A stretch of DNA of 64,000 nt from Picochlorum sp. SENEW3 (Eukaryota), in contig CP120458.1 of assembly GCA_034226945.1 (NCBI GenBank), positions 744,001 through 808,000 of the forward strand. Reading direction: 5' to 3'. Numbering within the stretch: the stretch's first letter is position 1; each line of letters opens with the position of its first letter. This document shows positions 1 to 64,000 of this stretch, piece by piece. Under the pieces are notes generated by a model that was given only the letters and a program-made list of their open reading frames with translations, was not told the origin of the DNA and made no database searches. Both the position numbers and the translations under genes were made by a program.

Positions 1-619
1 GGATTTGGGAGATTTGTATCGATATCAGGCAATGAGAAACCGCAAATAGAGCTTTGATGGCGTGTCGACAACTGCATTTGTGCAATGCCAGGTGATCCAG
101 TGATCAGTCTATACTGCTGTAGTGCAAAGGATTTTCTAGGATCATGTGAATTAGAACGGATGTCAAAGAAACCCAGAACGCTTGGAAATCCATACAAAGG
201 ACCATACAAGGTTTCAGTCTCACCACAGAATTGTCAGTACATGCATGTTCCCAGCCCATGGGGCTTGGCCAAACCTGGCCTACTGAAAGGGCGGTCCATC
301 CGCCCTTTCCATCCAAACATCACTATGTCGATTGAAGTGTCATGAGACTCACGTCAATAAGGGGCCCGCGAGATACCCCTGTGTTGGACTCCATACGCCA
401 ATTCCCTCGATCCGTGGTCGTTCCATACACCTGTAAGGTAACCCAAATCATAAAGTTCCTTTATTTGTATCAATCGCAGGTTTGAAATGATACAGACGTA
501 GTAGGAGTCACACAAATTGATCTTACATCGATTGATGTGCTGGTCAGTCGATATAGGGCCGTGATTGGGTGTCAGGTATGAGATGGCCACCCCATCAGCT
601 GTGTGCTTCAATCAGGCAT

Positions 620-1448
620 AGGGTTGGTACTGTGTCCAATGGGACATGTGGGCGGCGGGGTCTGAGTACCTGCCACTCCAGTGCAGGCCCTGTTGGGCCC
701 ACTGGGATGGTGCCATTCTGTCCTGGCCTGCTGTCCTTGTAGGTGATGAGCCATTCTGTTGCATGGAGGTATTCTGGCATTTCTCCGGCGTTCCTCGTAT
801 GGCTGCGAGGTGCGCATGTTATTATCTCCGCTTCTTTCGAGATGTTACCTTTGTTTGCCAAGTGTTGCATGATACTGCCCAAGAACTGTTGAAGCAGCTC
901 CGGGTGTCGAGTTGGGACACCCCGTAAGATGGCTTGTTGCGTCTGTGTCTGAGTTTCATACTGTACAGTCACCGGGAACTGTTTGTCTTCATGTTCAAAG
1001 AACATCCAGGACCCGTCATTGACGATTTTTCCGAAATGTGGCTGAAATTCCCGCAACACCCACATATTCCAGAAGACCCTCAGTGTCTTTGTTTTGGTGG
1101 CATAGTGGTGGCCGATCTTCTCCTCCGTGAACATCATCTTGTGCGGATCTTCAATGTTATCTTGCAATAAGGGTTGATTTCCGTAGGCTTGCAACCCTTG
1201 TTCGAGGTGCAAGATGATGGATCGGTCGATTCGCAACTTCAAATTTTGAATGTACGAACGTTCCGGTTCTTCATTCTCGCACTGCAGGGTGGTGGTGAAA
1301 GTCACTCTTGCTGACTTTGTTGCTTTTTCTGCTTCTCGCAGAGCCTCCATAAAGTTCTGGAGGTTGGCGACAGCCGTGGCCATCGTCGCAGGTTGCCTCT
1401 CGATGAGGAGTATTAGCTTCTCGTTATGTTCAGAAACACTACGATCTT
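620..1448 (-). mobile_element. LINE family A, 5' fragment (5'UTR plus N-terminal part of ORF1)
   Basis: Near-identical reverse complement of 18593-19420 and 28899-29726. Identity starts at aagatcgtagtg and stops at gtaccaaccct. This copy keeps ORF1 in frame through PTRHPELL. Confidence 0.9.
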
Positions 1449-1618
1449 GGGGAATAATTAAACAACAATTTTCAAAGGTAATCAATCTGTTAGCAGGTCT
1501 ATAACCCCAGAAGGATGACAAGCATCACCGAACATGGGGAGCCGGGAAAAGAGTTGGATTACTTCTATGCAGGAACGAATTTGTGCGGAGAGAATAACTC
1601 GATTGCTTTCAGTGATTC

Positions 1619-3455
1619 TTTTTTTTTTTTATAGGGGATTATTACACAGTCGAGAAATATGACGAATATCTTCCAAATCATACAAGCCCCACAGGAGGAA
1701 ATCCCTAAATAAAATGTTGAGGAATTTATAAAGGGATACAAAACCTCCTGACCTGTACATTGTCCATTGGACATACTCCTCTGTAGTGTTTTGTTTGAGC
1801 GAGTGTAGCATAGTGAATGAAACAGATTTCCTCGACCTTCCATATGACGACTGCTCCAGGTTGTGAAATTTTTACCATGGGTACCACTAAACCGTACAGG
1901 AGCAGTTGGGCCGTCATACTTCAGGCAAATCTGACTATAGTCTCACTTGGAATGCTGATGTTTGTCCTGGAAGTGGCAAGCGCTTCCTTGTTCACTGCAC
2001 GAGTGTCACTGATCTGTTTCTAGTCAGGGTCCATATCAGGGGTTTCTGTAACACCCAGCGATTGTTAGCAGGTTGCCATTTCAGGAATGGCAACTCTTTC
2101 ATTGTTGGCGATGGTGGAGGGAAGCTGGCTTTCGTTGTTTCAGCAGTTCCCAGAAGTACTGCTCTGCTGTGTGGCTGGCCTTTCTGATGATATCCTGTGG
2201 CTGTGGTGGATGTTCTGTGGTGGAGTGGTGGAGGAGTCTGTAGGCTGTTTTACGGCCCACATCCAAAGCATTGATGGTAATAATACTAATCTCAGTCCAT
2301 ATGGCATCGTCCACATCCTTTGGAGATGTGTTGCTCCATATGTTGTGAAGAAGGAGTTGGAAATGGCTGTTTGTTCCAGCAAGCATGCTTTCTGGTTTGA
2401 GGAGGCTGTAGACATGTTTGGCAATAGGGCATTCTCGGGCATAATGGTCCATTGATGCCTTCGAATGTCCACATGCACAGTCCTTGCGCCTCTCCGCTGG
2501 GAGATGACTCACGAGGAGCCCTCCTGAGTTTATATGCCATATGATCGCCTTCCACGGGTTGGGCACCCGTGCTCTCCACCATTTTCTGATGTTTCCCAGC
2601 ATCTTACCGAACCTGGGCCGTATCTCGCTCACAGTGTGTATCCAAGCAATCTGATTGTTGGTCGCTTGCTGCCATTTGACTGGGTCTGGCGAGTTGATGG
2701 TGATCAGGCGAGTGCCATCTTTCACCGTATACTTGTGGAGTGGCAACTGGTTTCCTTTGTAGCGATGCCAGCAGTAGTTCCACTGTCTTTCTTCTGTTGG
2801 ATTCCTGAATACTGAGTTGATCAGCGAGTGCAATGAGATCTCGTTGTCCTCGCTGTATTCCATGAGAGCCGGGTGGACTCCGGTAACTCACACGGCTGGG
2901 TGAGGAGCCTGAGAGCCATGATCTTTGTTGGCCTGTTGGTTCTTCTGTAGTGTGCTGTGGCATTCCATACCAGCGTGGACCAGACGGTGGTGGTGCCTAA
3001 CACGAGAAGCTTGATGAGCCATTTATATTGACGGGCCTTGATATGTTCCCGAAAGGGGAGCATGCCCAGGCCGCCAAGATCGGCTCTAGACTGTATTGCT
3101 TCGTTTTTCCAGCATGGTGCATCTGGTGGTAAAAGCTTCCTTGCCATCTTATGGATGCCATCGACTATGGATGGCGGTGTATAGATAAATTCTGCAGCAT
3201 AGAGTACTTTGGAGGTGACAAATTTGTTGAAGAGGTCAAATTTTGCAAAGATGGACAGTCCTGTCATACGCTTGATTTTATCCGTGAGCTGCTGGAGTTG
3301 GGACATTTTGCTTTGCCAATGGTATGTCGGAGCGTCAATTCCGCAGTGTAGTGTCACACCTAGGATTTTTGCTTCTGTTGTGACCTTGAAGTCATCGATC
3401 TGTTGCTTGTGATGCAGGGTCTTGAGGGCGCCTATGGGCAAGAGTTTGGTCTTCT
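1619..3455 (-). mobile_element. LINE family A, 5'-truncated copy (end of RT, CCHC zinc knuckle, 3'UTR, poly-A)
   Basis: Near-identical reverse complement of ~32620-34449; poly-T at 1619-1630; CACGH..MDHYAREC knuckle in ORF 2099-2863. Confidence 0.92.
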
Positions 3456-3530
3456 AAGGTAAAGGAGCTAAACGCTGAACTTGAAGCAGAATATTTTCTC
3501 ACCCATTGGCCAGTCAGGTTAAAATTTTCC

Positions 3531-4082
3531 ATGCCATCTTCCTGTCAAAGATCTCAAGATTCGAGTGATGACCAATCAACTCTCGTGCAGTCATTCGCAA
3601 AATTCTCTCTAATCAAAAGGGTGGGACAGAAGTTCACACATCAGCAAAAAACTCCAGGAGCCCGTTCGACACGCACCCCTGAAGAGGAGGTTCCAATGTC
3701 TCAAATTTATTCAAATTTGACAGATAATGATTTCAGAACAGGTGAAGTGCGCAAATTCCGAGAGACTGGGAAAACTGTACTTATTGTACGCTTAGAGAGT
3801 CAAAATGTTAGGCCTTTGTGGGATCGCCTTGAAAGAGCCTTAGTTGGACCTCCTCTAAATGGTAGGATTGATCTTTGTGACAAGACGTGGGAAGTTACGG
3901 TTGGACGTCACATAGCTGACAAGGCCAACATGGAGAATTATGAAATAAGACTCAAGGAGACAGAACCTTGTATCTATCCAAATATTGATCGGCAAAAGAG
4001 AGCTCAAATCAAATTGCACGTTACGAAATGTCGGGAAGATGCAGTTAGACTTGTTGGTGAAGATATGATCAGGAGGGTGTAA
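3531..4082 (+). CDS. Hypothetical protein (up to 183 aa), no recognised domain
   Basis: Open frame with globular-looking composition, followed by an AT-rich palindromic tract. No motif recognised. Confidence 0.35.
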   Translation: MPSSCQRSQDSSDDQSTLVQSFAKFSLIKRVGQKFTHQQKTPGARSTRTPEEEVPMSQIYSNLTDNDFRTGEVRKFRETGKTVLIVRLESQNVRPLWDRLERALVGPPLNGRIDLCDKTWEVTVGRHIADKANMENYEIRLKETEPCIYPNIDRQKRAQIKLHVTKCREDAVRLVGEDMIRRV

Positions 4083-4753
4083 TGCTTCACCAGGGAGAGT
4101 GGGCTGCCTTGTAAATATAAATTTATATATAAATTTATATATAAATTTTATCGAAAAAATGGCAGGGAGGGCATCAGAGCAGAGGCTGATGGACAGGTCT
4201 GTGCAGATGAGTGTGAGCCAGGATGGTTAACTTTTCTGCTCTGGTGATGTATCAGCTGAGGTGTTGAGCATGCATTGTCATCATGTCAGCATGGGTTTTT
4301 AATTCTCATTAAGCGTAGCGTTGCATTCAAGAAATAAAAATACTAGATAAAAAGACGCTCGTGTGGCGTACATCATTGTTCTATGGCGTCGCACATGCAT
4401 TGGCAGACATTTTTTGTTGCATCTATAGTGTACTCTATGTTTCCTCTCTTCTCTGTTGTGCTCAGGAAAAGTGTCAGTCAGAGCAAGGCATCTGCAACCT
4501 TTCCAGTGATTCTAGCCTCCCTCATGCCATATTTTTGAGCAAAGATTAATTTCTGTATTCAGAAAGACTGAAATAATAAACAGGAAATACCTCTTGACGA
4601 CGAATGTGGCATGTTGGTTCTGAGGACCTCTGGTCAAAGTTGAGTGAAAATTTTGGAAACTTTTGAGCAAAACTGACCGCATTGAATTCCCAATTCATAG
4701 TACTGTTTAAAAAATATATATAAACGCTGATTTCTTCTTGTAAAACAGTACAT

Positions 4754-5956
4754 TCATTGGCCTCTTGATGAGCAGGCGTCCTGAATGATGGCCAGGCCCT
4801 GTTCTGCAGGTTCTTGCAGGTCTGGAATACTGCAGAAGAGAGTCCATGCAGGAGATTCATCCCCATGAGATTCGCAGCCATGTGTCATAATAATAACGTT
4901 AGAATGACAGAGACAAGTTTGCTGCATGGCTGATGAAATCCTCTCCTCAAGAGTACTTGCCTTGGTACCGTCCTCAATAGAACAACAAGGTGATACAGCG
5001 TTGTAGTGACACAGCATGGTCGACACTGAATGTCGTTGGGCGTCTGCTACTTGCTTCATGGTATGATAGGATGCGTTTGACGACATGACAAGGGTAGAGT
5101 GCGCTTTACGCAGACCTTGGATTGGACGTGGCCATTGTGTGTTGTCCTGTGGTGATGCCATGGCTTGACTCAGCAGTTTGGACAAGTTCACCTTGGATAT
5201 GTGCTTGTCTGGGCTATAGGATCGATGGAGTGGATTTTGAGATGACTTATAGGTGTATGGAACGACCACGGATCGAGGGAATTGGCGTATGGAGTCCAAC
5301 AGCACAGAGTGGAGCTCATCAGTAACAGGAATGTGGGCTCCACCCTTCCTGTGTGACACCTTATCGTGCTGGATCAGAATGACAGCCTTGTCCGATGTGT
5401 GCACAAGATGGTTCTGACCTGGAGATGCCTTGTCAACGCTATCAATGATGGACAGCGCCACCCAATCTGCTCGAAGCGGTGGCTGCATGGTGTACAAGCA
5501 CAGGGCAAACCATTTCCAGTAGTCAGTAGTGTTTGCTGGGTCACTGTCGATCCTGCGTTTGATGGCATCCCTGCGACAGCATATCTCTTGGAACGTTTTG
5601 AAGTCTTTGTCCGGAATATTGTGGGCTGTTTCCTGGGTGGCTTGGATGCGTAACTCGTTGGCTTCCTGTCTCCACTTGTCTGTGGTGGGGTGATGCAGTC
5701 CAAGCTCCTTTCTCAGGACGGAAACCACGGGAAGCATCATGGACGACAAGACAGATATATTAGTATAGGTTTGTTTCATGTAGCGGTATATTTCTTCAAT
5801 GTTGGGTATGAGCCACAAGGAGTACTGTTGGACCTTGGCAGCATCAATCTTGGACCGTTTCTTGAGGCCATGCATGACTCTATAGAGCGTTTCCAATTTG
5901 GTTCTGTACGATCGCATATCCCAAGGATTGTCGACATAAAGTTGTGTTGTTCTCAT
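4754..5956 (-). CDS. Tyrosine recombinase/integrase of the type found in Polinton-like viruses, virophages and large DNA viruses
   Basis: LYTMQPPLRADW (catalytic R), HDKV (K), IQGLRKAH (second R) and VADAQRHSVSTMLCHY (H...Y) in the expected order; intronless 400 aa. Confidence 0.8.
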   Translation of the reverse strand: MRTTQLYVDNPWDMRSYRTKLETLYRVMHGLKKRSKIDAAKVQQYSLWLIPNIEEIYRYMKQTYTNISVLSSMMLPVVSVLRKELGLHHPTTDKWRQEANELRIQATQETAHNIPDKDFKTFQEICCRRDAIKRRIDSDPANTTDYWKWFALCLYTMQPPLRADWVALSIIDSVDKASPGQNHLVHTSDKAVILIQHDKVSHRKGGAHIPVTDELHSVLLDSIRQFPRSVVVPYTYKSSQNPLHRSYSPDKHISKVNLSKLLSQAMASPQDNTQWPRPIQGLRKAHSTLVMSSNASYHTMKQVADAQRHSVSTMLCHYNAVSPCCSIEDGTKASTLEERISSAMQQTCLCHSNVIIMTHGCESHGDESPAWTLFCSIPDLQEPAEQGLAIIQDACSSRGQ

Positions 5957-6187
5957 ACATGGGGGAAGAGATAAAAATTTTGGAAATTTTTTTACGCACG
6001 GGGTAACTCAATTGACGGTACATCTTTGGCCTAGGCTTCCTTGGTTGCAGTTGGGAACTACCATTGTATTTGTCAAAGTAACGTTAGAGAGGCCACTAAC
6101 GTTATTATGTCGACCTTGAGCGATGACCATCACTTATACAGTGAAATGGCATGGAAGTATGTTGTCCATAAAGTCTCAAGTACTATT

Positions 6188-6430
6188 GTGGAACACCGGA
6201 ACAGTGGTGGAACAGTAGTGGAACAGTTGTATATTTCCCCCTTGGTCTTCAAGTTTCTTTTTTACGTGTAAGCAAGGCACCTGTAGGGTATAATTGAAAG
6301 AATGTCATAAATGGAACAGTGGAACAGTAGTTTTCAGGGTTTTTGGTCTATGGGCTTGAGTCATGCAAGACATCCAAAATCTCCCAGAAAAAAAAAGTTT
6401 GAGAGGTGTTCCACTGTTCCGCTGTTCCAC
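6188..6430. repeat. Iteron-like array of GGAACA(G) units in converging orientation
   Basis: Six ggaaca copies at 6188-6326 face three tgttcc copies at 6407-6430. Confidence 0.75.
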
Positions 6431-7456
6431 CCCGGTTGCCAACCACCCCTGAGGTGTGCAAGTAGTCTACCGATATTAGCCCTTGGTGGATATCTTTTTA
6501 AAAGTTGAATGCTTTCAATAGTACTGAATGACTACTTGATAATCCATTTCCTCTCGAGCGACAGTCGGTGTAGAAAAAAGCATACCAATGGTGTAACGGT
6601 ACCGTTGGCGGCTGATCTGCATACTGCTAAGTAGAAGTATCACTGGGCCTCAATCTTTATATTCTAACCATATCACACATATTTAGGTGCTTTGCCATAG
6701 GGTGATGGCTGATGGCTGCATGTGGAGGTCATAAACAGGACGACCACAATGGCGTTGACCAGCAACAACGGCAGAGTTCAACTTGATGATATGTCCTGCA
6801 GAGGACTGAATCTCCGTGAAAACTTAGTTCAAGGCTTCAATCTCCTCATCATATACCAATCAATAGCGTGTCGGCTATCAGAAACATCGCCGCAGAGGCA
6901 CAAAGTAACTGAAGTAATTCTGGTCTTCTACTGCCTATTTCCCTCTTGACTGAGGCGAGTGGTAGCAACATGTTTCTGAGCTCTAGTCCTGTAGAGTTAC
7001 TTTAATTACTTTAGTTGCTTTGTTTTAGAGTTCAGTAGAAATTAATTTGAAAGACATGTTGGACTGTATTTTCGGACACCCATACCAAGGGGCAGTCACA
7101 AACAATGCAGAAGAAAAGTAACTAAAGTAAATCTGCATCATTGGAGTGTAAGCCATCGCATTCCAGTAGATGCATGGGCTAGAAGACAACAGTTGAAGAC
7201 ATTCAAAGTAACCCCTAAAGTAACTTTAAGTAACTGCGTCATTGACGGTCCAATATCAAACATGCCCATGTTCATGCATCTGTTGACAGGCTTGGATGTA
7301 TGCATGGACTGTTGAATCAGTCCAGCATCTTTTGATACAAGCACGATCGATATTCCGAGTATATGGATGTATAGGCTTTGGGAGATGTATGCCACACGGT
7401 TTCTTCATGTTTTTCTCAAAGTAGTAGAAATTCGGTGGAATCAGTAGTAGAGTAGT

Positions 7457-7810
7457 AAAAGTGGTAGGAGAGTTAGTGTGATAGCCAGGCATTTCTACCT
7501 TTTTTACCAATTCTACCACTTTTTTTCAAGAAAGTTTTTTGTAAACAATATAGACAAAATAGAAATGTAGGGACTTTTCTCCAAAAAAGTGGTAGAATTG
7601 GTAGGACTGAGGCTTACAGGTCACAACTGGAATAGCCTGCCTGACACATCTATGTTGCTGGAGTGTTGGTTCGGAGATGCATTTTCAAATCTGGTAGCAC
7701 TCTCAAAAGAAAAGTCTTGAAAATTAGATAGAATGCATTGGGTGGTACTCAACTCGAACACCACATTACAACAATCCATACCAACAAAAATGGTAGACAA
7801 AAGTGGTAGT
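7457..7810. repeat. Second iteron-like array (TGGTAG units) including a perfect 21-bp inverted repeat
   Basis: taccaattctaccactttttt (7505-7525) is the reverse complement of aaaaaagtggtagaattggta (7583-7603), around an AT-rich spacer; more tggtag copies near 7462, 7711, 7791 and 7804. Confidence 0.75.
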
Positions 7811-9290
7811 CAAATATGAGGATGCATGACACATAATTGCCTATGTATTCTAGGTGGTGAATGCCCCTTCTCATTACCGCACATGACAGTGTACATTTTC
7901 GCAAACTTTGGCTACTTTACACATACCACATAGAATCTTTCATAGCTTTCGTCCGGGCTGCTTGGCGTTGTCTGGCCTTGGATGCTTTGATTTGGCTGTG
8001 ACTACCGTTGGTCCAGATTTGCTTGGCGGGGCCTGTAGATCGAGCACGCTTTCTCTTAGTAGTGGTAGGTACATTATCTCGTCTTCGTTGCGTTAGCGTT
8101 GATTGAAGCACGTGTGCATGCTCAGAGTGTACTGTCCTCCACACCTGATGGCCAACCCCACTATCAAACCATTCAACCAAGGCATCTGCATGATATATGC
8201 AATTGTATTGTCGATTGATGTATTCATGCGGCCCATTACTGTTCATGTAGTCTATTTAATATGATATCACGCACCAGATACACGGAATCCCAGTTGTCTG
8301 TACGTTTCCAAGTGATTGTACTGATGATCCTGCAACGCTACCGCTACATGTGCAATCTCACAAGGGACCAAACAGAGGAAAGGGTCATCGCGATGTACCA
8401 GTGACCTCCACGATTCGCCACAATCCTGTTGTTTCGTCGAATTACCGCTGTCCTTGTTGTGTTTGGGACTCGCAGCAGCAATGGAGATCTTAGCTGCTGC
8501 ATTCCCATTCTCAGCTCCTCAACCTGCATCATCTGCATTCCACCCCATCAACGAGACTTCCTCATCATCTGTGGCCCCTTCAATATCAAGGATTGAATCT
8601 TGGGAATCTTGTACCGCCAGTGTAACGCTAGATGGAGGTGATGATGGTGGCACATCCAAATCAGTGTTTGCGTCAGATGCAACGTGCTTCTCTACCGCTG
8701 TGCCTTTTGCTTCAGTAGCGTCTTTGTCGGCTGGATCACAAGCCTCAGTGATTGGTGGTGCATTGGAATCGTCCTTGTCTGCAGGGACGTCATTCAACAC
8801 ATCACTGAGGTGTGTTTCAAAAGACTCCTTCAAGCCTGGGGAGCCCACAATCTCCACAACCTCTGCAGCAAAGAAAGGGACGGGCAATCACTCAGATGAA
8901 CGAACAAGCACCCATGGCAGGTATCACAATGCACAAAAAAAAATGCACGTACCATGCACCTGACCGCTCCTGTTCTGCCTGAGAGCTTTGACCAACAGCA
9001 CATACTGCCCACCTTCAAACGTGGACATCTTCCTCTGCAGTGTGCTCTCAGAGGATTTGACCATCCTTCTCAATTTTCGTAACGTCTTCGTTATTGGTAT
9101 AGGACGGTGGTGATCGCGCAGAACCACCCTCTTCTCCACAGCGTTGCCAGTCCCCATGCCTTGGTGTCAGACCTCCCTGTACAAGACCACATCCAACCAC
9201 ACCGTCAGCCCTACGACCCCAGCGACGCGTGCACCAACACCCTTTCTCGCAGTGCTGATAGCAAATCATGTTTAGGCAATTTATATCGCT

Positions 9291-9377
9291 GAACAATAAT
9301 TAAATAAACACTTTTCCGCTCCCGGTCTTAATTAAGCCCGCCTCTTCCTCGGGGCCTTAAATAAGGCCACTTCTCTG
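9291..9377. mobile_element. Terminus of a TA-flanked DNA transposon (Tc1/mariner-like end)
   Basis: About 87 bp shared with 34457-34543, ending ...taaggccacttctctg|TA; matches the inverted repeats at 22833 and 23034. Confidence 0.65.
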
Positions 9378-12300
9378 TATGGGGTTTGTTGGGTCAACAC
9401 TCCATGGAGTACAGAAAGGATGGTGGCCTCCTTAAATCCCAAATTTTCCTGAGGGACGTATTTTATTATTTCGACGACGCAATCAGAAAGAGGGTAATAA
9501 AACATGTCTATTGAAACAAAAATGGGGAAATTTGGTGCGATATTCGAAAAGTTATGGGGCCCTGTGTAAAATGGCTTGTGTGAAAATTTTCTGAAGTCAG
9601 GTCGACCGCCTATGGTACTAATTAAGGAAACTACGGACTCAATTAGATCACACCGATTCTTGCACAATAGCGTCGATGCATTGCTGTCTCTTGCATATTT
9701 TCAATACTTTGAATGTATATCGTTATTTGATAACAATGCTTCTCGCTGCAGCGAAGGTTGAGGCCATGGTTGGAGAGTAGGCAAGGAGTGCATCCATTTC
9801 TTTTTTGCGTGCCGTCCACTGCAAGTTTGCACTGCGGCCATTCACCCTCTAAAACTCCTTCGAGAACTTTTCAGATGGAAATTTGGCAGGCAGTATATGT
9901 GATCGGTACGCTGATCACCCTGATTTCATCCTGTCAGGGGCTCTCTGTTTGAACTACTTTGCAGCAGCTCCCAGACAATTTACTATGTCTCCTGTGGATC
10001 GACGTGAATGCATCGTTTCTTTCTTATGTGACCTGTACATTGCATATTTATTTATTTTATCTGGGTTTTAAGGTACTGCATACGGGGAACATATTCATGT
10101 ACGAGCCCAATTTGAGGAGCCACAGAATTCGTCTCCACCAGCACGACAGAGTGAGACCTCCTCTTTCGCCATTCTGCCATCGAGAATCTATTTGCTATTG
10201 CGGCCATTTCCATCACTTTGACAAGTTGTCAGATAAATGAGCGTACAGAGTAATGCGTTCCTTGCGGATGTCTTGGTTTTGGCCTTATACTTGATGCGGT
10301 TCTTCCTGATCAAACTCAGGTTCTCTGGCTCTCTGCAGATGCCCTCAGTCTATCCTTTGCAGCATCTTTAGTTGCGAAGCAAGTGACTACATTTGGGTCC
10401 ATGTTTTGTATTTAAGATAACGTGCTGCGTGCGTATGCAAGTGGAACACGGTGCCCTCAGCCACCCAGTGTTTGTTTGATGCATCATGTGGTATGGCACT
10501 CTGGTCAGATGGCCTTACCTACTGCTTGGCTCTCTCTAACGCCGCTTTAATGAGATATCACTTTGGTAACGTCGCGATAGGAATGTTTATGGAGCTCAAG
10601 GGACAAATCTAGGCCTTTCAAAGCAACGCAAGTCTGATAATTGGTGCAGTTGGCAAAAGACATCTCTCGATGTAGGAGGCACTTTGCTGTGAGCATGTTG
10701 CGCGTGGGCAACGTCTATGCCTGCGCTTCCCGGAATAGCCTGGATAAATATAGCCTATTTATCTATCTCTAGTTGTTCGGAGCCGCGAATGAGTTCAGCC
10801 TGGTGGCCTCCTGATGGGTCATATGATGCAACACAAATTGCCTCAAATGTGTCCAAGCTCCCCTGACCTTCAGTGTTTGTACAGCGACACCTGTCACCTT
10901 TCGTCCTAGAAAGCCCGATAATGTTGTTTTATGAATTCTTTGACTTTTGAATAGTCCTGACTGTCACGGTTCTCCATGGGCGGACGATTGAAGGAGTTGT
11001 TCAGAATGATATAATTTTCCTGAGTAGGGAACAGTCTCCCTGGTGTTCTCATATGCATATAGGGGCGGCTGGTCCTCTTCTTACTGTGCCCATGCCGCAA
11101 ACGATTAAAACATTTCTTCTGTTTATTATTTGATATCCAAAGGAATCAAATTATACAGAGGAGATGGCATCCCATGAGGATGCTCATAGCAAGAGACACT
11201 TGTCCAGAGTTGTGAATCCCATCTGATCCTGCCAATCGTTCAGGGCTGATCCGTCAGGCATTCCATTCGATACAACAATTGTTTTGTCGAAAAATCTGTT
11301 GGTCTGTCGTTACGAGACCTTTGAGACATGCTGCCAGGAGAAAGTACAACCTCTGTAGCAGTCCCTCTCAAGCACACATCTGGACCTTGTCTGTTGCTTT
11401 GGCATCTTAGGAGACGAGCCCACCAATGCTTCACTACCATACCAAACTGGTATGTGTTAGAGTATAGCAATGGATTGGGCTCCCAAATGCTTGAGATTCA
11501 TCGCCAATGCCGATCGACCATATGTAGACTGCCCATTCCGTCCCCTGCTTTGAGTTGCTCTTCTGTCAGCCATTTGAACCACTCAGACGTGTACAACGAC
11601 TCTATTTTCGGCCACTTCTGTCCTGAATCCTATAATTTTTGTTAATTGAATAGATTCCTGATATAGTTTAGTGGACCCCAAAGTTGTGAGAGTGCTGCAA
11701 GGGTTCCCACTGCTAGCTGCCTAAAGTCTGTTTGTACTCCATCCAACTCCTCCATCTTCATCTGTATCCGTGTCTTTACAGAACGGAGCACTACTATTGT
11801 AACGCAAAAGCATTTATGGACTTCATCCGTTTAAAGCCTGCAATATTTTTGGTCTTTCGCAGCAGACGAACTACTCCATAGTGAAATGAACCTTGTGGTG
11901 GATCAACTGCAAGAGACACGTCACAGACGGAGGCAAGATAAGCTAATATCAGCACCCATGGTACTACTTACTCAGGATTCGTCTTATTCGTGTCATCAGA
12001 AATCACCAGGACAGGCTGAGTTCTGGAAGCTCCGGGAGGAGTGAGTCCTCCACTACACTTGCAGAAGATGAACCTGGTGTTGCAGAAGCTCCCTGCATTG
12101 TAACCTCCGGACGAGTATTCCTTCGTCTTTACAGCGACCAGAAAGAACTGTGGAAATGAGATAAATTCGCTGATCATCGACGATCTGCACAAAGTCAAAG
12201 AAGAACATCTTGAATTTGATGGAAGGGCCAAAACTCTCATGTCTGACCCAATACACAAGCAAGCACTCGACACTGTCAAAGTGTCAAACATGTACACGAG

Positions 12301-13535
12301 GAGAACAGTCAGTTGAAGAGACCGCTCTCTAAGAAAGATAAGGTAGAGGATGACGCCAAGGCAGAAAGGGATATCCTCAAGAAACATGTGGCAGAACTCC
12401 AGAAGGAAGTGAAGAAACTGTTTTAGAGCAGGCGTCCAGGGGCAAAGCGTGGTGACTAACGCAGGATTGTGGCAACGAATACGCTAAAATATGTATCACA
12501 GGTGACATCCAGGTGACGGAGGCCTCTCGAGGATTAGCACTACCCATACAGCCTCAGAATGATACAGTATCAATAAATAAACAATATACTATAATGTAAG
12601 TTCCAAATTCGTAGCAGAGCGACTCGCTCACAACGTGACCAACGACATTCCATCACTAACGACCACCCTTGTATATGTGCCTGCAGGTATAGAGTCCCTC
12701 TAACCACGTCGCCAAACAATTAATAAAGGTAAGAACTGACAATTATGTGTGGTGCAGGTGTGAATAGACGTGGCATGGAGAGGACTCGCCGTCTGGCAAC
12801 AGACGGTTAACGGTTTTTCCCCAATGGTCGCCCCAGTGCCTAGAGTGGCACAACAAGGGGTGATCATTGGTGAAAAAGCAATGAATCAATCGAATTGTAA
12901 AGTATCGTGTAAAAAGAATTTAAAAATCGAGCAGCCCCGGAGGGGGCGAGCAACGATCTGTCGTAATTAGATATATTAAGTACAACCCGGCTGCGAAAAT
13001 TTGGGGCAAATCCGCTTCAGGCACTTAAAGAGACCGAAATGATCAAGACTCGATCCTCCGTACTGCGACCGTTTCAGGCACTACCGCCGCTCTAAAAAGT
13101 TGCATTAATACTTGAAAGTTCATATTGTATCCTGGGAACGGCGTTGTTCCGCCGAGAGCACAGCTTTTATACGCTCAGTTTCAAGCGCATCTGCACATCC
13201 CTCCCAGAGGCGAACTCCCGATTGCGCTAACCATTTGGCGTCAAATTTTCACGAAATACTCTATTTGTAACACTGATCAATAATATATACGAGCGGGAAT
13301 ATATAACGCCCTGTACGCGAAGAAATCAGCGACCCAAAATCAAGGGGACTGCCATCCTTTCTGTAAGTGCCAGTGACTCGCGAGTCACACAAATCATCCC
13401 ACTCAGTGATCCCGTGAACGTAAATCAATTACTGATGTCCAATCAAAAGAAAAACTATGACAACATGCACAAATATGATACAGGCTACCTCAGCCCAAAA
13501 AGGAAAGCAATGGTAAATGCAAGCTTTGGAATGCC

Positions 13536-16500
13536 TTGTTGGACTACTGTCTTGAGAACAATATCAGATATGTGAATCATCTACGCATCGAGGATCGAGA
13601 AAAATCTTTTGACTCAATAGTAGAAATTTTATGGAAAATCAATGTTGTGGAAATTAGCAGGAATGGGTGGAAGAAAAAGCCCCCAGTTGACTTGGACAGG
13701 TTTCTTGGGTTTTCGTTTCATGACACCAGTGCACAGGGAGCAAAGAAGAAACGTGCACCTTTAGATCAGTCCACATTGAATGAAGCTCATGTGAAATTGA
13801 CTGCTATACTAGATAGCGCCTGCTTCACTGAAGGGAGTGTTCAGATGTTTGAATTTCTGCATGGACTTCTAGAGTCCATTGGGTGCCAGACTGAAGACTG
13901 CATTGAAAGGGCTCAAAGAAAGTCGACGAAGCGCGTCAAAGAACTGTGGAAGGCTTCTTGGGAAGATTGGAATGCAAATTCACTGGGAAGCGAAGAGATA
14001 AAAATATGTTCTTTGCGATCACACTTCCTGCCTCCACCATCAAAATACAAGAAGCTGAACCATGCACTAGGACAAACACCCCTGTACAAGCCACTGCCGC
14101 TGATTGGCTTCACTCCTGAGTATGCGAGCAGGAATTCTTACTGCAATTTTCGAAAGAATATTAAAATTCAATATAATTCCTTACTTGTGCATGTGAAGCA
14201 TGGTGGAAGCATTCAAGATGAGGTGTGGATCTTCAGAGTGGATAGTAATGACAAGGAACATTATCAAAAAGTAAATGATGCAATCGAGCAGTGCCGAAGG
14301 TCAAGTTCGTGTTATGTTCAAACGTGGATTCAAAAGGCGTTTGATAGGCAAGCAAACACTTTATTCCCTGATGTTCCATTGGTGAGGGCCTTCTGCTCAG
14401 AGTTCCTTGGTGACCAACACGCACCAGAAAATGAAACTTCCAGGCATCAGAAAGATTTAATAGAACTTGCAATTGAGTCTGCAGATTTATCAATACTAGA
14501 GGATAATTCAAGGAAAATGAATGGGCGCCGAGAAGAAATAGCATTTGCTGAGTTTTGGAGAAAAACAAATGAGTTCTTGAATGAGGCTGCAGATGCAGCA
14601 CATGCAATAAGGCATGGTGAAGCAGAAATGGGATATCTTTCTAGCGTTATATCCATTCGAGACTTGCATGAAACAGTAAAGAATCTTATGAAGAAAGAAT
14701 TGGAAGAAAGGTATGACGAGGACCTCGTTCCATCTACCTCAACTCTGTATCTGCAGTTCATGCCAAGCGCCAGTAATCGCCTCACATCTTTTCGTTTCAA
14801 GAGTCGTTTCAATGTTCAAATGAAAGTACAACGAAGAATTCTCCATATAGACCATATTGATGCGCATTATGGAAACGCCATCATTAAATATTTGAGATCA
14901 TTTCTGTGAGATACAGAGATCACTGCTCTTTCTTCTGTGCTGATGATAAAGCCAGAGTGATGGTTGGTCCCCCTGGAGTATATCTACAAAGTGGAGTGAG
15001 CAATAAACCCCAGTTAGCACCTGCTGGTGTTGAAATGCTTGCGTTAGATCACGATTATGATGGAACCTGCATTGTTCCATCTGTTTACTTGGCCCATGAC
15101 ATTCCTGAGAAAGTCAATGGTGATTGGTACAAAGGGCAAGTATCAGTCGGTTTAAAAGATGCAGTCTTTCAAAGATCGTGCCCCTGGAGACATGTTGAAG
15201 AACTTTCAAGGCATTTAAACGATAAACAGTCCCCTATTTTAATGCTCTTGACGGATGGGGGCCCAGATAGGAACCTGAAAAGGGCAACAGTGATTGCATC
15301 ACACATATCATTGTTTCTGAAACATGACCTGGATATGCTTGTTGTCGCTCGAACCGTTCCACATTTATCTTTTCGTAATCCCGTAGAAAGAGTAATGTCA
15401 GTGCTGAATCTGGCATTGCAGAATGTTTCTCTTTGCAGGGAATATCTTCCTGATTTGGAAGACCAATTGAAAGGATGCAATTCAATGGGTGCTGTTCGCC
15501 AGAAAGCAAAGCAATATCAGGGTGGAACAGAAGCATTTCAAGAGATGCTTCATAAAAGCTTGAAGAAAACCATTGATGTGATAGGTGGAAGAATGCAGAG
15601 GCTTCAATGGAAAGAGAAGGACATTGAATTATACCAAGCTGCAGATTGGAATGATATATCAGCATTCATATCTATCTTCTTGGAGTTGGACGAATTTCCA
15701 CAGGCATTCCAAGAGCAATGTTCCAGTGGAAATTCCATAGATTTTACGGAGTTTCTCAAAAAAGGAAGTGCCCTGAAAGAGTTCCTCACAAACCATGTGC
15801 ATCAATCCCCTTATGTCCTGCAAATCAGGAAAAAGGCAGGTTGTGAATGTAGATTTTGCACAGGTTGCATCATCAAGCCACCGAGAATGGATTTCGAATC
15901 ATTTGAAGACTTAAAGTGGGTTCCTTTGCCATTGAAGAAACAAGCAGGGCCAAATGAACTACACTACAAATCATTTGATGAGTTGTATGGGACACACCCC
16001 AACCACATGGAACAGCCAAGTCTTCGAGATTCGAAACCTGATCGGAAAGGAAAGCACAGTATATATACTGCCAGCAGGGCACGGTCGTTCTTGCGTTGTA
16101 GCAGCTGCTTAAAGAGGAGAGTTATATATGTGGAAAATGCCCAACAGTCCCTAACAAAGGCTGAAAAAGCGTACATCAAGATATTGGACGAATTGGACAT
16201 GTATGTGTGTGGTTCAGAGGTTAACAATACATCAATCACGAACGAAACTAATGCTGGATCGAACAATATTGTGGATATGACGTGTGAGGAAGATTCTGCA
16301 GCAGGCAACAGCAGGCACGACACACAAGTCTTCACCTTTTATCTCAGGGATGGACTGACATGCAGCACTCCAATGGAAAGTACTTACTTTTTTTGGAAAT
16401 CGTTTGCATCAAAAGAGAAACTTGAAATTGTGCTCACATTGTGGACTAGAGGAAAATCATGTCCAACAGGCTACAAGAGAAGAGCTGCAAACGTATTCGA

Positions 16501-16733
16501 ATGTCTTTCATCCTTGCTCTATTTGTTTAAACATTGCTGATGGTCGGAAGCGCCCAAAGCCTTTATATGGCTCCAAAATAACTAAAAGAAGAGGATCAAG
16601 CGCTGTTTCTACAAACACGACCATGAGAAGCAGTGCCAAGGAGTCTGACAGGGATGCTATGAGGGATGAGCCAGGAGAGGCCTTAGACACTGGACCATCT
16701 GGCCAGTATTCCATGTGCGCCGATTCAGATTAG
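13536..16733 (+). pseudogene. Zator-superfamily DDE transposase, frameshifted near 14906 and 16400, probably 5'-incomplete
   Basis: Motifs CADDKARV, ALDHDY, VPSVY, LTDGGPDRN and SFRNPVERVMS typical of Zator/TP36-related transposases; Cys-rich C-terminus; GG-terminal TIR downstream. Confidence 0.75.
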
Positions 16734-16884
16734 TGTCTCAATGATGTATTTATCAATTGCATTGCTGTTAAACACTCTATTTGACTATATATATCCAGTT
16801 ATATGCTTGTATAGCCAAATTTATTTTTTTGAGGAAATCTACTTTTTTTGCCGAATCGCCGACCCGATTTGAGATTTGGTAATA

Positions 16885-16916
16885 GACGGGAACCAAGGAA
16901 TCAAGTAAAAGCGGCC
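16885..16916. repeat. Right TIR of the Zator-type element
   Basis: gacgggaaccaaggaatcaagtaaaagcggcc matches 26490-26521 at 29/32 and is the inverse of 22778-22809. Confidence 0.7.
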
Positions 16917-17116
16917 TTCGAAGACATCACTGGACAGGTCAGAAAGATCGGTTTCGGCTATCTTCGACTTATCCTGCAAATACGAGGCTACACTTTCGTT
17001 CCCCATATAATCCTAGCAATTGTAAATCATGTTACGATTGTTTCGATTTGGGAACCTCTATTTCTGAGAGCATTGGCCTTTAGCGAACGTTCTCTGCATG
17101 AAAATACCAGACACAA

Positions 17117-18016
17117 ATGTCCTGGACACACCTAGAGAGACAGGGATACTGTCACGCGAGATTTGTAATCATGATAGTTTTCATGATGTTATCTATTTAT
17201 CTGTGTATATGTATATATACAGAGAGAGAGAGAGAGAGAGATGTGTTCTTGAAAGTTGAGTATACAGGAGCAGAATATGATGTTGGCGAACAGCGTGCAT
17301 ACAACGGGAATTTAACCTGGCCAGATGTTGCTCAACTCGTGAGCCCTTTTACAATGGTTGCCCAAGATAAACTCAAGCAGATATATGACGAGGTTCGCAG
17401 CCTAAATGCTCAGGAAATTTCGGGAGATATTGTTGAGTGTGGTGTCTGGGCAGGAGGAGCGAGCTTAGCAATGATTTACGGACAATTATCCAACCAAAGT
17501 AGGTCAATCAGAAGGGATTTTTGGCTGTTTGATACATTTGAAGGATTACCGCCTCCTGATTCAACGAAAGATGGACAAAGAGAGAAAGCCATCTGGAGTC
17601 AGATTGCAAATGGGACTTACAATGTCTCAAGTTTTAAGAAGACCGTCCTCAACAGATGGAACTATGCACCTTTAGCCTTCGTAAAGTCAATCATTGGCAT
17701 ATCGGGTTACCCACCTTCCCAGCTTCACTTCATAAAAGGTAAAGTGGAAGAGACTATACCACGCTTCATTCATGCATTGCCCACAAAGATTGCTTTGTTA
17801 CGCCTTGACACGGATTGGTATGATTCGACGATGGTTGAAATGAACTTTCTGTATGATCGTCTAGTTCCAGGTGGTCTCCTCATTGTAGATGACTACTGTG
17901 CATGGAGCGGATCTAGGAACGCGATCAATGACTACTTTGGCTCAACACAGGAGGTTGAGAAGATAGCAATCCATAAGGGGCCTCTTTGCCTAACTCTGCG
18001 CAAGCCTCAAGGATAG
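17117..18016 (+). CDS. TylF/MycF-family (macrocin-type) O-methyltransferase
   Basis: GDIVECGVWAGGAS, LFDTFEGLP, LRLDTDWYDST and LVPGGLLIVDDYCAWSG motifs. The N-terminus is hydrophobic but contains a (GA)n tract at 17221-17241, so the 5' structure is uncertain. Confidence 0.9.
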   Translation: MSWTHLERQGYCHARFVIMIVFMMLSIYLCICIYTERERERDVFLKVEYTGAEYDVGEQRAYNGNLTWPDVAQLVSPFTMVAQDKLKQIYDEVRSLNAQEISGDIVECGVWAGGASLAMIYGQLSNQSRSIRRDFWLFDTFEGLPPPDSTKDGQREKAIWSQIANGTYNVSSFKKTVLNRWNYAPLAFVKSIIGISGYPPSQLHFIKGKVEETIPRFIHALPTKIALLRLDTDWYDSTMVEMNFLYDRLVPGGLLIVDDYCAWSGSRNAINDYFGSTQEVEKIAIHKGPLCLTLRKPQG

Positions 18017-18044
18017 CACGATTAGAATATAGAATTTAGATATA

Positions 18045-18571
18045 CAGGAAAATTTTTTAATTTCGTTTTATTGATTAAAATATTGAATTTCGTCGTGCGA
18101 AGCGCGAGGAAATTTTGCCCCTTCATATTAATCAAATTTCGTTGGTCAGCTTCAAATGCCTTGTTTCTTTTATTCAATTTTCGTCAGCCTCTGTTCTGGT
18201 TGACCTAACAAGGGCATTTCATACAGGATCTAAGAGATTTGAGCTCTGTGAATCCTCTGGATCATTGAGTGGCAGGGTATGGATGTGTAGCATGCTCAGG
18301 GGCAACCCCAGTCAGCAGTTTATGACTCGCAAGTCGCAGTCGATTTGCCTGTCAAGAGGGACATTTGATGGGAAAAGAAGAAGATCAATGAGTCGATCAA
18401 TATCATCGGTCAAAAGGGTTGCTGGATAGGCAAAGACTGTCAAGCAGGGGAATTGCCAAAAAAATTGGAACTTTTATTCAATTTTCGTTGGCTACTCCCC
18501 AGAATATGTGCTCATTTTAATCTAAATTCGTTTTAATGCGATTTACCTAACGAAATTTAAAATTTTTCCTG
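18045..18571. mobile_element. MITE with CAGGAAAA TIRs and TA target duplication
   Basis: ta|caggaaaattttttaatttcgtt ... aacgaaatttaaaatttttcctg|ta. Confidence 0.75.
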
Positions 18572-18592
18572 TATATAAACAATAATTGATCA

Positions 18593-20239
18593 AAGATCGT
18601 AGTGTTTCTGAACATAACGAGAAGCTCATACTCCTCATCGAGAGGCAACCTGCGACGATGGCCACGGCTGTCGCCAACCTCCAGAACTTTATGGAGGCTC
18701 TGCGAGAAGCAGAAAAAGCAACAAAGTCAGCAAGAGTGACTTTCACCACCACCCTGCAGTGCGAGAATGGAGAACCGGAACGTTCGTACATTCAAAATTT
18801 GAAATTGCGAATCGACCGATCCATCATCTTGCACCTCGAACAAGGGTTGCAAGCCTACGGAAATCAACCTTTATTGCAAGATAACATTGAAGATCCCCAC
18901 AAGATGATGTTCACGGAGGAGAAGATCGGCCACCACTATGCCACCAAAACAAAGACACTGAGGATTTTCTGGAATATGTGGGTGCTGCGGGAATTTCAGC
19001 CACATTTCGGAAAAATCGTCAATGACGGGTCCTGGATGTTCTTTGAACATGAAGACAAACAGTTCCCGGTGACTGTACAGTATGAAACTCAGACACAGAC
19101 GCAACAAGCCATCTTACGGGGTGTCCCAACTCGACACCGGAGCTGCTTCAACAGTTCTTGGGAAGTATCATGCAACACTTGGCAAACAAAGGTAACATCT
19201 CGAAAGAAGCGGAGATAATGACATGCGCACCTCGCAGCCATACGAGGAACGCCGGAGAAATGCCAGAATACCTCCATGCAACAGAATGGCTCATCACCTA
19301 CAAGGACAACAGGCCAGGACAGAATGGCACCATCCCAGTGGGCCCAACAGGACCTGCACTGGAGTGGCAGGTACTCAGACCCCGCCGCCCACATGTCTCA
19401 TTGGACACAGTACCAACCCTGGCCAACTACCCAGTGAGAGAAGTACAGTATGCCGCCATGGTGGAGAACAACGAAATCCAAACCGACGATTTCGTGAACA
19501 TCACAAGCGAGGAATTCGCAGCCCAAGTAAACCAGACACAAGAAGCACACACAGAAACACAGGACACATCAGCACCCCAGCCAGCACAACAGATGGAGGA
19601 GGACCAACAGGAGGCACCCAACACCGAAGAACACGACAACCTTGTCGACCCACAGCACACCGCCGCCAACCAACAGGATGGAACGAATGAAGCTATGACA
19701 CAGAGGGAAGAGGGACCAAGGGAAGCCGGCAACACAGAGGACTCAGAGGATGTGGTGTCTGCAGAGACACGCACTGTGGCGAGCAACACAGCGACGTCAG
19801 GCCTGGACAACTCTGAAGAAGCACACAACAATCTGCAGGACCTGATAGGGGAGGAGAGCCAGAGGAGGATCACAAGAGCCTCGACCAAAAAGAGGGAGCA
19901 GCAAGGCTCACCAAAAAAGAAGCTAGCCACAGGCCCCTCACCAACGGCATCGCCTCAGAAGAAGGCGCATGCCATCCGCAAGTAAATCATTATCCATGAT
20001 GATGAACGGCTTGAACTTCATGACATTCAACGTAAGAGGCTTGACTCCAAACAAATACAGTGCCATGATGAAGCTGTTAGAAGATCACAGGATTGATATT
20101 GCCCTGATACAGGAAACCCATCTCAAAGGAAACACAGACGAACACAATTTTACAGACCTACTCGATAGAAACACACAAGCAGAATGGAAAACATTTTGGC
20201 ACAGTGATCGCCAACACGGCAGAGCTCGAGGTACAGCAA
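18593..20239 (+). mobile_element. LINE family A 5' part (ORF1 18658-19985 with one frameshift, N-terminal part of APE endonuclease)
   Basis: Near-identical to 28899-30546; MTFNVRGL and ALIQETH APE motifs. Confidence 0.9.
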
Positions 20240-22710
20240 ATTTCTTCGATGGCATCATCAGACCCATACCAAAAGGTGAGGTGAGCCCGGACCCAAAAAA
20301 ATATAGACCAATCACGCTGCTGAATGTGGACTACAGAATCTTCACCTTTGTGCTCAAGAATCGGCTGACTCTGCCCATGAGTAAGCTCATCCCTGAGACA
20401 CAAACGGCCTTTCTCCCTGGACGACACTCAGCGCAGAATATATGGATTCAAGATGCGGTGCCACACCTCTTGACACACGAAAACAAATGGGCATTGGTGG
20501 GTCTGTGTGACTTCCAAAAAGCATATGATACCATTGACCGGGGTTTTCTGTTACAGATTTGCAGAGAACTCCGAATGCCAGGCTTCCTTATGGCCTGGAT
20601 ACAAGGTATCATGAAGCATACTAGGAACCGTGTGTATGCCGATAACCACATATCGTCATACAAGCAGTTCCACGCGGGGATCCGACAGGGCTGTCCGGCT
20701 CACCCATCCTCTACCTCCTCATTGGGTACATGCTCCACCTCCTCATTGATGCCACGGACATCGGCATCACACTCCAGTGTCCATATAGAGTGGCCAAATG
20801 CCACAATGGGGGACGAGCATTCGATGCATGCAAGCCCACCACCGTGACTCTAAAGTTGAGCCAATATGCAGATGATAGCAAAGTGTTTCTCGGCAGTCAA
20901 GAGCAGGTCAAGACGTTCAGGGCCTGCATGAACATATTTCATCAGGCTACTGGACAACGATTGAATCGAGATAAGACACACCTGCTGGCCATCGGCAGGA
21001 TACCCTCCACACTGCCTCGTGCACTGGAGGGATTCCAATTGGTGACAGAGGCCAAGGTGCTGGGTATCACCGTGCACCATGGGACCACACCACCGACGGT
21101 CGACTGGGACAGCAAACTGAACAGCATGGCAACGACAGCCAAGGTCATCAAAGCTAACAGGATCTCCTGTTTTGGAAAGTTCCGATTGTGGAACACCTTT
21201 GTCATTTCGAGAATCTTGTATGCTGCAGAATTCACCAGAGTGCCACAAGAGGTCCTGAGAGAGATCACCAAGCTCACACGAGAACTGCTGCCTGATAATG
21301 CTCGCTGCTGGAGTACGACACGAATGTCGGACCCACCACAAGAAGGAGGTCTAGGCTGCCTCAACTTTGCAGCGCATACCCAAGCAAGACAAGCAAAATG
21401 GTGCTTGCGGCTGCTACGCGTGGGCACATCGCAACTGTGGTCGCAGCTGGTGTGGAATGCCTTCCTTCTACACCCACATGATGCTCATATTACCTCCACC
21501 CAGTGCTTGCGCGAGTGCGCATTGCCGCCAATGACGACCATCGTCGAGGGACAAGCATATCTGGTCTCGATCCCAGCGTGCATCGAGACCATCCAGGCAA
21601 ACAGGACCCAGCCAGAGCAACAGACTTGGTACAGGGACGACTACCACTGGACCATCGGCCAAAAAGCCCACCCGATGAAGAAGTATACAGTGAAGCTGGG
21701 CACTCGCTTGTTATCGATGGAAGCTGAAGGACAGCTAGAGAGGGCCGATGCCTATAACAGATGGCTGTATGCCCTCTGCGGAGCCACACAGGCTCCGGGC
21801 AGCCCCCTGATCCACCAACACCTCTGGAAGCTCCCGATGGACAATACGTGGAAGGAGCCGTTCTGGCATGCGTCCATGGGCGGTTTCATCCGCTCGTCGG
21901 GGTCGAAGCCATGCGCATGTGGCATGTGCGAGACACCCGACATCCTTCACCACTTCAAGCACTGCCCTGTGGCAGCAGCCGTGTACGGTCAGCTGTCGGG
22001 CGAGTTCATCCATGCAGAAAAAGTGCCGTTCCTCGTATGGACAGGAACACCTCCCCAGCATGTGCCAAAAAGTATATGGCTCTTCATCTGCGTCAGCGCG
22101 GTGTATGCCATTGACAGAGGCAGACGCTACATGTACAAATTGAAGTACCATACAGAGGGCCCAGTCCCCCAAACAGATACCATTGTCAGCAAAGGAAAGA
22201 GCATCGCCGTTCAGACCTTCTGGAACCTCCTCCATCTCCACGCCAAGAAGATGCCTCAAGGCAATCCAGAGCACGCCACCCTCCCAATTATAGCCTGGAA
22301 CACCAACACCAACAGCTGGTTCCCCAAACCACCACCAGGGGTGCAACTTGTAGGAAGCATCCATTAGCCAATAGCTATCCAAACATTCTCTCAGCGATGG
22401 AATAAGAAGCATGGCCCAGAGGTCCATGGGCTGCCAGAAGGCAAAATCTTCCCAGTGCCTCCACAACACACTTCCAGGCTTGCCTCGTCGTGTGTGGATT
22501 CCACTTCTTCCCTTCCATCACTGAGAACGAATGGTTTGAGTCAATTGTTTGCAATCCATCAATTATTACACCTTGGCCTAAACGAGGTGATGGTAGTGAG
22601 GATGAGTAAAGGCTCCTTCAAGGAATTGAGCCCCTCAATCCGAATTTGAGGATTGTGCTCATCTTTCACTATGCATCACCACCGGGCATGTAAGACTGGA
22701 AAATAAAAAA
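20240..22710 (+). mobile_element. LINE family B (L1/Tx1-like), 5'-truncated: RT, CCHC knuckle, 3'UTR, A-rich tail
   Basis: YRPITLLNVDY, DFQKAYD, GIRQGCP, QYADD, CACG..ILHHFKHC; frameshift near 20700; ends ctggaaaataaaaaa. Confidence 0.92.
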
Positions 22711-22832
22711 TCCAATGGACAATGTACAGGTCAGGAGGTTTTGTATCCCTTTATAAATTTCTCAACATTTTTTTTTAGGCCGCTCTTAATTGATTCCGTG
22801 GTTCCCGTCCCCGAGCGAATGGATTTCACATA

Positions 22833-23034
22833 CAGAGAAGAGGCCTTATTTAAGACCCCCTGTAGTTTAGGGATTTCCCATCAAATGGTCCAGGGACCGG
22901 GTAGGGTCGGGTAGGGGGCCGGGGGATTAGGGTATTAGGGTTAGAAAACATGTAGATTTTGGACCGTGTTTGGCCGGTCGGATATTTTAAGCGACCGGTG
23001 ATTTAGCTCGGGGTCTTGAATAAGACCTCTTCCA
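22833..23034. mobile_element. Small MITE with degenerate TIRs and a G-rich, telomere-like core
   Basis: cagagaagaggccttatttaagacccc versus ggggtcttgaataagacctcttcca; internal ttaggg copies and G runs. Confidence 0.55.
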
Positions 23035-23108
23035 TACCTCGGATTTCACGAGGGTGTGCCCAAAAAAATAGATTGTCGTATATCTCCTCACTAGTGAAGA
23101 ATTTGCAC

Positions 23109-23644
23109 TTTATTTTTATTTTCCAGTCTTACATGCCCGGTGGTGATGCATAGTGAAAGATGAGCACAATCCTCAAATTCGGATTGAGGGGCTCGATTCT
23201 CTTGAAAGAGCCTTTACTCATCCTCACTACCATCACCTCGTTTAGGCCAAGGTGTAATAATTGATGGATTGCAAACAATTGATTCAAACCATTCGTTCTC
23301 AGTGATGAAAGGGAAGAAGTGGAATCCACACACGACGAGGCAAGCCTGGAAGTGTGTTGTGGAGGCACTGGGAAGATTTTGCCCACTGGCAGCCCATGGA
23401 CCTCTGGGCCATGCTTCTTATTCCATCACTGGGCGAATGTTATTAGCCGACTTAACTTATCCTCACAACCGCCAACTTGGTTAGGCCAGGGTGAAATAAA
23501 TTGGTTGCAAACGATGACTCAAACCATCCATCCATGACAGAGGAAGGGAAGAAGTGGAATCCGTACACACAAAGTGTGCTTGAGGCACTGGGAAGATTTT
23601 GCCCACTGGCAGCCCATGAACCTCTGGGCCATGCTTCTTATTCC
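23109..23644 (-). mobile_element. LINE family B 3'UTR and tail fragment with an internally duplicated ~200-bp unit
   Basis: Reverse complement of 22395-22710, then a second diverged copy of the unit at ~23481-23644. Confidence 0.85.
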
Positions 23645-24446
23645 TCTGGCAGGATGGTGGTTGTGTTCTCAGCTTAAAAATGGGTCCCACTGGTAATGTT
23701 TCACTCTCGTCCAAATCCTCTTCACAGAGTTCTCTCTCCTTATCCATCACAAGCAAGGCTCACGCACTGTTGATTCTGATGATTGACTGGTCTCAGTCAT
23801 ACTGAGGGTTTGATTCACCACACCAGGTCACATAGCTCTGTTGCTGAACAGACATGTGACAAGTGAAAATGCATTCAAGGTTGTAATAGGTTATACAACG
23901 CTCCGACAGGCTCCTGTGGAAGCGATGTTGTGTTGTTTGGGCTGAATTGCCTCTGCCGCTGTATGACGGTATTCAGACCAAGGAAATACAGATGGGTAAT
24001 CGTGCTGTGTGATACTTCAACATGGCACGTCCGCCGCCCGTGAGATCAGAGGCACCTCACGGGTAGAGGGGGAGGTCCAAAAGACCCTGCAGAAATTGCT
24101 TGTGTAATTTAGTGATATCGTTTCGAGGGGGAAGCGCTCCATTGAGCACCCTGAGCGTCAATTCTTGTACGCAACACTGTCCCATTCTTTGGTAACAATG
24201 GCCAGGCACCCCCTCTTCCTGATAACAGCAGGTTGCTGTACTAATTACACAAGTTGAAAGTTTATATATAGGTTTATACCAAAATCACTTTCTGACGCCA
24301 CTATGCGATAGAGCTCATCAAAAGGAGTCGATTGACGGGCTTTTGGGACCAAACTCGATCATGGACCGTCGTTGATGGCCGTGGACTGGATCCAGCCATG
24401 GCTCCCCAGTCGGCCAAATTCAAATCGTGCAATTGACCTCATAGAC

Positions 24447-25786
24447 TCCTAGGTTTCCAGGTCCAGGCACATACAGGCGCCTTTGCCATAGACTGGGACA
24501 CTCGAGTCGCCAAACTGAAAACAGCCATTCGAAAAGTTAAAGCAAGACATTTATCACCATTTAGCAAATTTAGAATTGTCTCGACATACCTGCTTCCTAA
24601 AGATTTATACTATGCAGAAGTTGTGAAGCCCACCCCAGCACAAGTAAAGGAAGTCTGGACAACCATACGCCAACTCCTCCAGAGCAATTTTTGGAGAAGC
24701 ACAGCTTTTGCAGCCAATCCAAAAGAAGGAGGCCTTGGCTGTTTACCCCTTCAGGCCCACCTATCTGCGCGTGATTTGAAGTGGTATATTCTTCTATTCA
24801 CAGCTGGCGCCGAGAAATCATGGGTTCAATTAGCGTGGAATATCTTTTTGAAGATGCAGGATGGTCAGCATACAGGCATACCTGCCTGTTTGCCCATCCA
24901 CCTTCTACAGAGAGGCATCCCGGCTGTTCCCAATTTTGAGCTACAGCCCATAGTTTACCATCACGAGCCTGCTTATTTACGGTACGAGCCACCTACCCTA
25001 TTATTTACATCTAGCATATATGCATACCATCTCGCAGATCTTCAGAGGGCCATTCTCCAGAATCAGGAGACAGGAACATATGTCATGAATGGCCTTCAAG
25101 GCGAACTAGGATGGCAGATACACCCTAAATGCACTATGACGTTAGATACATATACAGTGAAGCAAGGCACTACCTTGTTCACACGAGTAGATAGACAGCA
25201 CCGACGCAGACGCCTCCGGGGCTGGCTTGAGATCATAGTGAGTGTGCCTAGACCACTCCACAGAATCTTCAAGCCTTTGCAACAGCTTCAGCTCCCCTCT
25301 ATCTATAAACTCCCTTTCTGGGAGATCCTCATGGATACTCAGGTGAATGCTCAGAAGACGCAGAAAGAAAAAGCATGTGTTTGTGGCCACTCAAATGCCA
25401 CACCAGGTAGAAACCATTATTATACCACAGAATGCAGCATTGCTTGTAGCCTATATCAGCACCTTGCCACAGGTCTTGGCATTCCAGTCACCCAGGTGTT
25501 GCACTCCATTTGGACCAACCAGCCTCCATCACCTCTTCCATACCCCTCGGACACTTGGGGTCTCATCATGGTGGCGTGCAGTTATAGCTTGGATGATATT
25601 CGACGACAGATCTTCAAGGCCTCGGCAGACGCTACATCTGCCCAGTTTATTGACACCCTCATCAGCACATTCAATGAGGTATTAGATGCTTATAAAGATA
25701 GCCTTTCTCCCGGGTCGGCAGCTCAGACATGTCTCCCCATCATTCGTTGGCGAGATGCTGAGCACCGCTGGGACCTTGCCAGGTAG
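24447..25786 (+). mobile_element. LINE family C (L1/Tx1-like), post-RT C-terminal fragment
   Basis: LSPFSKFRIV, KEGGLG, YTVKQGT, CVCGH..RNHYYTTEC and LPIIRW are colinear with the C-termini of families A and B. Confidence 0.85.
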
Positions 25787-26565
25787 TTTGTGCCTCTTGC
25801 ACTAGCTTCTTTTCCCCTCTTTCGGTTGCCTCAGACCTCAGTTTTTCTTATTGGATAGCTACTTCTCGCTGGAAACTTGTGTTTTTACTGTACTCTGGAT
25901 CAAGGTCGTTTATGACAGTTTTACCTGCTAGAGTTCCTCTGACACTGGTCTCCTCCCTGTATTAGTGGGTTGATAACAGGTGGAGTCGTATCTCGAGTTG
26001 AATCAATAGCGTAGATTTATTTGCCACGGCATTTGTTTTCTCTGTTTTTCTTATTTTTTCCTCTTCGCCAATGATGTCTGGAGTGGGGCCTCCGACGGAC
26101 GAATTTCTCCGTCGACCGGGAACTCCCAGGCTGGTGCTGTAACCCACACTAATTAATTAGACTCTATAAGGCTCCAAAAGAGAAGAAAGGGCTATAAGGA
26201 GCCATTGTATCTATACATGCTCGAATAGATCGCGGTTGACAGAGGTCTGACTGTGATGTTGACCAGACCAGCCTTGGGGAGATGCCCCACACGGAGCCAT
26301 ACGGTGATTTTTGACTTCAAACTCGACAAACGGTGTCTAAATTACGTCTATATTGTAGAACTATTACAAATCTAGAGATTTGAAGGCATTTGGACGCCCT
26401 ATTGACGATTCTATTTTTTCGAGCTTTTCTCATTTTTCGAGCGCCTACCGGTAGGCGGTCGGTACCGACTGGATTCTGAGAATCACCTAGACGGGAACCA
26501 CGGAATCAATTAAGAGCGGCCTTATAGGGGATTATTACACAGTCGAAAAATATGACGAATATCTT

Positions 26566-27172
26566 GGAATTTTTGATGCTGTGCTAGCAATGTCTTCTTC
26601 TTTGCAGCATTGACTATCACCATCTTGCCTGTGCCTAATGAGCACCATTCACAGTATTGTTCTTGGCCTGCCACACGCAGCCAAGGAAACTCGGCCATCC
26701 AATGAACATTAATCTTCCTACTCTTCACCGCTCTACTAGAACTTGCACTTGTGTCTGGATCACCACTGAACTTCCGCTTCGAGGCCTCAGTCTGCTGGGA
26801 AGACATTTTTGACTTTGCTTCCTCCCAACTCTCAAGGTTAGCTCGAATTGTCTTCTCTGTATGTCCTGGTATCATCGTTGATGCCCTTGCACTCTATTAT
26901 TTTACCCTGTCTTTGTTTTATTTCTTTTTCACTCAAGATCTCGCAGAAATCACTTTCACTATTCTCTAGGGGAGAGGAATGTCCCGCCTCGTCGTCCCCT
27001 GAAGATCCCATTCCTGAGCCACTTTGGTGTCATCTTTTTACAGATTTTGTCATATTTTGGTGTCATATTGCCAAAAAGTGTCAATTTTCGTGTCATATTT
27101 CCGCCAGGAAATATGACACCAATTTCGGGAAATGTCATAAAAAATCAAAATATCACACTATCTGCAACCCTG
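26566..27172 (-). mobile_element. Left end of a hAT-like element with the start of a zinc-finger ORF (truncated)
   Basis: Terminus cagggttgcagatagtg matches the MITE at 44348, with atatgaca subterminal repeats; ORF fragment HWMAEFPWL...YCEWC resembles the TTF-type finger of hAT transposases. Confidence 0.7.
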
Positions 27173-27456
27173 GGATCAATTGATCAGTGATCAGTTTATC
27201 AAAAAGTCTTCCTTTGCCTTTCTGCTGACTCGGTAATCTGCATGTATCCATGCGGAACTATTCAAGAATTTTGCACAACACACACCGTTTGGAAACAGAT
27301 ATCGTGGAAGCATCACCATAGACAAATGATCCTCTTGTCTCAAGTTGACCAGGGCAGCATTTCAGGCTGGCTGATCATTTGCATACACTTAAAAATCTTT
27401 TCTGACAGATTGGCTTGAATTGACCAGTTTTCTCCAGTGTGTGTTTCTTGTCAATT

Positions 27457-28464
27457 TCAATTGACTTTACGAAGCCAGAGAGATCCTCCACCAAGAGATA
27501 GTCCTTTTGAAGCGATAACATCACGCAAGATAAACTCAGCAGCATAATGCACTGGAAACATGACTTCCCAGTCATTATTCTTGTGTAAAAATGCAGCCAC
27601 AAAGTACTGTTCCGTGTATGATCTATTCTCTTTGTACCACGAAGGTGGATAATCGTGGGGTATAAAGATATCATGAATATGGACCCATACACCTTTCTTC
27701 AGCCGAGGGAGAATGTATAACATCTCATAAATAACATCACCATATGGCTGTACGACATGAGAATTATCTATAAACAGGATATCGTTCTCCTGGAGCCTAT
27801 CAAAAAACTTTACTTCTACCTGTTGAATAACATTTACTTTAATGTCAACACTGTCTCCCAGTGCTTTAATGACATCACTCCTGTATGGTTCAATGGCTAC
27901 ATGCTTTATGGACAGATTGTTTTCCTCTTTGATCTTTTTCCTGGCTGCATTGAAAATCATCGTGGAAAATCCTGCACCTATTTCAACGATGAGTTTCGGA
28001 TTGTTTAGCCGAGTCATACTCCATATGACTGCTTCGTCCAAAGATCCAAAACTCAAGTCCAAGTTCAGGTCCAGTCCAGAGTTAGCAATTTCATGAAGAT
28101 AAGGTTCCATTCTTGTCCAAGTACTCTCGATGATGTCGTCATTGTAATAGACAATATTTCGAGGCAGTGAGTTGAATGTCTTACTGTAATCCGCAATCAA
28201 CTGGCTGTCAACAAGTGGATTTTCATACTTGAGCAAGCTCTTAGCAATCTGGAAAAGTTTGTCATAATTGTACTCGGTAGAATCATCTCTTACAGGATGG
28301 TTACAAACACGTTTCTTCATCCAGAGAGATGCTATATACATGTGTATAAGAACAAGATAGAAAACAATCAATGTCCCATTAGTTCCATTGGCCGATAAAG
28401 TACTGTTGAATCGCCGTCTGAGCACCCTGAAGGATGCCTCCGTCCACCAATTTCCCATTGGCAC
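27457..28464 (-). CDS. Class I SAM-dependent methyltransferase (Methyltransf_24-like) with predicted N-terminal membrane anchor
   Basis: IVEIGAGFST, ILFIDNSH and LKKGVWVHIHDIF motifs; hydrophobic LIVFYLVLIHMYIASLW segment. Confidence 0.85.
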   Translation of the reverse strand: MPMGNWWTEASFRVLRRRFNSTLSANGTNGTLIVFYLVLIHMYIASLWMKKRVCNHPVRDDSTEYNYDKLFQIAKSLLKYENPLVDSQLIADYSKTFNSLPRNIVYYNDDIIESTWTRMEPYLHEIANSGLDLNLDLSFGSLDEAVIWSMTRLNNPKLIVEIGAGFSTMIFNAARKKIKEENNLSIKHVAIEPYRSDVIKALGDSVDIKVNVIQQVEVKFFDRLQENDILFIDNSHVVQPYGDVIYEMLYILPRLKKGVWVHIHDIFIPHDYPPSWYKENRSYTEQYFVAAFLHKNNDWEVMFPVHYAAEFILRDVIASKGLSLGGGSLWLRKVN

Positions 28465-28498
28465 CTACAGCCATATGCAGAAACACAGAGAAATACTA

Positions 28499-28877
28499 CA
28501 GGAAAATTTTTTTTTTCGCGACAAATTTGAGCATTTCGCGAAGTAAACGCTACCTATCGCTGTCTTTCTTGAGCCATCCGCGAAAATTGGCCCCAAGTGC
28601 CACTTGTTTTCTAGTGGATCAAATGCTCCCATCAAAGGAATCATTTGACCCACGTTGAAATGGTTGAGAACCTCCGTTGTGAGGTTGGAACGTACCTTCG
28701 AGAAGGTCTTCTGATAGGAGCACTCTGTCGATCTGAGGCGTGAGAATTCAAAATTTTGAATTTGGATTGCCCAATCCTCCCAGCCGTTGTTGACCAAGTA
28801 TCATATTTGTTGCAAAAACATTTTAATCTAAATTCGTTTTAATGCGATTTACCTAACGAAATTTAAAATTTTTCCTG
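28499..28877. mobile_element. MITE-like segment with CAGGAAAA ends (chimeric; right end identical to the 18045-18571 MITE)
   Basis: ta|caggaaaatttt ... aaatttttcctg|ta; 28821-28877 equals 18515-18571. Confidence 0.6.
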
Positions 28878-28963
28878 TATATAAACAATAATTGATCAAA
28901 GATCGTAGTGTTTCTGAACATAACGAGAAGCTCATACTCCTCATCGAGAGGCAACCTGCGACG

Positions 28964-30292
28964 ATGGCCACGGCTGTCGCCAACCTCCAGAACTTTATGG
29001 AGGCTCTGCGAGAAGCAGAAAAAGCAACAAAGTCAGCAAGAGTGACTTTCACCACCACCCTGCAGTGCGAGAATGGAGAACCGGAACGTTCGTACATTCA
29101 AAATTTGAAATTGCGAATCGACCGATCCATCATCTTGCACCTCGAACAAGGGTTGCAAGCCTACGGAAATCAACCTTTATTGCAAGATAACATTGAAGAT
29201 CCCCACAAGATGATGTTCACGGAGGAGAAGATCGGCCACCACTATGCCACCAAAACAAAGACACTGAGGATTTTCTGGAATATGTGGGTGCTGCGGGAAT
29301 TTCAGCCACATTTCGGAAAAATCGTCAATGACGGGTCCTGGATGTTCTTTGAACATGAAGACAAACAGTTCCCGGTGACTGTACAGTATGAAACTCAGAC
29401 ACAGACGCAACAAGCCATCTTACGGGGTGTCCCAACTCGACACCGGAGCTGCTTCAACAGTTCTTGGGAAGTATCATGCAACACTTGGCAAACAAAGGTA
29501 ACATCTCGAAAGAAGCGGAGATAATGACATGCGCACCTCGCAGCCATACGAGGAACGCCGGAGAAATGCCAGAATACCTCCATGCAACAGAATGGCTCAT
29601 CACCTACAAGGACAACAGGCCAGGACAGAATGGCACCATCCCAGTGGGCCCAACAGGACCTGCACTGGAGTGGCAGGTACTCAGACCCCGCCGCCCACAT
29701 GTCTCATTGGACACAGTACCAACCCTGGCCAACTACCCAGTGAGAGAAGTACAGTATGCCGCCATGGTGGAGAACAACGAAATCCAAACCGACGATTTCG
29801 TGAACATCACAAGCGAGGAATTCGCAGCCCAAGTAAACCAGACACAAGAAGCACACACAGAAACACAGGACACATCAGCACCCCAGCCAGCACAACAGAT
29901 GGAGGAGGACCAACAGGAGGCACCCAACACCGAAGAACACGACAACCTTGTCGACCCACAGCACACCGCCGCCAACCAACAGGATGGAACGAATGAAGCT
30001 TATGACACAGAGGGAAGAGGGACCAAGGGAAGCCGGCAACACAGAGGACTCAGAGGATGTGGTGTCTGCAGAGACACGCACTGTGGCGAGCAACACAGCG
30101 ACGTCAGGCCTGGACAACTCTGAAGAAGCACACAACAATCTGCAGGACCTGATAGGGGAGGAGAGCCAGAGGAGGATCACAAGAGCCTCGACCAAAAAGA
30201 GGGAGCAGCAAGGCTCACCAAAAAAGAAGCTAGCCACAGGCCCCTCACCAACGGCATCGCCTCAGAAGAAGGCGCATGCCATCCGCAAGTAA
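28964..30292 (+). pseudogene. LINE-A ORF1 (frameshifts near 29443 and 30000)
   Basis: Pieces 28892-29524, 29464-30123 and 29948-30292 join into one protein when compared with the other copies; acidic low-complexity C-terminal half and a basic tail. Confidence 0.75.
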
Positions 30293-30302
30293 ATCATTAT
30301 CC

Positions 30303-33300
30303 ATGATGATGAACGGCTTGAACTTCATGACATTCAACGTAAGAGGCTTGACCCCAAACAAATACAGTGCCATGATGAAGCTGTTAGAAGATCACAGGAT
30401 TGATATTGCCCTGATACAGGAAACCCATCTCAAAGGAAACACAGACGAACACAACTTTACAGACCTACTCGATAGAAACACACAAGCAGAATGGAAAACA
30501 TTTTGGCACAATGATCGCCAACACGGCAGAGCTCGAGGTACAGCAATTTGGATCCGAACCTATCGGCAAGGCAGAGCACCAATTCACCTCCACCCCAGCA
30601 CAGTGACAAGGAAAGGCATGGGCCGCATGATCAGTCTTTCACTGGACTGGTCGGGACATAAACTAAGAATAGGAAATGTGTATATGCCTACCACCTCCAC
30701 CTCCAACCACTGGACGATCAGCACGGCTCTGATCAACCACATCAAGAAAGATACACAGAGAACACAGGGAATCATTTATGCTGGAGACTGGAATTTTGTT
30801 GAAGACCAGACACTGGATACCACCTCCACAAAGAGAATCAACAACAAACAAGAACAATACCTCATCATGTACTGGAAAGAAACTGTAGGGAACTCGATCA
30901 CAGAATGCCAACAGGAGACACTGAGACAGAAACACATGTACACACAACACCATGGAACCATGGAAGGAACTATTCATAGCCGCCTGGACCGCTTCTATGC
31001 CTCGTCAGACATGACCAGATATATCACACAACCTATCAAAACGATAGAGATCCACAGCCACGGAATAGTATCAGACCATAAGCCAGTCATCATGAGCATC
31101 ATCGGAAATTGCCCCATAAAGATGCTGCACCCGTGCAGAAAGAATACATGAAAAGGATTAAAACCGCAGCAAAATGCCACCCACTTGCAATGAAGGAGGC
31201 GAGGAACGCATTCGAGGCTTTCCTCTCCTCATTCCAGGGTGGTGTTTGGCTCTCGGAGGAAACCCAAGGGTCTCTGCCGGACACTGACAGACATCGGATG
31301 ATACTCGAGCAGTATCCACATATTAAACGCCAACTGGGGAAAATATGGAACCAGGCCTCGAACCAAGCAATTGAAGCACTGAAGCTGGCTTTACATCAAG
31401 CCGAGGAACAGGGCATTGACCGACACATCAAAGATTGCAAACGACAGCTGCAGCAAGGGCAACAGGCAAATCGATCGGATTCACACACGTGTATTCCAAA
31501 TGACGCAATGGATAAACTCTCTTATCAGCTGCTGATGAGACCCAAGGGGAGCAACTGCATTGGAAGCTTGACTGACCCAAAGTCACGGTATACTTATACC
31601 AGTCCCAAAGGCATCGCAAATTGCCTTGCCAACACGATTGCAGAGGTATCAAAGCCTCCGCAAACAAATCAGGAAGCCCAGCAGGAACTGATCGATTTGA
31701 TTGCGGAGGAAGATCGCACTGTCTTCCCGACCTTTTGTAACCCCTCAGAGACAATCAGCTCACAGGAAGTCGCCAAAGCCATCAGGAAAATCCGCAACTC
31801 CTGTCCTGGAGATGATGGGTTGCAGATTATCCACTACAGAAAGTTTAGCAAATGGATGTGTCCGATCTTGGCCACACTATTTTCCGCCATCATCGCAAGG
31901 AACGAGATGCCAGCCAAATTTCATCATGGCACGATCAGAGCCATTGAAAAGGGAGGAACCCTGACAGATCCCACCAATTATAGACCCATCACCCTACTCA
32001 ATGTGGACTACAGAATCTTCGGGTTTATCCTGAAGGAGAGAATGACTTTGAGCCTCCAGAACTTGATTCCAGCAACGCAGACAGCCTTCCTGCCTGGAAG
32101 ACAGTCAGCAGAAAACATATGGGCAGTACAGACCATCCCCCTACTCCTACACAGAGACAACAGAGAAGCATTGATCGCCCTATGCGACTTTCGCAAAGCC
32201 TATGACACGATTGATAGAAGCTTTCTGTTTCAGATATGCCATACACTCCAGATGCCAGACTACCTGGTGAGATGGATTCAACTCATGCTCCAGGAGACAA
32301 CCAGTAAGGTATATGCAAACCATTGCTTTTCAGACTACAGACAATTTCATGCAGGGCTGAGACAGGGATGCCCAGCGTCCCCACTACTCTACCTGTTAAT
32401 TGGATTTATGCTAGCTCGCCTGGTACAACACTCAGAACTGGGCATAACAATACCATGTCCACTCCAGACAGACCCAACACAGTCAGATACAGCCTTGAAG
32501 CTATGCCTTTTCCAGTTTGCTGACGACAGCAAACTCATTCTCGAAGAAGATCAGATCCCGCGCTTTAAACAGATTATGGCGCTGTTCGCTGAGGCAACAG
32601 GGCAGCACTTGAACAAGGAGAAGACCAAACTCTTGCCCATAGGCGCCCTCAAGACCCTGCATCACAAGCAACAGATCGATGACTTCAAGGTCACAACAGA
32701 AGCAAAAATCCTAGGTGTGACACTACACTGCGGAATTGACGCTCCGACATACCATTGGCAAAGCAAAATGTCCCAACTCCAGCAGCTCACGGATAAAATC
32801 AAGCGTATGACAGGACTGTCCATCTTTGCAAAATTTGACCTCTTCAACAAATTTGTCACCTCCAAAGTACTCTATGCTGCAGAATTTATCTATACACCGC
32901 CATCCATAGTCGATGGCATCCATAAGATGGCAAGGAAGCTTTTACCACCAGATGCACCATGCTGGAAAAACGAAGCAATACAGTCTAGAGCCGATCTTGG
33001 CGGCCTGGGCATGCTCCCCTTTCGGGAACATATCAAGGCCCGTCAATATAAATGGCTCATCAGCTCTCGTGTTAGGCACCACCACCGTCTGGTCCACGCT
33101 GGTATGGAATGCCACAGCACACTACAGAAGAACCAACAGGCCAACAAAGATCATGGCTCTCAGGCTCCTCACCCAGCCGTGTGAGTTACCGGGAGTCCAC
33201 CCGGCTCTCATGGAATACAGCGAGGACAACGAGATCTCATTGCACTCGCTGATCAACTCAGTATTCAGGAATCCAACAGAAGAAAGACAGTGGAACTACT

Positions 33301-34081
33301 GCTGGCATCGCTACAAAGGAAACCAGTTGCCACTCCACAAGTATACGGTGAAAGATGGCACTCGCCTGATCACCATCAACTCGCCAGACCCAGTCAAATG
33401 GCAGCAAGCGACCAACAATCAGATTGCTTGGATACACACTGTGAGCGAGATACGGCCCAGGTTCGGTAAGATGCTGGGAAACATCAGAAAATGGTGGAGA
33501 GCACGGGTGCCCAACCCGTGGAAGGCGATCATATGGCATATAAACTCAGGAGGGCTCCTCGTGAGTCATCTCCCAGCGGAGAGGCGCAAGGACTGTGCAT
33601 GTGGACATTCGAAGGCATCAATGGACCATTATGCCCGAGAATGCCCTATTGCCAAACATGTCTACAGCCTCCTCAAACCAGAAAGCATGCTTGCTGGAAC
33701 AAACAGCCATTTCCAACTCCTTCTTCACAACATATGGAGCAACACATCTCCAAAGGATGTGGACGATGCCATATGGACTGAGATTAGTATTATTACCATC
33801 AATGCTTTGGATGTGGGCCGTAAAACAGCCTACAGACTCCTCCACCACTCCACCACAGAACATCCACCACAGCCACAGGATATCATCAGAAAGGCCAGCC
33901 ACACAGCAGAGCAGTACTTCTGGGAACTGCTGAAACAACGAAAGCCAGCTTCCCTCCACCATCGCCAACAATGAAAGAGTTGCCATTCCTGAAATGGCAA
34001 CCTGCTAACAATCGCTGGGTGTTACAGAAACCCCTGATATGGACCCTGACTAGAAACAGATCAGTGACACTCGTGCAGTGA
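30303..34081 (+). pseudogene. LINE-A ORF2 (APE endonuclease, reverse transcriptase, zinc knuckle), several frameshifts
   Basis: ORFs 30276-31151, 31109-33184 and 32913-33974, plus a shifted tail MKELPFLKWQPANNRW ending at 34081. Confidence 0.9.
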
Positions 34082-34734
34082 ACAAGGAAGCGCTTGCCAC
34101 TTCCAGGACAAACATCAGCATTCCAAGAGAGACTATAGTCAGATTTGCCTGAAGTATGACGGCCCAACTGCTCCTGTACGGTTTAGTGGTACCCATGGTA
34201 AAAATTTCACAACCTGGAGCAGTCGTCATATGGAAGGTCGAGGAAATCTGTTTCATTCACTATGCTACACTCGCTCAAACAAAACACTACAGAGGAGTAT
34301 GTCCAATGGACAATGTACAGGTCGGGAGGTTTTGTATCCCTTTATAAATTCCTCAACATTTTATTTAGGGATTTCCTCCTGTGGGGCTTGTATGATTTGG
34401 AAGATATTCGTCATATTTCTCGACTGTGTAATAATCCCCTATAAAAAAATATCCGTGAACAATAAATAAATAAACAGTTTTTCGCTCCCGGTCTTAATTA
34501 AGCCCGCCTCTTCCTCGGGGCCTTAAATAAGGCCACTTCTCTGTATGGAGGCGGCCACGCCCCAAATGTGCCTGGAAAATCAGCTTCTTCAATACGGCGC
34601 AAAAGGCTCCGAAACACGCATATGAAAAATCCAATACTGATATTTTTATTTTCCAGTCTTACATGATGATGTTATCGTCGACAAGGTGCCGATCAGACAT
34701 ACATACACAGAGCTCTGTGTCCCTCGCGAGGGCC

Positions 34735-35233
34735 CAACTGCCATTGTCGCATTGCGCCACGAACGACCTTGCCTATCTCACTCTTTCAGAAGACAATGTG
34801 CCGTATATGTATCTGAAAGAATGCTTTAGACATACAGAACGGTGAGATCTGAATGGTGGATAGAATGGGCCCGATTAGGACCATCTGTTGAACACACTCA
34901 GCAGTCATAGGCATCCTTCGCTGCGATCTATTTAGATCAGTGGCGATTGAGAGAGAGTTCATGCCAGGACAGTATCAAAGAGGCCTGCCGTCCTGTGGTA
35001 CCAAGTAGTGAACCAAAGTTTAGGTCCTAAACCATGGGCTCAGACCAGGGTTGCAAACTTTGCAGCTGCAGAGGCAGTCAGGTGGCTAAGCAGCCCTGAA
35101 TGTGTCAACCACTACAATCTGACTTACACGACATAAGTGTGAGCTCGCCAATGTGGAACAAACAAAAGAGATGTCGCCACCATCGATCAAAGTACCCCAT
35201 CGGGCCGTTTGCAAGTGGCACTGCCAATCGACT
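34735..35233. repeat. ~500-bp dispersed repeat, copy 1 (unknown family)
   Basis: Colinear with 41535-42084, for example the shared cagtcaggtggctaagcagccctgaatgtgtc. Confidence 0.85.
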
Positions 35234-35382
35234 GGCAGCGCTGCAGCGTAGATGGCCAGAGATGGCTGACATGCATGTGCATTGGACGACGGTACTCAAC
35301 CGTGTCATGTGTATTCATGCGCCCACATGCGGGCATAAAAGTGGCCTTAACAAAAACACCAAGATCATTGCCTTCGTATTGC

Positions 35383-37543
35383 CTACCCGATCCGAAGTTT
35401 GCAGCCAGATGCCTGTATCCTTTCCAAACATTTTCGAACATAGTAATGTTTTTCCAAGGTAGGCATATACCGCCTCAAATAGTTGCCGCTTAATGCCTTT
35501 TCAAAACTATGACAAGGACTAACCTGTTCCCTTCCAACTCCCCTCAAATCAAGACTTCTGAATGGTATTTCAAGGGACTCCATCAAATCCTTCGGGCAAT
35601 TGAAGGACGCGTTTGCATATTTGGATTGCATGTATTCAACAACTTCTGCTCTAGCGGCAAACATTCCCTCCGTAAGAAGCAGGTCATAATCTTCAGTGAG
35701 TGCAGCCATAATTTGTTTAACTTCTCCCCTATCAAGGATTTTTGTGTCATCTAGTATATATAAATACCGATCGCTTCGTCTAGCTAATTTATGGAAGAAA
35801 ATACTCATATCTCCCTGGCGCAATGAATGAGATTCCATCTCTGACACAAATACATCATAAGCATGATGAGATTCTCTCAAGTCACGAAATATATCTGCAA
35901 ACTCGAATTCAAGACTGAATGAATCAAGGGAAACCAGCTCTACACTTGTAAAAGGAAATAAGTCCTTGGAGATTATCATGTTCAAAACTGCATTTGCGGA
36001 ATACGTTCCAAGAACTTGGGCACTACTGGGTGCGAAGGTACAGAGTACTATTGCAAAATCATCAGAAAAGTATTCTTCGACACTTTTTGTGAAACGAGCA
36101 TCCATCTGATCCACATGAGTTCTCAGAGGCTCAAAATCACGTAGGGAATGTTCATAATTGAACACTGCTGCCTTGATAAGGTCATTCAAATGAGTGTAGT
36201 TGAAAATATTCCATAGCCATTTAGTCATCATTGGATAATCCGTGTATATATTGGCCCCTGCATGGTGGGCAGCGATTGGTATCACATCAAACAAAGAACT
36301 TTCAAACAGCCCACGCTCCCTCCCTGTTAAAAAACTGTCGAAGTACACTTTTGCCCTGGAGAAGAGTTTGACAACGCCATCGAATCCTAGACCTTGCAAG
36401 GCTTCAAGTTTATAACCGTCTGGCAACTGCATAAAATTGCTTGACTATGTATTCAATTGAGGACTCACAGCATTACTGCATATTCTCACCTGAATCTTGG
36501 AAATGTCCAGTCTATCATTCGGATCAGGGTCGTATAATATCAATTTTTCTTTTGCAAAGGGTCTTCGAGATAGTGCTTCCTCTATGAACTTTGGATTCAT
36601 TGGAGTATCCATACAGCTATGCCAGCTGCAGAAATATAGGCTCGCAAAATATTTTGTCAAGCAAAGTGGTTTGAATAGTTTCGTTCCTTTGACATTGCTT
36701 AGATCTTTCGTGTGTTGTCCTAAATAAATTACCAAAGGGGTGGCACCACTGGAAGCAAGTGTTTTCTTGTTGTTCTCATCCATTCCTGAGCCTTCAGGGA
36801 AAAGCACATAGTCCTGAGATCTGAGCATTCCAAAGGAGAAGTTACTTGGATCAATGTAGTTCGAGAAACTGCAAGCAAAAATCCGGCTGAGATACAGGGC
36901 ATAAGTAAATGAAAACTTCAATTTTCTTAAGGAGGCAAACGCACTTATTTTTATATGCCCTGACTCGTGAAGGAAAAATAGACCGAAGTTTGATCTTCTT
37001 CTCCTCGTATAATTGATTGATCTTCTGATGGATTCTATGCAAAGATTCTGGGCCCCCTGTTATGAGTGTCTCGGGATTATGGATGTACAATATTGGGGAC
37101 AATGATTCGTTCACCATTTGAATCTGTGTCGCATGGCATCTGTTTGTCTGAAGAGTCACACAAATGATCAGGGTGTCTGGCAGCATTCCATGAAAAAAGC
37201 AAGAAAGTCTGAATACTTTATTCGCAGTGTAGACACGTGAAGTAACTGTTTTGTTACATCGCCCCACAAAATCAACTGGATGGTTATCGAAATTAACTGT
37301 TACTGGAACTGCTAGCGAAAACCAGTCTGGCACCTGAAAGGATATCATGACATGGGTTTTCTGGTGCGAAACAATGCCTCTACTGTGGATACTCGTAATC
37401 CAATAATCCGTTAGGTTGCCTGCAAGCGAGGGCTTATATCCACGAGTTTTCGCGTAAACTACTAGCCAGATTATTCCGATTAATGATAAAACTTCGGCCT
37501 TTCTCACAAGGCGAAAACATAGTCCGGCCTTGCTTGCTCTCAT
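35383..37543 (-). CDS. Type II membrane protein with a glycosyltransferase (GT-B-like) domain, three exons
   Basis: ORFs 36851-37543, 36445-36921 and 35383-36432 can be joined by GT-AG introns at about 36888-36944 and 36428-36490; TM segment VLSLIGIIWLVVYA; TGGPESLH and AKVYFDSFLTGRERGLFES motifs. Confidence 0.6.
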
Positions 37544-40500
37544 GATATCCGAGACAGATTCACACAGTTACAGGTTACAGTTTGTCGTGGTTCAACATGC
37601 AGTAAAATTAATTTATTTTCCAGTCTTACATGCCCGGTGGTGATGCATCGTAGATGACAGACCATCCGGCCCTCCCAGATAGATCTCGCAGGGCCGGATT
37701 TGGACCCTCCAAAATCGGCCATTCTGAGCCCCCCAAATGAGGCCCTCCCAGCTGCAGCCGGGAATGCCTCATTTCCGCCAAAGCCAAAATCGGCCCAAAT
37801 GAGGGCCTCCCGGCTAGTAACCGTCAACAATCCCTCGACGCTACTTGGCCAACAAAACCTGCTGTCCTTGATGTAGTATCAATTGTAACAAACAATAGAT
37901 CATCAAGTAATGTTTTATATCCACCTGTGGGCTGAGTAGCCCGGCGCATCGCGTCGACAGCGCGATGGTGTTGTGGATCGCGAAACAGGGTTCCCACCCA
38001 TTCTCTGCAAGATTATCGGGAACGGTGCGTGATTGTGTTACATAGTAGTGATTCATTATATTTTTAGAGAACCTGATGCGAACAAACGAGTCGAATTCCT
38101 CGGACCAAGCCAGCGAGCCTGAGGACCAGCATGTCCTGAATACCAACAGGCATGTTTTACACGTTTCACATCATTGACGAGTGGTGTTGTCACGCAGATT
38201 TTCCCTGATACTACGGAGGGTAGCCTCAACATGTGTCCCCCGAGGTTGAGTTCCTGGATTGGGAGGAATCTGGCCAGCAGGTGGTGCAGGTGGTGGGCAT
38301 GGAGTGGCATCGATGTCCACCGACTCTTCCTCTTCGGTGTTTCTTGTAAACTGAGCTAGATATTCAAGACCATCAGAGAAGAGTGCGTTCTCCGAGTTGG
38401 GAGCAGAGGAGCTCTGGCGAGAGAACCTGACCTGAGTCACAAACCGATTTTCCCGGCAATCAAACGCCCGCGATCCTGAGACGTGGCTGGAATTATTGTT
38501 TGAGCTCGCAGCGTGCCTCTCCTTGAAGACTTTTATTTGATTCACGGCAGGTAACATGAAGTCGTTCAACCATTGCATGCTGAAAGATGAGCACAATCCT
38601 CAAATTCGGATTGAGGGGCTCGAAGTGGTACTTTGGATGATTTGGAAGATATTCGTCATATTTCTCGACTGTGTATTAGGGCGGATCAAGTCGATTGTGG
38701 GATTTCTATTAAAAATTTAATAAACGCAAACATTCCCGCGATGCTGTCTTTGAGTACCTGCCTTTCATCGGGATCTGTGTCTTGATTTCAAATTTCGTAC
38801 ATAGATTCGAGGATTCGTTCGGGGGCGTCTCTGGACCGACCAGCCTCATGCAAGATGGGATGGTGCAGCCATGTGTTTGAACGTATGGTTTGATGCGAAT
38901 ACTTCAAAGATTTGGACATACACAGATGGTTTCGACCATACGGGGTGTTTGCTTGTGGACTTGAACATGAGACAGGGCATTTTGAGGACATATATTGGTC
39001 GTTGCCGACGGAAGAGGTGCTCTAAATGCGTGGCAGATGTGTTGACCAACAGAGAGCTGTAGCCAGGTCTGTAGAAGTTCGAGTGTGCACCGAGATTGAA
39101 GGCAATGCCATGTCCCTAGTCCCTAGGCAGCTACAGAAAACTATATCATTATGATGGATCAAATATATGGTCTATGTGATTCAACGCCCCCAAGGCAATT
39201 AACAGTGCAATTTGATTGCTGTGTGTTGGGCAGGAGGCTAGTATCAGATGTCTTGTGGGGCACTCATCACCGTTCTCTTGCTCTTAAGCGCCTTTAATTC
39301 CTTTCATTATACTATACATGATTCCTCAGTCATTTGATCGGTGGTGTCTTCTTCATATATCAGCGTTTGGTCGCAGTATCCGTGATACATCTGAGATCCT
39401 TTGGGGTACCTGAGAGTTGCTCACTTCCAGTCATACCTTTCCTTGCAATGCTTGGTGTGCATGAATCCGGTATCCTTCGCTTCTAGATAATGCTCTATTC
39501 TTTCTTTGAGGCGAATCTCTTGGCGCTTTGGTCGCTGTGTGATTGATTACAATCTTCTTGTCTTCTATTTCCCACTGTATGGATGTATGTCATTCCAACC
39601 CATACCTTCCTTTTGTTTCGGCAGATCTTCGTGATTCTCTCGATCCTTTTGTTGTATCTCATATAGGATCAAAGCAAGGATGCTATGAATGGGGTCACAA
39701 TGACTATCTCACCTCGAAAACTCGCTTGGCTGTCAACCCTTGGTGGGTACAAAAAAATTAGACCCAGATCCACATTTGTTAGCAGGTCCCAGTTTCCTTC
39801 TCCCCATCAGATTCCACACTCAATAAACTCAGCCATGGAAATGAGTCCCAACGGAAGCAATTTTGATGGTATCAATATGCTAGAAAGTTGCATTCCGTGA
39901 GAAAGGGCACAGGTAGATTCTTGATGCTCTACCGTTGAGACTAAAACCTTCATCTGATGGTCCCTGCTGAATAATTCAGATCCAGCCACTCTTTTGGACG
40001 GTGTTGATTCACTCTCTGCATGCTAAATGCACTCATGCACCGACTTTTTCATCTATACCATGAAAATATTTCTTTTTGCAACAGTTGGACCAGTAAAAAA
40101 GGCCATTTGTTCTGGAGGTATACATGTATAACTTTGTGGTCTAATGCAATTCCCCCGAATTTGATCGTACGTGCCGGGCTCAAAGGATCCGGGCTGCCTG
40201 ATTTTGGTCTTGGAGGTGGATGAGTAAAATATCGGGACATATATTGATCGGGGCGGACGGAGGACATGCTCTGAATGCAGGGCAGTTGTGTTGACTGACA
40301 AAGTGTTGACAGGACAGCACCCTCTCATGCACCTCATGAGAATCAGTGCCATGTCAGTAACCATTTGCTTTTTGAGGAGTATACAGATCACTCTAAACAT
40401 GAGCAATTACATCGAATCTTCTCTCATCTCTTTAGATGTTGATGAAATGCTCTTAGGTGCTCTTTGATGTTCTTAGAGCTTTGTCAGGTGTTCTCAGAGC

Positions 40501-41534
40501 TTCATCAAATGTTCCCAGATGTCGATCACATGTTCCGAGTGGAGTGAGAACATGTGCTCTGATGATCTTAGATATTTGTTGAATGTCCATGAAATATTGA
40601 TCTGATGTTCTCAGAGATTCTGAGAGGTTCTTGTTCATTAAATCTTCTTTCATCTTCTTTGGCACTGCTGTTTCCGTAATAAGTTGGGGGCACTCTGAGG
40701 AGTGGGTCGATCGAGAGTATCGGCCGGCCCACCGAGGGCCGCGACAGATGCAAAAGATCGGTTTCGGAGGTGTCGGCAACCTGCCTTTGCGGCGCTGGGC
40801 CGCCCAGCAGGAACGCCCGTTGCCGCCCGGACCGTAGCCCAGCCCAGTTTTTTTGGAATATCTTTTCGTCGGGGGCCTAGCGAGGGAGCGATTTTCGGCC
40901 CATTTCCGGAAATCGCGCACATCGGCGGAGACCGCCCCTCGCACCCGGCACCTCCGCCGGCGAGAAATGCAAAATCCCACAGTTATAGAGTGTGTTATTG
41001 GATTGGTGGGCTCTTTTGCTCGGAATCGATACCGCGGTGGCCGCCCCGATTTAAAGAAAATCCCGATTTTTTTATGGTTACAGCTGTAATCCTTAATCCC
41101 TACCATTCACACAGATATAACGCAACAAGGCAAAATACATGTATTTTTTTCACCTCGAACAACAGCAAAAAAATTTTACATTGCACCATTGTGGCACAAA
41201 TGCGCAAAAGCTCCCTGCTGTGCAAGAAACGACGCCGTGTCGTCGAGGAAAATGAGGCGAAACCGACCGTCCTGTCCCATCACACCACCGCCGTGGCCGA
41301 GGGCACACGTGCATTCTGCCCCTTCACGAAATCGATCGCCAAGCCCCATCCAAGGTGCCACTGGACGGATTGACTTTGCCCTCCTTTCGGGGCGACCTCA
41401 AGCAGCCAAACACTCGCTCCCTCGATAGACACCGAAAAGCCCCGAAACAGGGACCGAAACAAATACTATTTACCCGTGGTTCTGTCAGTATTAACCTCGA
41501 GCCGATCAGAGAGTCGTGGACAAAACCCGTCTGT

Positions 41535-42084
41535 CAACTGCCATCGTCGCAATGCGCCACGAACGACCTTGGCCGTCCCGCCTTTTTCCACAGCGTCAGG
41601 TGAAGCAGATGTATCTAATAGGTGAATCGTTAGACATATGCAACATCGGAAGCAGAACAACCGACAGGATGGGTCTGATTAGGACCATCTCTGCAGGACT
41701 CGGCAGTGATAAGGGCCATCCTTCGCTTTGATTGAGATAGATCCTAGGATCCTAGGACAGAAAAGCCAAGCGGTCCTCACCATTCATGTAAACTATCAGC
41801 GATGGTTCATTGAGACATCATGCCAGGACAGCATCAAACAGGTCAGCCGTCCTGTAGTACCAGGTAGTGAGGTTGCAAAGTTTGGGTCCTAAACCATGGG
41901 CTCAGGACAGGGTTGCAAACTTTGGAGCTGCAGAGTCAGTCAGGTGGCTAAGCAGCCCTGAATGTGTCGACCACTAGAATCTGACGTATACAATGTAAAT
42001 GCGAGCTTGCGAATATGGATCAAACAAAAGAGATGTCGCCACCATCGATCAAAGTACCCAATTGGGCCGTTTGCCAATCGACTG
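41535..42084. repeat. ~500-bp dispersed repeat, copy 2
   Basis: Colinear with 34735-35233; supplies the apparent ATG of the Helitron helicase ORF. Confidence 0.85.
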
Positions 42085-44270
42085 ACCATGGAGCTTCGTG
42101 GGATAGGAAGCTGAAGCGGTGGACGCGCCGCAAGCGGAACACTCGATGTGTTGGTCGACTGCCTTTTGTCCACCCGCAGGACAGGGTACGTTGGTGCTTG
42201 AAGCAATTGTTGTGTGCCCTGCCGGGGGCCACCTCCTGGGACGACCTGAAGACGGTGAGGAATACAGAGGAAGGAGGGAACGCGACCGTGTGTCCCAGCT
42301 TCGAGGAAGCGTGCCGGCTGCGGGGGATGCTGGAGAATGACGACCTGTGGTGCAGCGGCATGGACGAGGCGGTGAGGGAGGCCATGCCCTGTCAGCTCCG
42401 CATGATGTTTGTGGAGATGCTCGCCTTCTGCAATATTAGCGACCCGAAAATGTTGTGGAACAGGTACAAGACGGCGCTGAGCGAGGACTACCTGTACGAA
42501 GTGGACACCAAGTTGAAGGAGAATCCAGAGGACTGCATCCGAGACACGGTGGGCGAGGACGAGCATGGTCGATGGTCGTGGAGGGCCGTGCTCGACATCC
42601 AGGATCTCCTCGACGAGTACAAGAAGACGTTGGAAGAATTCGGTATTCCACGGCCTCCGGACCATTTGATCACGTCCGAGATCGAGAAGGAGGTCGGTGG
42701 GTACTTCAACTTCAGCTACCAGGACATCGAGGCCAACGTGGCCAAGCTCAATCAGCAGCAGAGGGCGGCGTTCGACCAGATCCTCGAGGCGGTCAACGCC
42801 TGCGAATCTGGACGGTCCTCAGGATGCAACGTGTTTTTCCTGGATGGCATCGGGGGGTCGGGGAAGACGTTCCTGTACAAGACACTGCTCATGAAATTGA
42901 GGAAGCAGAGCCAAGAGGAGCTCGAGAGAGGCGAGCATCCCATTGCAGTGGCGATGGCCTCGAATGGCCTGCCAGCGCAGCTGTTACCGAACGGAACGAC
43001 GGTGCACAGACGATTCAGGCTGCCCGTCCAGGACGACTTCGACGGCGAGCAGCTGATCTGCAACGTTGCCAGGCAGTCGCATGAGGCTGACCTGCTGCGC
43101 CGAGCGAGGCTGATTGTCTGGGACGAGGCTCCGGCGATGAACAAGTGGCAGCTGGATGCCGTGGATCGATGCCTTCGCGATATCATGGCACGGCCCGACA
43201 CGGTCATGGGTGGCAAGGTCGTGGTGCTTGGCGGGGATTTCAGGCAGTGTGGGCCTGTCATGAAGAATGCCAGAGGGCGAGCAAGAAGGATGGCCGAGGT
43301 CAATGCGTCGCTGACCCATTGGACCCATTGGCGGGCCGTCAAGGTCCTCAGGCTCCACATCAATATGAGAGTGGAAAACTGCGTGCGCCCCGAGTGCAAG
43401 TCGCGGCTGGAGAGGTGGAGCAGATGGCTCAAGGACGTCGGTGATGGCCACGTGCCGCTGGATGACCACGGGCGCCTGGAAGTTCCCTCCTCCATCGCGT
43501 TCACCCCCGAGGAGGGGGATCCGGAGAGTATGGAGAAGACGTTTTTCGAACATGTGTACGCTGGCCTCCAGACCAAGCGCGGGCAGGACAGGGACGACTT
43601 CCTAAAGGGAACAGCCGTGTTGGTTCCCAAGAATGACACCGCCACCAGGATCAATGACAGCCTGCTGGACGCCCTCATCGACGGGGAAGAAGACCGCCTG
43701 TTCGTATCCATCAATGGAATTACCGATGGTCGGCACCAGAGGGACGATGCATACCCGGAGGAGTATCTCGCCAGCATCAAGGAGAGTGGCCTGCCGCCAC
43801 ACGTCATCAGGCTCAAGGTTGGGGCCCCCATCATTGCCCTCCGCAACATCACCAAAGGCGTGTCCAATGGCACGCGAATGGTGGTGACCAAAATCCTCAA
43901 CCATTCCATCAAAGCCAGGGTGGTCCACGGTCCCAGCACCGGGCGGGAGGTCCTCATCACCAGGGTGGTGATGACGCAGAGCCTGGGCTCCTTTGTGCTG
44001 CAGAGGACACAGCTGCCCATCCGCGTGGCCTTTGCGATGACCATCAACAAAGCACAGGGGCTCACCCTCCAGAGGGTGGGAGTGTACCTCCAGGACGATG
44101 TCTTTTCACACGGACAGTTGTACGTGGCGTTGTCTCGGTGTGGAGATGACCAGAACCTGTGGGTGTTTGGGCCACAGCCGGACGACCAGGGAAAGCTGTG
44201 GATGAAGAACGTGGTGTACAAAGAGATTCTGATCGATACTTACCATCACGAGATTGCAGATCCAGTGTAA
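42085..44270 (+). CDS. Helitron Rep/Hel C-terminal part: PIF1-family helicase (HUH Rep domain missing)
   Basis: Helitron linker VGRLPFVHP..LKQLL..GATSWDDLKTV..SFEEAC..GMLENDDLW; Walker A GIGGSGKT, WDEAP, GDFRQ, NGTRM, AMTINKAQG, HGQLYVALSR. Confidence 0.92.
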
Positions 44271-44347
44271 AATAGCATTATGTTAGAGTGTAAAATCAGC
44301 AGAGATGGAGTTGGACCACCTGCTTACCTCCTCCCCATCATCCAGTG

Positions 44348-44749
44348 CAGGGTTGCAGATAGTGTCATATTTTGATTTTTTATGACATTTCCCGAAATTG
44401 GTGTCATATTTCCTGGCGGAAATATGACACGAAAATTGACACTTTTTGGCAATATGACACCAAAATATGACACCTCGCTGAAGAATATGACACCAAGAGC
44501 AGTGGAAGTTGGGTCAGTTGGACTGCAGCCTTCTCCACCCGCTCCAGCGCCAAGTTGACGTTTGGCTCCCATCAAAGTACTTTTTGACAGGCCTATTCTA
44601 TGCATCAGCACTCATATCCCATCAAAGGTACCCTTTGACCGTATCAAAAATATGACAAAAATATGACACAAAATATGACATTTTCGGTCAAAATCGAGCT
44701 TTAATGGGACACCAAATATGACAAAAATATGACACTATCTGCAACCCTG
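44348..44749. mobile_element. hAT-type MITE (402 bp) with 8-bp TSD
   Basis: atccagtg|cagggttgcagatagtgtcatatt ... aatatgacactatctgcaaccctg|atccagtg; many atatgaca subterminal repeats. Confidence 0.92.
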
Positions 44750-44799
44750 ATCCAGTGCTGGCCAGCATCCATGGATGACCGACGCCCCGCGAGAGTCCA

Positions 44800-44854
44800 C
44801 GTCGCACCTCGCGACTTCCCATGAAACCCCACGAGCTACGGGCAGACGGCCTAG
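44800..44854 (+). other. Candidate Helitron 3' end 1
   Basis: gtcgc-acctc-gcgac hairpin, then gctacggg...CTAG|T downstream of the helicase. Confidence 0.5.
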
Positions 44855-46329
44855 TACTATAAAAAAAAACTTCGGCCGATTTTCGGAAACGAAATCTACA
44901 CATAAAATAATTACTTTTGGTGCCTACAAAGGATGCAAACGCGCACGGGAACACGGTGCAATTTTGCGTCAAACATGGCGAATTCGCCGAATTTGCCCAC
45001 TTTGACGCCGTGGGTCCGCACCTGAGAGCCCCTTCGCGTGATCTCTTGCCCAACAAACCTCCTATTTTTTGACAGACACCATTCTCCAGCCTGTTCGGGC
45101 TTCTTTAGGGCCTGATCCAGCGAGAAAATTTCGCGAAATTTCGGCCCGGCCACAACATAGATGTAACGGTCCCCATTGGCGGGGCTTGCTGACCGACCGA
45201 GAGCGTCGATTCCGAGCGACGTTCCACGGTCCCTTCTGTCTCCATGCTTGACTTCCTGCAGTCCTTACGACGGCAAACTCCAATGTGAAAGGATGTTTCG
45301 TCGCAAATTGGGCCTTTTGACCGCTGTCGCCCTGGGACAAGACGCCTCTCCGGTGAAGTGACGACAACGAATTCCGCACATTTCTTCTCAAAAGGGACAC
45401 CGCGCCGTGCCCTGCAAACGGGACACTGCCAATGTCTCCGTATGAGATCATGCGATCGGTATGATTGCGATGAGGGGACTGATGTGCCATCGCTCACGTT
45501 CCCTTGGCGACTCCTGCCTGCAGCAATATGTTGGACCAGTGCAGCTTGCCTGTGAAAAAAGACGCATAGTGTGGATTACGGAGTTCGGTTGGAGCCCTCT
45601 GATGCATCTTCCATCTTTTGAAGTCATTCTCATGACGAGGTGATCCCACGACTACGATACTGTCAACAAGATACCTGATTCAGAGGATCGCTCTGTATAG
45701 CAAAGGCCTCTGAGAAGCAGCTGGTAAAGACATCTCGAGCGATTTTGCCTTCTTTTATCCTACATCTCTGGGGTGCAGAACACGACGCAAAACAGTTCGA
45801 AATGGCATGTAGCTGTCAAGGGTGCATGTTACACAATACTGCGCGGGAATAGGAGACGGATTCGACAACTTGGACCACAGCATGGAGAAACAACGCAGCG
45901 GCCCTGTACATATGTGGTATGGACAACGAATAGATCCACCGAATTGGTACTATGTCCCCGAGAGAGTGCTCCATCGCTCAAGTGGCGTAATTGGAATGAA
46001 TCTTTAGGACAGGTTAGGGGTTGCAGCCTGCCTATAAAGTCCTGGATAATGTACAGAGGCTGGGGTCATGTGAGACATATCCCCGGGGTTTTTAAGTCGT
46101 GATCATCTTGAAGAACGCGGTAGACTGGGATTTCAAAATTATAGTGACAAAGTGGACGCATTCGATGGCCTGGGCAGGATTGATAAGACATTGGGTGCCT
46201 GGGTGCGTCATTCCCCCAGAATGGGATTACACAGGTGAATTTCGAGTGGTCGACTTACTAAAGTAAACCCCGGGGGCGTTGATGTAATATCATATAAACA
46301 TCGACAGAATATGAGGCAGTGGGGCTAGC

Positions 46330-48069
46330 AGCATCCTCCAAAGCTGCAGGGCTGAGGAAGTATTATTATGGTTTTGTGGGTGAGCGCAGCGAGCCTTATT
46401 ATGCATGTATCGCATATAGATACATTCTGTCAGCAAGCACTAGGCATCGGTCTACAACAGATCCGTCCTTTTTTCTTTATGCTGCTCCTTAATTCCATCT
46501 TTGCTCCTTCATTCTACCCATGGGTGAATGCCAGAGGCGATGATGCTTTTGCCCGAGCGCAGCGAGGCCTATAGCTCTATATCTATTTGATCGCGATACC
46601 TTCAGGTTAGCGATAGTTATGGCGAGCGCAGCGATGCCATTTTAGTTTTTCCATGCATGGGAGCAGGCCATGTTTGTGTTCTTCCATGGCAGCCGTGTCC
46701 ATGGCATTGTTGGAGTTTGTCTAATAATCTGCGCAAAACCAGTGCTGAGGGTAGGTACCCGTTGTGTGCACGGGTTTTTCCACCGGAATACGATGAGACA
46801 GTGGAATTTCGAAGGTTCAACTTAATCAAGCATCGATCTCCGACGGGATAGGAGGCAGTGAAGTTGACAGCATCCTCCAAAGGTGCATGGCTGAGGAAGT
46901 ATTATTCTGTTTTTTGTGGGCGAGCGCAGCGAGCCTTATATATATATTGCATATACACATTCTGCTACCAACCATTAGGCACTTCTTTACTTCATGCTGC
47001 TCCTTCCATTTATCCATGGCTGATGGCAGAAACTACAATTCTTTTGGCCAAGCACAGCGAGCTATATATATTCTCCACATATTTGATTGCAATGCCTTCA
47101 GGCGAGCGATAGTGATGGCGGGCGCAGCGATGCCATTCATTTTTTTTCACTCATACTGCAGCAATGTTTGTGTCCTTCCATGCCAGTGGTTCGCGAGCAA
47201 AGCAATGTCAGCTGTTTTCCTCCAAGACAGTGTCTGCATGGTCATGCAGTCACACCAAACCCACCTTGGACGCGCTGGGTGGATGGTGCCCGGTAATGCC
47301 AGGAACTTCGAACAAGGATTCCTTACCAGTTTGCAACTGTGTGCTTGCGAAGGCCCTCCACAGGCACTCAACAGCAACATCCAGGTGGCCGATGGGTGAG
47401 GAAGGATCCCGCCCGTGCCGAACGTAGTGAGGCCCCGGTTTAAGGGATCCTGACGAGGCCGGAGGACACAACCTCTTCCTTACACTGACAGGGAAGACAT
47501 CGTCACACTCTCTGGGTGCCACACTCTCTAACATCCCTCTTTTATTTGTTTCTGTTTCTTTATTCTTTCACTCCATGTAATGAATTCTTGGTCCTTTCCA
47601 GCCAACGGCTGGGGTCTTTATTAGGTTTGGCGAGCAACGCGAGCCCTTTCTATATTTGTTTGTTTCTTATTTATATGTGTTCGGCAGGCCGTAAGGCCTG
47701 CGAACTGGCTGGCGAGCGAAGCGATGCCAGGTTTTTTTAAGTACCCATATGCCAGGGAGCCTGGCATGTCTCTGGTTATGTGACACTGGTTACATTGAGT
47801 TGGTCGAGCGGAGCGAGGCCTATTTGTTATTGCAAGGCCGCCAGGCCTGCGATTGGGCTGGAGAGCGAAGCGATACCAGCCTTCTTTTATGATCTTCGGC
47901 GGCAGACCGTCATCATGGCTATGTAAACGTTCCATCTAACCGACACAGCCGCGCAGCGACAGAGGGAGCCCTTCGGGCGACCGACCTGACAGGCGAGCGA
48001 AGCGATGCCTGCAAAAGACCCATGGCCTTGGGCCATGGAGTTTGGCATTTGCCAAACGGGTCAAACTAG
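46330..48069 (+). mobile_element. Non-coding Helitron-like 3' region with GNA-triloop hairpin array and branched terminal hairpin before CTAG
   Basis: About 12 GAGCGNAGCGA-type motifs; terminal gaccc/atggcc-ttg-ggccat/gtttggca-tt-tgccaaac/gggtc followed by aaaCTAG|T; internal ~540-bp-period duplication. Confidence 0.65.
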
Positions 48070-48789
48070 TCCCCTATTAAAAAAAATTTAATAAACGCAA
48101 AGAGAGCGGGTTTTGATAAATTTCGCGTAAGTGCCATGTGCTGCGGCATTCCCGCTTATAAGCGGGATCACCGCCGTATTTGAGGGTGGCGCCCAATGGC
48201 CAAAACCCCAAAACTCGGCGGCGTTCCCGCTTATACCCTACGACGGCCGACCGGGATTTCCAGGTAAATCTTGAAACCCCCATATCTCGTCATTTATCGC
48301 GAATTTGACCATTCTGACTGATTCAATAGAATCTACGGATGAATTAGAGTCTTCTGAATACCTTATCTGTGCGAAATGGATGGATACAGTGAAATTGACG
48401 AACAAAAAGGTGTGCTCACTGCCCCCTCACTGACCCTGAAATCTGGAACTTTGGCCGGTCGGCCCCGTCCGAGTGCTGAGACCAGGTACTAGATGGCCCA
48501 AAACAGACCATTTATGGAGCGACCAGACCTCCCGAGCATCTATTGTTGATAGAAATGGTAATAAATCAGATTTTTTAACATTATGTATGAAAATCGGAAA
48601 GTTTGGTGGATGTCGAATTGACTCGGCCAAGTCCGCATGGCATGGGCATCTGGAAGCCACTGCGGGGGTCCTGCCAGTGCGTGTAATTCGATATGATCAG
48701 CATATCTAGGGGTCATATAGGGATATTTGATACACATAAAGACATCATCTTGATCGAAGTCGGCTCCTGTCTACTTGTTATCCCTCTAA

Positions 48790-51700
48790 CTAGTCCATCG
48801 TCCACAAATTGCCCTTCTTATGGACAAGCAGCTGGCAGGTCTCGCCCGTGGTCAGGTCCCTGCTAAAAAAGATTTGCTCGCGTATATCATGTGTCTGTAT
48901 GAAGAAAGTGCGATCGTTTGGGTCAGGTGAGACGACCTGGAGGCCACTGAGATGCTTATGTTCTCCAAGATGCTGAAGTCTCTTGACTTCAATGAAAAGT
49001 TCTGAACCATGATCGAACTGCAAGTGTATTACGTGTAGAATGATGTATTTTGAATTTATCTTGGAAGATAGACATAGTACAGTACTTACCTGCATCGTGA
49101 CGATGCTCTGTATCCTGCCAAACACCTCTCCTGGTGTGCTTTCTGTCTGGAAAATGACACCACAATTCGACGTCTTTGACTTTGAATTAGAGTGTTCCTC
49201 TGTCTCAAATATCCTTTTCCCTACAGTAAAAGATTTGTAAAAATATGCCTCAGTTGGTTGGATACCCACAATGCCCATCTCTCTCCCTGTGAAGTTCTCA
49301 GGATCTTCTCCTATGCAAAATTCATCATGCCATTCCCAGAAAGTGTCGGCGTCTTCGCAGCCAACCTTTTCGACGGCGGTAGAAAATTCCTTCCAATGCT
49401 CACATATGTATCTCTGTACATCCGCGAGGGGATAACCGTTGTCATCAAGCCGTCTTCTCTTGGGTGGACCTCTGATGACAATGCCTTCTTCCCCGTTTGG
49501 GAGAGATGAACCTGTATCTGGAAGATCCGCGTGATTACATGCAGTGCGCGAAAGGAAGCGCAAGCTTTCTTCGTAACACTGTCGATGCATGATGCACGCT
49601 CCTGGGAGAAATCTATTGAACGTTTTCCTTTTCAAATTTCCCAGCTTGCTTTCTGTCCCATATGCCCAGGTTTCTCGAATGGGTCCCAGATATTTTACTT
49701 GCCTTGGAAAATGGCCCATGCTGTGTATTGCGAGTGTCATATACTTTGGGTCGACGCACTTTTCTAGGTCACAGATGGCTTCCCATATCTGTGTTTCGAT
49801 GCCATCCAAGTCCTGCAGCAAACAGAAGGTATCATTGTGAAACAATAGGAGATCCAGAGCAGAACAAGAGACATACTAGGTGTCGTATCTTATCGGACAG
49901 TAACTTCTCCAAATTGAAGAACAGTTTATGCACAGCATCAACATAATCTTGCTGAATGCCCGCTGCCATAAGGGCACTTGTCATCACCCCAGTCAGTGCA
50001 AAGTCTTTGTACTGCTGTGCCCTCTTTTTTGTCAGTGGTGGTTCGTCACTGTTCGATGATTCGACAGCCTGAAAAAATCTGTCAAAAGTTGATCGTACTG
50101 TAGAATTTGGTTTGATATCTTTCAGGTACTGCCTGATTGATGCCTTTTGTTCAGCATCCATCATTTCAAATGCAATTTTCTCCAGTCTCTTCACTGCAGC
50201 AGTTTGTAAGGTAACTCGTAAAAAACTGTCTAATCAATCCATTTTTTTGATAAAATGTTTCAATACGCTCACCTGTATTAGCGAGACAATGCATAAAGCA
50301 GAGCACATGCCCCACAGATAGATCATAGTATGGCAGTCGTGCAAATTCAGACTTCCCTTGCACCCCCATAAAAACTGTTTCCTTTGACAGATCTGGGCAT
50401 CTTTCCAATTCATCCATCCTCTTCCGAATAAACTCATCATCTTTTATTATTATCTGATGTACGAGAGGCGAGCCATCACCCTCTGCGAGTCGGTATGGAT
50501 GGTCCAAAGGCAATAGATGAGTGTGACCAAAGTAGTGCACACCATTTGCTTGTTGCCCGTGTATCGTGCAAAGTCTACAGCCGTGATAATGACCAGCTTC
50601 GGATTGCATAGAGCACGCTTTTGATGCTCTACCATCTTGTAAGCAGCAGGTGCATGCGCCCTTGATCAGGACCTTATCACTTCTTCCTGCATGATTCAAC
50701 TCCCATCCTTTCTCCCACAACTCCAGTAGTTCATCTACAATTGGCTGTATGTACTGCTGCAATTTGGCACCTGGCTCCTTGGGACCATCTATAAGCGTTA
50801 AAATATGCAAATTTTCTTCTCGCATTCTCACCTCTGGTGGTAGATTGAAACAGACGAGTATCACTGCAAACAAAGTATAAGCAACCCCATCAAAAGGTTG
50901 GAATCCGTCAGCAAATATCCCAAGATGGATAGGGATATGGTCGTCCGAGTAAAAGAAATTCGGGTATCTTTTCGATAGCGATTGGTACATTTGCCCATGA
51001 AAGATGGATGACATGTAATCATTGCTACCAGCACTGCCAGTGTCTTTCCAGTATTTCTGATTACTCTCCTCCACCAGCTGGCAAAAGACGGGGTCCAAGA
51101 ACTTTCTGGTAAGATAATTTTTTATCGAGTCTCGCCGTATACCTATTTTCAAGGTTGAATCGCATGTGTCATTGCCGGGACCATCGCTATGGCAGCACCT
51201 TGTGCCCCTTGCATTGTGAGGCTGGGGTGGATGATGTTTGTCACATGTAACCTCCAGCAGAAATCGCAGACCCATCCTGTGAACTAGGGAGCGCAAGTCT
51301 TTGCCAGTGGGATATCGTGGGTTGTGGGTCGAGCAGTAGTCAAACAATTCCCAGACGCTGCCAATTGGAGTAGCTCTCTTCAAGCAGAAGCCTAGGAGAT
51401 CTCTGACATCCTCACCAATAGTTCCTCCACTATCTTCAAACAATGGCTGTGAGCAGTACAGTCTCCATTCTTCCAAATTACATGCCATGTCAACAAGATG
51501 ACTTTGCTCGACTGCAGTGCCATAAACCTCCTTCTCTGTCCTCTTCTGTGCAAATGCATCGGCTGCACATTCAAGCTGCTTCTCTAGATCCATTCCTTCT
51601 CCTTCCTCTTGTTCTTCTTCTTCCTCCTCCTCTCCCTCTTGTTCTTCTTCTTCTTCCTCCGCTGGACCGCTACCTCTCTCAGTAGCATCCTCTTCATCAG

Positions 51701-52109
51701 GCATCTTCCCGTTCGTAGCTATGGTGAAATTCATGGTTTGAAGCCCTGTTTGCTTCTCATTATCTGGGATCCAATCGCTGTCATCTTTGGCATCAACTAT
51801 ATCAGGACCATCAATGTGAAAGTCCATGTCGATGTTGCTTTCTTCAAGGCAACTGGAGCGTGGATTTCTTCTTCTTCTTCTGGATACACTGTAGTTAACA
51901 ATGTCTTCAGAGACATGCTCCAATTTTGGGCGAGTAACTGGGTCAGACTTGCCTTGCTTCTTCATGGTATATTCCAGAGTTCTATAATGGCTTGTCATGG
52001 TTGAATATGGGATGTATTCGTCACCATAACATGTTCCTGGCTTCTCTCTACCCCATATCCTGCACTTCTCCAAAGTGCATTTGCACTTGCCCGCTTCAAC
52101 AATATTCAT
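48790..52109 (-). CDS. EnSpm/CACTA-type transposase (spliced)
   Basis: ADGFQPF, NLPPEVR, DGPKEP, IVDELLELW, QDGRA, CRLC, FMHCL, HSMGHF..LGPI..WAYGTE; ORF breaks coincide with plausible GT-AG introns. Confidence 0.88.
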
Positions 52110-52327
52110 GTTCCAGTGGTAGCAGCATATAAATATACAAAAACTCTAGGTATTAAATATAAGTGTGATTTTGTATTGGCGGGATTCCATGAGGCCCGAC
52201 CCTGATCCCAGTGAGATTTGAATTTTGAACGAGATAACAACGGCCGGTCGTGTTGCATCCGATGTCTCCATAAACACAGCTGTTTTTGAGGATTGTTTAT
52301 TCATGTTTACTATTTGAACTATGAAGA

Positions 52328-54496
52328 ATGTCTCAAAAACTCAGCGACTGTAGATCAGAGGGAATTTTCATTGCTCGACACCTGTTGGATTACGGTGACT
52401 GGCAAGCGAAATGCGAGAACGTATTGCAAGTATTCGGCAGACGTCCCGTTATTATTGCTATTGAGGAACTTCGAAGGCGTTCAGAAGAAGCTGAGTTGGA
52501 CTCTACCGAGCGAGGGCGCATTGAGGAAATCGTAGGAACCCTTGACAATTTAGCAGACGCGGTCTTCTTTGAGGGAAACCAGCCAGCCAAATTTGGTAGG
52601 AATACTCCTCGACCTGTGCAAGTAGCGCAACCCTCGGCGAACAGTAATTTCACGTTTTCTAGCAAAGGAAAAAGTCGCTTGACTGGCACCACTGGCCCAC
52701 AAGACACACTTCGAGATGAATCTGATAGGGTGGAGGATGTGCGTCTGTTTTTAATGCTACAAGTGATAAAATACAACATGTACTTGACTTCGTTGGTTTT
52801 CTTCATCGTTTTGTAGGAGATCATGCGGAGAGTTAGGAGAAGAGTGGTCTCGTATCTCGGGAGCAATGGAAACTATGATCCAGAGACGAGGCAACTGAGT
52901 AGAAATGTCAAGGAGGTTCTCCGCCCAAGAGACTATGATGCCGAAATCATCAATAAGATTCATGTTCCATTTCGTCCAAAGGCGTGTGATGATGTTGATT
53001 GTATGCAGAAAAAGGTTGGCAGGTGAGATTAATTGGATTGGTCGTCAAGTTTTCTCTTACCAATTAACTAAGGTCATCACCTGCATGCAGCATTCTGGAG
53101 AGTTTGCGGAAGTCCTTGGAGGGGTCTCAGGCACGAAAGACATTTTTCGAAGTATACTGCAGCACATTTCCACGCAGCGACCCTTGTGGGATCAAGGAAA
53201 CCCATGGGAGCCTGCAGGATACACCACGTCCTGAGAATGAGATGTGTCGAACTGCACTCCCAAGGCCCCATGGAATAATAACATCATACAAAATTATAGC
53301 GGCAGATAAAGAAGAAGAAAAGTTTTATTCCATAGGGGAGTGTCAGATCGCCTGCGCACACCATGGAGACCACCCTTGTTCATGCCCAATGGGCCAAGTG
53401 TCCATAGTAGTCACCAAGGTCAACGAGGAGACTGAGGATCATAACATGGAAACAGACACTTTTGATCTTACCGAAGAAGATAAGATTGGCATCCCGTCGA
53501 GAGGTATCCAAGTGAATCAGACCCTGCAGTACGTGCATCCACATTGACTCAGTCACCGTGCTTTTTCCCAATCCAAACTTGTTATGCTGAGTCGTATCCA
53601 TGACATGCAGATGGCCAGAGAAGATGTCAAGCCATATCATTGAAACCAGAGCTCAAGCCCAAGAGAGGGAAAAGATGGAAATTGTTGCAACTAAAAAGAT
53701 ACAGGAAATGACCGGAGTGTTGAACAAGATCAAAGCAATGTATACTGGGCTCTCCAGAAGGGCGGAAAACCCCCAAATCACGATTGCTGCGTTGAACAAA
53801 TTTCTTGAGGATTTTGAGAAAAATAAAATGATCAAGGTGGAAGAATATCGCGGCAATATTGACCGCATCTGTGTCGAGTTCTTGGGACAAAACTATGATG
53901 ACAGATTTAACAAGGAAGCAAATCAGGTTCGCGAGAACGCTCACATTCTTCAATCGCAGATAATCTTGGAGATGTCGGGTCTATACGATGTTTTCAAAAG
54001 GAAGCAAGAAGAAAAGAAACAGGAAGAGGAAAGGAGAGAAGCAGCAAAAACTAAACAGATTGAAAATACTCCTTCTAATGTCGACCCAATCGCCATATTC
54101 GACCTTAAGGATTGCATTGATGAAAGGTCTAGCGAAGAAAAATCATTCTTAATTAGAGCGGAGGCGTTTGAGAACGCCCTTGAAGTTGAGAACATGTGTA
54201 GCATTAGAGGGCGTATACAAGATGACAAACTCCAACAGAGGTTGGGTGAGATTGAGAAGCGCCTATCATTTGCTGGAGACTTATCAGAAACGGTAAATAG
54301 AATTTCTCAGCGATACAAGGCCTCTCAGAAGATAAAAGACAATAAAGAGGCGACCAATACTGCCAAGTCGAAGTGCAATGCTCTACTCAAGAAGTTCAAA
54401 GCTAGTCTAAGAAAGAGGCAACAGAATGCCAAGAAGAGGGAACTCCAAGAGGAAGACATCAAATCAGGAAAGAGACCAAAAACGTATAGACTCTAG
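52328..54496 (+). CDS. Accessory protein of the CMC element (multi-exon; Cys/His cluster, coiled coil, basic C-terminus)
   Basis: Chain of ORFs separated by short GT-AG intervals (for example ~52763-52816) inside the TIRs; exon boundaries approximate. Confidence 0.55.
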
Positions 54497-55914
54497 TATT
54501 TGCTTCATGTTATGGACGTTCAGGATATATATATACCACGCTGGTACCTCCATGGAGCAGGCTGAATACATTTGGCCAGCTTCCACTCTGTTCCCATGCT
54601 GCAGAAATTTCACGAAGGTAGTCGTCAGAACTCGATTTTTTGGGCTTGCCACAGGATGCATCCGAGTGAAATGTATACTCTAAACAAGTTGATGTGAGCC
54701 TTTGTGTGAAGGGGTGAATTTTTGACGACTACCTCGGTGAAATTAATGGCAAGGTTTCATGGCACCTTATGAGCACGCAAGTCGTCCGCCCTGTCCATTT
54801 CAATTTTCTTGTTTATTTTCGGTGCGTAAAACTATGTCAATTATTTATATTAAAGTACGTTTTATAGTTTCTAGACTGTAATTATGGGCATGTACGCCTA
54901 TTGACCTTCCTGTTGGACCAACTAACTCACGCACAGTCACTGTTCCTCCGTGCAGTTTTCCATGTAAAGGCTGGACCGCAAGTGTAAATATAAGGTAAGT
55001 ATTTACTATTCTGATAATTGAGTTCATAGGGCTTGTCGTATGAGACTTCTTGACCAATACTGACGTATCGATTGTGCTCGCAGGTTGTTGCAAGGCAGGA
55101 GTCAAGCAAAGGCCCGATTCCTCACCTTGCAAAGGATCAATGATAAATATATTTAATATATATTAAATTGTATATCAATTACATGTGTAATATAGAGCAA
55201 TCGAATGCAAACCGAGCCCCGAAAGGGCCTGGGTGCTAGCCTGGCAAGGAAAAGGTTTCAGCTACCCAGCCGAGCCTGGCGAGCCCGGAGCGATTCCAGA
55301 GTTGAGAAGTTGCATATCCCCGTTTTGCTCCAGACTTCTCATATAGATTCGTGCTGATATTATGATCAATATGGAGCAGACGAGAGGTTAAAATTCTCTC
55401 GTATGTTCAAGTTATCGCGAAACTTCGTCGAGCGATGCTACCTGGAAATCCCGGTCGGCCGTCGTAGGGATAAGCCGGATCACCGCCGTGTTTCCAAACC
55501 CCATTCTGAAAATATGGCGGCATTCCCGCTTAGACAATCACCAACCGTCATGAAGCCCGTTGGCCATCCACAAGCACCATAACCTTTATATCATGTGTAC
55601 CAAATCAATACACTATATATAAGAATATATAAAATTGCCATCCAAGCGTCGAAATATGCTTGTGGCACGTTCTGGACTGCTCCATCCGAGCCCAACCGTC
55701 AAAGTCAGAAGAAGCGCTGAGATGCCGTGTTTGCCTTCCAACACTATATCAGGGATATACTATAAATATATGTGCAACAAGTAACCTATTGCTGCATTAT
55801 TTGCAGCGCAATGCTCTCGTTGTCAGGGTCGCACTTCCAGGTGAGTCGGTTGGCTGTTAGTTCTGTGTGCGATCTGGATCAGTAGACGTTTTTACATTCT
55901 TCGTTGTAGAGTTA

Positions 55915-58802
55915 TTATTCTTCAATCACCATGTCCTCGTATTGCGCCACAGAATTGCTGGGGTTGGGGTTCCTGTGCCAGCTTGGTTGAGGAGGGATGT
56001 AGGCCATATTGGCATTGAATGCAGGGGCTGGATTGGTATTCTGGTTCCGACACTCGTTGATGCCAATCTCCTGCAATTGTCGGATGCCCTGCATGAATGT
56101 CTGATGGAGCTCCATGAACCGGCCATCAAGATGTCGGGGCAATTCGTCGAGGATCGAGGATGCGACTCTCTGGTCGTTGTTGAACTGTATTTTGGTCAGC
56201 ATCCTAGGGTCCGTGATTTGCCGTCTTCCAAGCGTCAAGATGTCGCAGCTTGAGCCATGGCTTGGTGCGGGAAAGGCCTGAACTAAGGCTCGTTCCCACT
56301 CCGCGTTGACATGAGTGTCGTTCCTGATCTGGACAGATTTCTGGAGTTTCTCCGCAGGATCCATATCGTCTTCATCCGTAGCGCCTAACGCTATGACATG
56401 TGGACATGTGCCGAAGAAGGAAAAGCAATGACACGTGCACGTTTTGTAGTACATGTTGACAAAGTACTTTCTGCGTGGTTTTGGTCCCAGGTGGTAAAAG
56501 CACACTGGCAAGCATTGATACACCGTGTTGTCCTCATCAATCTCGACATCGGACAATTCCACATGATGGTCTTCTGCACCATGAAACGGAGCTGGTGTCG
56601 CCATCTTCTGGACATACTCGTGTTGGCGGCTTTTCACGACAGACGCCACCTTTCTCACCATCTCGTAGGTGATGGGGTACTTTTTCATGGCAGCTTCGAC
56701 ATGCATACAAATGTCGTCGTCGTTGTCATCACAAGTGCAGCTGAGGTCTCCGGTACAGCAGTAGAACATCTGATTATCCACATTGAATTTGATGAGGCAC
56801 GAGTCGCTGAGGGACCCCTGGCCAGTGGCACAATAGGGCTGCATGGTTCTGCCACACGTGTCGACACCTGTCAAATGCTTGTTTTGGTTCACTCGCGCAT
56901 TGGCCTTTTCGGCCCCTTGTAATCGCTTCTGCAGTCGATCAAGGTATCGTGGTGTTACTTCGTCGAGGAATTTTAGGATGAGGCTATCTCTGCGACCCAG
57001 TCTCTCCCTGTCAAGGAACTCTTCTTGGACAGTCCTGAAGAGCCGCTCAATCAGATTGTTGGTGTTTGATTTCAAGAAGGCAATGTGTTTCCTTCCATAT
57101 TGAGACCACCGATCGCTGATTGTCATCCAATTTTTGATGAAATATTCCTTCATCTCGGCCAGGTTTTCATTCTCCAGGAAGGTCATGAATTCATATGCCA
57201 CAGAATCAAAGGCACCCTCGTCCTTGACGAGCCTGAGCTTGTTGACATATCTGAAGATTGTGTTTCGGTTGGATTTGTCGCGATCACTGCGTCCAGACAC
57301 GCCACTGCCGTGGCTTTTCATTTTGCGCCCGATGCTCTGCATGAAATGGAAAGCACACAGGACCCAGAAGCAGTTGAGCTGGTCCAAAGCAGAGATGCAG
57401 CATGTGGATTTGTCAATCATGAAGGTGATGTCATCGATCTGTACATCACATGCATCTACAACGGCTCTGATGAATTTTTTCCATTTGGTGGAATCCTCGC
57501 CCCCCGAGCATATGCAGTAGGCCACTGGGAAGCCCATGCCATATGGATCTCGCACCAGGAGAGCCAATGTCACATCACCTTTTCGATTCAGGCAATGCAC
57601 AGCATCAGCGAACACCATTGTATGGCAGGCTTTCATCACCTTTCTTTGCTCTGGGCTGCAAATGGCGATCTGCACATCGTCGCCTCGCTCAAAGTATAGA
57701 AAGTGTTCGCGGTGTTGATTGTACAGAGCCTCGCAAGCATCCAGGTCGTTCCCGGAGGCCTGTCGCTTGTTGTATGCTTTTTTGACTCTAATTGCCATCG
57801 TCTTATTCAAGAGATGTCGTTCCTCAACCGTGAGATCATGCCGGGTGGCACCTGTCTGATACTTGATAACGTTGACAGCCTTTGCAGGTTTGAATCCAAG
57901 GTCGTACAGGTCATCCAATGCCCTCTTCAGTCGAGGTGTCTCAGGCTCGTGGTAATCTCCAGAACCCGGTTCGTGATTTGTGTGGGTCTGAAGTGCCTCA
58001 GCGTAGATGGCATCCTCGTATCGAAACTTTGTGAGGCGGGTTCTGTATTCGCAGTTGACTTTCTTTCCTTGCTTGCTTGTTGCCGGCACTGCTTTCTGCT
58101 GTCCCCTTGAGCAAGTCGGTACAGCAATGGTCTCCGTCGGCTTTTGCAATGCCACTTATGTTTCGGAGCGTTCATTGGCTCGACGCTCGCAGGTCTTGCC
58201 AAAGAACGGGTCGGAATGGACACAAGAAGCCAACCATGCCACATAGTCCTGATGCCCCGCTTCCTTCCTCTTCCGCTCCAAGATGTCAAGGGTATCGTCA
58301 CCTGGCACCAAACTCTCGTTACCTGGATGGCGAAAGTGGTGATGATGGATCAGCAAGGGCATCGAATTGAAGTTGTTCGTGAGATCGTACCTTTGCTACA
58401 TTTGTGAACCAGTCTGCTCTTCTCCGCTGTCTCAAACAGCTTTTTGATCTCGCAAAAGGTCAGATTTTCGAATTTGTAAATGATCCTGCGCGGAATGTTC
58501 GCATTATCATAATCTGAAGGTTGATGAGATACATACTGTTCGTTGTCGAGCAACAAAAATCTCGTATACTTTAATTTCACGTCAATCTGTGTTGTCTCCA
58601 TGCTGGGATATTCTTCTTGCACAGCCACGGTGCACATCAAGGAGGTTCTCGGACCATCCTCGATGACAGCATTCACGACACCACAAGACCCGTCTGGAAT
58701 GGATAGTTTGTTGGAATTACCAGCACCGTACACCACCACTCGCTGCCCAATTTTTGTTGGATGAATAGGAAAACGCACTGGCGGGCATGCAAACACTCCC
58801 AT
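55915..58802 (-). pseudogene. MULE (MuDR-type) transposase with SWIM zinc fingers; N-terminus interrupted
   Basis: FADAVH, GFPVAY, FMIDKS, LCAFH, TNNLIERLF, CTC..CMHV and CTC..CPHV in ORF 55915-58155; upstream pieces 58156-58362 and 58350-58802 are separated by a stop and a frameshift. Confidence 0.88.
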
Positions 58803-60601
58803 TATTTCTTTTGTGTCTTCTGTCGGAGAGGATTCTGTACCAGAGTCAGAACGGTGGTGCCGAATTCCTGAGCCAAGACCAAGTGGGTTGGATCGATGGC
58901 ATCTCGTCTGAACTGCGCCTCCCTTCGTCCTTGGCCGACTACGACATGACCAAAAATGATTTTGCCGACTATATGGAGAGGGTCATTCTGCCCAAACTCC
59001 GCTCGTCGTTCTTGTTCGTTGCTCCGAGGAGAAGCAACGATGCAGAGGCCCCATGGGGAAAGCGAATCCAGGTGCCGTCCGTCCTCCCCCTGGCAAAGAA
59101 GAGGGCCTGTCATATCAGCATTCCGACTGTGGCTATCACCGGTCTCGCAGAGGGCCTGGCACAGGAGAGTAGTGACATTGCTAAAGCGATACATGGCCCC
59201 CGGGAGACACTGCACGAGGCACGGCAAAGGGTGAAATCAATCGAGTCGAGAATCGTGGACATGGACAAAGAAAACTGGTTGACCGACGAGCAACAGAAGG
59301 TTAAACAGGAACTTGAAGATAATAAGAAAAAAAGCAAGCTCGAATTTGAGCAGACCCCGACCGGAAAGCGGCACCGGTATAAGATGTCTGACGAGGAAAC
59401 CAAGCTGTGCAAGGAATTGACAGACAGGAAGAACGCGTTATTGAATGGCAGCCAAGAGTACGTGGATGCTCGAGAAGAAGTGACAAAAGCCGAGTTGCGG
59501 TATCAAGAGTGCTGTTGGACGGCCCTGTTCAATATCAAAGTCAGCAGGTGCCAGGACGGACACCAGTGGCTGTTTGGAGGGCAGCTGTCCACGGACGGTG
59601 TCGACGTGTCGATGCAGTATTATCGTCTGAAGACGGACGACGAAATTCGTGCCGACGAGGAGGAAAAGGAAAGGATAAAGGCCAGGGCGGCGGAGAAGGC
59701 GATAGAGTCTTCGACAGCAAAGCCGAGGAAGCGAAAACGAACGAGTAGGGCGGGGCCAGGCACCCCGCAATCCTCGAATGTCTCCAGTCGAGGGAACCTG
59801 GACAGAGCAAAAGACCTGCTGGCCGCATCGCCCGACAACGCATGGGTCTTCGATCCAGGGCCCGATGGCCACGTGGGCATCAAGCTGGAGCAGGGCAAGA
59901 TGAGGGAGCTCTGCCAGGAGAACAAGCGACACGGGGACTACGAACCGTTCGAGACGATGAGCCTGACCAACCACGAGATGCAGTCGCGTGCGGGCATCCT
60001 CAAGCGAAAGGCGCTGGAACGGGCGTGGTCGCAGGCCAGGCCAGGCATCGGGGCATGGAAACAGGAGGCACCCACCAGAAAGGTCGGAACAGCAAGGGAT
60101 ATGCTGGCATTCTGCAGAACGACCAATAGCCACCTGAACACGGTGTATGGATTTTATTCCCAGAACTGTTTCCGGAGGCAAAGGTTCTCTGTGTACACGA
60201 GGACGCAACGAATGCTGGACTCCATGGTTGAACGGATCTGCGGGACGAAGGACAGGGAGGCTCAGAGCAAGACCGTGGTTGTGTTTGGGGACGCCTCGAT
60301 CAACTCGGGGAAACACGGAAAACAGAGGATCTGCTTTCGGGCCCTCAAGGACCTGCTGCGGCAGAGGTGCTGTTTCATCGAGATTGGCGAGTTCCGAAGT
60401 AGCCAATACTGCTGTGCCTGCCATGCCAAATTGGAGGACCCCCCCGCGGTGGGGCTTCACAAGCGCTGGAAAGTACGCCGTTGTATGAACAATGGATGTG
60501 AGCGTGCTTTCTGGCAACGAGACGTGAATGCAGCCATCAATCTCGCCAAGTTTTTCCTGTGGGAACTCAACGGCGAAGAGAAACCAACATGGTTTATATG
60601 A
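58787..60601 (+). CDS. Fanzor1 (eukaryotic TnpB-like RNA-guided RuvC nuclease), probably N-terminally truncated
   Basis: [17 protein letters not shown], RuvC-I FDPG, VVVFGD, RuvC-II GEFRSS, zinc finger CCAC...CMNNGC, Ruv[15 protein letters not shown], terminal KPTWF. Confidence 0.9.
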
Positions 60602-62172
60602 CAGTGCCGTCCTCGATTGTTGCATCCTTGGTGATGACAATCACTCCGTCACGGATCACGTAGCCCTCTTCTTCTCGCATGGCTTCCTGTACATTGTCGA
60701 CATTGACGATACGGCAGAATCTTCCGATTCTTGCATTCTTGTCCACAATGGCACCCTTGATGTGTGTCCCTCTTCCAACTCCAATTGGCATACAATCACT
60801 GAATACCTCACACTCTCCTGACTGTTCGTAATAATCTGCTCCCATCAACAAAGAGTCTTCAATAATACAATCTTTTCCGATCTTTGATCGAAGGCCAACA
60901 ACTGAGTGCAACACCTTGGATCCAGAGTCAACTGTGCATCCATCTCCAATAATCGACTTTTCCACAGTGGCATTGATCACCTTGGAAGGTGGAAGGAATC
61001 TAGACATTGTGTAAATTGGAGCATCTTTATCATAGAAAGAAAAGGCTGGGTTTGGTGTATCGGTCAGTGCCAAGTTGGCATCATAGAATGCCTTGACAGT
61101 TCCAATATCCTCCCAGTAGCCATCATATAAATATGCCTGAACATGCATGCCCATGTCCTTTGCACCTGGGATAATGTCGCTGCCGAAATCGTGTTCCTCT
61201 GTGAAATGCTTTCCCAAAAGATCCTGCAGTGCTGACGCTTTGCAGACGTAGATGCCCATGGATGCAATGTAGGGCTTCTCGATTGCTTGATCCTTGGACA
61301 ACCCCAAGACTGTTGTATCAACCTGCATGGCCTTGAGAGCGTCACCCTTTGGCTTCTCCGCAAACTCCACGATCTTCCCTGTGTCGTCAATCTTCATCAG
61401 ACCGAAAGCTTCTGCTTCCTTCTCTCTGCATGGGAGAGCAGCGACGGTGATGTCTGCACCAGCCTGGCGATGTGCCAGGACAAACTGAGAGTAATCCATT
61501 CTGTACAAATGGTCCCCAGAGAGGATCAAAAAGTCCTCAACTCCATCTCTGCATGCTTCATCAAACAACCACAGATACTGACGGACTGCATCGGCAGTAC
61601 CTTGGAACCATTTCTTGCTAGAAGTCGTCTGGGATGCAGCCAACACTTCAACAAAACCTCTATTGGTATAGCCTCCCACACTGGCATTGTATGCCTGAGA
61701 CAAGTGACGATTCAACGATGCAGAATTGAACTGTGTCAAACAGTAAATTTTATTGACCCCAGAGTTGATGCAATTTGACACGGGGATATCGATCAATCTG
61801 TAGTTTGCACCCAATGGCACAGCAGGCTTGGCACGCTTTTTGGTCAAAGGGTACAGGCGAGATCCAGCTCCTCCTCCAAGAATGATACCGAGGACCGTCT
61901 TTGACATATCATAGATTGTCTTGTCGCTTGGAGATGTAGTAGAAACCTTCTGTCCGGCATCCTCATTCACATCCACGGCAGCTCTGACAGTTGAGCCATG
62001 AATCTGCACAAATACATACACACACAGAGGGGTGAGCAACGTCAGGGTGTCACGGTCAGACTCGACAAAGACATCAGTCACATACATTTTTACGCTGGAA
62101 TGTTTGCCTCTGGTTCACAATAGATCTAGATCGCACATGTTGCCCACGGAATGCGTGAACCGAAGATAGCCC
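60594..62172 (-). CDS. APS1: ADP-glucose pyrophosphorylase small subunit, plastid-targeted (first exon not resolved)
   Basis: [70 protein letters not shown]; intron 62004-62085; Ser/Arg-rich transit-like exon 62086-62172. Confidence 0.95.
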
Positions 62173-62519
62173 TGCACAGCAAGAGGATAAGAACTAGGTA
62201 CGTTGGACCAACCGATGGAACTTTGAGGACTCGAATGGCCCATAAAGCAATAAAAATACTATATTAATGCATTAAAACAGATTCCAATGCCCAGCAGAGT
62301 GCAGTACAGTGAAATATATTTTCGAGGAAGCGACAGATTGACTCGTACCTGAAGACGTGTTTCTTTCGAGTGAAAACTGCATTATGACCGAAATGAACCC
62401 TCTCAAATCGATTATAGTATTTAAATATATATTTGGAAGGAAAGGATGGCCGGATTAATGGCCATCGCGTTGATTGATGATATTGATGCAAACCTGCCAT
62501 GATGATCTTACATCCTGCC

Positions 62520-63717
62520 TTACTTGGTTCTTTTGTAAATACGATTCAATAATGGCATGAAAACATCCTTTGGAAGCACATCTTGTCCTTCTATCTTGGC
62601 AATCATATCATTATAGCTGCTTGTTTCGTATTCTTTGAACAACTTTTCCAGTTCAAGGTCATTGTACAGGCTCTTGATGGCTGAGACTGATGCAGCGTCT
62701 GACTTGCCATAGTTCTTCTCTATCACAGATTTCTGTTCATCGGTAGCCCGTTTCAATGCTTGAACAACAAGCCATGAGCATTTGTTGTCCTCAATGTCGG
62801 TACCGATTTTCCCAATGGTCTCTGGATCTCCAAAGCAGTCCAGATAGTCATCCTGGATTTGAAAGTACTGCCCCATTGTCTTGCAAATGTCTTCTGCAAT
62901 GGCATATGCCTTTGGGTCCGAGGTCCCTTGTAAACGGAGTCCACACGCGATTGGCAAATAAAATGTATAGAAAGCAGTCTTGTACGTCACGATACGCATG
63001 TATCTTTCCTCTGTATACCGAGAAAGGTCGACAGATCCAATTGGGGCAGTGGTGGTATCAAGCAATTGCCCATGGGCAGTCTGATGCGTGACTTCATGGA
63101 ACAAGTCCAACAAATCAACGTACACCTCAGACGTCGAAAAATGCTTTTTCAAAATACGATAGATACAAGATTCCAGAATAATTCCGTCATTGATGGCAAT
63201 GAGACCAATATCTGGTTGCTTGTACCAACATGGCTGCCCTCTTCTGGTGATGGAATGGTCCATAATGTCGTCGGCTACCAAAAAGTACGCTTGTAACTGC
63301 ATTGGTGAGAAGAGTGAGAACAATGTGTGTGCGGGTGAATACAAACAAACAATCATATATGATGATGGTGCCATGACAACGTACAAATTCAATGCACCAT
63401 CCCAAGATGCGTGCCTTGTGAATCTGCTCCTCACTCATCTCTCCCTCACCAACTGACGCTTTGAATGCATCTAAAACCGCCATTCCTCGATTTAATTTAC
63501 CATGCGGTACATTATAATCGATCATCTGCAGTTGAACATGCAACCATGTGTTTAGGAACATAAATTCAGAATTCACATTGGGAATCACCACGCACCCTCT
63601 TCATCCATTCTTTCGTCTGTTCAGGCTGACCATCTCCCAACAGATCGTCATGAACAAGCTCATCACGCAATTGATCAAAGACTTTTAAAAATTCCTGCAG
63701 ATACATGTGCTCATATC
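62520..63717 (-). CDS. FPS: Farnesyl diphosphate synthase (multi-exon; 5' end approximate)
   Basis: YNVPHGKLNRG, LQAYFLVADDIMD..TRRGQPCWY, GQLLD, YKTAFYTF, FQIQDDYLD, GKIGTDIEDNKCSW. Confidence 0.95.
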
Positions 63718-64000
63718 ATGTGGTGAACTGACTGCTAGCAACTTCCCTTGTAGGACACATCATAGGCATCAAGAGAAGATAGATGTACAATCTATAGAAT
63801 CGAATCATCATAACAACATACCTGCTTCTCCTGATGCGCATCAGTCTTCTGTTTAGTATTATTGCCGGACATTTTTGTTGTGAGAAGACACAAATTGGAT
63901 CAGTCAAGAAGCTAATAATATCTGTATCTCTGGACAAAATACTACTCCCAGCACTGCAAGGGCATGTTTTTCTATTAAATAACGCCACGATCAGTTCAAT

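Follow-up and report, generated by a model that had tools for sequence, protein, structure and literature searches.

A probably dead, doubly truncated Fanzor1 fragment joined to the 3' end of the AGPase small-subunit gene in Picochlorum sp. SENEW3

In the 64-kb stretch of Picochlorum sp. SENEW3 DNA analysed here (the window), a transposon-rich island has at its right edge a Fanzor1-derived sequence that meets the gene for the small subunit of AGPase tail to tail. The features of the locus are as follows, in window coordinates.

55915-58155, minus strand: MULE/SWIM-like transposase ORF of 746 aa, the next element of the island
58350-58802, minus strand: ORF150, the left neighbour, of no assigned family
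58787-60601, plus strand: 604-aa ORF as read, from the ORF list
58809-60589, plus strand: Fanzor1-derived internal fragment of 1781 bp, cut at both ends (breakpoints from contig comparison), with the end of REC, the WED strands, RuvC and the TNB zinc finger
59852-59854, plus strand: RuvC-I Asp D356 (VFDPGP), in a nearly invariant column, aligned to the SpuFz1 IDP motif
60389-60391, plus strand: RuvC-II Glu E535 (GEFRSS), in an invariant column, aligned to SpuFz1 DEYKTS
60410-60499, plus strand: C4 zinc finger of the TNB domain (C542, C545, C566, C571), from the family alignment
60521-60523, plus strand: RuvC-III Asp D579 (QRDVNAAIN), nearly invariant, next to the invariant R578, aligned to SpuFz1 NRD
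60590-60593, minus strand: the sole remaining native 3' flank of AGPase, 4 nt past its stop, up to the end of Fanzor homology at 60589
60594-62087, minus strand: main exon of the AGPase small-subunit gene, by Pfam and tblastn, with an intact C-terminus

Left of the fragment, the island holds a reverse transcriptase, a PIF1 helicase, Transposase_21/DUF4218 and the MULE-like ORF. This last ORF has a weak Pfam match to ZSWIM1-3_RNaseH-like (1.8e-4, under the cut-off) and is covered by oligo-dT RNA contigs of run X15, one of them with a GT..AG joint at 55838>55908. ORF150 gave no Pfam match and nothing above 0.85 in an Atlas search. Its one relative, P0296 (83 aa, 87% identical), starts 9 residues further up, and ORF150, clipped at its 5' side by the Fanzor fragment, is probably part of a repeated element.

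The 604-aa ORF ends ...EEKPTWFI and the 497-aa AGPase ORF ends ...EDGTVI. A preliminary description of this DNA had reported that the two overlap by 8 nt, and the coordinates of both stop codons bear out the overlap at 60594-60601: the Fanzor TGA occupies 60599-60601 and the AGPase TAA, on the reverse strand, 60594-60596. The first 7 codons of the 604-aa ORF (58787-58807) and its last 3 codons with the stop (60590-60601) are not Fanzor sequence, and both its ATG (58787) and its stop (60599) are derived from the flanks.

The AGPase gene itself is complete at this end. Its real coding part spans 60594 to about 62006, and a further exon lies upstream, near 62083-62175. The gene carries the two domains of a small subunit, NTP_transferase (4.3e-62) and the left-handed beta-helix LbH_GLGC (8.4e-48), with a full C-terminus (profile positions 1-135 of 135 covered). 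By tblastn it is identical at 469 of 469 residues to P0283 from Picochlorum sp. SENEW3 and at 468 of 470 to P0284 from strain BPE23, and all three C-termini read ...EDGTVI. The more distant AGPases P0282 and P0004 terminate at the same place, with ...ADGTVI and ...PDGTII. Past the stop codon, just 4 native nucleotides are left, and the preliminary view that this gene has no ordinary 3' UTR stands. TGTAA is the green-algal poly(A) signal. The adjoining FPPS gene has one 8 nt past its stop; on the AGPase strand there is none for 2.6 kb downstream, a span in which about 2.5 are expected by chance, so that zero is not significant. The Fanzor fragment is foreign in its composition, with a GC3 of 0.69 against 0.50 in AGPase and 0.49 in FPPS.

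The identity of the fragment was established with a profile of 50 family members. With the 604-aa sequence alone, a PDB search returned no chain at E<=1. The family profile gave E values of 4.6e-59 against SpuFz1 (8gkh; profile positions 6-646), 1.5e-51 against GtFz1 and 2.4e-46 against PpFz1. Next after the Fanzor1 structures was the TnpB-like L79, at just 1.8e-8, and TnpB came at 0.046. The match is end to end for the solved Fanzor1 structures, SpuFz1 (8gkh, 9ceu-9cez), GtFz1 (9cer) and PpFz1 (9cf0, 9cf1). The window protein matched the same profile at E 1.5e-136, and via this profile it is closer to Fanzor1 than to Fanzor2, TnpB or Cas12. An AlphaFold model of the 604-aa protein (pLDDT 80.6) led to the same assignment: the top 7 Foldseek matches were all Fanzor1 entries (E 7e-11 to 1.1e-7), and VIA-align placed model residues 99-604 on SpuFz 264-631 (Z 17.8, rmsd 3.5, 321 residues), as against Z values of at most 11.5 for Cas12 and TnpB chains. 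The model thus has the WED-RuvC-TNB fold of Fanzor1, and the proposed Fanzor1 type is well backed.

The catalytic residues are all in place. D356, E535 and D579 and the zinc-finger cysteines stand in invariant or nearly invariant columns of the 50-sequence family alignment (C542 and C566 invariant, C545 and C571 nearly so), and the triad aligns to the SpuFz1 motifs, with equivalences read off chain 8gkh_P. SpuFz1 shares this D/E/D triad and C4 zinc finger; its catalytic residues are D383, E541 and D606 in the accessible text of Saito et al. 2023. The Pfam Cas12f1-like_TNB model scored 24 bits on the ORF, under its cut-off of 26.3. The Fanzor motif D-X(125,275)-[TS]-[TS]-X-X-[C4 zinc finger]-X(5,50)-RD, as given in the accessible part of Bao and Jurka 2013 (PMC3627910), is found in full: D356, 181 residues, S538-S539, Q-Y, C542/C545...C566/C571, six residues and R578-D579. 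The locus had been described beforehand as a Fanzor1 with an intact RuvC triad and zinc finger. That holds for the residues, but it overstates the state of the gene, from which about 375 N-terminal residues are gone and whose start codon belongs to the flank.

Several comparisons show this N-terminal loss. The window copy covers family-profile positions 209-641 of 657, and positions 1-208 are absent; residues 33-603 of the ORF align to residues 383-916 of P0123 (948 aa), and the other full-length relatives, P0125, P0126 and P0127, have 957-1003 aa. The first ~375 residues of these relatives, most of REC, are therefore gone from the window copy; in SpuFz1 terms, the missing part spans residue 1 to about 206-263. 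A search of the 64 kb in all six reading frames with an HMM of the 375 N-terminal family positions gave no match (best E 0.43), and tblastn, blastn and the whole-family profile, which matched one stretch, found no further Fanzor copies or remnants in the window. Residues 1-100 of the model are poorly predicted (pLDDT 41-59). tblastn of P0002 and P0001 covers 58823-60610. The left limit at 58809 comes from an X8 contig of another copy, which matches from there and is preceded by 60 different letters; their in-frame translation, ...DRYRGQI, resembles ...GKYRSQI of P0002. The complete N-terminal REC/WED module of a Fanzor1, which reads the TAM and binds the guide, is thus lacking. The accessible texts report that GtFz1 R85A, in REC, abolishes cleavage (Xu 2024) and that SpuFz1 N133 is a REC position used in TAM reading (Saito et al. 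2023). Since REC residues are needed for activity, as R85A indicates, the loss of REC counts toward a non-functional copy.

At the other end, the coding sequence stops short. P0171 (97% identical over its 37 aligned residues) reads ...EEKPTVFQRPRTRAEEDIPDV, and in P0001 and P0123-P0128 coding runs 13-45 residues beyond the end of the window copy. The right limit at 60589 is where an X3 contig of another copy departs, translating as VFQRPRTRAE, like P0171. At least 16 terminal codons, and all sequence 3' of them, are thus missing from the window copy. The preliminary description had offered two alternatives for the omegaRNA: that its scaffold had been deleted, or that it is contained in the end of the ORF, with antisense AGPase coding sequence as guide. 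The first agrees with a copy whose coding sequence breaks off at least 16 codons ahead of the family stop, although the absence of the omegaRNA is argued here from the missing coding end and not from direct comparison with the DNA of a full-length copy. The second is not supported, since P0171, P0001, P0123-P0128 and the X3 contig all continue past ...KPT. Because relatives and the X3 contig read on there as VFQRPRTRAE..., what we see is the simple truncation that the same description had set against its own proposal, and this points to a relic and not a working system.

Searches for an omegaRNA and for element ends at the locus agree with this picture. Rfam gave no matches, the fold of 60420-60601 has a z of -1.86 (9 of 200 shuffles fold equally well), and AGPase follows directly on the cut copy where the omegaRNA would lie at the right end of a transposon. 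Among the 5 inverted-repeat pairs and 5 direct-repeat families in 54500-61500, none frames 58809-60589, and the fragment has no TIRs or TSDs such as a carrier transposon would show. Scans for the DNA of a full copy gave no confirmed hit in metagenomes with the protein (18 pattern matches) or with the family alignment (106 matches), nor in viral sequences (68 matches). Unlike solved Fanzor1 systems, the window copy is without a C-terminal tail, 3' inverted repeat and omegaRNA.

Members of the fragment's family from metagenomes and Picochlorum sp. BPE23 (P0123, P0125-P0127, P0002/P0001) are 36-61% identical to the window copy over the shared part. The full-length ones, of 948-1003 aa, exceed SpuFz1 by about 300-370 aa and have a coiled insertion relative to it that corresponds to residues 133-239 of the window protein. 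The window copy is collinear with them from ...SERILYQ to ...FFLWEL. It has lost their N-terminal ~375 residues (LGGYQ...WxGxAR...HxxRC...FW motifs) and their C-terminal F-x-R-G-plus-acidic tail. This long Fanzor1 family, of about 950-1000 aa, has recently been active in Picochlorum-type algae. The fragment can be compared with decayed or internally deleted Fanzor1 copies of algal genomes (Bao and Jurka 2013, PMC3627910; an Auxenochlorella preprint, PMC12633428), where Fanzor1 genes are described as multi-copy transposon passengers, sporadic in green algae. Other decayed Fanzor fragments exist (P0124, P0130, P0132, P0134, P0142), and degenerate coding remnants are common. Among the literature matches listed, no title or abstract names Fanzor or Picochlorum.

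Contigs of sequencing runs bear directly on the joints. In X15 and X8, the AGPase contigs agree with the window to the right of 60589 and 60591, respectively, and no further left. That of X15 has 6 differences in 682 letters and then 63 unlike letters past the breakpoint, and that of X8 has 19; 30 letters of the X15 alternative flank have no match in the window at up to 3 mismatches. The joint looks recent and strain-specific, because these near-identical contigs leave the window at 60589-60591. In X1, a contig over 60562-61292 joins 28 Fanzor letters to 703 AGPase-side letters with no differences. The right joint is bridged in X1 only, and X1 may be the source of the window itself and hence not independent. 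The left joint, 58808/58809, is bridged by none of the contig pieces listed. Stretches without contig cover in X3, X8 and X15 were not taken as absence. X1 also contains Fanzor variants at partial depth; one form has a deletion of 289 nt and another an insertion of TCT. Of the differences to other copies, 8 of the 13 listed are synonymous, in a small, tool-chosen sample beside which 98 more lie over the whole stretch.

We conclude, with a probability of about 0.8, that 58809-60589 is a dead, doubly truncated internal Fanzor1 fragment at the edge of the island, joined 4 nt after the AGPase small-subunit stop codon. It would be unable to act as an RNA-guided nuclease or to move, because it has lost both the portion of REC for TAM reading and guide holding and the right end that encodes the omegaRNA. 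A deletion or end-joining break repair probably brought a copy of Fanzor and the 3' flank of AGPase together; the right joint has 1 nt of sequence common to both sides. Selection on AGPase may have set the limit to the extent of the loss. As a by-product, AGPase mRNA would now terminate somewhere within antisense Fanzor sequence.

Points against a dead fragment are its fully open 1.8-kb frame with intact catalytic residues, as in a maintained gene, and, in the small sample above, the 8 synonymous differences among the 13 listed. The same open frame, with its D/E/D triad and zinc finger, is what speaks for a working Fanzor1 that has its omegaRNA scaffold in the 3' end of the ORF and antisense AGPase coding sequence as guide, and an omegaRNA overlapping the gene end is indeed known in some Fanzors (accessible text of Saito et al. 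2023). We consider such a system highly improbable: the protein has nothing equivalent to SpuFz1 up to about residue 206, a part that includes TAM-reading REC positions, its coding sequence falls at least 16 codons short of its relatives, neither the fold of its 3' end nor Rfam singles out an RNA there, and a guide taken from a post-truncation junction has no transposon-retention logic. It is also unlikely that the fragment has been exapted, as a co-opted ORF or through its antisense overlap with AGPase; it could serve as a guide-free RuvC/zinc-finger protein, in convergent transcription that tunes AGPase, or as antisense RNA against active Fanzor copies. The 604 open codons, an AGPase without native 3' UTR and the lack of TGTAA for 2.6 kb would fit exaptation. 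Yet the junction is missing from two near-identical AGPase contigs of other runs, which makes it young and not conserved; the start codon arose by accident, and the family's promoter is gone.

An assembly artefact, in which unique flanks on the ORF150 and AGPase sides were joined through a repeated Fanzor core and one or both joints are unreal, seems quite unlikely to us, even though several observations would suit it. The core is repeated in the best-covering run, with variants at partial depth, and summed contig depth reaches about 4460 over it as against about 450 over AGPase, where depth is not copy number. In all four runs, contigs end at or close to both joints, none of the listed pieces crosses the left one, and X8 and X15 differ from the window at both. 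Against this, the X1 contig spans the right joint as a 31-mer graph gives at a true repeat boundary, and both joints are in frame with simple flanks. A collapse, moreover, would not as a rule take away just the two ends of the gene.

If the fragment is dead, this ORF next to a metabolic gene, for all its perfect RuvC triad and zinc finger, would be a transposon relic and not an active RNA-guided system aimed at that gene. The locus would also be a natural case of a core metabolic gene with its entire 3' UTR replaced, for which sister strains retain a different flank, and it would suit the study of mRNA 3'-end formation in a compact algal genome after 3' UTR loss. A more far-reaching version, which we regard as a long shot, is that the scar is a young, strain-specific repair in which AGPase, an essential starch gene, received a new 3' end of antisense Fanzor that acts as a trans-silencing trap or a link to mRNA stability. 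If true, read-through from AGPase would yield RNA antisense to all active copies of this Fanzor family, with accidental trans-silencing of the transposon, or AGPase mRNA stability would be tied to Fanzor transcription.

Unlike other algal Fanzor1 copies, the fragment has no assignable carrier transposon here, and a link to the MULE-like neighbour is putative. Beyond 58808, X8 contig 26 carries 1209 extra letters, roughly as long as the lost stretch that codes for the Fanzor N-terminus, on a reading of this contig that depends on a record orientation inferred from X15 record 15. From the size of these extra letters, a composite MULE-Fanzor element was considered.

The window carries two reading frames that meet tail-to-tail, and their 8-nt overlap, reported in the preliminary description, is borne out by the positions of the two stops:

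58787..60601, + strand, Fanzor-type ORF, 604 aa, ending TGG TTT ATA TGA, stop at 60599-60601
60594..62087, - strand, ADP-glucose pyrophosphorylase (AGPase) ORF, 497 aa, ending ...GTC ATA TAA, stop at 60594-60596

By its own sequence the + strand ORF matched no PDB chain, and its sole Pfam match was a sub-threshold TNB zinc-ribbon (24 bits against a cut-off of 26.3). An exhaustive search of representative proteins returned 564 relatives at E<=0.001; 93 of these had E<=1e-10, and 7 had E<=1e-30. We aligned the ORF with 49 relatives (alignment A3: P0001 plus 48 of the 150 listed by that search, with longer relatives chosen and short fragments excluded). Over their whole length, the solved Fanzor1 proteins SpuFz1, GtFz1 and PpFz1 matched the resulting profile at 4.6e-59, 1.5e-51 and 2.4e-46, respectively, the next match being the TnpB-like L79 at 1.8e-8. 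An AlphaFold model built on A3 (pLDDT 80.6, pTM 0.72) retrieved Fanzor1 entries as its top seven Foldseek hits in PDB (E 7e-11 to 1.1e-7), and VIA-align superposed it on SpuFz with Z 17.8 and rmsd 3.5 over 321 residues, Cas12 and TnpB chains reaching at most 11.5. The RuvC triad (D356, E535, D579) and the zinc finger (C542, C545, C566, C571), both described earlier as intact, are indeed present, in A3 columns that are invariant or nearly so. The triad aligns to the SpuFz1 motifs holding D383, E541 and D606, which bind the catalytic metals according to Saito et al. 2023, and the ORF contains the Bao-Jurka Fanzor motif (PMC3627910). The + strand ORF is of the Fanzor1 type.

The ORF is far shorter than its relatives. 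The closest full-length ones (P0123, P0125, P0126 and P0127) have 948-1003 aa, and ORF residues 33-603 pair with P0123 residues 383-916; in the 11-row family alignment A1, homology starts at ...SERILYQ, residue 379 of the BPE23 protein P0002. The window spans positions 209-641 of the 657 in the A3 profile; the SpuFz1 counterpart of positions 6-208 runs from residue 2 to about 206 (chain numbering offset 394, verified on D383 and E541). Consistent with this, superposition was limited to model residues 99-604 on SpuFz 264-631, and model residues 1-100 have pLDDT of 41-59. An HMM of the missing block, made from the 7 of 11 A1 rows that contain it, found no match in a six-frame translation of all 64 kb (best E 0.43). 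The whole-family profile found a single stretch across the window and no second one, so no upstream exon in the window supplies the missing part. The lost region is the one with the REC elements for reading the TAM and holding the guide-target duplex. Saito et al. 2023 name N133 of SpuFz1 among such residues, and Xu et al. 2024 state that GtFz1 R85A abolished cleavage and that mutations of S123, H126 and Y130 lower it. Judged by residue number, N133, R85, S123, H126 and Y130 would all lie within the lost part.

The 3' end is missing as well. P0171, a fragment of 51 aa with 97% identity to the window, reads ...NGEEKPTVFQRPRTRAEEDIPDV, from which the window diverges, and P0001 and P0123-P0128 extend 13-45 residues beyond the end of the window's ORF, sharing a conserved F-x-R-G and a tail rich in acidic residues. 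A contig from sequencing run X3 tracks the window to 60589 and then has 82 other letters, the first 30 of which encode VFQRPRTRAE. On the other side, an X8 contig matches from 58809, preceded by 60 other letters whose in-frame reading, ...DRYRGQI, resembles ...GKYRSQI of P0002. From these breakpoints, Fanzor-derived DNA therefore covers 58809-60589 (1781 bp). Flanking DNA supplies the ATG at 58787 with the first 7 codons and, at the other end, the last 3 codons with the TGA, which lies within the antisense of the final AGPase codons.

Two accounts of the omegaRNA had been proposed: that its scaffold was deleted, or that it lies inside the ORF end with antisense AGPase coding sequence as the guide. 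The second reading, an active system, is not supported: relatives extend past the end of the ORF and the N-terminus is lost; an RNA fold of the last 182 nt gave z -1.86, with 9 of 200 shuffles folding equally well, and Rfam gave no match. Deletion of the scaffold is upheld and must be widened to both ends and the N-terminal third. The copies that continue past ...KPT (P0171, P0001, P0123-P0128 and the X3 contig) point to simple truncation. Nothing is left of the right end and the omegaRNA at the expected place, and a repeat search around 58809-60589 found no inverted or direct repeats framing the fragment. What remains is a relic, and the element it comes from is of a known kind.

The - strand ORF is the AGPase small subunit (Pfam NTP_transferase 4.3e-62, LbH_GLGC 8.4e-48). 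Its coding part is identical at 469/469 positions to the annotated Picochlorum sp. SENEW3 protein and at 468/470 to that of Picochlorum sp. BPE23, and all three end ...EDGTVI; the starch gene is therefore whole, and the window derives from SENEW3 or from a strain almost identical to it. Farnesyl-diphosphate synthase (FPPS) lies upstream, as in BPE23. A SENEW3 protein model, P0283 (846 aa, window 60594-63900), joins FPPS and AGPase, which BPE23 has as two adjacent annotated genes (P0288, P0284); the fusion looks like an annotation merge.

At the right joint, an X1 contig (60562-61292) shows 0 differences and extends 28 letters into Fanzor sequence from 60589/60590 (32 left of 60594), which is the shape that a 31-mer graph gives at a true repeat boundary. 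This support is not independent, because the window itself may come from X1. In the oligo-dT metatranscriptome X15, a contig matches AGPase only from 60589 rightwards (6 differences in 682) and has 63 other letters beyond; the 30 of these that were compared occur nowhere in the window. Similarly, a contig of the marine metagenome X8 matches only from 60591 rightwards and carries 19 other letters past that point. Thus near-identical AGPase with another 3' flank is found in 2 of 4 runs and this joint in 1 of 4; the X3 contig pieces listed allow no call. The simplest reading is that the AGPase 3' UTR was replaced in a recent strain- or haplotype-specific event, and one shared base (A at 60589) suggests that end joining may have made the joint. 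The left joint, 58808/58809, is bridged by no contig among the pieces listed and comes from the assembly alone.

Only 4 native nucleotides follow the AGPase stop. Green algae usually use TGTAA as their poly(A) signal; in FPPS it occurs 8 nt past the stop, and the AGPase strand has none for 2.6 kb downstream, an absence that is only suggestive because chance alone predicts about 2.5 over that length. It is reasonable to predict that AGPase transcripts would run antisense into the Fanzor fragment.

Its composition marks the fragment as foreign: GC3 is 0.69, compared with 0.50 in AGPase and 0.49 in FPPS. It belongs to a long Fanzor1 family. X1 holds other copies, among them partial-depth variants, a form without 60199-60487 and one with a TCT insertion; its summed contig depth over the Fanzor core reaches about tenfold the AGPase value, depth not being equal to copy number. 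Public data also contain decayed, frameshifted fragments with 68-82% identity (P0124, P0130, P0132, P0134, P0142). Among the differences displayed, 8 of 13 inside the fragment are synonymous, a share that fits a family under selection while active and has little bearing on the window copy. Among the papers listed in literature searches for Fanzor and Picochlorum, none has this family in its title or abstract; Fanzors of Auxenochlorella, Chlamydomonas and Chloropicon are mentioned in an Auxenochlorella preprint (PMC12633428).

To the left of the fragment the DNA is rich in transposons, and the fragment lies at the right edge of this stretch; the island (13500-58800) takes up most of the window left of AGPase and includes:

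31109-33184, reverse transcriptase ORF
42015-44270, PIF1-like helicase ORF
48790-49845, DUF4218
50166-52109, Transposase_21
55915-58155, MULE/SWIM-like ORF

A 56-nt inverted repeat pair, 91% identical (48211-48266 and 55439-55493), flanks the Transposase_21 and DUF4218 genes and possibly marks the termini of a ~7.3-kb EnSpm/CACTA-type element. X15 contigs cover the MULE-like gene (55908-58485), one of them omitting 69 nt with GT..AG ends (55838-55908) just beyond the end of the 746-aa ORF, which suggests that this transposase gene is spliced and expressed in a related strain. At 57518 and 57557, contigs from 4 of 4 runs depart from the window into sequence that is the same in each run; every sample therefore holds the MULE-like element in a second version. 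The ORF between this gene and the Fanzor fragment (ORF150, 58350-58802, - strand) has no family, and its sole relative (83 aa, 87% identical) starts 9 residues further upstream; it probably lies in a repeated element, because its summed X1 depth is several times that of AGPase. Methyltransferase-like ORFs occur in the repeat-rich part at 17117-18016 (TylF, 4.4e-38) and 27457-28464 (Methyltransf_24, 4.2e-9), and the recurrence of ORFs of similar length near 18586-20847 and 28892-31151 hints that a block may have been duplicated.
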